Shown here: one piece after another, positions 1 through 45,404 of the stretch | Numbering within the stretch: the stretch's first letter is position 1 | Layout of the letters: each line of letters opens with the position of its first letter | Made by a program: the position numbers and the translations under genes | Notes under the pieces: model-generated | The model's database searches: none | What the model was told of the DNA's origin: nothing | Seen by the model: the letters and a program-made list of their open reading frames with translations, nothing else | Assembly: GCA_024278015.1 (NCBI GenBank) | Contig: JAJRUC010000320.1 | Span: 1-45,404, forward strand | Length of the DNA: 45,404 nt | DNA from: Chloroflexota bacterium | Lineage (GTDB): Bacteria > Chloroflexota > Anaerolineae > 4572-78 | Reading direction: 5' to 3'

Positions 1-553
1 AGGCCACCAAAAACTGGCGCGCGCCGATGGCCGTGGCCCCGGCGGTCCCCATTTTTGCCGGGCCGAAATCGGGGGTGCGGGCCGGGTCGGTGGCGATGGC
101 GTCGCGGATGCCCTCATATTGCCCCTTCCGCACCTTCGCCAGATTTTCCCGTTCCGGGCGGGCGGCGGCTTTTTCATACAGATACACCGGAATGTCCAGT
201 TCATCCCCCACCCGTTGTCCGACGGTTCTGGCAATGGCTACGCAATCGTCCATCGTCACCCCTTTAATGGGGATGAAGGGGCATACATCGGTGGCCCCCA
301 TACGCGGATGCGCCCCGGTGTGTTGGGTCATATCAATCAGGCTGGCGGCTTTGGCAATGGCGGCGAAGGCGGCCTGGCCCACCGTTTCCGGCGGGGCCAC
401 AAATGTGACCACGCTGCGGTTGTGGTCGGCGTCCAGCGAGTAATCCAGCACGGTGGCCCCGGCCACGGCGTTGACGGCCTTGGCAATCTGTTGCACCACC
501 TCCGGGCGGCGGCCTTCGCTAAAGTTGGGCACACATTCAACAATTTTTTGCAT
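1..553 (-). CDS. glutamate formimidoyltransferase (formiminotransferase domain); C-terminal part lies outside the window
   Basis: Absent from the ORF track because it runs off the edge. My minus-strand translation from ATG 553-551 gives MQKIVECVPNFSEGRRPEVVQQIAKAV...GAHPRMGATDVCPFIPIKG, the formiminotransferase N-terminal signature. AAGGAGGA RBS lies 5 nt upstream. Confidence 0.85.
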   Translation of the reverse strand, partial: MQKIVECVPNFSEGRRPEVVQQIAKAVNAVAGATVLDYSLDADHNRSVVTFVAPPETVGQAAFAAIAKAASLIDMTQHTGAHPRMGATDVCPFIPIKGVTMDDCVAIARTVGQRVGDELDIPVYLYEKAAARPERENLAKVRKGQYEGIRDAIATDPARTPDFGPAKMGTAGATAIGARQFLVA

Positions 554-586
554 AACTATCCTCCTTGATGTGAAACGCTGTTTGTT

Positions 587-1066
587 TTATTTGACTGCCA
601 GCACCTGCCCGCCGGTCATCGCCACCAGTTCTGCCGGGGTCAGTTGAAAGAGGGCAAAGGGATTGCCGCCCGCCGCCCAGATGGTTTCGTGTTGCAGCAG
701 GTCTTCATCAATGTAGGTTTCCAGCCGGGTGGCGTGGCCCACCGGCGGCACGCCGCCGATGACAAAGCCGGTGTGCCGGCGCACAAAATTGGCGTCAGGT
801 TTGCCCAGTTTTTCGCCGATGACGGCCCGCATCTTCTTTTCGTTCACTCGATTGCTGCCGCCGGCAATGATCAGCACCGGGCGTTGGGTGCGTTTGGTTT
901 TGAAGACAAGCGATTTGGCAATTTGAGCCACGTCGCAGCCGACAGCCTGAGCCGCTTCAACGGCGGTGCGGGTGCTGTTGGGCAGTTCGATGATGGTGTT
1001 GGCAAATCCCAATTCAATCAGGGTATCTTGCACTTTTTGGGCGCTGGGCTTGAGGGTGGTAGACAT
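587..1066 (-). CDS. YbaK/EbsC-type aminoacyl-tRNA editing (deacylase) domain protein
   Basis: ORF 587..1093. YbaK-like motifs are present (KSLVFK, PVLIIAGGSNRVN, GGVPPVGH). Start moved to ATG 1066 (MSTTLK), which has an AGGAGG RBS 7 nt upstream. Confidence 0.8.
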   Translation of the reverse strand: MSTTLKPSAQKVQDTLIELGFANTIIELPNSTRTAVEAAQAVGCDVAQIAKSLVFKTKRTQRPVLIIAGGSNRVNEKKMRAVIGEKLGKPDANFVRRHTGFVIGGVPPVGHATRLETYIDEDLLQHETIWAAGGNPFALFQLTPAELVAMTGGQVLAVK

Positions 1067-1196
1067 AAATGTGTCCTCCTGGTTATCAGGCAAAATAAAA
1101 TAGTGAATGAATGAAGTATGAACGGTGAATAGTGAAGTTAATTTTCATTTCATCGTTAATCAGGGCAAAATGTGACAATTAATTAATCTCCGGTCA

Positions 1197-1946
1197 TTAA
1201 AGTTTCGTCAAAATAACAGGTCGTCCTTTGGTGATGATGATGGTATGCTCAAAATGGGCGCTCAGGCTGCCGTCGGCGGTGCTGATGGTCCAATCATCTG
1301 CTTCGGTGATAATTTGGCCGTTTCCGGCGGAGACAATCGGCTCAATGGCAATGACCAGCCCTTCTTCAAGGGGCTGCTTCAGACGACGATGGTAAAAATT
1401 GGGGACGGATGGCTCTTCGTGGATGGTGCGGCCCAGACCATGCCCGGTTAAAGGGCGGATGATGGTGAAGCCGCGCCGTTTCACTTCCGTTTCCACGGCG
1501 CGGCCAATGGCGTTCAAGGGCCGATTGGCGCGGGCTACTTGCAGGGCTTTTCGCAATGCCGATTGGGTGGCTTGCAAAAGCTGTTCTGCCACACGAGAAA
1601 CGGGCAGCATGGGTACGGTGATGGCCGCATCGGCGATGTAGCCGTCCAGTTCGGCGGTTACGTCAATGGTCACCAGGTCGCCGGGGTGAATGATACGCTC
1701 GCCCGGCACGCCGTGAACCACTTCTTCGCTGACGCTGATGCAGGTTGTGCCGGGGAAATTGTACACCAGCCGGGGGGCAGAGCGCGCGCCGTGGCGGGCC
1801 AAAAACCGGGCGCCGATGTCGTCCAGCTCAAGGGTGGTCATGCCCGGTTGCAGGTTTTGCCGCATTTCTTCAATGGTCAGGGCCACAACCCGGCCTGCTT
1901 GTTCCAGATATTCGATGTTTTGCGGGGTGGCAATGGTCACGCTCAA
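1197..1946 (-). CDS. map: type I methionine aminopeptidase
   Basis: 249 aa. The conserved metal-ligand context of MetAP is present (HGVPG, DVTAELDGYIADAA, GHGLGRTIHEEP, AIEP, FEHT). Confidence 0.95.
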   Translation of the reverse strand: MSVTIATPQNIEYLEQAGRVVALTIEEMRQNLQPGMTTLELDDIGARFLARHGARSAPRLVYNFPGTTCISVSEEVVHGVPGERIIHPGDLVTIDVTAELDGYIADAAITVPMLPVSRVAEQLLQATQSALRKALQVARANRPLNAIGRAVETEVKRRGFTIIRPLTGHGLGRTIHEEPSVPNFYHRRLKQPLEEGLVIAIEPIVSAGNGQIITEADDWTISTADGSLSAHFEHTIIITKGRPVILTKL

Positions 1947-1980
1947 GTCCTTTTGATGAGGCGGCTTGTTGAAACCGGAT

Positions 1981-3315
1981 TTACAGAATCGGTATATTGA
2001 CCGTAGCGATGATGGATTGTATCAACGCCAGCACAGGCCGTGGAAACAGGCCAATGCCCAGGCAGAGCGTCACCAGCGCCGGCGTTACTACCTGGGGCCG
2101 CAGGTGGCGGCGTGGGGCCGGTTTGTTGGGCAAGGGTTCAACCAGCGCCCGCAGCCCCCGCAAATAACCGATGGTTATGCCCAAACTGCCCAACAGCAGG
2201 ATGACGGCCCAGCGCGGGTCAAGGGCGGCCAGGGGGCGCAGCAGCAGCCATCTGGAGACAAAGCCGGCGGTGAACGGCGCCCCCGCCAGGGTGGCCGCGC
2301 CCACCATCAGGCCCAGGGCCGTCAGCGGATGTTGGCGGGCCAGACCTGACGCCTGCTTAAAAGTGGTTCCGCCGGTTAAGGTTTGGATGGAAGCCGTGTT
2401 GACGCCGATGAGTACCAGGCCAATGGTGCGGTTGACCAGGCCCAGCAGTATCAGGGTGATACCCGCCTGAGACCCCAGGCCCAATGCCAGCAAAATACCG
2501 CCGATGTCGAACAGGGCGGTATAGCCCATCAGCGCGTCGAAGCGGGTTTGGACGCTTGCAAAAAAGCCGCCGGCCACCACGCTTAACAGGCCGAACATTA
2601 CAATAATTTGCCGGGCGTTGGGAGTGTCCAGCAGCCAGGGGGCCTGGGCCAGATATTGCAACAGAATTAATACAGCCGTGGCCGGGAAGGCAACCAGGAT
2701 AAAGGCCGTTACCCCCGGAGAGGCTTCGGTGGCAATGGCGGTACTCCAGCCGTGAACCGGAAACACCCCCAGCCACAAGCCGAATCCGCCCCCCACCAGC
2801 AGGCCAAGCTGGGCCAGAAAGAGGGGGTCGCGCAGCCGGTCCCGATACAATTCGCTGTAGCGGGCGGCCGGCAAAAACAGGGGCAACGCCAGAGTCATCA
2901 TCACCAAAAAGCGCAATCCCCCCCGCACCGAACCGGGCCGCCCGGCCTGAATGATGAACACGGCCAACAAGGCGGCTATTTCAACCAGCATGGCGCTGAT
3001 GCCCAGGTGTTTGGTGGCCCCGGCCAGCATTAATACCAGCAAAATAACCAGGCCAAACGGATAAAACGACCATCCCTGCGAAATTGAGGTGGCCGACACA
3101 AACAGCACAGCCGTAATGGAAAGCAACAGTACGGCGTTAAAAACCCATAGTTGAGAAAATATCAAAGGCCGCCCCAACAAATATACGGTTTCCGGTTGGG
3201 GCAGTTGGGCCGTTAACCAGGCGGTGCCTCCGGCGGCCAGCACGGCCAGCCGGCCGCCCATTGTCCGTCGCCGAAGAGCATAAACAACCGGAATAAGCAG
3301 CATGGGGGTGAACAT
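1981..3315 (-). CDS. polytopic membrane protein, divergent NuoN/MrpD-like proton-antiporter family
   Basis: ORF 1981..3432, with about 12-14 hydrophobic segments. LAGAPFTAGFVSRW resembles the NuoN/NuoM C-terminal motif. Start moved to ATG 3315 (MFTPMLL) to remove an 85-nt overlap with the upstream gene. Confidence 0.5.
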   Translation of the reverse strand: MFTPMLLIPVVYALRRRTMGGRLAVLAAGGTAWLTAQLPQPETVYLLGRPLIFSQLWVFNAVLLLSITAVLFVSATSISQGWSFYPFGLVILLVLMLAGATKHLGISAMLVEIAALLAVFIIQAGRPGSVRGGLRFLVMMTLALPLFLPAARYSELYRDRLRDPLFLAQLGLLVGGGFGLWLGVFPVHGWSTAIATEASPGVTAFILVAFPATAVLILLQYLAQAPWLLDTPNARQIIVMFGLLSVVAGGFFASVQTRFDALMGYTALFDIGGILLALGLGSQAGITLILLGLVNRTIGLVLIGVNTASIQTLTGGTTFKQASGLARQHPLTALGLMVGAATLAGAPFTAGFVSRWLLLRPLAALDPRWAVILLLGSLGITIGYLRGLRALVEPLPNKPAPRRHLRPQVVTPALVTLCLGIGLFPRPVLALIQSIIATVNIPIL

Positions 3316-3347
3316 TGCCCACCAGCCGGAAAAGAGAGACGGTAAAT

Positions 3348-4025
3348 TCAAAAATTTTCCTCCGGATTCACGCCGCGCACGGCGGCCAGATAGCCTGCCG
3401 CCAGCGTTATCATTAAATTGATAACGGCCCACAAGCCGGCCATCAACAGACTCCCTTCCAGGGTGATGAACCAGATTTCAAAGCCGGTGATGAAAGTCAA
3501 CAGGCCCTGCCCCACTTTTAGCGGGTGGCCGGTAAAAAGCAACACCAGCAGGCCGATGATCATCAGCCAATACACCGAGAGCGTCACCGTATGGGGCAGG
3601 TGGCCCAGCGGGTACGATTGCGCCAGCGAAACCGCCGTGACGCCGGCCAGCAGCATGGTCATCAGCCGAAAAGCGCGTCCGGGGGGAAAGATGTTGCCGC
3701 TGTTGGGAGTAGTGGTCAGCAAAGTGCGCAGGCCGTGAGTAGCAAAGGTTAATCGCTGCCGCCAGCCCGCCTGCCGGGCCGAAAGATACAGCATCAGGCC
3801 GATGAACAGCCCCACCAGCACTTTGGCATAGCCGATTTCCGGGCGCAACAGCCGGCCCACCACCAGCCCCATCGTCAGGTATTGCCCGGTCAGCAAGCCC
3901 ACCGAAAGCCGCCAGTCTTCTATCAGGAACAGCAAGCCGCCGGTTACAAAAAACAGCAGGGTGGCCGCTTCCAGCGGCAGCCGGCCTGTCAGGTTGAAGA
4001 GCGCGTTTATCGTTAAATCGGTCAC
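3348..4025 (-). CDS. small polytopic membrane protein of unknown function (in a HyfE/NuoK-like position between two antiporter-like subunits)
   Basis: 225 aa with about 6-7 TM segments. GTG start overlaps the stop of the upstream gene (GTGA at 4022-4025), indicating translational coupling. Confidence 0.5.
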   Translation of the reverse strand: MTDLTINALFNLTGRLPLEAATLLFFVTGGLLFLIEDWRLSVGLLTGQYLTMGLVVGRLLRPEIGYAKVLVGLFIGLMLYLSARQAGWRQRLTFATHGLRTLLTTTPNSGNIFPPGRAFRLMTMLLAGVTAVSLAQSYPLGHLPHTVTLSVYWLMIIGLLVLLFTGHPLKVGQGLLTFITGFEIWFITLEGSLLMAGLWAVINLMITLAAGYLAAVRGVNPEENF

Positions 4026-5599
4026 TGTAAAATTACCATCACAACACTGACCAGGGTGATAAAAATAGCCCAGGCCAGATAAGCGGTTCCTTCAAAAATG
4101 GCCTTGACGCGCAAAACACCACGCCCGGCTATATCTCCGCTGCGCCGAAGGTGCGGCCACAACCAGTCCAGACTAAATATAGTCTCCAGCGCGGCTACAT
4201 CCAAATCCGGTTGATGCAGCAGCGTTTTGCGGGCGTAACCCAGCCCGACAGCTATCAACCATACCGGGAGCAGGTAGGTGAGGGTGCCGGTCATGGTCGA
4301 TGCGCCGGCAGGCGAGAGCGTCAATCCGGTGATGATATTGAAGATGATGCCGGCCACACCGGGCAGCAAAAACGGGATAGTCAGGGTTAAGGCCGTCAGC
4401 AGGGTGGTTTCTGTTTTATCGTGGCCGGTCAACAGGCCTTGCCAGTATTGATACAAAACCGAAAAGCCGATGCCCAGGGCCAAAATGACGATAGCCGGCC
4501 ATGGTTGGGGGCCGGTGCTTAAGCGTTGAAACAGGGCTTGAAACGCCACCCAGCCGAAGGTGAACGGCATACCGGCCAGAGAAAGCGTTGCCAGAATGGG
4601 GGCCGTGTAAATCCACAACCAGTGCCGTTCTGCCAGGGAGGGCCGGCCCACGCGCGGCGTAATCCACAAAGCGCCCAGCGCCAGCGAGTAGCCCAGCGTC
4701 AGGGTGATGGCCGCCCGCGCCGAAAGGGGCGTCATCAGCAGGGCCAGGGCGGGTTGCAGTAAAATCAGCCGCAATAATTTGCGCCGCATACCTTCTTTGG
4801 CGGGGGAATGTAGCCAGGCCAACAGGGCGTTCAGTAGCAAGATGCCCCCCGTCAGCCATTGGATGAACGGCAGCGCGGGGGCGGTCAAAAACCGGGCGGC
4901 GGTAAAAATACCCACCGCCGCGCTGACTGCCGTCCAGAACATGCCATCGCCGGCAGAAAGTTCGCTTTGGGGCAGGCGAGCAACTTCAATGAAGGGCAGC
5001 AAGGCCAGACGACCCCACAGGGCGGCGGCCAAAAACGCGCCGCTCATCGCTGTGGCAGCAGGCAAACCGGCCAGCATCAGGGCCATTGTGGTAAAAACCG
5101 AAAGGAGCAAACGGGCCACAGCCAGATTCAGCCGGTTGTGTTTGAGCCAGTACAGCGCGCCGGCCATATCGAATAACAGCAGCCCCAGACTAAAGCTCAA
5201 GCCATTGGCCGCCACAAAAACCACAGCCGCCGCGCCCGCCGGCCAAAGCATCGCTGCCGGGTTGTTGACCTGCCGAATCCAGAACAGGGCCAGCAGCAAC
5301 AGCGTGGGCAGCAGTAAAAAAGCCAGGCTCATGCCGTCCAGCCGAATAGTCATGCCGTCACCCGTGCCCCACGACGAAAAAACCGTCGGCGCGGCGAAGA
5401 AGGGGGTGGTCAACCGGAGGGCAATGCGCCGGGCCAGCGCAAAAAAAACGGCAGCCACCAGCGCAAAATTAAAATACGTAGTCGCTTGCCGGTATTGAGA
5501 AGACACCTTCGGAAAATATCGGGACAATATGGTGATGATTGCCGCGTTAGCCCCAAAAATCAGGGCCGGGGTCAGCGGATAAAGCCGGACATCGTTCAT
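4022..5599 (-). CDS. polytopic membrane protein, divergent NuoL/NuoM/MrpA-like proton-antiporter family
   Basis: 525 aa with more than 12 TM segments. TIRLDGMSLAFLLLPTLLLL matches the DGLS motif region typical of the NuoL/M/N N-terminal domain. Confidence 0.5.
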   Translation of the reverse strand: MNDVRLYPLTPALIFGANAAIITILSRYFPKVSSQYRQATTYFNFALVAAVFFALARRIALRLTTPFFAAPTVFSSWGTGDGMTIRLDGMSLAFLLLPTLLLLALFWIRQVNNPAAMLWPAGAAAVVFVAANGLSFSLGLLLFDMAGALYWLKHNRLNLAVARLLLSVFTTMALMLAGLPAATAMSGAFLAAALWGRLALLPFIEVARLPQSELSAGDGMFWTAVSAAVGIFTAARFLTAPALPFIQWLTGGILLLNALLAWLHSPAKEGMRRKLLRLILLQPALALLMTPLSARAAITLTLGYSLALGALWITPRVGRPSLAERHWLWIYTAPILATLSLAGMPFTFGWVAFQALFQRLSTGPQPWPAIVILALGIGFSVLYQYWQGLLTGHDKTETTLLTALTLTIPFLLPGVAGIIFNIITGLTLSPAGASTMTGTLTYLLPVWLIAVGLGYARKTLLHQPDLDVAALETIFSLDWLWPHLRRSGDIAGRGVLRVKAIFEGTAYLAWAIFITLVSVVMVILQ

Positions 5600-5677
5600 A
5601 AGGATGCTATTTTAACACAAAGCAAGGTGTAGACACAAACCCCGGCAATTAAAAATTCGGGTGGTGGTAATTTTTAA

Positions 5678-5780
5678 CTGATGGGACAAATTGTCTTTCC
5701 CCCTCTCCCCGCTGGGGAGAGGGAATTTTTCTCCCTCCCCTTTTAGGGGGAGGGTCGGGGAGGGGGTTTTCGTCCATCAG
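5678..5780. repeat. C-tract/G-tract nested-palindrome intergenic repeat, copy 1
   Basis: Outer inverted repeat (IR) CTGATGGGAC / GTCCATCAG encloses two hairpins: CCCTCTCCCC-GCT-GGGGAGAGGG and CCCTCCCC-TTTTA-GGGGGAGGG. The same module types recur at 6 other sites in the window. Confidence 0.7.
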
Positions 5781-6041
5781 TCAATCCTGGCCACTACCAA
5801 AATTCGAAGGGCAAAGGGAAAGGGCAAACGTAGTGGCGCTGCGCGCTGCGCCGGGCACCTGTTGCTGAATAGCGGCTTTCGAGCTATGATTACGGCGTGA
5901 AACCCGAAATAAAGGGCAACTATACAGGGCACATCCCCCTCGCAAGGAAGGGGGCAGGGTGAAATTGCAGTCAGACAAAAATATTTGGTTCAAAACAAAA
6001 CCAGTGGTTGTATAGATACAATAAAGGACGGTACTCCATTG

Positions 6042-6569
6042 ATGATAACCATTGCTGTCGGCTCAAAAAATCCGGTGAAACTGGCCGCCGCCCAGGCGAT
6101 ACTCAGCCGGGCGTTTCCTGCAATTGACTGGGTGGCCGTAACCGTGTCCAGTGGCGTATCCGAGCAACCCTGGGGCGATGACGAAACGCGCCGGGGCGCG
6201 GAAAACCGGGCGCGGGCGGCGCAACATGCCGGCGCCGCCGATTTTGGCGTGGGGCTGGAAGGCGGAGTCAAGGAAACGCCCTGCGGGGTGATGACCTGCG
6301 CCTGGTGCGCCATTGTCGATGCGCGGGGACGGGTTGGTTTTGGCGGCGGGTTGAATATGCTGCTCCCTCCGGCGGTGGCCGATGCGTTGCGGCAGGGCGG
6401 GGAACTTGGCCCGGCTATGGATGCCCTCTCCAGGATGCGCAACACCAAACACAGGCAGGGGGCCATCGGCATTTTGACGGGCGGGCTTTCCAGCCGGCAA
6501 GCGGCCTACGAGCAATTGGTGGCTATGGCCGCCGCGCCCTTCGTTTCGACGTATTATCCCCGCAATTGA
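6042..6569 (+). CDS. yjjX: inosine/xanthosine triphosphatase (YjjX/DUF84 NTPase family)
   Basis: ORF 5985..6569. MITIAVGSKNPVKLAAA...VSEQPWGDDET..GAENRA is typical of YjjX. Start set at ATG 6042. Confidence 0.8.
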   Translation: MITIAVGSKNPVKLAAAQAILSRAFPAIDWVAVTVSSGVSEQPWGDDETRRGAENRARAAQHAGAADFGVGLEGGVKETPCGVMTCAWCAIVDARGRVGFGGGLNMLLPPAVADALRQGGELGPAMDALSRMRNTKHRQGAIGILTGGLSSRQAAYEQLVAMAAAPFVSTYYPRN

Positions 6570-7771
6570 ATAACGCCCGCTTCTGCCCATTCTGCCAATT
6601 GCTCTGCGGAATATCCCAGCAGGTCTTGCAGCACGGCGGCTGTATCCTGCCCCAGGTTGGGGGCGGGGTTGGCGGGCAGTTCCGGCGCATCGGAAAGGTG
6701 GATGGGGGTGCGGGCAAACCGGAAGTCCCCTACATCGGGGTCCGGCACGGTCAGCAGCATGTGGCGGGCGGCCACTTGCGGGTCGGCAAACACATCTTCG
6801 GCGCGATAAACGGGGCCGGTGGGCACGCCCACTTCGTTCAGGCGGGTCACCGCTTCCTCGCGGGTGAGCGCGGCCAGCCAGCCTTCGATAATCGGCTGTA
6901 AAAATGGGCTGTTGGCGGCGCGCGCCGTGCCGCTGTTGCTGCGCGGGTCGTCCGTTAAATCTTCGCGGCCCATAGCCCGGCACAGTCGCTGCCAAATCAG
7001 GTCATTGGGCACATTCAGGGCGATGTAACCGTCTTTGGTTTTGAAGGCCCCGCGCGGATACAGGTTTTTCAGCAGGCCGCGCCGGGGAGACTGTCCGGCT
7101 GTCGAAAAGAGCGTCACCATCCGCTCATTAAGGGCCAGCATATTATCGAACATGGCTGAATCGACAAACTGCCCCTGCCCGGTGCGCTCTCGCATAAACA
7201 GGGCCAGCATCACCCCGTAGGCTGTCACCATGCCGGAATAGACATCGGCCATGCCGTAAATTGTCCACGAGGGGGGTTTATCGGCGAAGCCCACCTGGTG
7301 CATCACCCCGCTCATGGCTTCAGCCACAATGTCGAAGGCCGGGCGATTGCTGTACGGCCCCTGATAACCGGGCAATCGTCCAAAGCCGGAGATGGCGGCG
7401 TAAACCAGTTTCGGGTTGAGGGTTTTCAAGGCTTCGTAGCCCAGCCCCATTTTATCCATTGAACCGGGGCGCAGGTTCTCTACCACCACATCGGCTTTGG
7501 CTGCCAGTTGTTTGTAAATTTCCTGCCCCTGCGGAGACCGCAAATTCAGCGATACGCTTTTTTTGTTGCGGTTGTACGATAAAAATCCGCCGGCTTTCTT
7601 TTTGCCGTCCTTTTCCACAAAGGGCGGAATGGCCCGGCGGGGGTCGCCTGTGCCGGGGCGTTCAATTTTGATTACTTCCGCGCCCGCGTCTGCCAGCAAC
7701 ATGGTGCAGTAGGGGGCGCTCATATACTGTTCCATACCGATTACGCGGATGCCGGAAAGGGGTCTGCGCAT
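6554..7771 (-). CDS. family III CoA-transferase (CaiB/BaiF family)
   Basis: 405 aa. N-terminus LSGIRVIGMEQYMSAPYCTMLLADAGAEVIKIERPGTGDPRR is the family hallmark. Its 3' end overlaps yjjX convergently by 16 nt. Confidence 0.9.
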   Translation of the reverse strand: MRRPLSGIRVIGMEQYMSAPYCTMLLADAGAEVIKIERPGTGDPRRAIPPFVEKDGKKKAGGFLSYNRNKKSVSLNLRSPQGQEIYKQLAAKADVVVENLRPGSMDKMGLGYEALKTLNPKLVYAAISGFGRLPGYQGPYSNRPAFDIVAEAMSGVMHQVGFADKPPSWTIYGMADVYSGMVTAYGVMLALFMRERTGQGQFVDSAMFDNMLALNERMVTLFSTAGQSPRRGLLKNLYPRGAFKTKDGYIALNVPNDLIWQRLCRAMGREDLTDDPRSNSGTARAANSPFLQPIIEGWLAALTREEAVTRLNEVGVPTGPVYRAEDVFADPQVAARHMLLTVPDPDVGDFRFARTPIHLSDAPELPANPAPNLGQDTAAVLQDLLGYSAEQLAEWAEAGVIQLRG

Positions 7772-7813
7772 AATTTTCCTCGTTTCATACCTGTTTTCAG
7801 CAAAAAGAGAGTG

Positions 7814-9058
7814 TCAATCCAGCCATTCGATGAGGGTAGATACGCCCATACCCACGCCCACGCACAGGGTTGCCAGCCCGTAATACGGCCTGCCTGCTTG
7901 CGGGGCGCGGCGTTTCATCTCGTGCAGCAGGGTGGTTAAAATCCGCGCCCCCGATGCGCCCGTCGGATGCCCCAGGGCTACAGCGCCGCCGTTGACGTTG
8001 GTGTTGGCGTAACTTAACCCCAGGCGGCGCATAACGCCGAGCGTCTGCGCGGCGAAGGCTTCGTTCAACTCAATCAGGCCCAGGTCATCGATGGTCAGGC
8101 CCAGTCGTTTGAGCAGTTTTTGGGTGGCGGGTACCGGGCCGTAGCCCATTACGCCGGGGTCTACCCCCGCCGCTGCCGAACCGAGCCAGCGGGCCAGCGG
8201 TTTAAGGCCCAGGTCGGCGGCCTTTTTGCGGCTCATCAGCAGCACCGCCGCCGCGCCGTCATTAATGCCGCTGGAGTTTCCGGCCGTGACCGTACCCCCT
8301 TTGCGAAAAGCGGGCGAAAGTTTAGCCAGTTTTTCCATACTGGTTGCCAGTTTGTATTTCCCGTTTTCGATGGTGTAGCGCGGGTGTTCGTCGGTGTCTA
8401 CAATTTGGGGGCCGCCCTTGCGCCGGGGCACGGTTACGGGCGCAATTTCGTCTTTGAAGCGCCCGGCGTTAATGGCCTCTACCGCCCGGCGATGGCTTTC
8501 CAGGGCCAGCGCGTCCTGGTCTTCCCGGCTGATGTTCATCTCTGCGGCAATATTTTCTGCCGTTACTCCCAAACTGACAATCGGATGCAGCGCCTCCATT
8601 TTGGGATTGTTGTACCGCCAGCCGACGGTGGTATCCCACACCTGCGGGGCTTTGAAGGTGGGGGTGCGCGCCGGTTTGGGCATACTCCACGGGGCGCGGC
8701 TCATCGATTCAACGCCGCTGCCGATGTAGACGTCCCCTTCTCCGGCCATGATGGATTTGGCCGCCAGATTCACCGCTTCCAGCCCGGATGAGCAGTTGCG
8801 ATTAACGGTGAGGCCCGGCACTTCTACCGGAAAACCGGCCAGCAGCACCGCCATACGAGCCACGTCGCGGTTATCTTCCCCGGCCTGATTACCGCACCCG
8901 GCGTACACGTCGTCCAGCAGGGCGGGGTCCACGCCGGTCCGTTCCATCAGCGCCTTGTAGGTGTACGAGAGCAAATCGTCCGGCCGCACAGCGGACAGCC
9001 CGCCGCCGTACCGGCCAATCGGCGAGCGCACGGCATCAATGATGACTACTTCTTGCAT
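7814..9058 (-). CDS. acetyl-CoA acetyltransferase / thiolase
   Basis: Thiolase motifs are present: [10 protein letters not shown] (active Cys), [24 protein letters not shown]. Start set at ATG 9058 ([15 protein letters not shown]) with an AAAGGAGG RBS. Confidence 0.9.
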
Positions 9059-9084
9059 AAAACATTGCCTCCTTTGAAAATAAT

Positions 9085-9149
9085 CCCCTCCCCCACCCTC
9101 CCCCGACATCGGGGGACGCGAAGCGGTCGCGCCGGCGACGGGTGGGGGC
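9085..9149. repeat. C-tract/G-tract nested-palindrome intergenic repeat, copy 2
   Basis: Outer stem CCCCACCC (9091-9098) / GGGTGGGG (9140-9147) and inner hairpin CCCCC-GACATC-GGGGG. The string CCCCCGACATCGGGGGACGCGAAGCGG is near-identical to 41982-42006. Confidence 0.65.
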
Positions 9150-9258
9150 AGACCAAATTTTCATTCTCGTTGTCGTCCCGCCAGAGACTGTCTGACTCCC
9201 TTGAAAACAGGCTTCGGGTTTTGGGCAAGGTCCAAAATTCAAAATTCAAAATTGACCA

Positions 9259-10572
9259 TTATCCCGGCTTCCCCAGGCCTGCCACAAATTGTCTGAGCCG
9301 TTCTTCCATTTCCAGAACGCCGGGGCATGTTTGCCGCAGCAGGTCGGCTGGCGAGAGGTTGTTCCGATGCGCCTCCAGCACGGCTTCAGCCTCTGCATCG
9401 GTTTGGGCGTACAGGTAGCTGGTAGCAAGGCGCAGGGTCAGGTCAAGCGGGTCGGCCCCAAAATCCGAGCCGGGCAGGGTGGCGCAGTTGGCTTCTTGCA
9501 ACAGCAGGTCGGCCAGTTGTTGGCTGGTGCGAACATGGTGTTTTTCTGCCAGGGCCGCCCGCCAGGGGGCAAAGCCGGGGAACAGATAAAACCCGCCCGC
9601 CGGTTGGGGGGCGGGAATGTGCAACGCTTGCATAACGCCGTAGAGATAGCCGGTTACGTAGCCATGCACGGCGGTGCAGGCGTCAACGTAGGCATCAATT
9701 TCCGGGTTGTTGCTGTAAGCCACAATGGCGGCGTACTGGATGGGCGCGGCGGCGGTGGTCCAAATGGCGCCGGCCACCGCCGACATATAACGGTGCAGCG
9801 CTTGCCCAAACTCATTGTCGGGCACAATGGCCGCCCCCAGTCGCCAGCCGCCGAGGGAGAGATGTTTGCTTAGGCCGCCGGTGATGATGGTTCCTTCCGG
9901 GTAATAACGGGCAATAGAGGTGTGGGGCACATCGCCATAGGCGGTCAGGGCGTAAATTTCATCGCTGATGATGGTGATGTTTTCTGCTTTGGCAACCTGA
10001 GCCAGCGATTCCAGCAGCGCGGGCGGATACATAACGCCGGTGGGATTGTGCGGGCTGTTGAGGATGAGTATCCCCGGCGACGCTCCGGCTGTTTTAGCCG
10101 CTTTTATGCCGGCGGCAAGGTCTTCGGCGGTCAGGCAGTGGTTGTTTTCAAAAGAGGTGGGAATCCAGTGCGTGGTTTTACCCGTTAAAAAGGCGTGCGT
10201 TTCGTAGCTGACCCAGGAGGGAATCGGGAGCAGTAAATCCCCTTTCAGGGCGTGAAGGGCGGCAAACAGCAGGCTTTTGCTGCCGCTGCCCACAATAACC
10301 TGCCCGGCGGCGGCGTTTATGCCCATTCGGCGGCGGTAGTAAGCGGCAATGGCGGCCCGGAGTTCCGGCAGGCCGGCCACCGGCAGATACGAGCGTTCGG
10401 CGGCGTGGGCCTTGAGGGCCGCCAGCACCAGCGGATGCACCGGGAAGCGGGCTTCGCCGAAACCAAGCTGCAACACCGAATGGCCCTGGGCCCGCAGGGC
10501 GCGCACTTTGGTGTTAATGGCTAACGTGGAAGACATTTGGGGGCTTGGGTTTACAGATGATATGGCAGGCAT
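9259..10572 (-). CDS. PLP-dependent class I/II aminotransferase
   Basis: Motifs NSPHNPTG and GGLSKHLSLGGWRLG (PLP lysine context) are present. Start set at ATG 10572 (MPAISS) with a CAGGAGA RBS. Confidence 0.85.
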   Translation of the reverse strand: MPAISSVNPSPQMSSTLAINTKVRALRAQGHSVLQLGFGEARFPVHPLVLAALKAHAAERSYLPVAGLPELRAAIAAYYRRRMGINAAAGQVIVGSGSKSLLFAALHALKGDLLLPIPSWVSYETHAFLTGKTTHWIPTSFENNHCLTAEDLAAGIKAAKTAGASPGILILNSPHNPTGVMYPPALLESLAQVAKAENITIISDEIYALTAYGDVPHTSIARYYPEGTIITGGLSKHLSLGGWRLGAAIVPDNEFGQALHRYMSAVAGAIWTTAAAPIQYAAIVAYSNNPEIDAYVDACTAVHGYVTGYLYGVMQALHIPAPQPAGGFYLFPGFAPWRAALAEKHHVRTSQQLADLLLQEANCATLPGSDFGADPLDLTLRLATSYLYAQTDAEAEAVLEAHRNNLSPADLLRQTCPGVLEMEERLRQFVAGLGKPG

Positions 10573-10673
10573 TGTTTGTGTCTCCTGATTCAAGTTACTG
10601 TTAGCGGGCGTCACGCCGGTGTGGCCCTGAACGATTGGTACTCGTTATTTGGTACCGTTTTTATTATAGCGCA

Positions 10674-11426
10674 TTATGCCCAAAATGCCTTTTTTAAGTC
10701 GGTAAATTCGCTGACCGGGCCTTCAAATTTATTACGTCCCAGTTCCAGCACATACACATAATCGGCAATTTTCAGGGCCTGTCTGATTTCCTGGTCTACC
10801 AGCAAAATAGTCATGCCGGAATCTCTCAGGGCCATCAACATTTGATATATTTCTTCCGAAAGCAATTTTGCCAGCCCGGCGGTGGGTTCGTCAACCAGCA
10901 TCACCTTCGGGTCGGTCATCAGGGTGCGGCCCACCTCAACCATGCGCTGCTGCCCCCCGGACAGTTTGCCGGCCAACGATTTTCGGCGCTCTTTGAGGAT
11001 GGGAAATCGTTCATAAATCTCTTCTATTTTGCGTTTGATGCGCGTTTTGTCGCGTTGGAAGGTGTAGGCTCCCATTTCCAGATTCTCTTCAACGGACATC
11101 CAGCGAAAAACGCCGGGGTGCTGGGGAATATAAGCCAGCCCTTTTTCAATGAGCCGGTAGGTTGCCACCCCGGTTACGTCTTCGCCGTCAAGCGTAACGC
11201 GGCCCTGGTTTGGGGTTAAAAAGCCGTAAATGGCTTTCAGCAGGGTAGATTTACCCACGCCGTTGGCCCCCAGGACGGCTGTAATTTTGGCGCGTTGCGT
11301 CTTTAGGATTACGCCCTGCAAGATATTTAAATCCCGGTAATAGCCCACATACAGGTTATTTATTTCCATTGCCACGGTAGCGGGGTCAATTTGGATGGCT
11401 GCCGGGGGGCGTTCAGTGGCGGTCAT
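10674..11426 (-). CDS. livF: branched-chain/hydrophobic amino-acid ABC transporter ATP-binding protein (LivF type)
   Basis: Walker A GANGVGKST, signature LSGGQQRM and Walker B MLVDEP. It is the last gene of the liv-like operon. Confidence 0.9.
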   Translation of the reverse strand: MTATERPPAAIQIDPATVAMEINNLYVGYYRDLNILQGVILKTQRAKITAVLGANGVGKSTLLKAIYGFLTPNQGRVTLDGEDVTGVATYRLIEKGLAYIPQHPGVFRWMSVEENLEMGAYTFQRDKTRIKRKIEEIYERFPILKERRKSLAGKLSGGQQRMVEVGRTLMTDPKVMLVDEPTAGLAKLLSEEIYQMLMALRDSGMTILLVDQEIRQALKIADYVYVLELGRNKFEGPVSEFTDLKKAFWA

Positions 11427-12216
11427 TTTCAGGGCCTCCTTCTGGGGGGGGATGATGAACTCCCGGCTGAGAGATGGTTGTGGTCAAGGCGTCGTCGTCT
11501 TCTTCTCCCAGATAGGCTTCTATCACCGCCGGGTCGTGGCGAACCACATCGGGGTCGCCGTCGGCAATGAGCGTGCCGAAGTGCAACACCAGCAGTCGCT
11601 TGCTGAGGGTGAAAATGGTGTCCATATCATGGCTGATGATGATGAACGCTTTGCCCTGCGCGTTGACCGTGGTGATGTATTCGTAGATTGTTTCCATTAA
11701 TTTGGGATGAACGCCGGCAAACGGCTCATCCAGAATGATGATGTCCGGGTCGAGCATGAGCAAGCGGCCCAACTCCAGCAATTTTTGCTGGCCGCCGGAC
11801 AGGCTGCGGCCCAAATCGTTTGCCAGGTGTTCGAAGGTTAAAAATTCCAGCACGCCCCAGGCTTTTTCTTCCATGTCCTTTCGATGGGCCGTGGCGTGCA
11901 GGGCCATAGCCGGAACCAGTAAATTTTCAAGCACGGTCATGCGTCGAAAGGCGCGTGTTACCTGGAATGTGCGCCCCAGGCCGGCCAGGGCCACCTGATA
12001 GGGGGGCAGAATATCGATACGATGCCCGTTAAGGTACACGGTGCCGGTGGTGGGTTTTAGCACGCCGTCAAGGATGTTGGTGAGCGTGGTTTTTCCGGCC
12101 CCGTTGGGGCCAATCAGCCCCACCAGCTCCGGCCCGTTAATTTTAAAGCTCACCTGGTTTAATGCCCGTAAACCGCCAAAATCTTTTGCAACGTTGTTTA
12201 CCGCCAGTTCAATCAT
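11413..12216 (-). CDS. livG: branched-chain/hydrophobic amino-acid ABC transporter ATP-binding protein (LivG type)
   Basis: GPNGAGKTT, LSGGQQKLLELGR and ILDEP are present. Start set at ATG 12216 (MIELAVNNV), overlapping the livM stop as ATGA. Confidence 0.9.
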   Translation of the reverse strand: MIELAVNNVAKDFGGLRALNQVSFKINGPELVGLIGPNGAGKTTLTNILDGVLKPTTGTVYLNGHRIDILPPYQVALAGLGRTFQVTRAFRRMTVLENLLVPAMALHATAHRKDMEEKAWGVLEFLTFEHLANDLGRSLSGGQQKLLELGRLLMLDPDIIILDEPFAGVHPKLMETIYEYITTVNAQGKAFIIISHDMDTIFTLSKRLLVLHFGTLIADGDPDVVRHDPAVIEAYLGEEDDDALTTTISQPGVHHPPPEGGPENDRH

Positions 12217-13379
12217 ACATCCCCCTCCTGGCCTGCCAACCGTTTGGCTACCGTTTCTTCTGCCACGCCCCGGCGAGTTAAGCGCTGAATGATGGGATAC
12301 AGCAGGCCGTTGTTCCAAAATCGCAGCGTGAGCATCAGCAGCAAACCAAAGAACACCAGCCGCCAGGTGGTCATGTCAACCACCAGCGGGCCGATGTGCA
12401 GTTCGCGGAGTAGTTCCAGCATAAACTCAATAGCAATTGCGCCGATGGCGGCGGCCAGCAGGCTTTCCAGACCGCCGATAACCGCCATGGCAATGACCAG
12501 ACTCATCTGGGCAATCAGCAGGATATTGGGCGTAATCACCTGAACATAGTGGGCGTATACCGCCCCCGCAACGGCGGCGATGATACTGGTGATGGTGAAT
12601 ACCAGCACCTTGTAGCGCACAATATGCACGCCCAGGGCGGCGGCGGCTTCCTCATCTTCCCGAATGGAACGGATGAACAGCCCAAAGCGGGAGTTCGTCA
12701 GCCAATACATAAACAGCATCGATACCACAAACAGCAGCATCATTGCGTAATAGGGCGGAATTTTATCGACCGCGCTGAACCCGAACATGCCATTGGGGAA
12801 GAGCGGCTGCAATTGCAAGCCGTTGGGGCCGTCGGTAATGGCAATTTCAGCGTTAATTGCCACCCGCACAATTTCAGAGAAGCCGATGGTGAACAGCGCC
12901 AGGTAGGTTCGGCGCAGGCGCAGCACCAGCCCCCCCACCAGCACGCCGAACACGCCTCCCATAATTGCCGCCAGTATGATGCCATGCCAGGGGGGCAGGC
13001 GATAGATGAGCGTGCCGACGGGCATTGTCTTTTTGGCAATATCAAGGCAATTATCGCCGTAGGCGTTGATGAAAAACAGCCAGTGGTCGCCGATTTTTAT
13101 TTCCGGGGTGCAGATGCCGGTGGGGGCGGTTCCCAGTCGAATAAATTTGCTGTAAAGCCCCGTTGAATATGCGCCGATAGCCATAAAGGCCATATGTCCA
13201 AACGAAAACTGACCGGCGTATCCGGCCAGCAGCGACCAACTGGAAGCCAGAATGGCAAAGAAGAAGGCGATGATGCTGACGTGCATAATGTAGTTATTGG
13301 GAGTGAGAAAGGGGAATCCAACCAAAAGCACAATTCCCGACAAGGTAAATCCCCACACCAACCAGTTTCTCTTGCTCAT
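12213..13379 (-). CDS. livM: amino-acid ABC transporter permease (LivM type)
   Basis: 388 aa polytopic protein. AGQFSFGHMAFMAIGAY is the LivM signature region. ATGA overlap with the livH stop. Confidence 0.85.
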   Translation of the reverse strand: MSKRNWLVWGFTLSGIVLLVGFPFLTPNNYIMHVSIIAFFFAILASSWSLLAGYAGQFSFGHMAFMAIGAYSTGLYSKFIRLGTAPTGICTPEIKIGDHWLFFINAYGDNCLDIAKKTMPVGTLIYRLPPWHGIILAAIMGGVFGVLVGGLVLRLRRTYLALFTIGFSEIVRVAINAEIAITDGPNGLQLQPLFPNGMFGFSAVDKIPPYYAMMLLFVVSMLFMYWLTNSRFGLFIRSIREDEEAAAALGVHIVRYKVLVFTITSIIAAVAGAVYAHYVQVITPNILLIAQMSLVIAMAVIGGLESLLAAAIGAIAIEFMLELLRELHIGPLVVDMTTWRLVFFGLLLMLTLRFWNNGLLYPIIQRLTRRGVAEETVAKRLAGQEGDV

Positions 13380-14620
13380 AGCTCTCTCCCAAACAGCCCG
13401 GTTGGTTTAAGCAGCAAGACAATCACCAAAATGACCATGCCGTAAGCGGGAATATATGCTGTCGCGCGTTGGGGGTCTGGTATGCAGCCGGCGCCGATGG
13501 TTTCCACCAACCCCACAATCAGCCCGCCGATGAACGCGCCGGGCAATGACCCCATACCGCCCAGCACAATAATGACGAATGACCGGGCGGAAGCCAGCAC
13601 CCCCACCCAGGGAACCCACGAGAATACCTGCACCAGCGACGCCCCGGAAACTCCTGCCAGCGCCCCCCCCAGGGCAAAAGCCAGGGTGTTCATGCGGTTG
13701 GGGTTAATGCCGGTTACTGCCGCTGCCTGCCGGTCCTGGCTGACGGCGCGCAAGGCTTTGCCCGTCCACGTTTTGTACAGAAACCACATTAAAATACCCA
13801 ATAAAATCAGGGAAACCAGGGCGGCGGTGATACGTGTGGATGAAATTGTTATCGAATTAAAGAAGGAAAATGTGCGGACGTTCATCGTTAAGAGGGGCGC
13901 TTCTGCCCCGGAAGGGAAGGTGATATCCGGATATTGCACAAAACGGGGCACTTTTTTGGGATTGGCGCCCACCAGCGCCAGAACCAGATATTGTAAAAAG
14001 AAGGCCAGCCCGAATGTAACCAAAATGGCGTACTCGCCGGGGCGCTCTACTTGCCCGGTGTTCATGGCCCGCAAAAAGACAACTTCGAAGATGAGGCCAA
14101 TCAAAAAGGTGATAATCGCCGCGCCGATAATGCTGAAGAGCGGATTTAAACCGGGAAACCAGACCGTCCCGATATAATAAACCGCCATGCCGCCAATCAT
14201 ATAAAATTCGCCGTGCGCAAAGCTGACCACACCTAAAATGGAGAATATCAGGGTTAACCCCAGCGCCATCAGGCCGTAAATGCTGCCCATCACCAATCCG
14301 TTGGCAACCTGGGTGGTCAGGTAGTCGCTGCGGGCAACGCAAAAATTGGTGGGGTCGGCTTTGGCAAAGGCCGCGATAAAAACACCCAAAACGATAACGC
14401 TGGGTACGACTATCCAGCGCCAATTCAGGGTGGGGGTAAAATACCAGAAAGGGAGCAGGGAGATGGGGCCGCCGGCGGCTCCGACGGCCGTTCCCACCAG
14501 CCCTGCCTGCGAAACATCCAGGTCTTTGCGGGCGTAAATGCGGGGGCTGACGATGCCGCCCACCGCGCCCCAGCCAATAATCCACAAAAGGGCGTAGTAA
14601 AATATTGTGGGGTTTTCCAT
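13376..14620 (-). CDS. livH: amino-acid ABC transporter permease (LivH type) with about 100-aa N-terminal membrane extension
   Basis: 414 aa. The LivH core starts near NGLVMGSIYGLMALGLTLIF, and three extra TM segments precede it. AAGGA RBS lies upstream of ATG 14620. Confidence 0.8.
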   Translation of the reverse strand: MENPTIFYYALLWIIGWGAVGGIVSPRIYARKDLDVSQAGLVGTAVGAAGGPISLLPFWYFTPTLNWRWIVVPSVIVLGVFIAAFAKADPTNFCVARSDYLTTQVANGLVMGSIYGLMALGLTLIFSILGVVSFAHGEFYMIGGMAVYYIGTVWFPGLNPLFSIIGAAIITFLIGLIFEVVFLRAMNTGQVERPGEYAILVTFGLAFFLQYLVLALVGANPKKVPRFVQYPDITFPSGAEAPLLTMNVRTFSFFNSITISSTRITAALVSLILLGILMWFLYKTWTGKALRAVSQDRQAAAVTGINPNRMNTLAFALGGALAGVSGASLVQVFSWVPWVGVLASARSFVIIVLGGMGSLPGAFIGGLIVGLVETIGAGCIPDPQRATAYIPAYGMVILVIVLLLKPTGLFGREL

Positions 14621-14723
14621 AAATATGTCCTTCAGGGAAAGTTATTTGCTTTTTGTAATACGTAGCGTGCAGGGCGTAACATTGCTTTATGCTACGCCCT
14701 GTGCGTCACGAATTAAAAATTAA

Positions 14724-15034
14724 CTCACCTTACGCAGTTGGGAATTTGATGAACTCAAAATACCGGCAATTGTGGTATTGCCCCCACCCCCTAACCGCGC
14801 CGCGTCCCCCAAATTTGGGGGAGTACCCCATCCGGGGCACAGGTGGGGACAAAAAGGGATGCGCGGGGGGGGCGAAGCCCCCTCGCTCTTACTCACTCCC
14901 CCCTGCCCATTGGGAAGCACCCAAACAACGGGCACAGGTGGGGATACAGGGGGGAGGGGAATAGCTGCAATTTCGACTTTTTGCCTCAATTTGAACATCT
15001 CTATTTTGTCAAATCCTCAACCGCGTAAGGTGAG
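14724..15034. mobile_element. MITE-like non-autonomous element (311 bp) carrying C/G-tract hairpin modules
   Basis: Terminal inverted repeats (TIR) CTCACCTTACGCAGTTG (left) and CAACCGCGTAAGGTGAG (right) have 1 mismatch. An identical 7-bp direct repeat AAATTAA abuts both ends (14717-14723 and 15035-15041). The interior contains GGGCACAGGTGGGGA twice. There is no coding capacity. Confidence 0.6.
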
Positions 15035-15060
15035 AAATTAATTAAACTCATATCGCGTCA

Positions 15061-15103
15061 AGGACAGCCCCGCACCCGGTTTTTTGGGTTCCGGGGCTGT
15101 CCT
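15061..15103 (-). terminator. 12-bp stem-loop downstream of the substrate-binding protein gene (possible partial terminator or mRNA stabiliser)
   Basis: AGGACAGCCCCG ... CGGGGCTGTCCT is a perfect 12-bp stem, 23 nt after the stop at 15126. No clean U-tract follows on the minus strand, so confidence is moderate only. Confidence 0.4.
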
Positions 15104-15125
15104 TTAACAAATCATTCAACTGACA

Positions 15126-16616
15126 TCAGGGTCTAATCAGGTCAGCCGTTTTGTAGGTATCCGGATACACAACGGGGGCGTCTGCCGAAGCCTGGCCCAC
15201 TTTTTGATACTGCACTAAAGTGACAGCCGGATCGGGGAATTGATGCCACCATTTGGCGTCAACGCCTTCAGGGATGGGGTTGTGAGTGCCGTATTTAAAG
15301 TAAATGTTGCCCAACGCGCCGGCGTAAGAAATGTTTTCCAGGGCGTTGATGATAGCCGTAGAGTCAGTAGACCCCGCTTCGTTGATGGCCTGGGCCATTA
15401 ACTTGAAGGAATCGTATGCTTCCATAGCGTAAGACTCGGCTACTGACCGGCCTGACCTGGCTATGTACTTGTCAACAAAGGCAGTGGTTTCGGGGGTATA
15501 CAGCGACAGGGGCAACCCAATACGGGTGAAGACACACAGATTGCCGTCAGGCACATTGGCCCAAAAGGCTTCGTTGTCGGCGGCAACCTGATTGCAAATC
15601 ATGGGCACGTCTTGCGGCCCAATGCCGGCTTCGGCGGCCTGCTGCTCAAAATTGAACGAGGTTTCGCCGGTTAGGGTCACCAAAATCATTTCCGGATTCT
15701 CTGCCTTGATACGCTCGATGATACCGGAGAAGTCCTCGGTTCCGATGTCTGCGTTAAAGGTTACGGCCTCAACGCCCAAATCGGCCAGGGCGGCGGTTGT
15801 TTGCTCGGCAGCCGGAATGCCATAGCCCGTATTTTCGGTCATAATCACAATACGCTTCACGCCCAACGAGGCGATGAAGTTAGAGTGGATGGCTGCTACC
15901 TCTGACGACATAGGCGCAATGCGGAAGACTTCGGGGTATTGCACCGAGGTGATTTTATCGTTCCAGGTTTCGGCGAAGACGGTGGGCATACCATTGGCGT
16001 GGGCCACTTCTTTGGCGGTTAGCCCCACAGCGCTATGATATTCGCCAACCACACCCACAACTTTTTCCTGGTCAATCAGGCGTTCCATAGCGGCGGTGCC
16101 TCGTTCCGGCAACCCTTCCGTATCAACCAGAATCATCTCAACCGGTTTGCCCAACACGCCACCGGCCGCATTAACTTCTTCCACGGCGATTTCCATAGCA
16201 ATCTTCATGGCCTCGCCGCCGGTTACAGACCCCGGAGCGCTTAAGGGTGCCAGGGCGCCAATTTTAATGGTGTCGCCGCCGGTTGCGCCCGCCGTAGAGG
16301 TTTGGCCGTCAAAGTAGGCTTGCGCTTCTTCCGAACTGGGAATGTAAATTTTCCAGCCGACTTCAATTTCGTCGGAGTTTTTGATTTTGGCGTAGCTGCT
16401 GTCATCGGCATTTTTCTGGTTGGTGTAGTAGGTAATGGCCGGATAGGCGAAAATATCGCCCAGGAATTTGTCGGCCAGTTTACTGAGCCAATCGTCGGCT
16501 ACCACCACGTAATCTTGCCCGCCATCCTGTGCGGGGGGAGCCGCCACAGCGGCAACGGGAACTATCAACATTAGAATCGCAATCAATACCATCAATTTAA
16601 GCAGATGTTTTTTCAC
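15126..16616 (-). CDS. Leu/Ile/Val-type periplasmic binding protein (ABC substrate-binding) with N-terminal LysM-like module
   Basis: 496 aa with a GTG start and AAAGGAGGAG RBS, plus a signal peptide. Residues about 35-95 (YVVVADDWLSKLADKF...IEVGWKIYIPS) fit the LysM pattern. The remainder is type-1 PBP (IKIGALAPLSAPGS..). Confidence 0.85.
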   Translation of the reverse strand: MKKHLLKLMVLIAILMLIVPVAAVAAPPAQDGGQDYVVVADDWLSKLADKFLGDIFAYPAITYYTNQKNADDSSYAKIKNSDEIEVGWKIYIPSSEEAQAYFDGQTSTAGATGGDTIKIGALAPLSAPGSVTGGEAMKIAMEIAVEEVNAAGGVLGKPVEMILVDTEGLPERGTAAMERLIDQEKVVGVVGEYHSAVGLTAKEVAHANGMPTVFAETWNDKITSVQYPEVFRIAPMSSEVAAIHSNFIASLGVKRIVIMTENTGYGIPAAEQTTAALADLGVEAVTFNADIGTEDFSGIIERIKAENPEMILVTLTGETSFNFEQQAAEAGIGPQDVPMICNQVAADNEAFWANVPDGNLCVFTRIGLPLSLYTPETTAFVDKYIARSGRSVAESYAMEAYDSFKLMAQAINEAGSTDSTAIINALENISYAGALGNIYFKYGTHNPIPEGVDAKWWHQFPDPAVTLVQYQKVGQASADAPVVYPDTYKTADLIRP

Positions 16617-16749
16617 TTGTATCTCCTCCTTTTGTATCTAAAACTATATTTTTGTCCGGCATCATTTTTTTTGCAATAAACGCGCCTCCTTTCAATTTAG
16701 CGAGTTGGTGAACAGGTGAATTAAGCGGATGGTTGCGGGTTATCCTGCC

Positions 16750-17745
16750 TTATTCCTTGTCTTTGGCGCAACGGAAGCCGATGTCGTCGTTGGCGGTAAT
16801 GGTGGGGTCGCCGCCGTTGCGATTGGTGGTAGTCACAAATGCCTCCTCATCGAACCAGCCGCCCCCGCGCAAGCCACGAGTTTCCGGGTTGTAAAAGGGG
16901 TCCTGGTAGTTGCTGCCGGGGTAGGCTTGATAGGCGGAGGCAACCCACTCTTTAACGTTGCCGGCCACATCGAACAAGCCGTACGGGTTGGCCGGGAACG
17001 TCCCCACCGGCAGGGTGCGGCGCTGGCCGCTGTCTTTGCCGTTGAACATTGTGGGGTCGTAGGTATTCCCCCACGGAAAAAGGAAGCCGTCGGGGCCGCG
17101 CGCGGCTTTTTCCCATTCAAATTCGGTGGGCAGCCGTTTGCCCGCCCATTGACAAAAAGCCTGGGCATCGAAAAACGTGACAAATACCACCGGGTTGTTC
17201 TCTTTCCCTGCGGGGAAGACCCAGCGCCAGTTTTGGGGGCTGTTTTGCTGTTCACGATACGTTTGGTAGCCGGTAGCATCCACAAAGGCGGCGAAATCGG
17301 CATTGGATATTTCGTAGGCATCAATTGAAAAGGCGGGCAAATCCATTTTCTGGGCCGGGCCTTCATTTTGTTCGCTGTTGTCGTTGCCCAGCAAAAATGC
17401 GCCGGCCGGAATTTCCATCATAACATCGGTGATGGCCGGGGCCGGGGTGGGTGTGGGCGCTGGTGTGCTGTCTGCGGCGGGTTCTGTGGGCGGAATTGAC
17501 GGGGTGCGGGTGGGAGTAGGGCTGGGACGCGGCGTGGAAGTGGGCGGTAATGGCGGCGGTGTGGCGGTGGGTTTGAGTTTGACCACAGTGGGCGTTGGCG
17601 AAGTAGTTGAACGCGCCGTGGCCCGGGCCACTGATTTATCTTCCACCCGGTCAACAATATCGCCGCAGGCAGCGACATTCAGGGTCATCAGTGCCAGCAA
17701 AAAAAACAGCAGCATCCCTTGATGCAAAAATTTTCCGGTGCGCAT
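16750..17745 (-). CDS. formylglycine-generating-enzyme (FGE/SUMF1) domain lipoprotein with Pro/Thr-rich linker
   Basis: The C-terminal domain has GKRLPTEFEWEKAARG, GNVKEWV and RGGGWF (FGE-sulfatase fold motifs). Lipobox LNVAACG is present. Start set at ATG 17745 with an AGGAG RBS. Confidence 0.8.
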   Translation of the reverse strand: MRTGKFLHQGMLLFFLLALMTLNVAACGDIVDRVEDKSVARATARSTTSPTPTVVKLKPTATPPPLPPTSTPRPSPTPTRTPSIPPTEPAADSTPAPTPTPAPAITDVMMEIPAGAFLLGNDNSEQNEGPAQKMDLPAFSIDAYEISNADFAAFVDATGYQTYREQQNSPQNWRWVFPAGKENNPVVFVTFFDAQAFCQWAGKRLPTEFEWEKAARGPDGFLFPWGNTYDPTMFNGKDSGQRRTLPVGTFPANPYGLFDVAGNVKEWVASAYQAYPGSNYQDPFYNPETRGLRGGGWFDEEAFVTTTNRNGGDPTITANDDIGFRCAKDKE

Positions 17746-18044
17746 CCACGTCTCCTGAAGGGGTTTGATATTATCAAAAGCCGGCAATTCTTGAATAACG
17801 CAACAGAGAGCAATTCAAGCCGCGACATCAAAACTGCAAACAAAAAGCAAAACGCTTCATCCATCCATCGTTGCTTTTGAAGTGGGGTGAGCAATATAAA
17901 ATTTATCAAAAACCATTGACTTTTTTAGTATAACGGCATGGCGATGTTGTGTCAAACTTTGATTAAGGCTCAGAAGAATATCATTATGTGATTTTTGTTT
18001 TGCGCATGTGCGAAAAATCACGAAAGTTATGTGACATTTGTCAC

Positions 18045-18073
18045 TATACAATCAAGAGAGGGATGAGTATAAT
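18045..18073 (+). promoter_or_regulatory. candidate sigma70-type promoter of the arsR-cytochrome-yeeE operon
   Basis: TATACA (18045-18050), 17-nt spacer, TATAAT (18068-18073), located in a roughly 320-bp AT-rich island. The -35 matches only 4/6. Confidence 0.45.
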
Positions 18074-18080
18074 TTGGATA

Positions 18081-18096
18081 GTATATTCGAATATAC
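18081..18096. promoter_or_regulatory. perfect 16-bp palindrome, candidate ArsR-family operator
   Basis: GTATATTCGAATATAC is its own reverse complement. It lies 8 nt downstream of the -10 hexamer and 13 nt upstream of the arsR-like ATG. Confidence 0.5.
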
Positions 18097-18108
18097 GGAT
18101 ATTACCGT

Positions 18109-18468
18109 ATGCAGGTGCAGGGAAATATGAAACGACCGAACACCCAGGAATTAAGAGAAATGCATGCCACATTATGCCAGGCCTTGGCCGATCCAACTCG
18201 CATCGCGCTTCTATATGAGCTTGGTAATGGCCCCAAGCACGTAAATGAATTTGTAAATGCCCTGAATTTGCCTCAGGCAACCGTCTCCCGGCATTTGAAA
18301 ATGCTGCGGGAGCGCTCGTTGGTAAATACCAGGCGAGAAGGCTCGTATATCTACTACAGTTTGGCTGATGAGCGAGTTTTAGGCGCTTTGGATATTATGT
18401 TTTCCGTTAAAAATGACATTTTGGTTCGACAAGGAAATCTGGCAAAAACTTCTTCACAAACCGACTGA
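18109..18468 (+). CDS. ArsR/SmtB-family winged-helix transcriptional regulator
   Basis: LADPTRIALLYELGNGPKHVNEFVNALNLPQATVSRHLKMLRERSLV is the ArsR HTH core. There is a single Cys and no ELCVCD metal site. ATG 18127 is an alternative start. Confidence 0.85.
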   Translation: MQVQGNMKRPNTQELREMHATLCQALADPTRIALLYELGNGPKHVNEFVNALNLPQATVSRHLKMLRERSLVNTRREGSYIYYSLADERVLGALDIMFSVKNDILVRQGNLAKTSSQTD

Positions 18469-18482
18469 AAGTAGGTGATGCA

Positions 18483-19466
18483 ATGCAACCTCTAAAACCA
18501 TTCTCTTTACTGTTGGTTGGCATGGTGCTGATTGTTGTCGGCATGGTGCTGGCTATCCCTCAACCAGCCGAAGCCCAGTGTGGATCTTCGGTTTCGTCTT
18601 GTAAAACGTGTCACGAAACCCGGGGCGAAGACTCTGTCAATACCGAAGGTGCGTGGCACACTGAACACGCTTTTGGTGATTTTTGCGAATTTTGCCACGC
18701 CGGTAACGTGCAGGCCGGCGATAAAGCAGGGGCGCACGAAGGGTTGGCCGAGCCGCTGGGCGACATTGCCGCCAGTTGTCAGGGTTGCCACCCCAATGAC
18801 TTGATGGAGCGCGCCGAAAAATACGCCTCCGTTTTGGGGGTGGAAATCGGTGGTGGCGCCGACAGTGGCAGCAATAGCGACAACAGCAGCAACACCGGTG
18901 GCAGCGGTAACAGCGATTCCGGTAGTGGGGCGACGGCCCCCGTCACGAGTGTTTCCGCGCCGTTGGGCGGAGAGGAAATTGACTACAACCTCCTTTACAT
19001 TGAAACCATCACCCCCGAACCACTCATTAAAAACTGGGGCAACATCATTTTGATTTTGATGAGCGTCGCCGTGGCGGGCGCCTTTTTTGTGACGGCCTGG
19101 AGTTGGGAAGGCTGGGGTAAAGTGGCTGCCGGGTGGATTAACGACAACGTCAATCCCCTTACCGAAGCTGTCTTGGAGGCAAATACCGCCGTCACCGTTG
19201 AAGATGAGCAGGCCGGTTCCATCCCCTCTTCCACCGAACTGGCCGCGCTGTTTGAACGCAAACCGGAACTGAAAACCCTGTGGCCCAAGCTGGCAGAAGG
19301 AAATTCTGTAATGCTTAGAGACCTGAGCCAGATTTTAAGCGACGAAAAACAGGGCGCCCATTTTCTACATACGGTTAGCCGCCTTGACTTCAAATTGGCC
19401 TCGGCCTTGAAGCAGTTGGGCGAAAACGACAGAGAACTTTTATTGGCTCTGGTTAAAGAAATATAA
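18483..19466 (+). CDS. membrane-anchored triheme c-type cytochrome with cytoplasmic C-terminal tail
   Basis: Signal peptide (..PQPAEA/Q) and three CxxCH motifs (CKTCH, CEFCH, CQGCH). A Gly/Ser/Asn linker is followed by one TM (WGNIILILMSVAVAGAFFVTAW) and then an uncharacterised helical tail of about 115 aa. Confidence 0.8.
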   Translation: MQPLKPFSLLLVGMVLIVVGMVLAIPQPAEAQCGSSVSSCKTCHETRGEDSVNTEGAWHTEHAFGDFCEFCHAGNVQAGDKAGAHEGLAEPLGDIAASCQGCHPNDLMERAEKYASVLGVEIGGGADSGSNSDNSSNTGGSGNSDSGSGATAPVTSVSAPLGGEEIDYNLLYIETITPEPLIKNWGNIILILMSVAVAGAFFVTAWSWEGWGKVAAGWINDNVNPLTEAVLEANTAVTVEDEQAGSIPSSTELAALFERKPELKTLWPKLAEGNSVMLRDLSQILSDEKQGAHFLHTVSRLDFKLASALKQLGENDRELLLALVKEI

Positions 19467-19483
19467 ATAAAGGAGACACTTCA

Positions 19484-20017
19484 ATGAGCAAAGTTATGCG
19501 TTGGTTCAAATCGCCCGAATGGTCGCCCTATATTGGGGGGGCCGGGTTAGGGCTGCTGGGCATCCTCGCCCTGCTGTTTACCGACCGCCTGTTTGGAGCC
19601 TCTGGCGCGTTTGAAAATGTGGCTGGCTCTATTATGCACGTTATTTCGCCTGCATTGGCCGAAAATATGTACTGGAAGTTTATTATGCCTGCCGGGTTTG
19701 GTTTTGGGGTAATGATGCTGATTGGCATCTTCCTCGGCTCGATGGCTTCGGCGCTGATTTCCGGTACGTTTAAACTGCGCGCCGTTTCCGATGACCAGTG
19801 GGTGCAGGTGTTCGGCCCCAGCCGCTGGAAGCGATGGGGCATGCTGTTTGGGGGCGCAATTTTGCTTGAGTACGGCGCGGGCATCGCCGGAGGCTGCACC
19901 AGCGGCCTGGCAATTTCCGGCGGTGTGCAACTGGCTCCGGCGGCCTTCCTGTTTATGGCCGGTATGTTCATCTCCGGCATTATTACGGCAATGATACTGT
20001 ACGGAAAGAGGTATTAA
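19484..20017 (+). CDS. YeeE/YedE-family (sulfur/selenium transport, DUF395-type) membrane protein, half-size
   Basis: 177 aa with 4-5 TM segments. The conserved loop GIAGGCTSGLAISG is present. AAAGGAGA RBS. Confidence 0.85.
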   Translation: MSKVMRWFKSPEWSPYIGGAGLGLLGILALLFTDRLFGASGAFENVAGSIMHVISPALAENMYWKFIMPAGFGFGVMMLIGIFLGSMASALISGTFKLRAVSDDQWVQVFGPSRWKRWGMLFGGAILLEYGAGIAGGCTSGLAISGGVQLAPAAFLFMAGMFISGIITAMILYGKRY

Positions 20018-20019
20018 TA

Positions 20020-20571
20020 ATGACAGCTTTACTTCCCGCCTTGATTGTTGGCTTTGCGTTTGGCTGGATTTTGCAAAAATCCCGCTTAACGCAATACGCA
20101 AAAATTGTTAACGTTTTCCGCTTTACCGATACCGCAGTTTTAAAATTTATCCTCACCTCCATTGTGGTTGGCGCGGGCGGCATTTACTTGCTCAAGGATA
20201 TGGGTTTGGTGGCTTTAACCGGAACCACCCCCACCTATATTGTCGGTAATCTGTTGGGTGGCCTGATTTTTGGCGCCGGCATGGCCGGCGCCGGATTTTG
20301 ACCGGGCACTTGCGCCGCCGGTGGCGGCCAAGGCAATGTGGATTATCTGATTCCCGGTGTGTCAGGTTTTTTAGTTGGCGCTATCCTCTTCGGTTTAACA
20401 TACGGTGATGTCTTCCCGGTGATTTCTGCCATCGCCAACCTGGGCAATACTTACATGCCCGAATTGTTCAACGTCAATCATTGGTTACTCATCATCTTTT
20501 TGGCCCTTTTCTCTGTCTATCTGTTTTATATCCTGTCCAAAAAGGGTGAATTCAGAAAAGACAGTCTTTAA
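20020..20571 (+). CDS. second YeeE/YedE-family half-protein interrupted by in-frame TGA at 20299-20301 (candidate selenocysteine codon; alternatively a pseudogene)
   Basis: ORFs 20020..20301 and 20338..20571 share one frame. Read-through gives 183 aa with ..GAGMAGAGF-[TGA]-PGTCAAGG.., so the TGA sits where the family has GFCPG Cys. A SECIS-like hairpin follows. Confidence 0.6.
20309..20332 (+). promoter_or_regulatory. SECIS-like stem-loop downstream of the in-frame UGA
   Basis: CUUG-C-GCCGCC-GGU-GGCGGC-CAAG has a 4+6 bp stem with one bulged C. The G/U-containing apical loop begins 18 nt after the UGA. Confidence 0.5.
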
Positions 20572-20714
20572 ATTTGCGCCGGGTGCGCCCAGAATTTCAG
20601 GAAATCTGGACAAACCAGAGGGAATTCGGGGGGATACCCCCCGCGCCCCCCAGTCTGTCCTAAAACCCTGGACAGACCCATTCGCGCCTTCAGAACAGAA
20701 ATTTGCGTTCGCCA

Positions 20715-20743
20715 TTGATACTGGTGAACACGAACGCTATAAG
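20715..20743 (+). promoter_or_regulatory. candidate internal promoter upstream of the molybdoenzyme genes
   Basis: TTGATA (20715-20720), 17-nt spacer, TATAAG (20738-20743). It lies 29 nt upstream of start codon 20772, with AGGAG RBS at 20761. Confidence 0.35.
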
Positions 20744-20771
20744 CTGGAAGCTATTTTTACAGGAGCATAGC

Positions 20772-23033
20772 ATGACTGATACCAAAAATTTACCCCCTGC
20801 CGAAGACTCCACACTGAATCCATCGCTCTCCCGCCGCCAATTTATGGGCCTGGGCTTGGGCACAGCCGCCGGGGCGGCCTTACTGGGCAAATACACCCTG
20901 CTGCAATCTGCCGACGGCCAAAAGACCGCCGGCAAGCGCGGCCATTATCCCCCCACCAGCTTTGACCGGGAAGTATACACCATGTGTGAAATGTGCGTAT
21001 GGCGATGTGGGGTAAAAGCTAAAGTAAAAGATAACGTTGTTTACAAGCTCGATGGCAACCCCTTCCATCCCCATTCTCGTGGAATGTTGTGTCCGCGCGG
21101 GCAGGCGGGTGTGGCCACCCTGTACGACCCCGACCGCCTGAAATATCCCCTCATTCGCAAGGGCGCTCGTGGCGAAGGGAAGTGGGTGCGGGCCAGTTGG
21201 GAAGAGGCCCTAGATTACGTTGCCAGCCGTATGCTGGAAATTAAAGACACCTACGGCCCCGAAGCAATGGTTTTCAGCACCACCCACAACTTAATCCAAA
21301 CCCAATTTGAAAACCTGCTCAAAGCCTATGGCTCTCCCAATTACGGCACTCAGCGTTCGTTGTGTTTTAATGCCATGATTACCTCGAACCTGCTCACTTA
21401 CGGCATGGAAGAACCGGGCCGTGAGTATTCGCAGGTCAAATACATCATCCTCACCGGCCGTAACTTGCTTGATGCTATCTCTAATTCAGAAACGCAAGAC
21501 CTGGTGGCTGCTTTAAGCCGGGGCGCAAAACTGGTGGTGCTGGACCAGCGTTTTACCAAAACCGCCGCCAAAGCCGATATGTGGCTACCCGTCAAACCGG
21601 GCACAGACCTGGCCTTTTATCTGGCAATGCTCAACGTTATCATCACCGAAGGTCGCTACAATGAGCGCTTTGTTGAAGAAAATACCGTTGGGTTTGAAGA
21701 ACTGAAAGCAACAGTACAGCAATACACCCCCGAATGGGCCGCCAGTAAATGCGAAATCCCGGCAGAAACTATCCGCCAGATTGCTCGTGAATTTGCCGCA
21801 GAAGCGCCTCACGTTTTTGCCCACCCCGGTTGGCGAACCAGCAACTTCACCAACTCGTTCCAAACTTCGCGTGCCGTGGCTATCTTAAACGCCATTGTGG
21901 GCAACTGGGAACAACCCGGCGGCTTTTTTGCGGCAGCAGGCGAAGGAGGCGGCCTGGAACTTGGCTCTGTGCCGCAGCCCCCTTACCCCCGCGTCAGCGC
22001 CTTGCGGCTGGATGGCGTGCCCTGGAAATACCCGCTGGTTCCGCTTAAACTTGGCGTGTTCCAGGAAATCCGCGACAACATCTTGAGCGGAGAACCCTAT
22101 CAGGCGCATGGCTGGTTCATTTACCGCCAAAACCCGGTCAACTCTTTGCCGGAACGCCGTAAAACGATGGAAGCCCTCAGTAAACTCGATTTCATCGTCA
22201 CCACCGATATCAGTATGAACGATACGGCCTGGTTCTCTGACGTGGTGCTGCCAGAGGCCTCTTATCTGGAGCGCTACGACCCCTTGCACGTGATGGGCAA
22301 CACCCTCTTTTTGCGTCAGCCGGTGGTTGAGCCGCTATTTGAAAGTAAACCCGGTCTGTGGATTTTTAAAGAACTGGGTACCCGCCTGGGGCTGGCCGAT
22401 TTCTTCCAGTATGAAGATGAAGAAGACTACATTCGCCAGCAAATTGCGCCGTTGGACATATCGCTGGAAGAGTTGAAGACTCGCGGCTATTACACCGCCC
22501 CCACCGAAGCTGGCAGCGCAGGAGCGGGTGAACAGAAATTTACCTTCAATACCCCCAGCGGCAAAATCGAACTGGCATCTGAAGTGTTGCGCAATAGCGG
22601 CTTTAATGCGGTTCCACAATGGGAAATTCCGACCCTTAATCAGCAGGATGAATTCTATCTGCTTTCCGGGAAAGTGGCGCAGCACACCCAATTTGCCACA
22701 CATAACAATCGACTTTTGCACGAAAGACAACCCGGCAATCCACTGTGGATTAATCCTGAACCCGCCGCCCAACGCAAACTGAAAGATGGCGATATGGCGT
22801 GGGTGGAAAGTGCCGGCGGCAAAGTTAAAACGCCGGTTCACGTCACCGAGCGAATCCGACCCGATAGCGTCTTTATGGTTCCGGGCTTTGGACATACCAG
22901 CAAAGGACTGACCACCGCCTACGGTGCCGGCGTTAGCGATAGCGACTTGCACGTAACCTTCACCGACCCGATTTCCGGCTCTCAAGCGTTGAGCCAGACG
23001 TGTGTAAAAATCTATAAAGCAGACGAATCGTAA
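20772..23033 (+). CDS. Tat-exported molybdopterin (DMSO-reductase family) oxidoreductase catalytic subunit, PsrA/PhsA-like; substrate unknown
   Basis: Twin-arginine leader SRRQFMGLGLGTAAGAA. FS0 cluster motif C-x2-C-x3-C-x27-C (CEMCVWRC...LCPRG). Candidate Mo-ligand Cys in QRSLCFNA. 753 aa. Start set at ATG 20772. Confidence 0.85.
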   Translation: MTDTKNLPPAEDSTLNPSLSRRQFMGLGLGTAAGAALLGKYTLLQSADGQKTAGKRGHYPPTSFDREVYTMCEMCVWRCGVKAKVKDNVVYKLDGNPFHPHSRGMLCPRGQAGVATLYDPDRLKYPLIRKGARGEGKWVRASWEEALDYVASRMLEIKDTYGPEAMVFSTTHNLIQTQFENLLKAYGSPNYGTQRSLCFNAMITSNLLTYGMEEPGREYSQVKYIILTGRNLLDAISNSETQDLVAALSRGAKLVVLDQRFTKTAAKADMWLPVKPGTDLAFYLAMLNVIITEGRYNERFVEENTVGFEELKATVQQYTPEWAASKCEIPAETIRQIAREFAAEAPHVFAHPGWRTSNFTNSFQTSRAVAILNAIVGNWEQPGGFFAAAGEGGGLELGSVPQPPYPRVSALRLDGVPWKYPLVPLKLGVFQEIRDNILSGEPYQAHGWFIYRQNPVNSLPERRKTMEALSKLDFIVTTDISMNDTAWFSDVVLPEASYLERYDPLHVMGNTLFLRQPVVEPLFESKPGLWIFKELGTRLGLADFFQYEDEEDYIRQQIAPLDISLEELKTRGYYTAPTEAGSAGAGEQKFTFNTPSGKIELASEVLRNSGFNAVPQWEIPTLNQQDEFYLLSGKVAQHTQFATHNNRLLHERQPGNPLWINPEPAAQRKLKDGDMAWVESAGGKVKTPVHVTERIRPDSVFMVPGFGHTSKGLTTAYGAGVSDSDLHVTFTDPISGSQALSQTCVKIYKADES

Positions 23034-23074
23034 TCGGCCTTGACCGGATACGAACCCTGATTACGGAGTAAATT

Positions 23075-23656
23075 ATGGCTAATCCCGCAAAAGAATCCAA
23101 TACCCCCCCTAAAAAACGATGGGGTTTTGTGATGGAACCGGAGCGATGTATCGACTGCGAAGCCTGTATGGTGGCCTGCAGTGTTGAAAACCAGGTGCCG
23201 CTGGGCGAACATCGCAACTGGATTTCTCACAAAGAGATGGGCATCTTCCCCGATTTGAACATCACCTTTATGCCCGAAAATTGCCACCATTGCAGCAACC
23301 CCCCGTGCGAGCGCGTATGCCCCACCGGAGCCACCTACCGTCGAGACGATGGTATTGTGCTGGTAGATTACGATAAGTGCATCGGTTGTAAATATTGCAT
23401 GATGGCCTGTCCCTACGATGCCCGCTACGTGAACGAAGAAAAACAGGCCGTTGACAAGTGTACCTTCTGCGTCCATCGGCTGGATGCGGGCTTACCGCCA
23501 GCCTGTGTAGAAACCTGTGTGGGCGGGGCGCGTCACTTTGGCGACCTGAACGACCCGTACAGCGAAGTCTCTAAATTATTGGCCACGCACGATTATTATC
23601 AGCTTTACGAAGAAGCCGGTACTGGCCCAGCCATTTATTACATTAGAGGAAAGTAA
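23075..23656 (+). CDS. 4Fe-4S ferredoxin-type electron-transfer subunit (PsrB/DmsB-like)
   Basis: Four Cys clusters are present: CIDCEACMVAC, CHHCSNPPCERVCP, CIGCKYCMMACP and CTFC...C..C. Confidence 0.9.
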   Translation: MANPAKESNTPPKKRWGFVMEPERCIDCEACMVACSVENQVPLGEHRNWISHKEMGIFPDLNITFMPENCHHCSNPPCERVCPTGATYRRDDGIVLVDYDKCIGCKYCMMACPYDARYVNEEKQAVDKCTFCVHRLDAGLPPACVETCVGGARHFGDLNDPYSEVSKLLATHDYYQLYEEAGTGPAIYYIRGK

Positions 23657-23657
23657 A

Positions 23658-24659
23658 ATGCACGAAGTTGATTTTCACTGGAATATATTAATTGTAATCT
23701 ATCTGTTTACGGCTGGCATTAGCGCCGGAGCATTTGTTATCTCTGGGTTGGCAACGTATTTGGGGGGTGCCAAATACAAACGTATCAGCCGTATTGGCGC
23801 TTTGATTGCTCCCTGGCCGCTCGTATTCGGCCTTTCGATGTTGATGTTCGATCTGACAAAACCGCTGCAATTCTGGTGGCTCTTTTTGACGGTGCAGTGG
23901 ACATCGCCCATGTCAATTGGAAGCTGGCTGTTAACCTTCTTCTCCATCCTCTCCAGCCTCTACTTTTTGCTGTGGATTCCCCGCCCCTGGCGAGACCTGC
24001 TGCGCGTGCCGTATCGTTGGGCAGACGTATTTTCGCCGCGCCGCTGGCAGCCGATGACCCGTGAAGTGGTTGGCATCAGCCGTCGGGTGCTGGCCGCCGT
24101 TGGCTTCCCCATCGGGTTGGGGGTGGGCATGTATACCGGCATATTGCTGGGGGCTATCCCTTCTCGCCCTTTGTGGAACACACCAATGATCGCGCAACTC
24201 TTTCTCTTTTCGGCGATGAGCAGCGGCGTGGCAACCGTACTATTAATTGCCGCCGCCACGCCACCCGCCAAAGAAGGGCATGACCACATGCACCACGAAC
24301 GCCATTTTCTGGTAACGGTTGACGCTGTGTTGATTGTGCTGGAAATTTTTATTGTGATACCCTTCTTCTTGCATCAAGCCTTGAATACATGGAGTTCCGC
24401 CGAATCGGTTAATTTGGTGTTGGGTGGCCCTTTTACGCTGCCCTTCTGGGGAGGCGTTATTTTACTCGGTTTGCTGCTGCCCCTGGCCATCGAAGGATTT
24501 GAGCTGTATCCTGTCGTTTGGAAGGAAGCTGCGGTAAAATATAGTCGTCTGTGGGGCGGCGCAAGTGCCGTTATGGTGCTGGTTGGCGGATTTTTGTTGC
24601 GATACGTCTTTGTTTACGCCGGTCAGGTTTCTCACTTCTTGCCCTTATTAGAAAGGTAG
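23658..24659 (+). CDS. NrfD/PsrC-type integral membrane quinone-interacting subunit
   Basis: 333 aa with about 8 TM segments. It immediately follows the FeS subunit (2-nt gap), the canonical PsrABC order. Confidence 0.85.
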   Translation: MHEVDFHWNILIVIYLFTAGISAGAFVISGLATYLGGAKYKRISRIGALIAPWPLVFGLSMLMFDLTKPLQFWWLFLTVQWTSPMSIGSWLLTFFSILSSLYFLLWIPRPWRDLLRVPYRWADVFSPRRWQPMTREVVGISRRVLAAVGFPIGLGVGMYTGILLGAIPSRPLWNTPMIAQLFLFSAMSSGVATVLLIAAATPPAKEGHDHMHHERHFLVTVDAVLIVLEIFIVIPFFLHQALNTWSSAESVNLVLGGPFTLPFWGGVILLGLLLPLAIEGFELYPVVWKEAAVKYSRLWGGASAVMVLVGGFLLRYVFVYAGQVSHFLPLLER

Positions 24660-24665
24660 GATTTT

Positions 24666-25370
24666 ATGACCATCATAAAGAAGTTGCCCGCTTATTTGGC
24701 CCTGGTTGTGGCTTTGGTTTTGGTTGGATGTAATACCACCGCTGACGAACCCTTAGCCACGGCTCCATCCAAACCCGTAACCGTGGCCGGCAATCTGGAA
24801 GCGAACTATATTCCCAATACAGAAATGGGGCGTCAAGCCTGGCTTGAACAACAATGCGATGATTGCCACGGCCCCATTGGTATGGGCGGCATTGGCCCCA
24901 AACTGGCCGATACCGCCATGAGCTTCGATAGCTTTTTGGTGACGGTGCGCACGGCTATCCTGCCCAAACCCGCTTATCCTGCCGAAGTTTTACCCGGTGA
25001 ACGTGTCTACGATATTTACGCCTGGTTGCGCGCCCAGCAAAATCAACCCGTCGCCCCTGCCCCAACCACTTCTACCACCGAATTGCCCTCTTTTGGAGGA
25101 GAAACGCCTTCCATAGAAGATGCAATGGGTATGACCATTTGGTCTTACGGGGGATGCAGCGTTTGCCACGGTGTGTTTGCCCAGGGCGGCAAAGATGCGC
25201 CCCCACTGGCCGGTATCAACTATCCGGTTGAAGAGGAACTGAGCCGTATGCGCCAAACCGCCTCCGAAATTACGGAACACGCCGCCGATAACATCAGCGA
25301 CGATGTGTTTGCCGAATTGTATCGCTGGTTGCAGGCCGGTTGCACCTACACCGAAGACTGCAATCAGTAA
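24666..25370 (+). CDS. diheme class-I c-type cytochrome lipoprotein
   Basis: Lipobox LVLVGC and two CxxCH motifs (CDDCHGP.., CSVCHGV..), each followed by GG..PPL, which is typical of class-I cytochrome c domains. Confidence 0.85.
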   Translation: MTIIKKLPAYLALVVALVLVGCNTTADEPLATAPSKPVTVAGNLEANYIPNTEMGRQAWLEQQCDDCHGPIGMGGIGPKLADTAMSFDSFLVTVRTAILPKPAYPAEVLPGERVYDIYAWLRAQQNQPVAPAPTTSTTELPSFGGETPSIEDAMGMTIWSYGGCSVCHGVFAQGGKDAPPLAGINYPVEEELSRMRQTASEITEHAADNISDDVFAELYRWLQAGCTYTEDCNQ

Positions 25371-25394
25371 ACCGCGTCTCGTTGTATCAAATAT

Positions 25395-25431
25395 AAAAGC
25401 CGCCTTCGTTGTAGCCTGCGGGGCGGCTTTT
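25395..25431. terminator. bidirectional rho-independent terminator between convergent operons
   Basis: AAAAGCCGCC ... GGCGGCTTTT is a 10-bp stem with A/T tracts on both sides. It lies 25 nt after the cytochrome stop and 30 nt after the TorD-like stop. Confidence 0.65.
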
Positions 25432-25460
25432 ATGTGTGCAATAAAAAACCATGGTTGAAT

Positions 25461-26003
25461 TTATCGGGCCAACTCTGTCGCAAACTCGGCCAACCGTTTG
25501 CCCAACTCCCGATAACAATCCAACTGAGCATGCTTCTCTAAGTCAACGGCAAATTGCGGCAACCAACGCAGCAGGTGGTTGGCTTCAAAGCGGCGGCGGG
25601 CTTGTTCAACCGATTCCGGCGCTTCAGATTGCGCGGCCAAATCCAGCAGATAAGCCGAAAATTGCAGCTCAACCGGCAAAAAATCGGCAGTTTCCTGGGC
25701 TTGCTGTATGTCCCATTCCGCATAAAAATTAGCCACGGCGGCGGTGGTGGCCGTCAATAGTTGCCTGTCCACATACGCCGATTCATACGGTGGGCAGGGC
25801 ACGCCTTCGGCGTTGTTTACAAACAGGCGCGTATGCTCCACCTGCAAATCATCCAGCGACGTTGCGGCAAATTGCGCCGCCAACGCCGTTGCCCACGGCT
25901 GGCCCACGGCCTGGGCCGCCTCTTGCCATTGCAAGTGCAGTTCGGGTTGCGGATAAAGCAAATACAGGCTAAAAAACTGGTACAGCGCGGCAGATACTGG
26001 CAT
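25461..26003 (-). CDS. TorD/DmsD/NarJ-family molybdoenzyme maturation chaperone
   Basis: 180 aa. The pattern LYQFFSLYLLYP..., HTRLFVNN, PCPPYESAY, ADFLPVELQFSAYL matches the TorD family. Confidence 0.8.
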   Translation of the reverse strand: MPVSAALYQFFSLYLLYPQPELHLQWQEAAQAVGQPWATALAAQFAATSLDDLQVEHTRLFVNNAEGVPCPPYESAYVDRQLLTATTAAVANFYAEWDIQQAQETADFLPVELQFSAYLLDLAAQSEAPESVEQARRRFEANHLLRWLPQFAVDLEKHAQLDCYRELGKRLAEFATELAR

Positions 26004-26005
26004 AA

Positions 26006-26458
26006 TTATACCCCCACTCGCGTTTCCGGCGATACGCTTTGGCCGGGATGAATGAAAATTTGTTCCCCATCAAGATTTATTTCCAGGTACGTCATGGGCG
26101 ATGTGGCCGGCCCGTTCAGCACAGCGCCGTGAGCATTAAACCGGCTGCCGTGACACGGACACTGGAAAGTATTATCGGCCACTTGCCCCACCGTGCAACC
26201 CAGGTGCGGGCAAATGGCGCTGATGGCATACAAGCCGGCCTCATCGCGCCCCAACCAGGCTTTGGCTGCCGGCACAAACGTGAGGCTGTTGGCGGCAAAA
26301 TCGCCCATCAACCCGGCTTCTACCGGCCCCGGCAATGGTTGGGTAATTGGCGGCGCAAGAAATTTAAGGCCGCCCTTCACCATCGCCCAGGCGACGGTCA
26401 GCAAGCCGATGTTGCCCAGCCAAATTAAAAACCGGCGGCGGGATGTTTCTTCTGACAT
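26006..26458 (-). CDS. Rieske [2Fe-2S] protein with Tat signal
   Basis: SRRRFLIWLG leader, plus CPHLGC and CPCHGS Rieske boxes. Start set at ATG 26458 with an AGGAG RBS. Confidence 0.9.
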   Translation of the reverse strand: MSEETSRRRFLIWLGNIGLLTVAWAMVKGGLKFLAPPITQPLPGPVEAGLMGDFAANSLTFVPAAKAWLGRDEAGLYAISAICPHLGCTVGQVADNTFQCPCHGSRFNAHGAVLNGPATSPMTYLEINLDGEQIFIHPGQSVSPETRVGV

Positions 26459-26477
26459 AGATTGCTCCTGCAAAAAA

Positions 26478-27866
26478 TTAACGCGCATAGGCGTGGCACT
26501 GGTGGCAATACCGTGATTCCTGTTCGGCGACAGTTTGTTGGCAGCCAGACCCCATTACCGGATTGACCGGATACGTTTTGCCGGTAACTTTGCTGGTTAA
26601 AATTAAGCGCCCGTCAACCTGCTTGGTATTGCCCATCAACTCGCCCCGTTCGGTGATGATAACCTGGTCGCCGATATTCAAAGTGTAATTGGGGTTTATT
26701 TGCGCCTGGCGCAGCGCCGTTTGGTGTTGGGCCGATACGGTAACGACGGTGGGTAACTCTTCCAGGGTGCCGTGGCAGGTGTGGCATTGGGTGTATTGCA
26801 TTTCCTGTTGCTTGGGGTGAATATCGCCGTCGCCCATAATTTCGGCGGACGTGTGGCACTCAATGCAGTCGAGTTCCCATTCGCATAGCGTAAATTCGCC
26901 GATGGGCTGGTAATATTCGCGCAGGCGGCGGCCTTCGGCGGGCATTTGGGCAGAGATGGGCGCGCCCGCCGGAGGGAGGTCATCTCTCAGCAGAAAATCC
27001 ATCTGCCGCAGCGAATAATTGCCCCGGTTGTGGCAGTGGTTGCATTGGTAAAACGGAATGGCAGCGGTCAGTTCGTGGCGGCGCATATGGCCCGGCTCGT
27101 CGGGGGGAATGGTGGGGTCGCTGCCTTGATACAGGCCATCGTTTTGATAAATTACGTGGCAGGCGGCGCAACCCGTAGAGCGATAAAAGTACGGTTCGGC
27201 GCGGGGTGCGGCAGAAAGATGGCAGCCCGCATCCAGACAATTTTCGGCAAATTTTTGGTCGATGGGGTGGCCGGATTGCGCGGGAAATGCTGTCAGTTCA
27301 GCCAACCCTGCCGCTGTGGCGGGGTGGTCATCGGTGATGCCGTACACGCCGTAGAGGGGCGTTTCGGTGGATTGCGCCCCAAAAGAGAAGCGCACCTGGG
27401 CAATGCCCCCGGCGTAGGTTCCCTGCAAACTGCGCAAAACGCCATCGACGTGATTTTTACCTTCATCGGCAAATCCGTTGTGGCAATTGAGGCCGCAACT
27501 TTCCTGGGCCACCAGCAAGTCGCCGGGGTTTTTGCCCCCCCGCAACCCGGTGTGCGCCTGGTCTGCCTTAAGCGAAAGCCCATTTCCGCCGTGGCAACTG
27601 ATGCAGCCAAACGCCTCTACCGGATGCGAAGGGCTGATTTCCGCCAGCCCCATGTGGCACGACAGGCACAATTCCGGCTGGCCCGTCAGTTGCGGCACAA
27701 CCTGCCGCACCCGAATATCAGCGGGCTGTTGAGTGCGCTTAAAATACATGCGCTGGTATTGCTGCCAGGGTTGATTTTGCGTTTGCTGAAAAACAAGGAT
27801 GACGGCGGCAATTAACAATAGTATGCTGCTGACGAAGAGCGCCACGCGCCGATTAGTGGTGAACAC
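26478..27866 (-). CDS. membrane-anchored multiheme c-type cytochrome (up to 9 hemes)
   Basis: N-terminal TM segment. Seven CxxCH motifs (CLSCH, CISCH, CAACH, CNHCH, CIECH, CHTCH, CHQCH) plus CGLNCH (Cx3CH) and CLDAGCH (Cx4CH). GTG start. Confidence 0.85.
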   Translation of the reverse strand: MFTTNRRVALFVSSILLLIAAVILVFQQTQNQPWQQYQRMYFKRTQQPADIRVRQVVPQLTGQPELCLSCHMGLAEISPSHPVEAFGCISCHGGNGLSLKADQAHTGLRGGKNPGDLLVAQESCGLNCHNGFADEGKNHVDGVLRSLQGTYAGGIAQVRFSFGAQSTETPLYGVYGITDDHPATAAGLAELTAFPAQSGHPIDQKFAENCLDAGCHLSAAPRAEPYFYRSTGCAACHVIYQNDGLYQGSDPTIPPDEPGHMRRHELTAAIPFYQCNHCHNRGNYSLRQMDFLLRDDLPPAGAPISAQMPAEGRRLREYYQPIGEFTLCEWELDCIECHTSAEIMGDGDIHPKQQEMQYTQCHTCHGTLEELPTVVTVSAQHQTALRQAQINPNYTLNIGDQVIITERGELMGNTKQVDGRLILTSKVTGKTYPVNPVMGSGCQQTVAEQESRYCHQCHAYAR

Positions 27867-27954
27867 AGGTTAAAAAGAAAATCCTTTCGTTGGTGTGAGG
27901 CGTGAAGACGTGAAACGTGACAAAATCATGCCTCACGCCTCACGTTTTCATGCC

Positions 27955-29031
27955 TCACCGCGCCGCCGCAATGAGGGTCAGAACCACGACCACAAGCGTC
28001 AACCCGGCAAAAATGACTTGCGGCTGCCAGCGTATTCGGGCGAACCACTCGCCCCGGCCCGGCCCGCGCCGGTCGAACAGGGGAATGAGAGCCAGCAGCG
28101 CCAACCCCGCCAGTGGAATGAGCCAACCGGCCCACAGCGGAGACAGGTAGCGCAGCATTTCTTGAATAGCTAAAAAGAACCACGGCGCTTTGGTTTCGCT
28201 GGCCCCGGCGGTTTCTAAATTGGCGATTGCGCCCAAAACGGGCGGGGCCAGCGCCGAAAGGATAATCAGCGCGGCAGTGGCCGCAATGGCGGTGATGGTT
28301 TCCCTGAAGAAGAGCGTCTTGCGGGTAATGAAGGTTCGGGGGCGGGCGCGGGTTGGCGCAGGGTGCGAGATACCGCCATCTACCCGAATACGCCAGATGT
28401 GATACCCCACCGCGCCAATGCCCGGCAACGTTAACCCCATAATGTGCCAGGCGTAAAATCGAAGCAACGCGCTGTTACCCAGGGCGGTATCGCCTACAAT
28501 CAGCCGGTACAATCCCTCTCCAATGCCTGGAATTTCTTTGAGCAGATTGGTGCCAACCAGCAACGCCCAAATACTGCCTTCGTCCCAGCGCAGGGTGTAG
28601 CCGGTAAAATCCCACAGCAGCACAATCACAAACAGCCCCACCCCAATCAGCCAGTTGAAGTCTCTGGGGGAGCGATAGCCGCCGGTAAAAACCACCCGCG
28701 CCATGTGCAGCGCGGCGAAAACGACCATCAATTGGGCCGCCCAGTAGTGTAGCGAGCGCACAAAGCCGCCAAAAGCAACCACGCTATCGATGAGGGCCAG
28801 GCTGGGATAGGCTTGTTCTACGGTGGGAACGTAGTAGAAGGTCAGCAAAATGCCGGTCACAATGGTGATGATGGTAGCTAAAACGGCCAACCCGCCCAGC
28901 CCGAAAGTGTAGGTGAGCCGCGCTCCGGCGGCGGGAATTTGGGGCGGGTGCAAGTTGTAGATGAAACTTTTGTTTTTGCGCCAGAGGCGAATACCGAACC
29001 GGCGGCGTGGGGGGGGCGTTATTTGAATCAT
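27955..29031 (-). CDS. cytochrome b (fused b6 / subunit-IV type) of a Rieske/cytochrome b complex
   Basis: RSLHYWAAQLMVVFAALHMARV (bis-His helix B), FNWLIGV, and the C-terminal APWFFLAIQEMLRY (PEWY-like) motif. Confidence 0.9.
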   Translation of the reverse strand: MIQITPPPRRRFGIRLWRKNKSFIYNLHPPQIPAAGARLTYTFGLGGLAVLATIITIVTGILLTFYYVPTVEQAYPSLALIDSVVAFGGFVRSLHYWAAQLMVVFAALHMARVVFTGGYRSPRDFNWLIGVGLFVIVLLWDFTGYTLRWDEGSIWALLVGTNLLKEIPGIGEGLYRLIVGDTALGNSALLRFYAWHIMGLTLPGIGAVGYHIWRIRVDGGISHPAPTRARPRTFITRKTLFFRETITAIAATAALIILSALAPPVLGAIANLETAGASETKAPWFFLAIQEMLRYLSPLWAGWLIPLAGLALLALIPLFDRRGPGRGEWFARIRWQPQVIFAGLTLVVVVLTLIAAAR

Positions 29032-29079
29032 ATCGCCCCCGATTTTATCACAGACGAGCCGCGCTCACAAAATAGTGTG

Positions 29080-29970
29080 TCAGCCGGTTGACCGCCCATT
29101 GGTGGCAATCAACGCCTCTGCCGCCGAAACCGGGCCGGACCACGGGCCGGGTTTTTCCTGCTTCAGGGTGGTGACGGCCCCGGCCCATTGTGTTGCCTCT
29201 GCCGCCGAAAGGCTGAGCCGTTTGCCCAGATAGGTGGCAAAGCAGGTGTCTCCCCGGCCCGTGCGCCCGGCCAGCGCGCGCGGCGTGAAGGATGCCTGAT
29301 AGATTTCTCCGGCGGCGCAAACCGTCACCCCCGCCGATTGGGTGACGACAACTTCACGCGGGCCGTATTCGGCCAGGCGACGGGCGGCGGCGGTCAGGTC
29401 GGTCAGGCCGGTCAGCAATTCGGCTTCGGCCCGGTCAACCTTCAACCAGGTAACGTGCTTCAGCCCTTTTTCCATTTCCGGCCACTGTTTGAAGACCAGC
29501 GCGCCGTTTTCCCGCACCCGCACAAAGCCCTGAATATCCAACGCCACCGGGCCGCGCTCTGCCAGCAATTTAAGCAAGGGCAGGTCAACTTCCCCGGCAA
29601 TGATGGGGGTGACGGCGACAATGCGGGCCGGCGCGTCCGGAATGTCGGCGGCTTGAAACGGCCCGGCAAAATCGAGCAGTTTGCAAGTGCGACGTTCCAT
29701 ATCGGTTGAGCGATAAATATTTTCAATGCCGGATGTGGCCGGGGCGGCGGCGGCAAACATCTGCACGCCCACCGAGGTCAACTCATCCAGCAGGGTAAAA
29801 TCGGCGGGGTGCAGGCGGGTTGCCACCCCCACCTCAAGGCCCAACTGCCGCAGGGCCATGCTGCCGTAATACACTGCCCCGCCGGAAGCGGTTTCGCGTT
29901 GGCCATCGACGACCAGCACGTCTTTGGCAAAGTGACCCACCATCAGCAGGTCGAGTGGTGTGGTGTTCAT
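29080..29970 (-). CDS. PfkB-family carbohydrate/nucleoside kinase
   Basis: ORF 29080..30327. The kinase core starts at MNTTPLDLLMVGHFAKD, and GRGDTCFATYL is the PfkB anion-hole motif. The upstream 119 codons overlap the PHP gene and are Pro/Arg-rich, so the start was moved to ATG 29970. Confidence 0.8.
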   Translation of the reverse strand: MNTTPLDLLMVGHFAKDVLVVDGQRETASGGAVYYGSMALRQLGLEVGVATRLHPADFTLLDELTSVGVQMFAAAAPATSGIENIYRSTDMERRTCKLLDFAGPFQAADIPDAPARIVAVTPIIAGEVDLPLLKLLAERGPVALDIQGFVRVRENGALVFKQWPEMEKGLKHVTWLKVDRAEAELLTGLTDLTAAARRLAEYGPREVVVTQSAGVTVCAAGEIYQASFTPRALAGRTGRGDTCFATYLGKRLSLSAAEATQWAGAVTTLKQEKPGPWSGPVSAAEALIATNGRSTG

Positions 29971-30028
29971 AAAGTTCTCCCGTGATTTTCGTTTCTGATT
30001 TCTGGTTTTTAGCGATTCCGGCAACCAA

Positions 30029-31114
30029 TTACCAATCTCTAATTGCCGCCAGAATATCGCCGCAGGTTTGGACCGCCGGCGTTTTGGCCGGGCCGATGAA
30101 GATGGGGTTGGTGATGGCCAGGATATGGCCGGCGGCGCTGACCACATCCAGCCGAATCCAGCCGGCGTTGCCGGTTGACGGGGGCAGCGTGTATCCGAAG
30201 GCGGCGGGCGTGGCGGCAATGGGCTGGCGGGCGATGGTTTGCCCGTTGTGGATAAGGTGCGCTTCTGCCGGGGCGGGGCCGGCGGAGATGGTTGCTTGCA
30301 GGGTAATTTCGGCATCGGGGCGGGCAATTTCCCCCCCGATGCCGGTGGTTTGCCCCTCGGCGCGGGCCGTCAAATCAACTTCGGCGCCCATACTGACATA
30401 AACCCGATGCTCTTTGACGGCCTTCAGCACCGCCGCCACCGACAGGTTATCGGCGTAGACAAAGGTGGTGGGCCGGTTCAGTTGTTCGGCGGGTTTGTCG
30501 CCCTCCCAGGCGTGGGGCGCGGGGCGATGATAATCGCTGCCGCCCAAGGCGGTTATCCGCCGCCCGGCGTTTAACAGGGCTGTCCACAGGGCCACGGTCT
30601 GCGGATTGACGGTCGCGTTTATCGGGAAACTGGGGTCATTCCAGATTTCCAGGGCGGTGATGTATTGCCATTCGACCTCGTTAAACTGCCAGGCCCAGGG
30701 CGTGAGCAGGGGATGGTTGATGGAGCTGACCAGCCCCTGCGCGGCAATTCGGCGCACCAGGGCATTGATGCCGGTGTGGGGCGCGGGCAGGGTTTCCCAT
30801 TCTTCGTTGCCCAAAAGGCCGGCCATCCAGTCGCACTTGCCGGTCATGCCGAAGACGTTCATGTGGCCCAGGCGGGTGGTCACTTCAAGGCCGGGGATGC
30901 CCAATGCGGCCTCAACGCCGGCCAGTTCGTCAAAGGCGGCGATGGTGTTGTGGTCGGTCACAGCAAAGAAATCCAGCCCGCCGGCCCGCGCCACCTCGGC
31001 CAGACCGGCGGGGGGGTGGTGGCCGTCCCACGAGGCCGTGGTGTGGGCGTGAAAATCGCCCCGGTACCAGCCCGCGTTGGGATTGAACACTTTTGATACG
31101 GATAGCGCAGTCAT
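30029..31114 (-). CDS. PHP-domain (CehA/McbA-like) metal-dependent phosphoesterase
   Basis: GDFHAHTTASWDG, FFAVTDHNT and GLEVTT..GHMNVFG are PHP His/Asp motifs. 361 aa. Confidence 0.75.
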   Translation of the reverse strand: MTALSVSKVFNPNAGWYRGDFHAHTTASWDGHHPPAGLAEVARAGGLDFFAVTDHNTIAAFDELAGVEAALGIPGLEVTTRLGHMNVFGMTGKCDWMAGLLGNEEWETLPAPHTGINALVRRIAAQGLVSSINHPLLTPWAWQFNEVEWQYITALEIWNDPSFPINATVNPQTVALWTALLNAGRRITALGGSDYHRPAPHAWEGDKPAEQLNRPTTFVYADNLSVAAVLKAVKEHRVYVSMGAEVDLTARAEGQTTGIGGEIARPDAEITLQATISAGPAPAEAHLIHNGQTIARQPIAATPAAFGYTLPPSTGNAGWIRLDVVSAAGHILAITNPIFIGPAKTPAVQTCGDILAAIRDW

Positions 31115-31115
31115 A

Positions 31116-31997
31116 TCATCCTCCTGAAATAATCAGGGCGATACCGCCCACAATAGCCAGTGACGCGCTGATACGCAAGCCGCGCGCCGGTTCTTTAAAT
31201 AAAAACGAGCCGACAACAACGCCCAGCACAATGCTGAATTGTCGCAAGGCCACCACATAGCTGGCCTGGACGCTGATTTGGTACGCCCACAAAACAAGCC
31301 AGTACGCCCCAAACATCGCCAGCCCGCCGAAGAGCGGTTGCTTCCAGCTTTGCCACGAATTGTCCCAATTTTGCACCGCTTCCCGGTTGAGGGCCAGCAG
31401 CGTCAGCCAGAAGAACAGGGCGGAAAAAGCAAACTCCAGCACGCCGTAACGGGCCGCCGAAAGCGGGCCGGGCGGAATGAACCAGGCGGCGGCGTGGTCG
31501 ATGATGGTGTAGCCCACCGTGCCCAGGGCCGTGACGATAATCCACACCATGGTGCGGTTGAGGTACGTTGAAAGGCGAAACCGGCGCAGCGATTCAAGCG
31601 GGGTGACAATGCAGCCGGCCAGCACCAGCCCCATGCCCGGCCAGGCCCAGGCGGCGGGGGCGTGCCCCCGAAAAATATCGCTGCCGGCCACGATGAGAAT
31701 CGGCAGCGCCCGCGCAACGGGGTACACCACCGTAAAGTGTCCGTTTTGATAGCCGCGCGTCAGCCCCAAATTGTACACCGCCAGCGACACCCCGGCGCCC
31801 ATTGCATACAGCCACACCCGCAGCGGAAACGGCGTACCAAAAAATTCGGCAAACAAAACCGGGCCGATGCCCGGAATCACAATGACCAGGGTGATGCGCA
31901 ACAACATATCGCCGGCGCGCCGGGCTTTAACCAGTAAATTCCAGCTTGCGTGCAAAAATGTTGAGGCAATAATCAGGATGACGGCGGTTGTCGGCAT
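31116..31997 (-). CDS. EamA/DMT-family transporter
   Basis: About 10 TM segments with a two-EamA-repeat architecture. Start set at ATG 31997, because the longer ORF overlaps the upstream gene. Confidence 0.8.
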   Translation of the reverse strand: MPTTAVILIIASTFLHASWNLLVKARRAGDMLLRITLVIVIPGIGPVLFAEFFGTPFPLRVWLYAMGAGVSLAVYNLGLTRGYQNGHFTVVYPVARALPILIVAGSDIFRGHAPAAWAWPGMGLVLAGCIVTPLESLRRFRLSTYLNRTMVWIIVTALGTVGYTIIDHAAAWFIPPGPLSAARYGVLEFAFSALFFWLTLLALNREAVQNWDNSWQSWKQPLFGGLAMFGAYWLVLWAYQISVQASYVVALRQFSIVLGVVVGSFLFKEPARGLRISASLAIVGGIALIISGG

Positions 31998-32026
31998 AGT
32001 AATTTCCTGAAACGGGCGAACCGGAT

Positions 32027-33460
32027 TTAAAGAAGCCTGTCCGGGGCGTTGCTGCAAATGCCATCGACGCCAAGTTGACGCAAGGCCGCAATTTCGGCGG
32101 GGCGCTCCTCGTGCCAGGTAATCAGGCCCAGCCCGGCCTGACGGATGCGCTTTAGCCAGGCCGGCGTTAACAGGGTATGCGGTTCAGCGGCCCGGTTTTC
32201 CCAGGCAGGATGGACATAGGTGGCGTTTACTGACCTGGCCAGGCTCACGGCATCGATGTTGACGGAACCAAACAGCACGCTGGTGACGAGATGGGGGTCA
32301 AGCGCTTTGATGTCTGCCAGCCAATCGGGGCGAAATGAAGAGACGATGGTGAGTTGGTGAAACTGGTGTTTTTTGAGCAACCTGACTACATTGCGTATTA
32401 CGGAACTGCTCTTTAGTTCCAGATACAGGCCAATCTCATGCGTTTTGCAAGCGATAATGGCCTCTTCCAAAGTGGGGATGGATTCGCCGTTTCCGGCGTC
32501 CAGGGCCTTCAACTCAACCAGGGTGCGTTCCGAGACCGGCCCGGCGCCATTGGTGGCGCGTTCCAAACAGTCATCGTGGATGATGACCGGCGCGCCGTCG
32601 GCGCTGGAGCGCACATCCAGTTCAACCATATCAGTTTTAAGCGCGGCGGCTTTTTCGATGGCCGCCAGGGTGTTTTCCGGGGCGTAATGAGAGGCTCCCC
32701 GATGAGCAATGCGCAGAAAACGACGTTGGTTGGGTGGGATGGCGCGCGCCAATTCAGCCACCCACCAGGCCACCCGCCCCGGTATCCACTGGAACAGCGC
32801 CGGCCAGGGGACCAGAATTTCCGGGGAAACCTGAAAAATCCGGCTGAACGTCATGCCGGGCACAAAGGCATAACGCGCCAGATAGGTATGAACCAGGCGA
32901 TCTGCCAACGGCGTTTTGGCGTTAATAAGGGTTTCAAACAGGGGCGTAATCCACACCCCCCCGATGCCCGCTTGCCGGGTGCAGTGGCGGCGGGTTTTTG
33001 GGGCGCGATTTATGAGCCAGTCTTTGCCGGGAGCAAAGGCATGCTTACCCGGTTCGGAAAACAGGCGCACGTGGCGGCCCTTAAGGGGTACGACGCCGTC
33101 TAAGGCCATTGAATGGTAGCCGCCATGCCAACTTGCTTCAGCATGGCTAACATCGCCTGCGGCGTTGACAAACACCCACACGTGTTCCAGCTCATACAGA
33201 TGTTGAATATCCCAATCCCACCAGATAGCGTATTCAATGACGAAGGCGGCCTCTCCCGGTTCAATTTGCCGGGGGAAGGACGGCGACGGCGCGTTGGCCC
33301 GGAAGATGGTGTACCCCACCACCGAAGGGAGAAACGGCTCGTGGGTATCGAATTTGATGAGGGGCGCGTATTGCGCCGCTAACTGCCAATCGGTTTCTGA
33401 AGGATGGTCGGCGTTTTGGAGTAAATGCTCTGCGCTGTGCGGATTGGACATTGGCTTCAT
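32027..33460 (-). CDS. glycerophosphodiester phosphodiesterase (GDPD) domain protein with about 240-aa N-terminal domain of unknown function
   Basis: The C-terminal half has RIAHRGASHYAPENTLAA, VELDVR and VIIHDD (GDPD catalytic motifs). The N-terminal YAPLIKFDTHEPFLPSVV resembles Vps62/DUF946-type domains (weak call). Confidence 0.8.
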   Translation of the reverse strand: MKPMSNPHSAEHLLQNADHPSETDWQLAAQYAPLIKFDTHEPFLPSVVGYTIFRANAPSPSFPRQIEPGEAAFVIEYAIWWDWDIQHLYELEHVWVFVNAAGDVSHAEASWHGGYHSMALDGVVPLKGRHVRLFSEPGKHAFAPGKDWLINRAPKTRRHCTRQAGIGGVWITPLFETLINAKTPLADRLVHTYLARYAFVPGMTFSRIFQVSPEILVPWPALFQWIPGRVAWWVAELARAIPPNQRRFLRIAHRGASHYAPENTLAAIEKAAALKTDMVELDVRSSADGAPVIIHDDCLERATNGAGPVSERTLVELKALDAGNGESIPTLEEAIIACKTHEIGLYLELKSSSVIRNVVRLLKKHQFHQLTIVSSFRPDWLADIKALDPHLVTSVLFGSVNIDAVSLARSVNATYVHPAWENRAAEPHTLLTPAWLKRIRQAGLGLITWHEERPAEIAALRQLGVDGICSNAPDRLL

Positions 33461-33536
33461 CCTTTTTGGGATTTGTATCTGATAAAATCGGCTGCGGCGC
33501 GTTGGTCAGGCCGCGAATTGTGACGGGAGGCCATAA

Positions 33537-34832
33537 TCATAAACTTTGCGCCGTCACCTTTCCGTGTGCGGCTACCGTTTCGATAATGGTTTTCACGAGT
33601 TCAAAATCAGATTCCGCATTGATGTCTTCAATGTAAATATCGCCCGGCCAGGCGAGCGTTGAACGCGGATGCCCGTTACGGGCCAGCGCTGCTGAAACGG
33701 TTTTGATTGCCTGCGCGTACTCGGCTGCGGTATCTGCAAGTTCCCGCTGCGCGGCCTTCCGGTCTGTAATACTGTTTCGGTCGATGCGCGTGGCCCCAAT
33801 GCCCAAATAGAGGGCTTTGCCGCGTTGAATTGCCTGATTTACATAGAACGAAACCGGCATTGTATCGGCCTCAAGCTTGATAACAAACTCCGGGCAGACG
33901 CTCAGTTTGAAGTCAATCAGTTCAGCCGGCGATTCTGCGCCCGATTTCGCTCTGTTTGTTTTTTTGCCACGGCGGCTTGCTGCTTTGCGCCGCCCGCCGT
34001 CGTCTGTCTGCGTCGGGCGGTCTCCCCGATAGTTGGACACAAAAACATGATTGCCCCAGGGGAAATTGTTTATCAGCTGCCGGACAGGAGGCGCTGCAAC
34101 TTCCCGACACAGACGCGGGCCAATGAAGAAGGGCGAACCGGAGGCGTCGGAGAGTTCGAGCCAAATATTCGGGAAGCGGTGCGCCAGGTGTTCCAGCCAG
34201 GGAACGAGGACCTGGTCGGTCAGGTGGTTCAGAAATTCAGCGACAAAACCGGGCGCATCAAGCAAAGCCACAATCAACGCTTCCTGCCCCAGAATGTCGG
34301 CGGCGAGGCTGTAGGGGGCCGATAAATGCGCAACCGGATTGAGGCCCGTCAGGTTTGTGAAACAGGCCAAATAATCGTCTATGATTTCGGGAATACCGTT
34401 TTCCATATTCGGCGTATCTATCTTGTGCCGGCTTGTTTGGGGAACCAGCGGTTTGTTCATATCCGGCCCGGGCGCGTGTTTGTCGGGATATATCATCGCT
34501 TGCCCCAGCGCCTCTACACTAAAAGCATAAACCGGCCATCCCAGGGTCAGCTTGCGCACCCCAAGTAAACGCTGGGTCATCAGTGTGGTGCGTACATAGC
34601 GTTGGGCATCGCCTTTATAGAATTCGGCGGAGGTTAAGCCGTAAAGCTGATTCAGTATCGTCAAGGTCAATAGATGAAGGGAGGTTGTTGGGCAAACCGA
34701 ATTCGCCGGAGCCGGTTCTTTAAAATCAGCGTCGCATTGTCCTGTTATGGCTGCATCAAAAAGCGCGCGCAACTTTGCCCGTGCTGCGTCATCGCCGGCT
34801 TGCCATTGAGCAAGCAGAGCGCTATTCATCAT
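33537..34832 (-). CDS. hypothetical protein, possibly URO-D / MtaA-like methyltransferase fold, with basic insertion
   Basis: ORF 33537..34868 (GTG). ATG 34832 is preferred (GGAAG 10 nt upstream). There is loose URO-D-like spacing (..SVEALGQ.., SAPYSLAADILGQEALIVALLDAP) and an insert DDGGRRKAASRRGKKTNRAKS. The fold call is low confidence. Confidence 0.4.
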   Translation of the reverse strand: MMNSALLAQWQAGDDAARAKLRALFDAAITGQCDADFKEPAPANSVCPTTSLHLLTLTILNQLYGLTSAEFYKGDAQRYVRTTLMTQRLLGVRKLTLGWPVYAFSVEALGQAMIYPDKHAPGPDMNKPLVPQTSRHKIDTPNMENGIPEIIDDYLACFTNLTGLNPVAHLSAPYSLAADILGQEALIVALLDAPGFVAEFLNHLTDQVLVPWLEHLAHRFPNIWLELSDASGSPFFIGPRLCREVAAPPVRQLINNFPWGNHVFVSNYRGDRPTQTDDGGRRKAASRRGKKTNRAKSGAESPAELIDFKLSVCPEFVIKLEADTMPVSFYVNQAIQRGKALYLGIGATRIDRNSITDRKAAQRELADTAAEYAQAIKTVSAALARNGHPRSTLAWPGDIYIEDINAESDFELVKTIIETVAAHGKVTAQSL

Positions 34833-34955
34833 AAGTTTAACGCTTCCATTCTGCAAAAAGACCACCACAGTCAGATGTCTTTTTGTATTTTTGCCGGTGC
34901 GACATCACCTGATTCTGCGCTGCAAGCGAGACCAACGGTTGGAATTCATTAAATA

Positions 34956-35203
34956 TCTATCCGTAAAATACTTGTGGCACTCATTGTCAAACAACAAGCC
35001 GATGAAGTTGTAGTTGCTCCCCCCTTAATCCCTGATGAAGAAACCGCTTCGCGCCCTCACAGAGGGGGAAATTCCCTCCCCCTAAAAGGGGGGGGATACC
35101 CGAAGGGCACAGGTGGCCGGGGAGGGGGTAAAAAGCGCGCATCCGGTTGTTTTCAACCTCAACTGGCCTGACCATCACCCGGCGTAATTAATTTACGGAT
35201 AGA
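34956..35203. mobile_element. MITE-like element (248 bp) of the same C/G-tract module family
   Basis: TIR is TCTATCCGTAAA / TTTACGGATAGA. CATTAAA occurs at 34947-34953 (2 nt from the left end) and 35204-35210 (abutting the right end). It shares a 29-mer CCTGATGAAGAAACCGCTTCGCGCCCTCA and a 15-mer GGGGAGGGGGTAAAA with the 41894-42053 element. Confidence 0.5.
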
Positions 35204-35305
35204 CATTAAAATGGTTCCCTGTATCGGAAGATTAGAAGTTGTCGAAGCGCCAATCTCCAATCTTCGGGTTCAAAACTTTGCGGGAACTTGTATTTTCAGG
35301 GGGTC

Positions 35306-36376
35306 TTACCAAAGCAGTGACCGCTCGGTTTCCGGGTCGAAGAATTGTACTTTGTTGGCGTTAAATTGCAAGTTAACAGTGTCTCCCATTTTTAGGCTCA
35401 TCTCCGGGTCGGCGAGTACGTGAACGTGCAAATCGCCGATTTTCACATCAATCAGGTCATCGCGGCCCAGTGGTTCAACTATGTAGACTTCACCGGCAGC
35501 ACCTTCGTTGGCGATGGTAATATCTTCCGGGCGAATACCCATAATAACGCGACCTTTTTCGGCGACTTTGTCAGTATGGCCGGCGGACAAGGGCATGGTT
35601 AACCCGGGGGCGCGGGCAGAGAAGAGGCCGTTTTCGTGTAAGATATCTACGGTTATAAAGTTCATGGGCGGGTTGCCCACAAAGCCGGCAATGAACAGGG
35701 TTTGCGGCCTGTCGTACAGTTCATCCGGCGGGGCAAAGGCTTGCAACCGCCCCGACTGGATGACGGCCACCCGGTCGGCCATGGTCATCGCTTCTACCTG
35801 GTCGTGCGTTACATAAATAGAGGTGATGCCCAGTTCCAGTTGCAGGCGTTTGATTTCGCTGCGCATCGAAAGGCGCAAGCGGGCATCCAGGTTAGAAAGA
35901 GGCTCATCGAAGAGCAACAGCCCCGGTTCTTTGACCAACGCCCGGCCCAAGGCCACGCGCTGTTGTTGCCCGCCGGAAAGTTGGGCCGGTTTGCGGTCCA
36001 GCAGATGACCAATGCCCATCATATCGGCAATTTTCCGGGTTCGCTCTTTCAATTCTTTCGCAGGGATTTTTTTCAGTTTAAGGGGGTAGCTGATATTTTT
36101 GAAGACATCCATGTGCGGATAGAGCGCGTAACTCTGAAACACCATACCGATGTTGCGGTCTTTGGGGGCCATATGGTTGACCATATAGTCATCAAACCTA
36201 ATGTACCCGGCAGTCGGTTTGTAAATTCCGGCAACCATTAACAGGGTGGTGGTTTTTCCGCAACCGGAAGGCCCTAAAAAAGCGATAAATTCTCCATCAT
36301 TAATATTAAGGGTAATTGAATCTGCGCCGACAACGGTTCCCCATTTTTTGGTCAGATTATCAAGTGCTACTTTCAT
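35306..36376 (-). CDS. sugar ABC transporter ATP-binding protein (MalK/UgpC type)
   Basis: GPSGCGKTT, LSGGQQQRVALGRAL and LLFDEPLSNLD, plus a C-terminal TOBE-like regulatory domain. Confidence 0.9.
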   Translation of the reverse strand: MKVALDNLTKKWGTVVGADSITLNINDGEFIAFLGPSGCGKTTTLLMVAGIYKPTAGYIRFDDYMVNHMAPKDRNIGMVFQSYALYPHMDVFKNISYPLKLKKIPAKELKERTRKIADMMGIGHLLDRKPAQLSGGQQQRVALGRALVKEPGLLLFDEPLSNLDARLRLSMRSEIKRLQLELGITSIYVTHDQVEAMTMADRVAVIQSGRLQAFAPPDELYDRPQTLFIAGFVGNPPMNFITVDILHENGLFSARAPGLTMPLSAGHTDKVAEKGRVIMGIRPEDITIANEGAAGEVYIVEPLGRDDLIDVKIGDLHVHVLADPEMSLKMGDTVNLQFNANKVQFFDPETERSLLW

Positions 36377-36448
36377 AATATACTCCGTTTAACTGATGTG
36401 CGATTTTGCCTTTGCGTTGAGAGACCAGGGGCAAGGTTTGTGTTGGAG

Positions 36449-37348
36449 TTAAGCCCCCCCCTTGCTGCCCCCGCCATAAATATTGAGCAACGCTTCCTGA
36501 GTGAATATAAAGAAAACAAGGATGGGAACAAGCTGAAAAAGCCCCAGTGCGGCCACTTCATTCCAGCTTCCCAGCGATGTATCGCCGGAGAAGCGGTTTA
36601 GCAACACCGGCAGGTTGGCTACTTTAGAGCCGATGGTAAACGTAAAGGGTATCAGATAAGCGTTCCAGCCGGTGATGAAGGTGAAAATAGAGAGGGCGGC
36701 CAGCCCCGGTTTTATTTGGGGCAAAATAATTTCCCACCATACCCGAAAGCGAGATGCGCCATCAATCAGGGCGGCTCGTTCCATATCCCAGGAGAGGTTA
36801 TCGAAGAAGCCTTTCATCAACCACACGCCCAGCGGCAGGTCTAAAGTAATCATCACCAGGGCCACGCCGCCGACCGTATTAAAGCCGACCCAATCGCCGA
36901 TGAGGGGAATGCCTCCGATGAATAGTAGAACCTGAAAGATGGCAATCAGCAACATTTCCGGCCGAAAAGCATGTAGCAACAAGGTTGTGCCCAAAAAGCC
37001 TTTACGCCCGGCAAAATTCATGCGGGCCAGGGCGTAGCCGGTTAAAGAGGATAAAAAACCGACGCCGACTACCATACCAACGGCAATGCCAAAAGAGTTA
37101 AGTGTGGCGTTCCAAACTTCGGGGTTGTGAAGGAAAGACCAGTTTTGCAGGGTTAAACCGCCAATGTTGCCGTGCGCATCTTTGGGTATCAAGCCTTCTG
37201 TTCGCACAGAGAAGGTGGCGATGAAAATCCAGGCATAGCCGATGATAATGGGCAAGATGCTGATGGTCAGTAAAATATAGGGGATGGCCCGGCTGAGGGA
37301 TTTTCGCAGTCCATAGGTTTGTTCTGTCTCAAAGGTTGTGGGTGTCAT
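36449..37348 (-). CDS. carbohydrate ABC transporter permease (MalG/CUT1 type)
   Basis: 299 aa with 6 TM segments. EAA-loop region ERAALIDGASRFRVWWEIILP. GGAGG RBS. Confidence 0.9.
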   Translation of the reverse strand: MTPTTFETEQTYGLRKSLSRAIPYILLTISILPIIIGYAWIFIATFSVRTEGLIPKDAHGNIGGLTLQNWSFLHNPEVWNATLNSFGIAVGMVVGVGFLSSLTGYALARMNFAGRKGFLGTTLLLHAFRPEMLLIAIFQVLLFIGGIPLIGDWVGFNTVGGVALVMITLDLPLGVWLMKGFFDNLSWDMERAALIDGASRFRVWWEIILPQIKPGLAALSIFTFITGWNAYLIPFTFTIGSKVANLPVLLNRFSGDTSLGSWNEVAALGLFQLVPILVFFIFTQEALLNIYGGGSKGGA

Positions 37349-37360
37349 GCAATCCTCCGT

Positions 37361-38791
37361 TTACAAAACATCAATTTTTGGTTCTTGCACCAGGTCGTCG
37401 AAGCGGAAAACCCGTAGATAAATGAACGACAGAATTGCCCCAATGACTACCAGCACAAAGCCCCAGGCCGCGCCATACGCCCACTGGTTTGAGCCGAAAT
37501 AGGTGAACAGGGCGCGTTTGTAGGCGGTTAGGGACCACACTTCGGTGGTGAAAAGGCCCGGCCCGCCTTCAGTCAAGAGGAGTATGTACTCAAATGAGAC
37601 CAGCAGCGAGAGCGTTTGATAGGTGGTAACAAACAACAGGGGCCATCGAAGCAAGGGCAGGGTGATGTCTTTGATGATTTGCCAACTGGAAGCTCCGTCA
37701 ACTTTGGCGGCGATGATAAAATCTTTGGGGATGGCTTCTATTGCCGAGGTGAAGATAATCATCCCGAATGATGCGCCTACAAAACCATTGACCAGAATCA
37801 CAAATAACCAGGGCGTTTCGTTCAGCCAGTAGGGTTGGTGCTGGATGCCTGCCCAACCCAAAAACTGGTTGATGATGCCATACGGTGGAACCTGGGTAAA
37901 GCGTTTCCACATGACAATATAAACTACCGATGGCGTGATGCGCGGCAACAGCCATATCAATCGAAAGAAGAAACTGGAGCGTCGATTGATGTGCGAGGTT
38001 AGCAGCGCCAGCGCCAACGCCAGCCCTACGTTGAAAAATGCCAGCGTCATCACCACGTAAAAAACAGTATTCCGCAGAATTTTGGGGAAGAATTTATCGC
38101 TGAACATGCGTCGATAATTCCCCAGGCCAATGAAGGTCCAGGGGTCGCCGAAATTGGCGCTTGATAAATTGGTTAAACTGAGAATGAATAACAGCACTAC
38201 CGGAATAAGGAAAAAGATGATAACCAGCAAACTGGTTGGACTCATAAATCCGTAAGCGCCCAGCGTGTTTCTGAAGGATGGTTTTTGGCGGGCTAACGCA
38301 GCCGTGGTCAGCGTTCCGGATAGAATAATGAGCAGCAAGGCCAGGAATGTGGCAATCAATCCGGATAAATAGTGAATATCTACCCCCACTTTGGCGGCAT
38401 CTCTTTGGGCCTCGCCAAATTGCCCCAACAAAACAAGCAAAGGCAAAGCGCCCAGGGCAATTAACCAAAAGCCGTCTTTTTCTACAATGATTTTGCGCCG
38501 ATAAGCCAAAAAGACAACCAAAAGGGTCACCATGCCGGCAATCGGAACCAGATAACTGGTTGGCGTTCCTCTAAAAATTACAGCGCCTTTGCTTAAGGCC
38601 ACCACGGGGCCGGCTCCAATTTTTAAACCCGATAAAGAACCAAGCAATCCGCCGCCACTTGAAAACCCAATCCACGGCAGAAAGAAGGCGACGATGCCTA
38701 ACAGCCCGCCCACTATGGCGATGATAAAATTAACTGTTTGTCCGGGTATTTTTACCGGGTTATTATCTTCTGGTGATTTGGTGAAAGACAT
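37361..38791 (-). CDS. carbohydrate ABC transporter permease (MalF/CUT1 type) with about 170-aa N-terminal membrane extension
   Basis: EAA loop IIAAKVDGASSWQIIKDITLP. Start set at ATG 38791 (MSFTKSPE) with a GAGGAGG RBS 7 nt upstream. Confidence 0.85.
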   Translation of the reverse strand: MSFTKSPEDNNPVKIPGQTVNFIIAIVGGLLGIVAFFLPWIGFSSGGGLLGSLSGLKIGAGPVVALSKGAVIFRGTPTSYLVPIAGMVTLLVVFLAYRRKIIVEKDGFWLIALGALPLLVLLGQFGEAQRDAAKVGVDIHYLSGLIATFLALLLIILSGTLTTAALARQKPSFRNTLGAYGFMSPTSLLVIIFFLIPVVLLFILSLTNLSSANFGDPWTFIGLGNYRRMFSDKFFPKILRNTVFYVVMTLAFFNVGLALALALLTSHINRRSSFFFRLIWLLPRITPSVVYIVMWKRFTQVPPYGIINQFLGWAGIQHQPYWLNETPWLFVILVNGFVGASFGMIIFTSAIEAIPKDFIIAAKVDGASSWQIIKDITLPLLRWPLLFVTTYQTLSLLVSFEYILLLTEGGPGLFTTEVWSLTAYKRALFTYFGSNQWAYGAAWGFVLVVIGAILSFIYLRVFRFDDLVQEPKIDVL

Positions 38792-38889
38792 ACGCAACCT
38801 CCTCAACACCCCAGGTGATAATGATTGGTCAAATAAAAGTCAGGCAACGGCGCATTTCTACAGGGCCTTTGGGCGATGCGCCGTGGCAT

Positions 38890-38927
38890 GGCCCGGGAGA
38901 GGGGGATTACCCCCTCTCCGAAGGGCC
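38890..38927. repeat. intercistronic G/C-tract hairpin (short member of the repeat family)
   Basis: GGCCC-G-GGAGAGGGGG-ATTA-CCCCCTCTCC-GAA-GGGCC lies between the binding-protein stop (38938) and the permease start. The stem sequence is the same type as at 5701-5723. Confidence 0.5.
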
Positions 38928-38937
38928 AAAGACGTTG

Positions 38938-40461
38938 TTATTGGATAATGATATTATCACCCAGTTCGTTCTGGAGTTGGTCAACCACCACATCCACTGC
39001 TTCTTCCGGGGTCAGGTCGCCGGATTCAACCGCTTGAATGCCCAGATAGTAAGCCTCTGAATAGGAACTCCAGTAGGGGCTGTTGGGCAAGAAAGTGGTG
39101 TATTGCAGCAACGGCAAGGTGGCGCTGAGGAATTTGGCAGTTTTGTAGGGGGGGTAGTCGGCCTGAGATTTAAGGACCCCCAGGTGTCCGCTGGCAACGG
39201 CGTAATCGGTGTTGAGTTCTTTGGTTGTTGCTTTGGAGATGAGCAACAAGGCCAGGTCCGGGTTTTTTGATTGAGAGCTAATCATATAAACCAGGGGATG
39301 GGTCAGGGTAATGGGAGCGTCTGTGCCTTCTTCGTTGGCGGGAATGGGGGCAAAGCCAACATTTTCCCACAGGTAATCTTCGCCGCCTACATCTTGCAAG
39401 TAGTTGGTGTGCCAACTGGCCCAGCGCCAGGTGCCTTCAAATACAAACAAGACTTTATCGAATTTGCTGGTATATTCTTTGTGGAAATCCCAGTCTCCAT
39501 CCAGTTTGTTGGGGCGAATGATGTCGCGCACCTGGGCCGCATCGTACAGCATGCTGTACACTTTTAGCGCCGCAGTTTTATCGAACACCAGGGCGTTGCT
39601 CCCGTTGGGGTCAACCACTTCGCCGCCGGCGCCATAGTAATAATAAAGGAAGTCCGGCCCGTTTGAGGGGCGATGCCACCAGCCGTCGCCGGGTTCCACT
39701 ACCCCTTTTGCCACCGCTTCGGCGGCGGTATCAAGCATATCCTGGAAGGTGAAATCACCGCTGGCTACGCGGTCAGACAAGTTGTTAATGTCTTCATCGC
39801 TCCAACCTAATTGGCGCAGGAGTGGTTTGCTGTAGTACATCGGGCGGGCTTCTGCGTCTTGCGGCACGCCCCAAATGCTGCCGTTCAATTTAGTGGCTGT
39901 CCACAGCGAGTCAATCACGTCGGCAAATTCGGGATATTTGCCCACTTCATTGGTAATATCATACAGGAATCCGGCAGTCGCCCAGTCGCCAATGTGTTCG
40001 TGACCGGAAACGATAATGTCGGGCGCTTCTCCGGCGTCTGAAGCCAACTCAAACTCGGTTTTGTAGTCGCCCCAGCTTGCGTCATCCTGAATGGCTTCCA
40101 GGGCAACGCGGCGATTGTCGCCGTTGGCGGCCAGTTCGGCATTAACCGCGCCTACCGCTTTCACCAGGTTGTCGCAGCGACCGTTTTCGTAAGGGGGGCT
40201 GGCTTTACAGCGCGCTACCAACTTCACTTCCTGAACGCTGCCTTCTTTTTCCACCTCAACGGTTTCATAAACCTTGACTTCTTTTTCCACTTCAACGGTT
40301 TCATAGACCTTGACTTCTTTTTCCACTTCAACGGTCTTTATCACTTCCACTTCTTTTGTTTCAACAATGGTGATGACCTCTGGCGTGGCGCTGCTGCAAG
40401 CCGCAATTAAAGCCAACAGTATACCAACAAATAACACGATCAGGATATTTCGTTTAGACAC
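38938..40461 (-). CDS. extracellular solute-binding lipoprotein (CUT1 sugar family) with N-terminal Glu/Val/Lys tandem repeats
   Basis: GTG start with AAAGGAGG RBS and lipobox LIAACSS. A repeat stretch VEVEKEVKVYETVEVEKEVKVYETVEVEKE precedes the SBP fold. Confidence 0.85.
   Translation of the reverse strand: MSKRNILIVLFVGILLALIAACSSATPEVITIVETKEVEVIKTVEVEKEVKVYETVEVEKEVKVYETVEVEKEGSVQEVKLVARCKASPPYENGRCDNLVKAVGAVNAELAANGDNRRVALEAIQDDASWGDYKTEFELASDAGEAPDIIVSGHEHIGDWATAGFLYDITNEVGKYPEFADVIDSLWTATKLNGSIWGVPQDAEARPMYYSKPLLRQLGWSDEDINNLSDRVASGDFTFQDMLDTAAEAVAKGVVEPGDGWWHRPSNGPDFLYYYYGAGGEVVDPNGSNALVFDKTAALKVYSMLYDAAQVRDIIRPNKLDGDWDFHKEYTSKFDKVLFVFEGTWRWASWHTNYLQDVGGEDYLWENVGFAPIPANEEGTDAPITLTHPLVYMISSQSKNPDLALLLISKATTKELNTDYAVASGHLGVLKSQADYPPYKTAKFLSATLPLLQYTTFLPNSPYWSSYSEAYYLGIQAVESGDLTPEEAVDVVVDQLQNELGDNIIIQ
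40242..40336. repeat. 36-bp tandem repeat (2.6 copies) inside the solute-binding protein gene
   Basis: Units are 40242-40277, 40278-40313 and a partial 40314-40336. Units 1 and 2 differ at 2 positions. The repeat is in frame and encodes EKEVKVYETVEV. Confidence 0.85.
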
Positions 40462-40563
40462 TTTTTCCTCCTTTGTAAAAAGCGTTAAATAGGTTTTGTT
40501 GATTGTTGAAGAACTGAGCGACCGTTATGTGATGTGCACCACCTCCTCTTGCGGAACATAAAT

Positions 40564-41568
40564 TTATGATGATGTGGCGGTAGATAGAGATACGGGGGCG
40601 GTTGAGTCACGAAACATCAACCGGGGTTGGACAATTTCAGGTTCAACATTATTTTTATGATTAATAAGGCGAATGAGCATTTCTACAGCCCGTTCTCCCA
40701 CTCTGTTAGCAGGTTGGCGAACCGTGGTCAACGAGGGATTGTAATAAGCGGACATTTCCAGATCATCAAAGCCGGTCACCGAAATATCCTGGGGTACGCG
40801 ACATTTGTGCCGGTGCAAGGCATTTATCACCCCGATGGCGGTTAAATCATTAAAACAGGAAATGGCCGTGGGCGGGTGGGCCAGGTTCATCAAGACGGGC
40901 GCTGCGGTCAGGCCGCCCATAATTCCGCCATCGCATGGAACAATCAGCGCGGGGTCAACAGAGATACCGTGCGCCTCCAGCGCAACCCGATACCCTTCCA
41001 GCCGTTCCATACCGTCTCTTGGTTGGGTCACATGGGCAATACGACGATGCCCCAGGTCAATGAGATGCTTGATGAGTTTACGCATTCCGGTTGCGCGGTC
41101 TACAGCCACTGAATGAGGATAGGTTAGACTGTTGATAATGACCACCGGCTTGAAGAAATTATTATCCGGGTCCAGGTAGATGTTTTCAATGTAAGAGCCG
41201 GTCACAATGACACCGTCAACACGCCGTTGGTGAAAATCGTACACAACTTCCAGCTCGCGGTCCGGGTCTCGATAAAAGCTGTTCAGCAACATTTGATAGG
41301 TGTGGGCGGCAATAGCTTTTTCAATACCCTGTATTAAACCAATGTAGTACGGGTCTGTCAGGTCGGTAACGGCTACCCCAATGGTAGCCGAACGTTGGAC
41401 CGCCAGACTGCGGGCAATTGAACTGGGGACGTACCCCATTTCTTTTGCCAATTGCTGGATATGGGCTTTGGTGCCCTCACTAATTCTGGGGTGGTTGTTT
41501 AAGGCCCGGGAAACCGTTGAGGGAGAGACACCGGCTATTTTAGCAATATCTTTAATGGATACGGCCAT
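40564..41568 (-). CDS. LacI-family transcriptional regulator
   Basis: N-terminal HTH MAVSIKDIAKIAGVSPSTVSRALNNHPRISEGTK followed by a periplasmic-binding-like effector domain. Confidence 0.9.
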   Translation of the reverse strand: MAVSIKDIAKIAGVSPSTVSRALNNHPRISEGTKAHIQQLAKEMGYVPSSIARSLAVQRSATIGVAVTDLTDPYYIGLIQGIEKAIAAHTYQMLLNSFYRDPDRELEVVYDFHQRRVDGVIVTGSYIENIYLDPDNNFFKPVVIINSLTYPHSVAVDRATGMRKLIKHLIDLGHRRIAHVTQPRDGMERLEGYRVALEAHGISVDPALIVPCDGGIMGGLTAAPVLMNLAHPPTAISCFNDLTAIGVINALHRHKCRVPQDISVTGFDDLEMSAYYNPSLTTVRQPANRVGERAVEMLIRLINHKNNVEPEIVQPRLMFRDSTAPVSLSTATSS

Positions 41569-41613
41569 TGTAGTTAACTCACCTGGCTATACTGTTTGGC
41601 TTGAGCGGGAAGT

Positions 41614-41631
41614 TGTGCAAACGTTTGCACA
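41614..41631. promoter_or_regulatory. perfect 18-bp palindromic LacI-family operator
   Basis: TGTGCAAACGTTTGCACA is self-complementary with a central CG, as in LacI/CcpA-type operators. It starts 2 nt downstream of the -10 hexamer of the lacI-like promoter. Confidence 0.7.
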
Positions 41632-41632
41632 C

Positions 41633-41661
41633 ATTTTAGCGTGTTTGTCAAAAAATGTCAA
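41633..41661 (-). promoter_or_regulatory. sigma70-type promoter of the LacI-regulator / sugar ABC operon
   Basis: On the minus strand: TTGACA (41661-41656), 17-nt spacer, TAAAAT (41638-41633). Confidence 0.6.
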
Positions 41662-41893
41662 GCCCTGTTTTTTACTCCCGGCAATTCTCGTTTTGAGAGT
41701 GGCTATCGGGTGCCATTGTAAGGCGCGTTTTTTGCGCCGAAGCAATCTCCGGCTTGCATAGAGGGGATTGCTTCGCTCCGCTCGCTTCATTCGCAATGGC
41801 ATCTTTCACCACTTGCCGATTCCCGGTAATAATGGCCCATAATTTCAGCGTGGCTTGCCGGGAAAATGGTTGGAGCGCGATAAAATGAGAATT

Positions 41894-42053
41894 CAGGACT
41901 TACGCAGTTGCAACATTTTACCCCCCTCAGTGCCTGATGAAGAAACCGCTTCGCGCCCTCAAGCGGGGGGAATTAGCTCCTCCCCCGACAGCGGGGGACG
42001 CGAAGCGGGGAGGGGGTAAAACACCGTGATTTACCGCAACTGCGTAAGTCCTG
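41894..42053. mobile_element. MITE-like element (160 bp) of the C/G-tract module family
   Basis: Perfect 18-bp TIR CAGGACTTACGCAGTTGC / GCAACTGCGTAAGTCCTG. GAATT abuts both ends. An inner stem TTTTACCCCC / GGGGGTAAAA and further nested stems are present. The TIR core CTTACGCAGTTG is shared with the element at 14724. Confidence 0.6.
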
Positions 42054-42079
42054 GAATTGCTGTTTTATCTTCAACATCG

Positions 42080-42108
42080 TTGACAGAGGCAAGACTGTCA
42101 CGTACAAT
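42080..42108 (+). promoter_or_regulatory. near-consensus sigma70-type promoter upstream of the receiver-domain gene
   Basis: TTGACA (42080-42085), 17-nt spacer, TACAAT (42103-42108). GAAGGAGG RBS precedes ATG 42164. Confidence 0.6.
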
Positions 42109-42163
42109 GCTATTATCAGGTTTGTTGTTGAAATAAACCGTAATTCACGCAGAAGGAGGTCAG

Positions 42164-42529
42164 ATGCCTCGTATATTAATTGTGGATGACGAACAAAGCC
42201 AGATCGATTTACTGACCACGGAAATGAAGTTCACCGGCTGGGCAACCGGTTTTGCCTACAACGGCGTTGACGCGGTGTTGAAAGTTTTGGATGGAGGCTG
42301 GGATGTCCTGTTGATGGACATTCGTATGCCCAAACTGGACGGCATTGGCGCGTTGAAAATTATCAGGCGCGTGGCCCCTGATTTGCCCGTTATTATGTTT
42401 ACCGGGCAGGCCGGGCAGGGCGATATGTACGAAACCACCCGCCTGGGCGCGTACACCTGTTTGCTGAAGCCCGTCGATTTGGACCAGTTGCACCGCGTTC
42501 TGACCGAAGCCCTGCGTCTGGCGCCGTAA
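42164..42529 (+). CDS. single-domain response regulator (CheY-like receiver)
   Basis: 121 aa. ILIVDDE, the phospho-acceptor context LLMDIRMPKLDG, and TGQ / K in LLKP are present. Confidence 0.85.
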   Translation: MPRILIVDDEQSQIDLLTTEMKFTGWATGFAYNGVDAVLKVLDGGWDVLLMDIRMPKLDGIGALKIIRRVAPDLPVIMFTGQAGQGDMYETTRLGAYTCLLKPVDLDQLHRVLTEALRLAP

Positions 42530-42544
42530 CGAGCCGGGGACAGT

Positions 42545-43684
42545 ATGACCATTCAAAACATTGCCCGGCCTGTTTCCCCGCAAAACGGGCCGGATGAATT
42601 TATTGCGGCCCTGCCCAAAGCGGAAATCCACCTTCATCTGGAAGGGGCCATCCAACCGGCCACCGTGCTGGCCCTGGCCCGCCGGCACAAGTTGCTTGCC
42701 AACTTGCCCGCTTCGGACGAAGCCGGATTGCGGCAGTGGTTTTCCTTTTCCGGTTTCTCCCATTTTATCCAGGTGTACCTCACCCTTCAAAATTTATTGC
42801 GCGCCCCGGCAGATTTTGCCCTGACAGCCTATGAGTGCGGGGCCGATATGGCCCGCCAGAATATTCGCTACCGGGAAGTGACGGTAACGCCCTACACCCA
42901 CACCGATTTTTTGGACAAAGGCTTGACCATCGACGATATGTTGGCGGGCCTGGAAGACGGCCGCCGCCGCGCCCGCCATGATTTTGGCGTGGAAATGCGC
43001 TGGGTGTTCGATATTCCCCGCAATTTGAGCTTTCCGCAACGCGACGGAAAAACCTACGACCCTCGGCCCGCCGAGCGGACGCTGGAATTTGCCCTGGCCG
43101 GACAGGGCCGGGGCGTGGTGGGCTTTGGCCTGGGCGGCTACGAAGTCGGCGCCCCGCCCGAATTTTATGCTCACGCCTTTACTGCGGCCAAACAGGCCGG
43201 CCTGCTGTCTGTGCCCCACGCCGGAGAGACCGCCGGCCCGGCAGGAGTGTGGGGGGCCGTCAACGCCCTGGCCGCCGACCGCATCGGCCACGGCGTGCGG
43301 GCTGTGGAAGACCCGGCTCTGCTGGCCCTGCTTGTCAAGCGGCGCATCCCCCTGGAAATCAATGTCACCAGCAACATTTGCCTGCACGTGTACCGCCGGC
43401 CGGCGGAACATCCCCTGCCGCATCTGGACCGCATGGGCGTGCTGGTGACGGTCAACAGCGATGACCCGTCTCTGTTTAACACCTCTCTGGTGCAGGAATA
43501 TCAGCTATTGGCCCGTGAATTCGGCTACAGTCAGGCCGATTTGATTCGTTTGGCCCGCAACGCCTTTGCCGTGTGCGGCGCAGAACCGGATTTGAAGCAG
43601 ACCATGCTGCAAGATTTCGACCGCTGGGCCGCAGATTGGGAAAACCGGGAGGCGGCTTCGGACGAAAGGAGCCAAAGGCCATGA
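42545..43684 (+). CDS. add: adenosine/adenine deaminase family amidohydrolase
   Basis: LPKAEIHLHLEGA, SVPHAGE and TVNSDDPSLF are the metal-binding motifs of the adenosine deaminase family. Confidence 0.85.
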   Translation: MTIQNIARPVSPQNGPDEFIAALPKAEIHLHLEGAIQPATVLALARRHKLLANLPASDEAGLRQWFSFSGFSHFIQVYLTLQNLLRAPADFALTAYECGADMARQNIRYREVTVTPYTHTDFLDKGLTIDDMLAGLEDGRRRARHDFGVEMRWVFDIPRNLSFPQRDGKTYDPRPAERTLEFALAGQGRGVVGFGLGGYEVGAPPEFYAHAFTAAKQAGLLSVPHAGETAGPAGVWGAVNALAADRIGHGVRAVEDPALLALLVKRRIPLEINVTSNICLHVYRRPAEHPLPHLDRMGVLVTVNSDDPSLFNTSLVQEYQLLAREFGYSQADLIRLARNAFAVCGAEPDLKQTMLQDFDRWAADWENREAASDERSQRP

Positions 43685-43968
43685 TAACCCATGTGGTGTT
43701 GTTTAAATTAACGGACCGTTCCGCCGAAAATATCCGGCATACCCGCGATATTTTAGCCGCGATGACGGGCAAAATATCGCAGCTTTGCGAGTTGGAAGTG
43801 GGCCAAAACGCCCTGCCCTCTGAGCGAGCCTGCGACATCGCCCTGATTGCCCGCGTTGAATCGTGGGCGGATTTGCAAATTTATCAAAAACATCCGGTCC
43901 ACAAAAAGGTGCTGGAACACATCGGCCAGGTCGCTGCTTCGGTGGTGGCCGTCGATTATGAGACATAG
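43681..43968 (+). CDS. Dabb-family (stress-responsive alpha/beta barrel) protein
   Basis: MITHVVLFKL...HPVHKKV pattern in a 95-aa product. The ATG overlaps the add stop (ATGA). The longer ORF from 43573 is rejected. Confidence 0.8.
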   Translation: MITHVVLFKLTDRSAENIRHTRDILAAMTGKISQLCELEVGQNALPSERACDIALIARVESWADLQIYQKHPVHKKVLEHIGQVAASVVAVDYET

Positions 43969-44053
43969 CCGTGGAATCGATTATGATTATGTTGATTTAA
44001 CTGCCGGAATGGGTTATAATTGATATAACATAATCACAGGAAACCAGTAACGT

Positions 44054-44545
44054 ATGGACGAAAATCCGCTTTTTACGCTGGGCTTTTTATCGCTGTTTCA
44101 CATCATCGGCGGCATTGCCCTGGGCAGCGCTATCAGAGGCATTTGGCGCAATGTGCGCAGCCGGGGCGAAGGCGCGTGGATGCCCTCTATCTTTTTTGTG
44201 GTGTGGGGCAGTATGTTCGGCTGTATGCCCTTTGCCTTCGGCTTCGACCCAACCTTGCCGGCCTGGTTTTTGCCGGCGCAATTGCTGATTTGGGGCGCGC
44301 CCTTTATTTTGGCAACTTTCTTTGGCCGCGCTGTGCTGGATTGGGCCGGCCCGCTGTTTAATATCGGCACGGGGCTTATTGTCTTCGGCGGCATTTTCAT
44401 GATTGCCGGTTTGTTGGGCGGCTACATGATTTTTAGCGACGGCGAGCTTTTTCAGGCGATGCTGCTGGGCGGCATCTTTGGGGTGATTGGCCTGAGCATC
44501 TTTATTCTGGGTTTGGCGAATCTGTTTAAAAACGCGCGGTCTTGA
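44054..44545 (+). CDS. hypothetical integral membrane protein
   Basis: 163 aa with 4-5 hydrophobic segments. No recognisable motif. Confidence 0.6.
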   Translation: MDENPLFTLGFLSLFHIIGGIALGSAIRGIWRNVRSRGEGAWMPSIFFVVWGSMFGCMPFAFGFDPTLPAWFLPAQLLIWGAPFILATFFGRAVLDWAGPLFNIGTGLIVFGGIFMIAGLLGGYMIFSDGELFQAMLLGGIFGVIGLSIFILGLANLFKNARS

Positions 44546-44595
44546 CAGACGGTTATTTGACCGGATTCGATTTTGATGGCAAAAGGAGGATCACC

Positions 44596-45404
44596 ATGCA
44601 TAATAAATGGCCGGCGGTCCTTTTACTGATTGTTTTGAGCGTAACCGCGTGTGGTATTTCTCGGCAGGTTTCATCAACGTTGTCCGATGCGTCGGATTTG
44701 ACGGGTAATTCCGGCGGGCTTGAATCGGCGGTGCTGGGCGATGCTCACACCCGTCCCGTGCCGGTGGGCAAAAAACTGGTCATCACCTCTGCCCACTCTG
44801 ATACCGACGGCATCCGCGACGTGAAATTTTATGTCGACGGGATTTTGATTGACGACGAATCGCCCCGTTTTTCGCAAACATTTATGCGGGTTGAAAACGA
44901 GTGGACCCCCCCCGAAGCCAAAACGTACACCCTCAAAATCGAAGCCCACAGCGTTAATCTCAAAACGCCGCCGACGGTGATTATTTTGAACATTACGGCG
45001 GTGGACTCTGCCGTATCCGCTGCAACGCCCGCCCAGGCGCAAACGCAGCCCACGCCCACGTCAACCATCATTGCTTGCTCAAATACGAATGACCTGGTCA
45101 GCGACGTGACCATCCCCGACGGCAGCGCCATTCAGCCCGGCGCGACATTCCAAAAAACGTGGCGCGTAAAAAATACCGGCACCTGCAACTGGAGCGAAAG
45201 CTACACCTTCCGGCCGGTGAGCGGCCCCGCCCTGGGCGCGTCAACCGTCAACACTCCGTTTGTGCGTAGCGGCGACGAGGTTGATTTGAGCCTTGCTATG
45301 ACCGCCCCCTCCGCAGCGGGAGAGTATCGCAGTTACTGGCAGCTCTTCGATGCCAAAGGTCGGGCCTTCGGCAAGCAATTTTATGTCGATTTTGTCGTGC
45401 CGCA
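44596..45404 (+). CDS. lipoprotein with Ig-like and NBR1-like (N_BRCA1_IG-type) domains; 3' end outside the window
   Basis: Absent from the ORF track because it has no stop in the window. AAAGGAGGA RBS and lipobox LSVTACG. My translation is open to the window end. DVTIPDGSAIQPGATFQKTWRVKNTGTCNWSESY matches the NBR1-like domain signature. Confidence 0.7.
   Translation, partial: MHNKWPAVLLLIVLSVTACGISRQVSSTLSDASDLTGNSGGLESAVLGDAHTRPVPVGKKLVITSAHSDTDGIRDVKFYVDGILIDDESPRFSQTFMRVENEWTPPEAKTYTLKIEAHSVNLKTPPTVIILNITAVDSAVSAATPAQAQTQPTPTSTIIACSNTNDLVSDVTIPDGSAIQPGATFQKTWRVKNTGTCNWSESYTFRPVSGPALGASTVNTPFVRSGDEVDLSLAMTAPSAAGEYRSYWQLFDAKGRAFGKQFYVDFVVP

Follow-up and report, generated by a model that had tools for sequence, protein, structure and literature searches.

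A conserved Chloroflexota gene cluster with a PsrA-like molybdoenzyme, a split YeeE channel bearing a selenocysteine codon and several cytochromes: a possible variant of sulfur-compound respiration

Eight + strand genes at 18109-25370 of the window (the whole analysed stretch of 45,404 nucleotides) form a conserved cluster that seems to represent a type of sulfur-compound respiration not described before. Whichever way the electrons flow, its core is quite probably a module that connects sulfur compounds with quinone and cytochromes and is coupled to a Sec/Cys channel. In the preferred reading, with a probability of roughly 0.4, the cluster is a respiratory module, inducible and horizontally mobile, for an inorganic sulfur species that is oxidised and thiol-reactive, or for its selenium counterpart; a respiratory reductase would convert the anion and the product would be imported via the channel. 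The reductive direction is tentative, and the oxidative one appears nearly as likely.

Both the positions and the identities of the eight genes given in the preliminary description were confirmed. The cluster begins with an ArsR/SmtB-family HTH repressor (18109-18468; HTH_5 and NF033788 matches) and a trihaem cytochrome c with a signal peptide and one transmembrane helix (18483-19466; CKTCH, CEFCH, CQGCH). The next genes encode YeeE half A (19484-20017; positions 170-309 of the PF04143 profile) and YeeE half B (20020-20571; profile positions 2-155), the latter with an in-frame TGA. They are followed by a PsrA-like Mo-bisPGD catalytic subunit of 753 aa (20772-23033; three Pfam domains), a PsrB-type four-cluster ferredoxin subunit (23075-23656; Fer4_11 and related matches, four Cys groups), an NrfD/PsrC-type quinone-site membrane anchor (23658-24659; PF03916, 168 bits) and a dihaem class-I cytochrome c (24666-25370; Cytochrome_CBB3 and Cytochrom_C matches). 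The intergenic gaps are 1-41 nt, except for ~200 nt ahead of psrA.

A lack of co-conservation, which would have told against the preliminary description, was not observed: the gene order is kept in ~80 genomes, mostly of Anaerolineae (uncultured Chloroflexota). The 80 loci of the genome scan and the additional contigs inspected all come from MAGs or metagenome contigs. Where the upstream flank measures at least 3.6 kb (52 related loci), the trihaem cytochrome is present in 50, both YeeE halves in 47 and ArsR in 43, and PsrB is found in 70/70 loci having at least 2 kb downstream. The order ArsR-cyt3-YeeEA-YeeEB-PsrA is retained down to ~60% PsrA identity across MAGs assigned to three phyla, and the synteny is recovered starting from PsrA, from the multihaem cytochrome described below or from YeeE-B. 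In five loci the YeeE pair is demonstrably absent and a four-domain rhodanese lipoprotein takes its place, which points to thiosulfate or sulfane handling. Full-text literature searching found no description of an operon type of this kind, in agreement with the earlier claim of novelty, but two of its themes are already known: the split YeeE pair beside an ArsR-type regulator (PmpAB; SoxT/SoxR; PMC11582611) and Sec-containing YeeE/YedE proteins, which have been catalogued (PMC13188914).

The extent proposed earlier holds for the eight genes up to 25370, but the functional unit goes past this position: the genes at 25461-29031 on the - strand are co-conserved with the cluster. These encode a TorD/NarJ-type chaperone for a Tat-exported molybdoenzyme (25461-26003; PF02613, 87 bits), a Rieske 2Fe-2S protein with a twin-arginine signal (26006-26488; PF00355), a membrane-anchored multihaem cytochrome c (26478-27866; about nine haem motifs: 7 CxxCH, 1 CxxxCH, 1 Cx4CH) and a cytochrome b of b6/petB type (27955-29031; PF00033 and PF13631). 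The convergent arrangement with a TorD-like chaperone recurs in locus L082. A bidirectional terminator-like hairpin, AAAAGCCGCC...GGCGGCTTTT, lies between the convergent operons (25395-25431). On the - strand, a strong stem-loop (27896-27958; -43.5 kcal/mol, z = -5.3) separates the cytochrome b and multihaem cytochrome genes, and a promoter-like site, identified by consensus match only (29042-29070; TTGTGA-17-TAAAAT, extended TG), precedes the cytochrome b operon.

The Rieske/cytochrome b/nine-haem unit adjoins the cluster in 41 of the 48 loci with enough flank (~85%) and is missing from seven; taken singly, the Rieske gene occurs downstream of PsrA in 38, the multihaem cytochrome in 39 and cytochrome b in 36 of them. 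The multihaem cytochrome was found only inside the module: used as a query, it led to the module again in 3/3 loci with adequate flank. This co-conserved unit constrains the bioenergetics of the module: together with the class-I dihaem cytochrome it makes energetic sense only with a high-potential partner. Thauera SerABC is fed by a bc1 complex and cytochrome c4. The Thauera selenatis chain, in which a periplasmic molybdoenzyme receives electrons via a Rieske/cytochrome b complex and a dihaem cytochrome c, serves as an analogy only, and SerA differs in belonging to another branch of the molybdoenzyme family.

The catalytic subunit belongs, as judged from its sequence, to the PsrA/PhsA/SrrA family, as had been proposed, and forms a discrete subfamily distant from ArrA and TtrA; identity with either of the latter is rejected. 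It contains the Tat motif SRRQFMG and the cluster motif C-x2-C-x3-C-x27-C. The best PDB match and best solved relative is the PsrABC complex of Thermus thermophilus (2vpw; PsrA 488 bits), which likewise consists of a Tat-exported Mo-bisPGD subunit, a four-cluster ferredoxin and an NrfD anchor. The putative Mo ligand Cys198 aligns with Cys173 of Thermus PsrA, and His172 with His145, both residues being conserved, but the identity is only 38% and the alignment to Arg332 is off register by one residue. We know of no cytochromes, YeeE, ArsR or bc unit in the Thermus psr operon. The top-scoring curated model is that of PhsA (NCBIfam NF012032, 615 bits), which brings Salmonella PhsABC into the comparison; this score does not reach the equivalog threshold of 694, nor do those of the ten closest representatives at 50% identity. 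The clade is delimited by a fall in scores from 984 to 634 bits. Unlike PhsABC, the window copy has an NrfD anchor. The NrfD protein cluster is represented in 53 loci, and 13 have an FdnI/PhsC-like cytochrome b in its stead; this cytochrome b presumably resembles Salmonella PhsC. The Srr operon of Bacillus selenitireducens has rhodanese-like accessory genes, as do the module relatives without YeeE; we know of no YeeE pair or bc unit described for it. SrrABC is of the same PsrA/PhsA/SrrA lineage (PMC10100899).

Phylogenetic placement of the catalytic subunit, the check suggested in the preliminary description, cannot decide between substrates, since a single lineage contains PsrA, PhsA, SrrA and archaeal SreA in mixed order (PMC10100899), and PsrA-family sequences do not reveal it either (PMC13047784, PMC10100899). 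All characterised members of this lineage are reductases of polysulfide, thiosulfate, selenite or sulfur (PMC10100899), and a Psr homologue of Shewanella ANA-3 is mentioned in PMC12949373 as participating in tetrathionate respiration. Tetrathionate, polysulfide or sulfane sulfur, and selenite are the candidate substrates.

The channel is encoded by two genes. Half A is PmpA-like and equivalent to the C-terminal half of YeeE; its Cys138 (GGCTSG) aligns with Cys293 of Spirochaeta thermophila YeeE and is present in 67/67 orthologues. Half B is PmpB-like and corresponds to the N-terminal half. Its translation continues through the TGA at 20299-20301, and the resulting Sec94, within G-F-U-P-G-T-C, aligns with Cys91, a residue that the thiosulfate channel YeeE/TsuA cannot do without. 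From comparison of 68 orthologues, where the aligned codon is TGA in 42 and Cys (TGC/TGT) in 26, this TGA is assigned as a genuine selenocysteine codon, and the earlier guess that a YeeE half is a selenoprotein proved correct. It is the only in-frame stop recurring in the module; elsewhere, e.g. at the end of arsR, TGA serves as an ordinary stop. Folding and orthologue comparison place a SECIS-like hairpin (CUUG-C-GCCGCC / GGU loop / GGCGGC-CAAG) at 20309-20332 on the + strand. A G+C-rich hairpin follows the TGA in 39/39 distinct TGA sequences, and the local folding energy is -13.9 kcal/mol in TGA forms vs -11.2 in Cys forms (p = 2e-5); the hairpin gave no Rfam match and no fixed-register covariation. 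A further Cys at +4 accompanies the Sec in 41/42 forms vs 13/26 of the Cys forms (p = 3.6e-6). Sec at the Cys91 position together with this Cys suggests that chalcogens are bound covalently as they pass the pore.

S. thermophila YeeE/TsuA with YeeD/TsuB (6leo, 8j4c) shares with the module the Pfam family and two essential pore cysteines. In contrast to it, the module channel is split, has Thr at the Cys22 position, lacks a YeeD/TusA gene and scores 32 bits on NF041049 (cut-off 645). The two halves match the split type known from PmpA/PmpB, which, with YeeE-like SoxT and the ArsR-type SoxR, are also among the related systems (PMC11582611): two half-size genes, that for the C-half preceding that for the N-half, adjoin an ArsR-type repressor; PmpA/PmpB, proposed to be a heterodimer importing sulfur and signalling (PMC11582611), also have one conserved Cys per half, equivalent to Cys293 or Cys91. 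The module halves are longer (177 + 183 aa vs ~130 aa), DUF6691 is below its cut-off, the Cys91-type residue has given way to Sec, a molybdoenzyme operon surrounds the pair and the repressor has one Cys rather than two. The catalogued Sec-containing YeeE/YedE proteins (GUxSG, WP_012471001.1; PMC13188914) likewise carry Sec in a glycine-rich pore motif, whereas the motif here is G-[FY]-U-P-G-T-C in a half-size subunit, and the review PMC13188914 makes no mention of the module's genomic context.

The repressor contains Cys23, conserved in 44/45 orthologues, and no second Cys. This residue does not align with Cys41 of SqrR, so the BigR/SqrR-like type suggested earlier is rejected. A palindrome, GTGACATTTGTCAC, at 18031-18044 forms a CRP-type TGTGA-N6-TCAC box centred ~42 nt upstream of the predicted transcription start. 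GTGA-N6-YCAC occurs within 200 nt upstream of arsR in 14/44 related loci, against a background expectation of 0.015 per 240 nt. The box is followed by a sigma-70-like promoter on the + strand, TATACA-17-TATAAT (18045-18073; 10/12 consensus positions, consensus match only). The -10 box and the arsR start flank the perfect palindrome TATATTCGAATATA (18082-18095), a candidate ArsR operator; TATTCGAATA-like elements are at the equivalent place in loci L032, L054 and L050.

In the reductive reading, menaquinol electrons would enter PsrAB through PsrC and/or pass from Rieske/cytochrome b via the multihaem and trihaem cytochromes. PsrA would reduce the anion in the periplasm, and the product, e.g. 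thiosulfate or sulfane sulfur, would cross the YeeE-AB pore, with Sec94/Cys98 and Cys138 engaging in transient Se-S/S-S chemistry. After import it would be used by the cell and may modify ArsR Cys23, the putative sensor, relieving repression, with global control possibly added at the CRP/FNR-type activator site. The scheme keeps to the periplasmic reduction and product import hypothesised in the preliminary description. The family assignment with the conserved His172 and Cys198, the reductase activities of all characterised lineage members, the tetrathionate link of the Shewanella homologue, the synteny, the high-potential partner called for by the Rieske/cytochrome b unit, the rhodanese lipoproteins of the loci without YeeE, the Sec with its Cys at +4, the CRP-type box at ~-42 and the SoxT/ArsR parallel favor it: YeeE/TsuA is a thiosulfate importer, and sulfur import as well as signalling to ArsR-type repressors is known of the YeeE-like SoxT proteins (PMC11582611). 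Against it, the PsrC quinol anchor makes a bc-type feed unnecessary, the bc association equally fits oxidation and seven of 48 loci have no bc unit. Arg332 is off register, Cys23 is not at the SqrR/BigR site, and the module has no gene for YeeD/TusA, a partner cited in PMC11582611 and PMC13047784 as essential for TsuA-mediated uptake.

Somewhat less probable is that the module works oxidatively, with PsrABC as a sulfide, sulfane-sulfur or thiosulfate-forming dehydrogenase reducing menaquinone, the Rieske/cytochrome b/multihaem unit and dihaem cytochrome passing electrons to a terminal oxidase or nitrogen-oxide reductase, and YeeE-AB importing zero-valent sulfur for cytoplasmic oxidation or assimilation and ArsR signalling. 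The molybdoenzyme and the bc unit are both linked to the quinone pool, and their working in series would be the simplest reason for the 41/48 co-conservation; the dihaem class-I cytochrome resembles electron donors to oxidases. Wolinella Psr has reversible sulfide dehydrogenase activity in vitro. An ArsR-type repressor with a YeeE-like importer is a sulfur-oxidiser arrangement (SoxR/SoxT; PMC11582611), and PMC11582611 cites uptake of zero-valent sulfur by PmpAB-like proteins (Liu 2023). However, no characterised PsrA/PhsA/SrrA member is physiologically an oxidase (PMC10100899), SQR is the usual enzyme for that job, the conserved neighbours include no sox, dsr, shdr or pdo genes, and CRP/FNR-type boxes more typically accompany operons for reductases.

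That the genes do not work together at all, being an ordinary PsrABC/PhsABC beside a PmpAB/ArsR persulfide-stress cassette and a general complex III that co-travel as a respiratory island, is improbable. The matches to Thermus PsrA and the PhsA model would suit it, as would the separate convergent operon of the bc unit in the window, the seven loci without this unit, the five without YeeE and the stand-alone ArsR + PmpAB stress module for which PMC11582611 cites Gristwood 2011. It is at odds with the gene order retained to ~60% identity in MAGs of three phyla, with the discrete PsrA clade, with the trihaem gene sitting between arsR and YeeE/psrA in 50/52 loci, and with the restriction to the module of the multihaem cytochrome and, in both samples taken, of the YeeE-B subfamily. 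Least probable of all is a selenium-specific system, in which an Srr-like selenite reductase, respiratory or detoxifying, would deliver its product through a YedE-like channel to selenoprotein synthesis. SrrA is within the same lineage (PMC10100899), channel half B is itself a selenoprotein, selenite is a high-potential acceptor fitting a bc-type feed, and YedE/FdhT-type proteins, to which the NF033796 match among the YeeE-half results belongs, are linked to selenium transport, as PMC11582611 cites for M. maripaludis YedE. Yet both halves score higher on TsuA than on YedE/FdhT models (half B 46.9 vs 32.5 bits), and selenium is not obligatory, because 26/68 half B orthologues use Cys. A selenium importer that itself depends on Sec could not function until selenium was already at hand, both the four-domain rhodanese partners and the module's abundance in MAGs from sludge and sediment hint at sulfur, and selD, selA and selB are absent nearby.

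The trihaem protein is a membrane-anchored periplasmic cytochrome of a novel, unannotated family: no match was found in Pfam, NCBIfam or PDB, nor by Foldseek with the AlphaFold model (pLDDT 70), and in the 120 of 999 homologue matches listed all named ones are 'hypothetical protein' and none has a Pfam domain. Three CxxCH motifs occur in 68/70 orthologues, H59, H62 and H85 are invariant, an additional Cys33 is conserved in AQCGSSxSSCKxCH, and a helical C-terminal domain follows the transmembrane helix. DsrMKJOP, where the trihaem DsrJ teams with PsrB-like DsrO and NrfD-like DsrP, is an analogy only, since dsrMK genes are absent and the trihaem cytochrome has no detectable relation to any annotated family (Pfam/NCBIfam/PDB), though PsrB exceeds the DsrO cut-off (209 vs 200 bits). 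The dihaem cytochrome (CDDCH and CSVCH) is probably a lipoprotein, as its LVGC lipobox suggests, and is restricted to the closest relatives (11 loci).

The ORF and Pfam/NCBIfam profile analysis confirms the eight co-directional genes at 18109–25370 (+ strand) with the identities predicted for them in the preliminary description, where a chalcogen or metalloid respiratory module was proposed. They encode an ArsR/SmtB regulator (119 aa), a trihaem cytochrome (327 aa) that carries a signal peptide, three CxxCH motifs, a linker rich in Gly and Ser and a single transmembrane helix, two YeeE/YedE membrane proteins of half size (PF04143; halves A and B), a PsrA-like molybdopterin oxidoreductase (753 aa), a PsrB-type four-cluster ferredoxin (23075–23656), an NrfD-type membrane subunit and a dihaem cytochrome c of class I that has a lipobox. 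The intergenic gaps are 1–41 nt, with the exception of ~200 nt upstream of psrA, and a bidirectional terminator-like hairpin is located 3' of the dihaem gene.

The genome scan with PsrA of the window gave 80 related loci (designated L014, L087 and so on) at 59–92% identity, or 60–83% among the near-full-length matches. Nearly all carriers are MAGs of Anaerolineae-type Chloroflexota (Anaerolineales, Caldilineaceae, Ardenticatenaceae, Promineifilaceae, Aggregatilineales and Thermoflexales); a single MAG each of Neomarinimicrobiota and Calditrichaceae is also among them. All related loci are MAGs or metagenome contigs with ORFs called by a simple custom script, and all evidence presented here is comparative. 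The synteny check suggested in the preliminary description was run and demonstrated that the module genes are co-conserved: the trihaem cytochrome is found in 50, both YeeE halves in 47 and ArsR in 43 of the 52 loci whose upstream flank is 3.6 kb or longer, and PsrB in every one of the 70 loci whose downstream flank is 2 kb or longer. The reverse search from two YeeE-B homologues led to the same module in both cases. The genes that flank the module in the window (for branched-chain amino-acid and sugar ABC transporters, for an FGE-sulfatase-like protein and for others) have no relation to it, and no conservation of these genes with the module was found in the related loci. The loci L014, L015 and L017, labelled Neomarinimicrobiota, "bacterium" and Calditrichaceae, respectively, carry the full module and the Rieske/cytochrome b unit described below at a PsrA identity of 63–64%; either the whole was transferred horizontally as one unit or these contigs were mis-binned.

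As judged by gene neighborhoods, the module is larger than first reported. In 41 of the 48 loci whose downstream flank is 7.5 kb or longer, genes of cytochrome b, multihaem cytochrome c and/or Rieske protein (the bc unit) are present within 10.5 kb, in most cases in the same orientation and directly 3' of the anchor gene. In the window the bc unit and a TorD-like chaperone gene (25461–29031, minus strand) are convergent with the module, and the layout of L082 is likewise convergent. The reverse search from the multihaem cytochrome found module genes in all three loci with a usable flank. This cytochrome has about nine conserved haem-binding motifs; the search of PDB sequences gave no meaningful match to it.

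The molybdoenzyme matches PF04879, PF00384 and PF01568 (Fe4S4, molybdopterin and dinucleotide-binding domains), and its N-terminal region contains the twin-arginine SRRQFMG and, in translation, C-x2-C-x3-C-x27-C. The closest solved relative in the PDB search is Thermus PsrA (2vpw; 488 bits, 38% identity). Cys198 aligns with the Mo ligand Cys173 of the Thermus enzyme and the equivalent of His145 is also kept; near Arg332, an Arg is shifted by one residue when the two proteins are aligned without gaps (PGWR vs PTRH). The profile scores are 615 (PhsA), 295 (Fdh-alpha), 253 (DmsA), 157 (ArrA) and 119 bits (TtrA). Among the curated families, as judged by comparing scores and identities, Psr/Phs is the nearer group, and Arr/Arx, Ttr, Dms and Fdh are more distant. 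The protein is not a member of the PhsA equivalog NF012032 (615 bits, below the curated cut-off of 694), nor are the ten nearest representatives, which score 461–656 bits on this model; the ArrA and TtrA equivalogs are rejected with 157 and 119 bits against cut-offs of 1600 and 1750. In the library of 50%-identity representatives the best match has 59% identity (984 bits) and the next one 45% (634 bits), and this drop means that the PsrA clade is discrete. It was reported that PsrA, PhsA, SrrA and archaeal SreA share one unresolved lineage whose functions are not separable by tree (PMC10100899), and the authors of PMC13047784 warn that the substrate of Psr/Phs enzymes is not inferable from sequence. 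The subfamily is large and uncharacterised. It occurs widely among the Anaerolineae of sludge, groundwater, sediments and hot springs, and it is automatically annotated today as polysulfide or thiosulfate reductase. Its true substrate and direction bear on the sulfur-cycling roles assigned to abundant Anaerolineae.

The membrane anchor is variable. In 13 loci (among them L030, L037, L042, L052, L055, L057, L059, L060, L065, L074, L075 and L078) an FdnI/PhsC-like cytochrome b of ~270 aa takes the place of the NrfD anchor, and so the subfamily switches between both kinds of anchor known for Psr and Phs enzymes. The channel genes are variable too: a 582-aa lipoprotein with four rhodanese domains adjoins arsR in five loci devoid of the YeeE pair and in one contig too short upstream to judge. 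It is located, for example, at 6976–8715 (minus strand) of L023 and is also found in L025, L026, L033 and L062; now and then it co-occurs with the YeeE pair. The lipoprotein and the YeeE pair may be alternative handlers of one sulfur species. A separate rhodanese protein (539 aa) is encoded at 4011–5630 of L087, where the YeeE pair is present as well.

The two YeeE halves (177 and 183 aa) cover complementary parts of the PF04143 profile: half A matches positions 170–309 (C-terminal half) and half B positions 2–155 (N-terminal half). The same arrangement of a C-half and an N-half, each with a conserved pore Cys (the corresponding residues here are Cys138 and Sec94), was described for PmpA/PmpB (Li et al. 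2024, PMC11582611), although the proteins of the module are longer. A PmpA/PmpB heterodimer was proposed there, with related proteins importing zero-valent sulfur. According to the same paper, the YeeE-like SoxT1A imports sulfur for oxidation and SoxT1B serves as signal transducer to the ArsR-type repressor SoxR. Both halves stay far under the thresholds of the TsuA and selenium YedE/FdhT equivalogs, to which half B therefore does not belong (46.9 bits on NF052577, 32.2 on NF041049 and 32.5 on NF033796 with cut-offs of 400, 645 and 350), and a gene of the YeeD/TusA partner is absent from the module.

Half B contains an in-frame TGA (20299–20301), after which the frame is open to 20571. The preliminary suggestion of a selenoprotein transporter agrees well with the orthologues: of 68 of them adjoining PsrA homologues, 42 have TGA at the aligned codon and 26 have TGC or TGT. 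With such conservation of the codon, a pseudogene is rejected. This is the only recurrent in-frame stop within the module, and TGA serves as an ordinary stop elsewhere in the window (e.g. at the end of arsR). Single tblastn alignments span the TGA with 50–80% identity on either side. In the alignment with YeeE/TsuA of Spirochaeta thermophila, Sec94 corresponds to Cys91, and Cys138 of half A, which is invariant, to Cys293; both of these cysteines are reported to be essential in that transporter (PMC11582611, citing Tanaka 2020). The TGA is thus predicted to be a selenocysteine codon.

A G+C-rich hairpin starting ~10 nt after the U of UGA, with the loop GGU, GGGAG or GUCC, is formed in all 39 distinct TGA sequences. 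The local folding energy (window +10 to +42) is −13.9 kcal/mol for the TGA forms vs −11.2 kcal/mol for the Cys forms (Mann-Whitney p = 2e-5, relatedness ignored); the energy of the whole 57 nt does not separate them (p = 0.13). RNAalifold of 20 Sec-type sequences gave no compensatory pair in a fixed register, because the hairpin changes its register from one lineage to another and its stem also encodes protein. The Rfam scan of 17500–29500 (E up to 1) revealed no SECIS and no Moco riboswitch, and selA, selB, selD and tRNA-Sec were not found within the 45-kb window. A Cys residue four positions downstream is present in 41 of the 42 Sec forms vs 13 of the 26 Cys forms (Fisher p = 3.6e-6, kinship ignored), which suggests that it may be the resolving partner for a selenenylsulfide. 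The exchange of Sec and Cys at the Cys91 position, together with the Cys at +4 in the Sec forms, suggests that the pore residue acts as a nucleophile, beyond the role of a hydrogen-bond donor; such chemistry is relevant to the movement of sulfur by the YeeE, SoxT and PmpAB channels. Sec-containing YeeE/YedE proteins (motif GUxSG) are already among the catalogued predicted prokaryotic selenoproteins (PMC13188914), therefore YeeE-B is a new subfamily in a new context and not a new selenoprotein family.

The trihaem cytochrome has, besides its three haem motifs and the invariant His59, His62 and His85, an extra nearly invariant Cys33 within a Gly/Ser-rich stretch located directly after the signal peptide (AQCGSSxSSCKxCH). 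No relative of this protein was found in Pfam, NCBIfam, PDB sequences or by Foldseek against PDB; the haem domain of the AlphaFold model used as the Foldseek query is of low confidence. All named homologues among the 120 matches listed, of 999, are annotated as "hypothetical protein". PsrABC, PmpAB accompanied by an ArsR regulator, YeeE proteins containing Sec, and Rieske/cytochrome b accompanied by multihaem cytochromes are each known separately. Full-text literature searches returned no description of the fixed gene combination, the discrete PsrA subfamily, the free-Cys trihaem cytochrome or the U-x3-C pore motif.

The regulator turned out to differ from the BigR/SqrR-like regulators cited for comparison initially. 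It has a single Cys (Cys23), conserved in 44 of 45 ArsR orthologues, instead of the two (in alpha2 and alpha5) that form the sulfur bridge, and scores 48 bits on the BigR HMM with a cut-off of 155. The sensing Cys41 of SqrR corresponds to Tyr36. Two-Cys sensing of the BigR/SqrR/SoxR type is thereby rejected, the second Cys being absent and Cys23 lying elsewhere. TsoR, the regulator of Haft's "three selenoprotein operon", is the best specific ArsR model and is rejected as well (NF045707, 65.7 bits, below 115). A promoter-like site precedes arsR. GTGA-N6-YCAC, i.e. the half-sites of the CRP-type TGTGA-N6-TCACA, is located upstream of arsR in 14 of 44 loci (expected 0.015 per 240 nt; Poisson p ~1e-14, kinship ignored). 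The box of the window (TGTGA-N6-TCAC, 18031–18044) is centered ~42 nt before the predicted start, a geometry that would be typical of class II activation, and this suggests that the module may be controlled by a CRP/FNR-family activator in Chloroflexota. The palindrome TATATTCGAATATA at 18082–18095, between the −10 box and the start codon, recurs in some relatives and is a plausible candidate for the ArsR operator. Short upstream palindromes of this kind were found by a script and missed by the inverted-repeat finder.

The PsrA family, the rhodanese protein in the YeeE-less loci, the PmpAB-type Sec/Cys channel, the single-Cys repressor and the free Cys of the trihaem cytochrome suggest a chemistry of sulfane-type or thiol-reactive sulfur, or the selenium analogue of such chemistry. 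Most probably (we estimate the probability at about 0.75), the Psr-type enzyme, the dedicated cytochromes and the Sec/Cys channel are coupled in one functional module, whichever the direction of the reaction. An ordinary Psr/Phs enzyme merely adjacent to unrelated neighbors would be consistent with the PhsA profile score, with the co-conservation of the neighboring genes standing against it, and is quite unlikely. It is very unlikely that the system is specific for selenium: Sec94 would fit such a role, and the Cys forms of half B would not. The molybdoenzyme (via the NrfD or PhsC-like anchor) and the Rieske/cytochrome b unit are both linked to the quinone pool. The latter unit and the class-I dihaem cytochrome are useful only with a high-potential partner, which leaves two coherent circuits, a reductive and an oxidative one. 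The trihaem cytochrome and the dedicated Rieske/cytochrome b/multihaem unit illustrate a way in which c-type cytochromes can be connected to a quinone-linked molybdoenzyme.

In the reductive circuit, a high-potential acceptor (candidates are tetrathionate, selenite and possibly polysulfide, the last via the anchor alone) would be reduced by electrons that menaquinol supplies through the anchor, through the bc unit and cytochromes, or through both. YeeE-AB would then import the thiosulfate or sulfane sulfur produced, or the rhodanese protein would handle it. Selenate reductase of Thauera, which is fed by bc1 and cytochrome c4, offers an analogy. We tentatively favor this circuit, at somewhat less than an even chance, since all characterised members of the family are reductases, a Psr homologue reportedly takes part in tetrathionate respiration (title of PMC12949373) and the CRP/FNR-type box suits a reductase operon. 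The opposite circuit, in which sulfide or sulfane sulfur would be oxidised to the quinone pool, with the bc unit and cytochromes leading to an oxidase and YeeE-AB importing the zero-valent sulfur product, finds a parallel in SoxT1A and none among the characterised enzymes of the family; it is somewhat unlikely. Compatible with the coupled module, and in our opinion unlikely, is a new kind of chalcogen-transfer supercomplex. In its two-subunit selenoprotein channel, Sec94 and the resolving Cys98, facing Cys138, would form a covalent Se-S/S-S relay carrying sulfane sulfur or selenium, not a free anion, across the membrane. The trihaem cytochrome with its swinging N-terminal Cys would load or unload the channel oxidatively, as SoxXA does with SoxY, and the Psr-type molybdoenzyme with its private Rieske/cytochrome b/~nine-haem unit would close the electron circuit. 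If this were true, the long-sought entry route of periplasmic sulfane sulfur into the cytoplasm would be identified.

Several minor features should be mentioned. On the NCBIfam DsrO equivalog the PsrB-type ferredoxin reaches 209 bits (cut-off 200), although its raw TtrB score is higher and there is no dsr context; automatic annotation could misname it DsrO. Between the cytochrome b stop and the start of the multihaem cytochrome gene, a long and very stable stem-loop is located at 27896–27958 (minus strand; −43.5 kcal/mol, z = −5.3 vs shuffles), which may be an element of mRNA processing or stability. The sole Rfam match, mir-9447, falls on both strands of this stem-loop and is rejected as chance-level and palindrome-driven. 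Just upstream of the module, the minus strand (16750–17787) encodes a membrane-anchored protein that combines a linker rich in Pro and Thr with an FGE-sulfatase (formylglycine-generating enzyme-like) domain; the protein is not conserved with the module elsewhere. In 22 loci (e.g. L034, 16897–17517) the Rieske gene is followed by a gene, absent from the window, of an FmdE-domain protein with a DksA/TraR-type zinc finger, which may be a maturation factor for the molybdoenzyme. In L087, a contig of 3.7 Mb, the gene directly 3' of the NrfD gene (14878–16074) codes for a VKOR-domain protein of 398 aa (quinone-linked thiol oxidoreductase), and arsR and the genes of the multihaem cytochrome, the Rieske protein and the FmdE-like protein diverge from the remaining genes of the module.

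Follow-up and report, generated by a model that had tools for sequence, protein, structure and literature searches.

The window, the whole stretch of 45,404 nt that was analysed (contig JAJRUC010000320.1 of the Chloroflexota assembly GCA_024278015.1), contains an operon with the gene order ArsR-type regulator, trihaem cytochrome, YeeA, YeeB and PsrABC-type molybdoenzyme. The yeeB gene carries an in-frame TGA, followed immediately by a hairpin. The features are as follows.

18109–18468, + strand: ArsR/SmtB-family regulator at the operon head; Pfam HTH_5; NCBIfam HTH_metalloreg, 83.7 bits against a cut-off of 55.
18483–19466, + strand: cytX, protein with a membrane anchor and three CxxCH motifs for haem binding; no assigned family, only a weak Cytochrome_C7 match.
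19484–20017, + strand: yeeA, PmpA-like (C-terminal-half-like) subunit; Cys138 in GGCTSG, with its TGC codon at 19895–19897.
20020–20571, + strand: yeeB(Sec), 183 codons with UGA as codon 94; PmpB-like (N-terminal-half-like) subunit of a split YeeE/YedE transporter.
20299–20301, + strand: in-frame UGA, proposed Sec94; Cys in homologue alignments, equivalent to StYeeE Cys91.
20306–20334, + strand: SECIS-like hairpin GC-A-CUUG-C-GCCGCC-[GGU]-GGCGGC-CAAG-GC inside the coding sequence; apical loop 20320–20322.
20311–20313, + strand: codon for Cys98, the cysteine of U-P-G-T-C, which may act as a resolving or partner residue.
20772–23033, + strand: molybdopterin oxidoreductase of PsrA/PhsA type, carrying the Tat signal SRRQFMG; PDB code 2VPW (Thermus Psr), E 3.8e-145.
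23075–23656, + strand: PsrB-type 4Fe-4S subunit; Pfam Fer4_11; present in 81 of 87 eligible loci.
23658–24659, + strand: PsrC/NrfD-type membrane quinol-interacting subunit; Pfam NrfD, E 5.5e-49.

The operon was conserved in loci of the Sec type and of the Cys type. The yeeA gene lay directly upstream of yeeB in 182 of 182 Sec-type loci, and cytX was kept upstream in all 142 eligible Sec-type loci. The ArsR gene was present in 82 of 119 eligible loci, and the PsrA/PhsA-type gene was found downstream in 125 of 132. Every fetched Cys-type locus had a gene for a protein of about 237–323 residues without a Pfam family at the cytX position, and Cys-type loci had an NrfD gene at the PsrC/NrfD position. 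No Cys-type yeeB paralogue was found in the fetched loci. The catalytic subunit of the molybdoenzyme scored 615 bits against the NCBIfam PhsA model, under the cut-off of 694; it is a member of the PsrABC/PhsABC family, and its best solved relative is Thermus PsrA. The regulator matched TsoR only weakly (65.7 bits against a cut-off of 115), and this identity was rejected.

The yeeA product, which carries the sequence GIAGGCTSG, matched the Sulf_transp profile (Pfam PF04143) with 61.5 bits against a cut-off of 27 and covered profile positions 170–309 of 310. Its Cys138 aligned with Cys293 of the Spirochaeta protein StYeeE, in a weak alignment (E 0.17). The corresponding loop residue was Cys in 223 of 223 loci and was never encoded by TGA.

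The first open reading frame of yeeB (20020–20301) encodes 93 residues and terminates at the TGA at 20299–20301. This codon is followed by 12 sense codons, PGTCAAGGGQGN (20302–20337), by a GTG at 20338, and by the same frame up to the TAA at 20569–20571. The 183-residue read-through product contains the sequence GAGMAGAGF-U-PGTCAAGGGQG. The preliminary description had listed the two frames, the length of 183 residues, the motif of the upstream paralogue and the hairpin, and all of these coordinates and sequences were correct. It had also proposed an alignment with the family profile; Sulf_transp matched the read-through protein in a single stretch across the TGA (residues 21–176, profile positions 2–155 of 310), with 62.8 bits against the cut-off of 27. 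Full-length yeeB homologues had 181–187 residues and shared 52–75% identity. The gene is therefore continuous across the TGA. The frame at 20338–20571 was rejected as a gene of its own and is an artefact of ORF calling: codon 107 was start-capable in only 37 of 185 orthologues, and no other position past the UGA showed a conserved restart. Conservation within the family was highest over the 12 codons that separate the TGA from the GTG. Further candidates for TGA read-through were sought across the window; the G+C-rich DNA gave many chance cases, none of them supported.

At least 120 contigs from genomes and at least 120 from metagenomes carried the same TGA within the motif G[FY]-U-PGTC. The genome carriers of the recoded gene amounted to at least about 117 species genomes, and at least 115 loci were labelled Chloroflexota. 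Complete or near-complete genomes among the carriers are JAOSJQ010000001.1 (3.65 Mb), OW818655.1 (a chromosome of 4.26 Mb) and CAVVUF010000001.1 (2.1 Mb). The matches listed included 196 distinct read-through proteins, which were 46–78% identical to that of the window. Among 223 loci, almost all kept the frame open for about 83–100 codons past the TGA. The dN/dS ratio was 0.15 downstream of the TGA and 0.11 upstream of it, so the codons downstream of the TGA are under purifying selection, the absence of which would have pointed to the pseudogene considered in the preliminary description. The search for orthologues with TGA or TGC at this site, suggested there as well, recovered the TGA form from these contigs and Cys forms from homologues.

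The column of the UGA was occupied by Cys in 33 of 33 close homologues and in 119 of 120 sequences of a larger set. One database protein had Trp in this column, where a gene caller had translated TGA as Trp. Sec and Cys forms were interleaved on the tree, with at least 23 switches between them. Repeated interchange of Sec and Cys is a known signature of selenoprotein families. Residue U94 aligned with Cys91 of StYeeE (E 2e-07), a residue that thiosulfate uptake requires and for which neither Ser nor Ala can stand in (PMC7449682). A Sec/Cys pairing at an essential position is thus observed, and the earlier suggestion that the TGA replaces a functional, conserved cysteine held against an alignment in which the column could have turned out to lack one. 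The second cysteine of the motif, Cys98, was Cys in 304 of 305 family members of the Sec and Cys types together. The position of TsuA C22 was Thr in 292 of 305 members, and corresponds to Thr24 in the yeeB product.

The core of the hairpin (CUUG-C-GCCGCC-GGU-GGCGGC-CAAG, 20309–20332) begins 7 nt past the UGA and places the GGU loop 18 nt past it; G-C pairs extend it to 20306–20334. The hairpin was the structure of minimum free energy (MFE; −21.2 kcal/mol) when the region near the UGA was folded, as the preliminary description had proposed. Compared with shuffled sequences, the window hairpin gave z = −1.7, with 10 of 200 shuffles equally good, which is not significant for a single sequence. 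In the bacterial SECIS (bSECIS) model of Zhang & Gladyshev 2005, as summarised in PMC13188914, the loop has 3–9 nt with a G within the initial two positions, the upper stem has 4–16 bp, the distance from the UGA is 16–37 nt, and the MFE is −7.5 kcal/mol or lower. The window hairpin agreed with the model in every respect, with the GGU loop, a 6-bp upper stem, the 18-nt spacing and −10.4 kcal/mol, and the bacterial SECIS-like geometry recognised earlier was thereby borne out.

That the hairpin exceeds chance follows from comparative data on orthologues and synonymous sites, not from the single-sequence fold. Of 185 orthologues, 95.7% had a hairpin compliant with the bSECIS model; among controls resampled for synonymous codons, the figure was 17.8%. 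Pairing in register was found in 90% of cells (115 orthologues), against 33–66% when the register was slid. The four-fold synonymous sites at codons 95, 99, 100 and 103 carried 0.99–1.56 bits, compared with about 0.2 bits over the remaining gene, and this constraint was confined to the hairpin region. The apical loops among orthologues were GGU, GGUC, CGGGA or GGC, with a large subgroup having the GGUC tetraloop. Strict compensatory covariation was sparse (3 pairs, 14 cells), the region is G+C-rich, and Ala and Gly codons account for part of the pairing. The hairpin was absent from distant Cys forms and present in some close Cys-type homologues; this contrast is suggestive only, because the Cys-type DNA consisted of 8 sequences from seven look-ups.

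The loop bases critical in the E. coli SECIS are G23 and U24, numbered from the U of UGA, and the window loop corresponds to G22, G23 and U24 in this numbering. The hairpin resembles the fdhF-type SECIS of E. coli, and bSECIS elements in general, as a structure inside the reading frame right after the UGA with a small GG(U) loop 18–20 nt away, whereas its stem sequence is unrelated. Rfam, run at its gathering threshold on the whole window and with E values up to 10 on 20250–20400, returned no SECIS family and only noise. Together, the conserved hairpin of SECIS type and the cysteine column strongly support the UGA as a Sec codon that takes the place of a conserved Cys essential for function in a YeeE/YedE half and that precedes a SECIS of bacterial type.

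The genes selA, selB and selD and tRNA-Sec were found neither in the 45-kb window nor in 248 fetched loci. ARAGORN detected no tRNA within the window and no tRNA-Sec in any fetched locus, Pfam scans of 30 further window ORFs gave no sel genes, and an approximate E. coli SelD query had no tblastn match in the window or in any of the loci. Two cultured relatives from the Anaerolineae and Caldilineae, Anaerolinea thermophila and Caldilinea aerophila, are SelD+/SelA+/SelB+ and have 4 and 3 known selenoproteins, respectively (Peng 2016, Tables S1 and S2). Of the 32 window genes supported by Pfam, 9 terminate normally at a TGA with their domains complete, and yeeB is the only gene interrupted by a TGA; a recoded genetic code had already been judged unlikely in the preliminary description, in agreement with this usage.

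Four other explanations of the TGA were weighed. Hairpins 3′ of stop codons can stimulate read-through, and the Sec machinery is absent from the window; the UGA could accordingly be decoded to Trp, Cys or Arg by near-cognate or suppressor tRNAs, with the hairpin as a generic stimulator. However, Sec and Cys have interchanged repeatedly on the tree, and the hairpin has the specific bSECIS features of a G-rich loop 18–20 nt from the UGA. Cys-like chemistry is also needed at this position, because YeeE loses its activity with Ser or Ala there (PMC7449682), and SelA, SelB and SelD occur in A. thermophila and C. aerophila (Peng 2016). Read-through of this kind is very improbable.

A genuine stop, which would leave a fragment of 93 residues with two to three helices, perhaps a separately initiated C-terminal piece, and a half that is itself split in two, is slightly less probable still. 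It would fit the proteins of 92–93 residues in public annotation and the GTG that lies 12 codons past the TGA in the window. It would, however, leave PGTCAAGGGQGN untranslated between the two pieces and discard the residue equivalent to the essential Cys91; start-capable codons are too rarely kept at codon 107, and the synonymous constraint and the hairpin stand exactly where a SECIS is expected. A sequencing or assembly error (TGC or TGT to TGA), for which one base change would suffice, or a recent pseudogene is effectively refuted by the identical TGA in at least 240 contigs that were assembled independently and stem from different projects and technologies, and by diverged flanks next to an intact, selected downstream frame (dN/dS about 0.15). 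A code with UGA as a sense codon (Trp or Gly), for which only the database protein with Trp could be cited, is refuted by the stop-codon usage of the window.

The stretch 20020–20571 is therefore very probably a single selenoprotein gene, in which the UGA at 20299–20301 is decoded as Sec (U94) under the direction of an in-frame SECIS, and which encodes the PmpB-like half of a two-gene transporter. In the proposed mechanism, SelB and tRNA-Sec would insert U94 as directed by the element at 20306–20334, and the resulting membrane protein of 183 residues and about 19 kDa would pair with YeeA as a heterodimer. The region around U94 has no Lys or Arg over about 115 residues. U94 would be located in a re-entrant loop matching loop LB of TsuA/YeeE, at the Cys91 position, and, with YeeA Cys138 at the Cys293 position, would border the narrow central part of the substrate path. 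An AlphaFold2 model of YeeB alone, built with 34 sequences, was too poor for a reliable helix count (pLDDT 56.7), so this pore position is taken only from the sequence alignment with TsuA. In place of Cys, Sec may serve as a more reactive residue for chalcogen relay, possibly together with the near-invariant Cys98 (UxxxC).

YeeA and YeeB appear to be co-transcribed with the ArsR-type regulator, the trihaem membrane cytochrome and the Tat-exported polysulfide/thiosulfate reductase of PsrABC/PhsABC type. Because of this co-transcription, the most likely function of the pair is to carry reduced sulfur (or selenium) species over the membrane in connection with the respiratory enzyme. A more far-reaching reading, which we hold only tentatively and consider somewhat doubtful, places Sec in the substrate-conducting constriction of the transporter, where U94, C98 and YeeA C138 would form a selenium-dependent relay coupled genetically to a Psr-type respiratory reductase in a large share of the Anaerolineae and of related Chloroflexota. 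If so, the role of Sec would extend beyond soluble redox enzymes, and respiration and transport of sulfur (or selenium) would respond to selenium supply in a bacterial group that is among the most abundant in sediments and anaerobic digesters.

To our knowledge, very few membrane transport proteins are found among selenoproteins. Here, the proposed Sec stands where TsuA/YeeE needs a cysteine for the passage of thiosulfate. The structural papers on TsuA left undecided whether that cysteine has a chemical or a hydrogen-bonding role, and the natural Sec/Cys series can test a chemical role, such as a relay of persulfide or selenosulfide type, against hydrogen bonding only. The operon with its Psr/Phs-type reductase also ties a selenium requirement to dissimilatory sulfur metabolism in the dominant, poorly cultured Anaerolineae. 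The recoded gene is invisible in current annotation because it is truncated at the UGA: the Chloroflexota subfamily appears as fragments of 92–93 residues named 'YeeE/YedE family' or 'hypothetical' in GenBank and in a RefSeq WP record. At least 120 database clusters carry the cut-off gene, and probably many hundreds were deposited as such fragments. A dedicated HMM flagged for selenoproteins would repair them.

Among known systems, YedE/FdhT belongs to the same superfamily and is also linked to selenium. Selenium is its presumed cargo, whereas YedE/FdhT is not a selenoprotein, and its neighbour YedF/FdhU is missing here. Membership was rejected at scores far under the cut-offs (32.5 against 350 for NF033796 and 23.2 against 200 for TIGR04112).

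TsuA/YeeE of E. coli and Spirochaeta thermophila (PDB codes 6LEO and 8J4C) has a homologous fold as judged by sequence (E 2e-07). Its essential residues Cys91 and Cys293 correspond to U94 and, in the weak alignment, to YeeA Cys138, respectively, and a mechanism has been proposed for it in which a sulfur atom is relayed along the loop cysteines. However, TsuA is a single protein of 330–350 residues with nine helices and three cysteines (C22, C91 and C293) spaced about 7 Å apart, whereas two genes are present here and C22 is replaced by Thr24. TsuA also requires the TusA-like partner TsuB/YeeD and serves assimilation, whereas no TusA-like domain was found in the operon genes ArsR, CytX, YeeA, YeeB and PsrABC, and the operon is respiratory. 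Assignment as a TsuA/YeeE thiosulfate transporter was rejected on these grounds and on the scores (46.9 against 400 for NF052577 and 32.2 against 645 for NF041049).

PmpA and PmpB of Serratia sp. ATCC 39006, for which a heterodimer has been proposed (PMC11582611), are likewise encoded by two adjoining half-size genes. In both systems, the PmpB type is the N-terminal half with the Cys91 equivalent, and the PmpA type is the C-terminal half with the Cys293 equivalent. The window pair shows this PmpAB-type split, with adjoining half-size genes, C- and N-terminal halves and the loop cysteines, that of YeeA by the weak alignment with Cys293 (E 0.17). Pfam DUF6691 was matched with 21 bits, short of its cut-off of 27. 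The Pmp proteins have about 130 residues, four helices and one Cys each, whereas the proteins here have 177 and 183 residues and the B subunit has Sec and an extra Cys (UPGTC). The genomic context also differs.

The statement in the preliminary description that no Sec-containing YeeE/YedE had been described was wrong. It is a predicted selenoprotein family from five organisms (Peng et al. 2016 ISME J, Table S3), and two reviews (PMC9312934 and PMC13188914; Zhang et al.) give the motif GUxSG with WP_012471001.1 as an example. Peng 2016 names YeeE only in Table S3 and not in the main text, and the main text of GOS 2008 is without YeeE. A new principle is therefore not established by the window gene. 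The catalogued family and the gene studied here share PF04143 and a Sec predicted for the conserved loop cysteine, both being computational predictions. The catalogued motif, as published, is GUxSG, whereas G[FY]-U-P-G-T-C was found in all pattern matches here. The catalogued family was reported from five surveyed genomes, whereas this form occurs in at least about 117 species genomes, nearly all of them Chloroflexota, and represents one half-size subunit of a split transporter whose genes lie in a PsrABC operon.

The two reading frames flanking TGA 20299–20301 belong to one gene, yeeB(Sec) (20020–20571, +), which encodes the PmpB-like half of a split YeeE/YedE protein. The frame opened with an ATG at 20020, with AAGAGG just before it, and reached the TGA at codon 94 (U94). 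Twelve sense codons (PGTCAAGGGQGN), a GTG at 20338 and a TAA stop at 20569–20571 followed in the same frame, and read-through gave a protein of 183 aa, YeeB. When the window was re-read, the ORFs, the TGA, the 12 codons and the stem-loop were all as given in the preliminary description. YeeB matched the Pfam family Sulf_transp (PF04143) with 62.8 bits (cut-off 27) in a single stretch unbroken over the TGA (residues 21–176, profile positions 2–155 of 310), and YeeA, the PmpA-like half (19484–20017), covered the opposite half of the profile (positions 170–309). A protein database search with YeeB yielded 448 homologues, and the best 120, from Anaerolineae and other Chloroflexota, were used for comparison (180–187 aa, 52–75% full-length identity). 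The TGA column was Cys in 33/33 aligned homologues, with the motif G[FY]-C-PGTC, and in 119 of the best 120; the single exception had Trp, as the gene caller had translated TGA as Trp. Both the profile alignment and the homologous Cys, proposed earlier as checks, were thereby confirmed. The UGA is very probably a selenocysteine (Sec) codon with an in-ORF SECIS, predicted at the equivalent of Cys91 in a PmpB-like YeeE subunit.

The stem-loop CUUG-C-GCCGCC-GGU-GGCGGC-CAAG was located at 20309–20332 and was extendable to 20306–20334, the minimum-free-energy fold of its region (−21.2 kcal/mol). A bacterial SECIS model (PMC13188914) describes an apical loop of 3–9 nt with a G within the first two loop positions, an upper stem of 4–16 bp, a UGA–loop spacing of 16–37 nt and an energy of −7.5 kcal/mol or lower. 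The window hairpin agreed with the model in 4/4 respects: the loop GGU, the spacing of 18 nt, the 6-bp GC stem, lengthened by 4+2 pairs across single-base bulges, and the energy (−10.4 kcal/mol for the upper stem by itself). Taken alone against dinucleotide shuffles, its fold was not significant (z = −1.7). Hairpins of this model were present in 95.7% of 185 Sec-type genes (TGA at the codon 94 site) versus 17.8% of controls, which encoded the identical peptide with codons redrawn at the frequencies used within the family; the SECIS-like geometry noted at first sight held for the window and for most of these genes. Four-fold synonymous third positions carried 0.99–1.56 bits at codons 95, 99, 100 and 103, compared with ~0.2 bits over the rest of the gene. 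In 115 diverse sequences, 90% of cells were paired in the proposed register versus 33–66% when the 3' arm was slid by 1–3 nt. Compensatory double changes, such as GCCGCU-GGU-AGCGGC and GCA-GGU-UGC, were sparse (3 pairs, 14 cells), and their count was reached by 0/500 shuffles. Three interchangeable hairpin forms were found, with the loop GGU, CGGGA or GGUC, and the form was correlated with codons 99, 101 and 102, e.g. Val-GTC with Ser-TCC. A Clostridiales homologue retained a long post-UGA hairpin with a different stem sequence. No Rfam SECIS family matched the window at the gathering threshold or 20250–20400 at E up to 10, where the hits were noise.

The preliminary description had suggested looking for orthologues with TGA or TGC at this site, and both Sec and Cys codons were found there. 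When 185 Sec and 120 Cys forms (the best 120 of 448 homologues) were placed on one neighbour-joining tree, at least 23 state changes were required, and frequent Sec/Cys switching is a pattern typical of selenoprotein families. In the Cys-type set (TGC/TGT; n = 8 only), distant genes were without the hairpin (5–7 of 10 pairs). Three close genes, encoding proteins 69–72% identical to window YeeB, kept it after TGC/TGT, with 9/10 pairs or an 8-bp stem (L245:1617-2174, L241:4001-4558, L242:3431-3988); within this set of eight, these hairpins look like fossil SECIS elements after a recent Sec-to-Cys change. Read-through of the UGA independently of Sec is unlikely and leaves the SECIS-specific features and the Sec/Cys interchange unexplained. 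No tRNA was found in the 45-kb window, no sel genes among the 37 ORFs scanned there, and no Sec machinery in the yeeB-bearing loci taken from public contigs. Peng 2016 (Tables S1 and S2) lists SelD, SelA and SelB for Anaerolinea thermophila UNI-1 (4 known selenoproteins) and for Caldilinea aerophila (3), and tRNA-Sec has been reported from Chloroflexi (PMC5389517).

U94 of YeeB was aligned by sequence with Cys91 of Spirochaeta thermophila YeeE/TsuA, and Cys138 of YeeA (GGCTSG) with TsuA Cys293, the latter weakly (E 0.17). In TsuA these two cysteines lie ~7 Å apart at the narrow centre of the hourglass and are essential, with neither Ser nor Ala as a substitute (PMC7449682). True termination at the UGA, with or without re-initiation, would lose this essential Cys91-equivalent residue and is disfavoured: the residues directly after the UGA are the most conserved ones, and conservation of a restart codon was not seen at any position (codon 107 could act as a start in 37/185 genes). 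The loop cysteine of YeeA was never TGA (Cys in 223/223 Sec-type loci).

Two public collections, of genomes and metagenomes, were scanned with the degenerate pattern GM...G[FY]-TGA-PGTC.AG, which matched at least 120 genome contigs (~117 genomes, three with two copies) and at least 120 metagenome contigs. Among the genome matches listed, 115 loci were labelled as Chloroflexota lineages and a few as Bacillota/Clostridiales or Eisenbacteria. The 196 distinct read-through proteins among the listed matches were 46–78% identical to window YeeB. The frame after the TGA was open for 83–100 codons, ending where Cys homologues end, in 212/223 loci with complete downstream sequence. The dN/dS of yeeB was ~0.15 downstream of the UGA (codons 108–179) and 0.11 upstream; an absence of purifying selection downstream, which the preliminary description had named as evidence of a pseudogene, was thus not observed. 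TGA terminated 9/32 family-supported window genes and was internal in none, in line with the earlier view that a recoded genetic code was unlikely. Together, the comparison across loci and this stop-codon usage rule out a sequencing or assembly error, a pseudogene and a reassigned code. Two Sec-type copies lay on separate contigs in three MAGs, L022 and L041 (DRKO01), L031 and L048 (CAIQIV01), and L043 and L067 (CAZQQJ01); paralogous Sec-YeeB loci thus coexist in some genomes. The U-PGTC gene was also present in MAGs that carry the labels Candidatus Eisenbacteria, Bacillota and Clostridiales (L037, L044, L045), which could reflect horizontal transfer or mis-binning.

The gene order was an ArsR-type regulator, CytX (membrane protein, ~280–330 aa, three CxxCH motifs), YeeA, YeeB, a Tat-exported PsrA/PhsA-type molybdoenzyme, an FeS subunit (PsrB) and NrfD (PsrC). 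The features around yeeB(Sec) were as follows.

3348–4025, 4022–5599, 29080–30327 and 33537–34868, all −: long ORFs, putative genes of 225–525 aa, no Pfam match at E up to 1e-5
16750–17787, −: protein with an FGE-sulfatase (formylglycine-generating-enzyme-like) domain and a long linker rich in Pro and Thr, immediately upstream of the operon
18109–18468, +: ArsR/SmtB regulator, sub-threshold NCBIfam matches to the metalloregulator TsoR (65.7 bits) and the sulfite-sensing repressor BigR (48.4 bits)
18483–19466, +: CytX, 327 aa, N-terminal signal or TM, three CxxCH haem motifs (CKTCH, CEFCH, CQGCH), then a linker rich in Gly, Ser and Asn, another TM helix and a C-terminal domain of ~120 aa
24666–25370, +: dihaem-type cytochrome c, immediately 3' of psrC
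25461–29031, −: respiratory module adjoining the operon (TorD/NarJ-like chaperone, Rieske protein, multihaem cytochrome c, cytochrome b)

Sec-type loci kept this order for CytX (142/142), YeeA (182/182), PsrA (125/132) and PsrB (81/87), and the Cys-type loci compared shared it wherever flanks were present. CytX could be assigned to no family of Pfam or NCBIfam; in every Cys-type locus compared, its position was occupied by a gene that likewise belongs to no family. Because it lies just upstream of YeeA/YeeB in all eligible Sec-type loci and at the matching Cys-type position, CytX is probably a functional partner. The cytochrome c after psrC had a homologue there in only 3/52 loci with sufficient flank and is therefore outside the conserved operon. 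The nearest solved relative of the PsrA-like molybdoenzyme was Thermus polysulfide reductase (E 3.8e-145), and its NCBIfam PhsA score was slightly below the cut-off (615 bits). Because of this operon with a Psr/Phs-type molybdoenzyme, YeeA/YeeB probably transport a reduced sulfur (or selenium) species, tied to the Psr-type respiratory enzyme. The TsoR/BigR matches would fit an operon that responds to sulfur or metalloids. A Sec-containing YeeB would tie the Psr-type operon in Anaerolineae to selenium, and the naturally occurring Sec and Cys forms make it possible to test what the pore cysteine of YeeE does chemically.

The Chloroflexota Sec-YeeB form is unrecognised by public annotation. Its records were 92–93 aa, ending at the UGA, named 'YeeE/YedE family protein' or 'hypothetical protein' (exact look-ups, e.g. 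MCB0119123.1, MBK6326182.1, OQY91726.1 and RefSeq WP_345308173.1). A search with a profile built from the first 93 residues gave 2,318 matches at E <= 1e-10, the best 120 all of 92–93 aa. The Sec-YeeB reading corrects this systematic annotation error.

YeeA and YeeB resemble PmpA and PmpB, split YeeE proteins proposed to form a heterodimer (PMC11582611), in having two genes, the C-terminal-half-like gene first and one loop Cys per half (U94 in YeeB). Relative to TsuA, the third cysteine C22 is Thr in YeeB, and Cys98 (UPGTC), conserved in 304/305 Sec and Cys forms, is additional. Scores against the NCBIfam TsuA and YedE/FdhT models were all far under the cut-off, so YeeA/YeeB form a separate subfamily. 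The preliminary description knew of no Sec-containing YeeE/YedE; however, the family had been listed as predicted, with 5 proteins from 5 organisms (Peng 2016, Table S3), and appears in two reviews (PMC9312934, PMC13188914) under PF04143 with the example WP_012471001.1, the 2026 review adding the motif GUxSG. Compared by published motif, window YeeB has G[FY]-U-PGTC instead, and it differs from the catalogued proteins in lineage, split architecture and operon. The selenoprotein family itself was thus predicted before, whereas Chloroflexota Sec-YeeB is a new and very widespread form of it.
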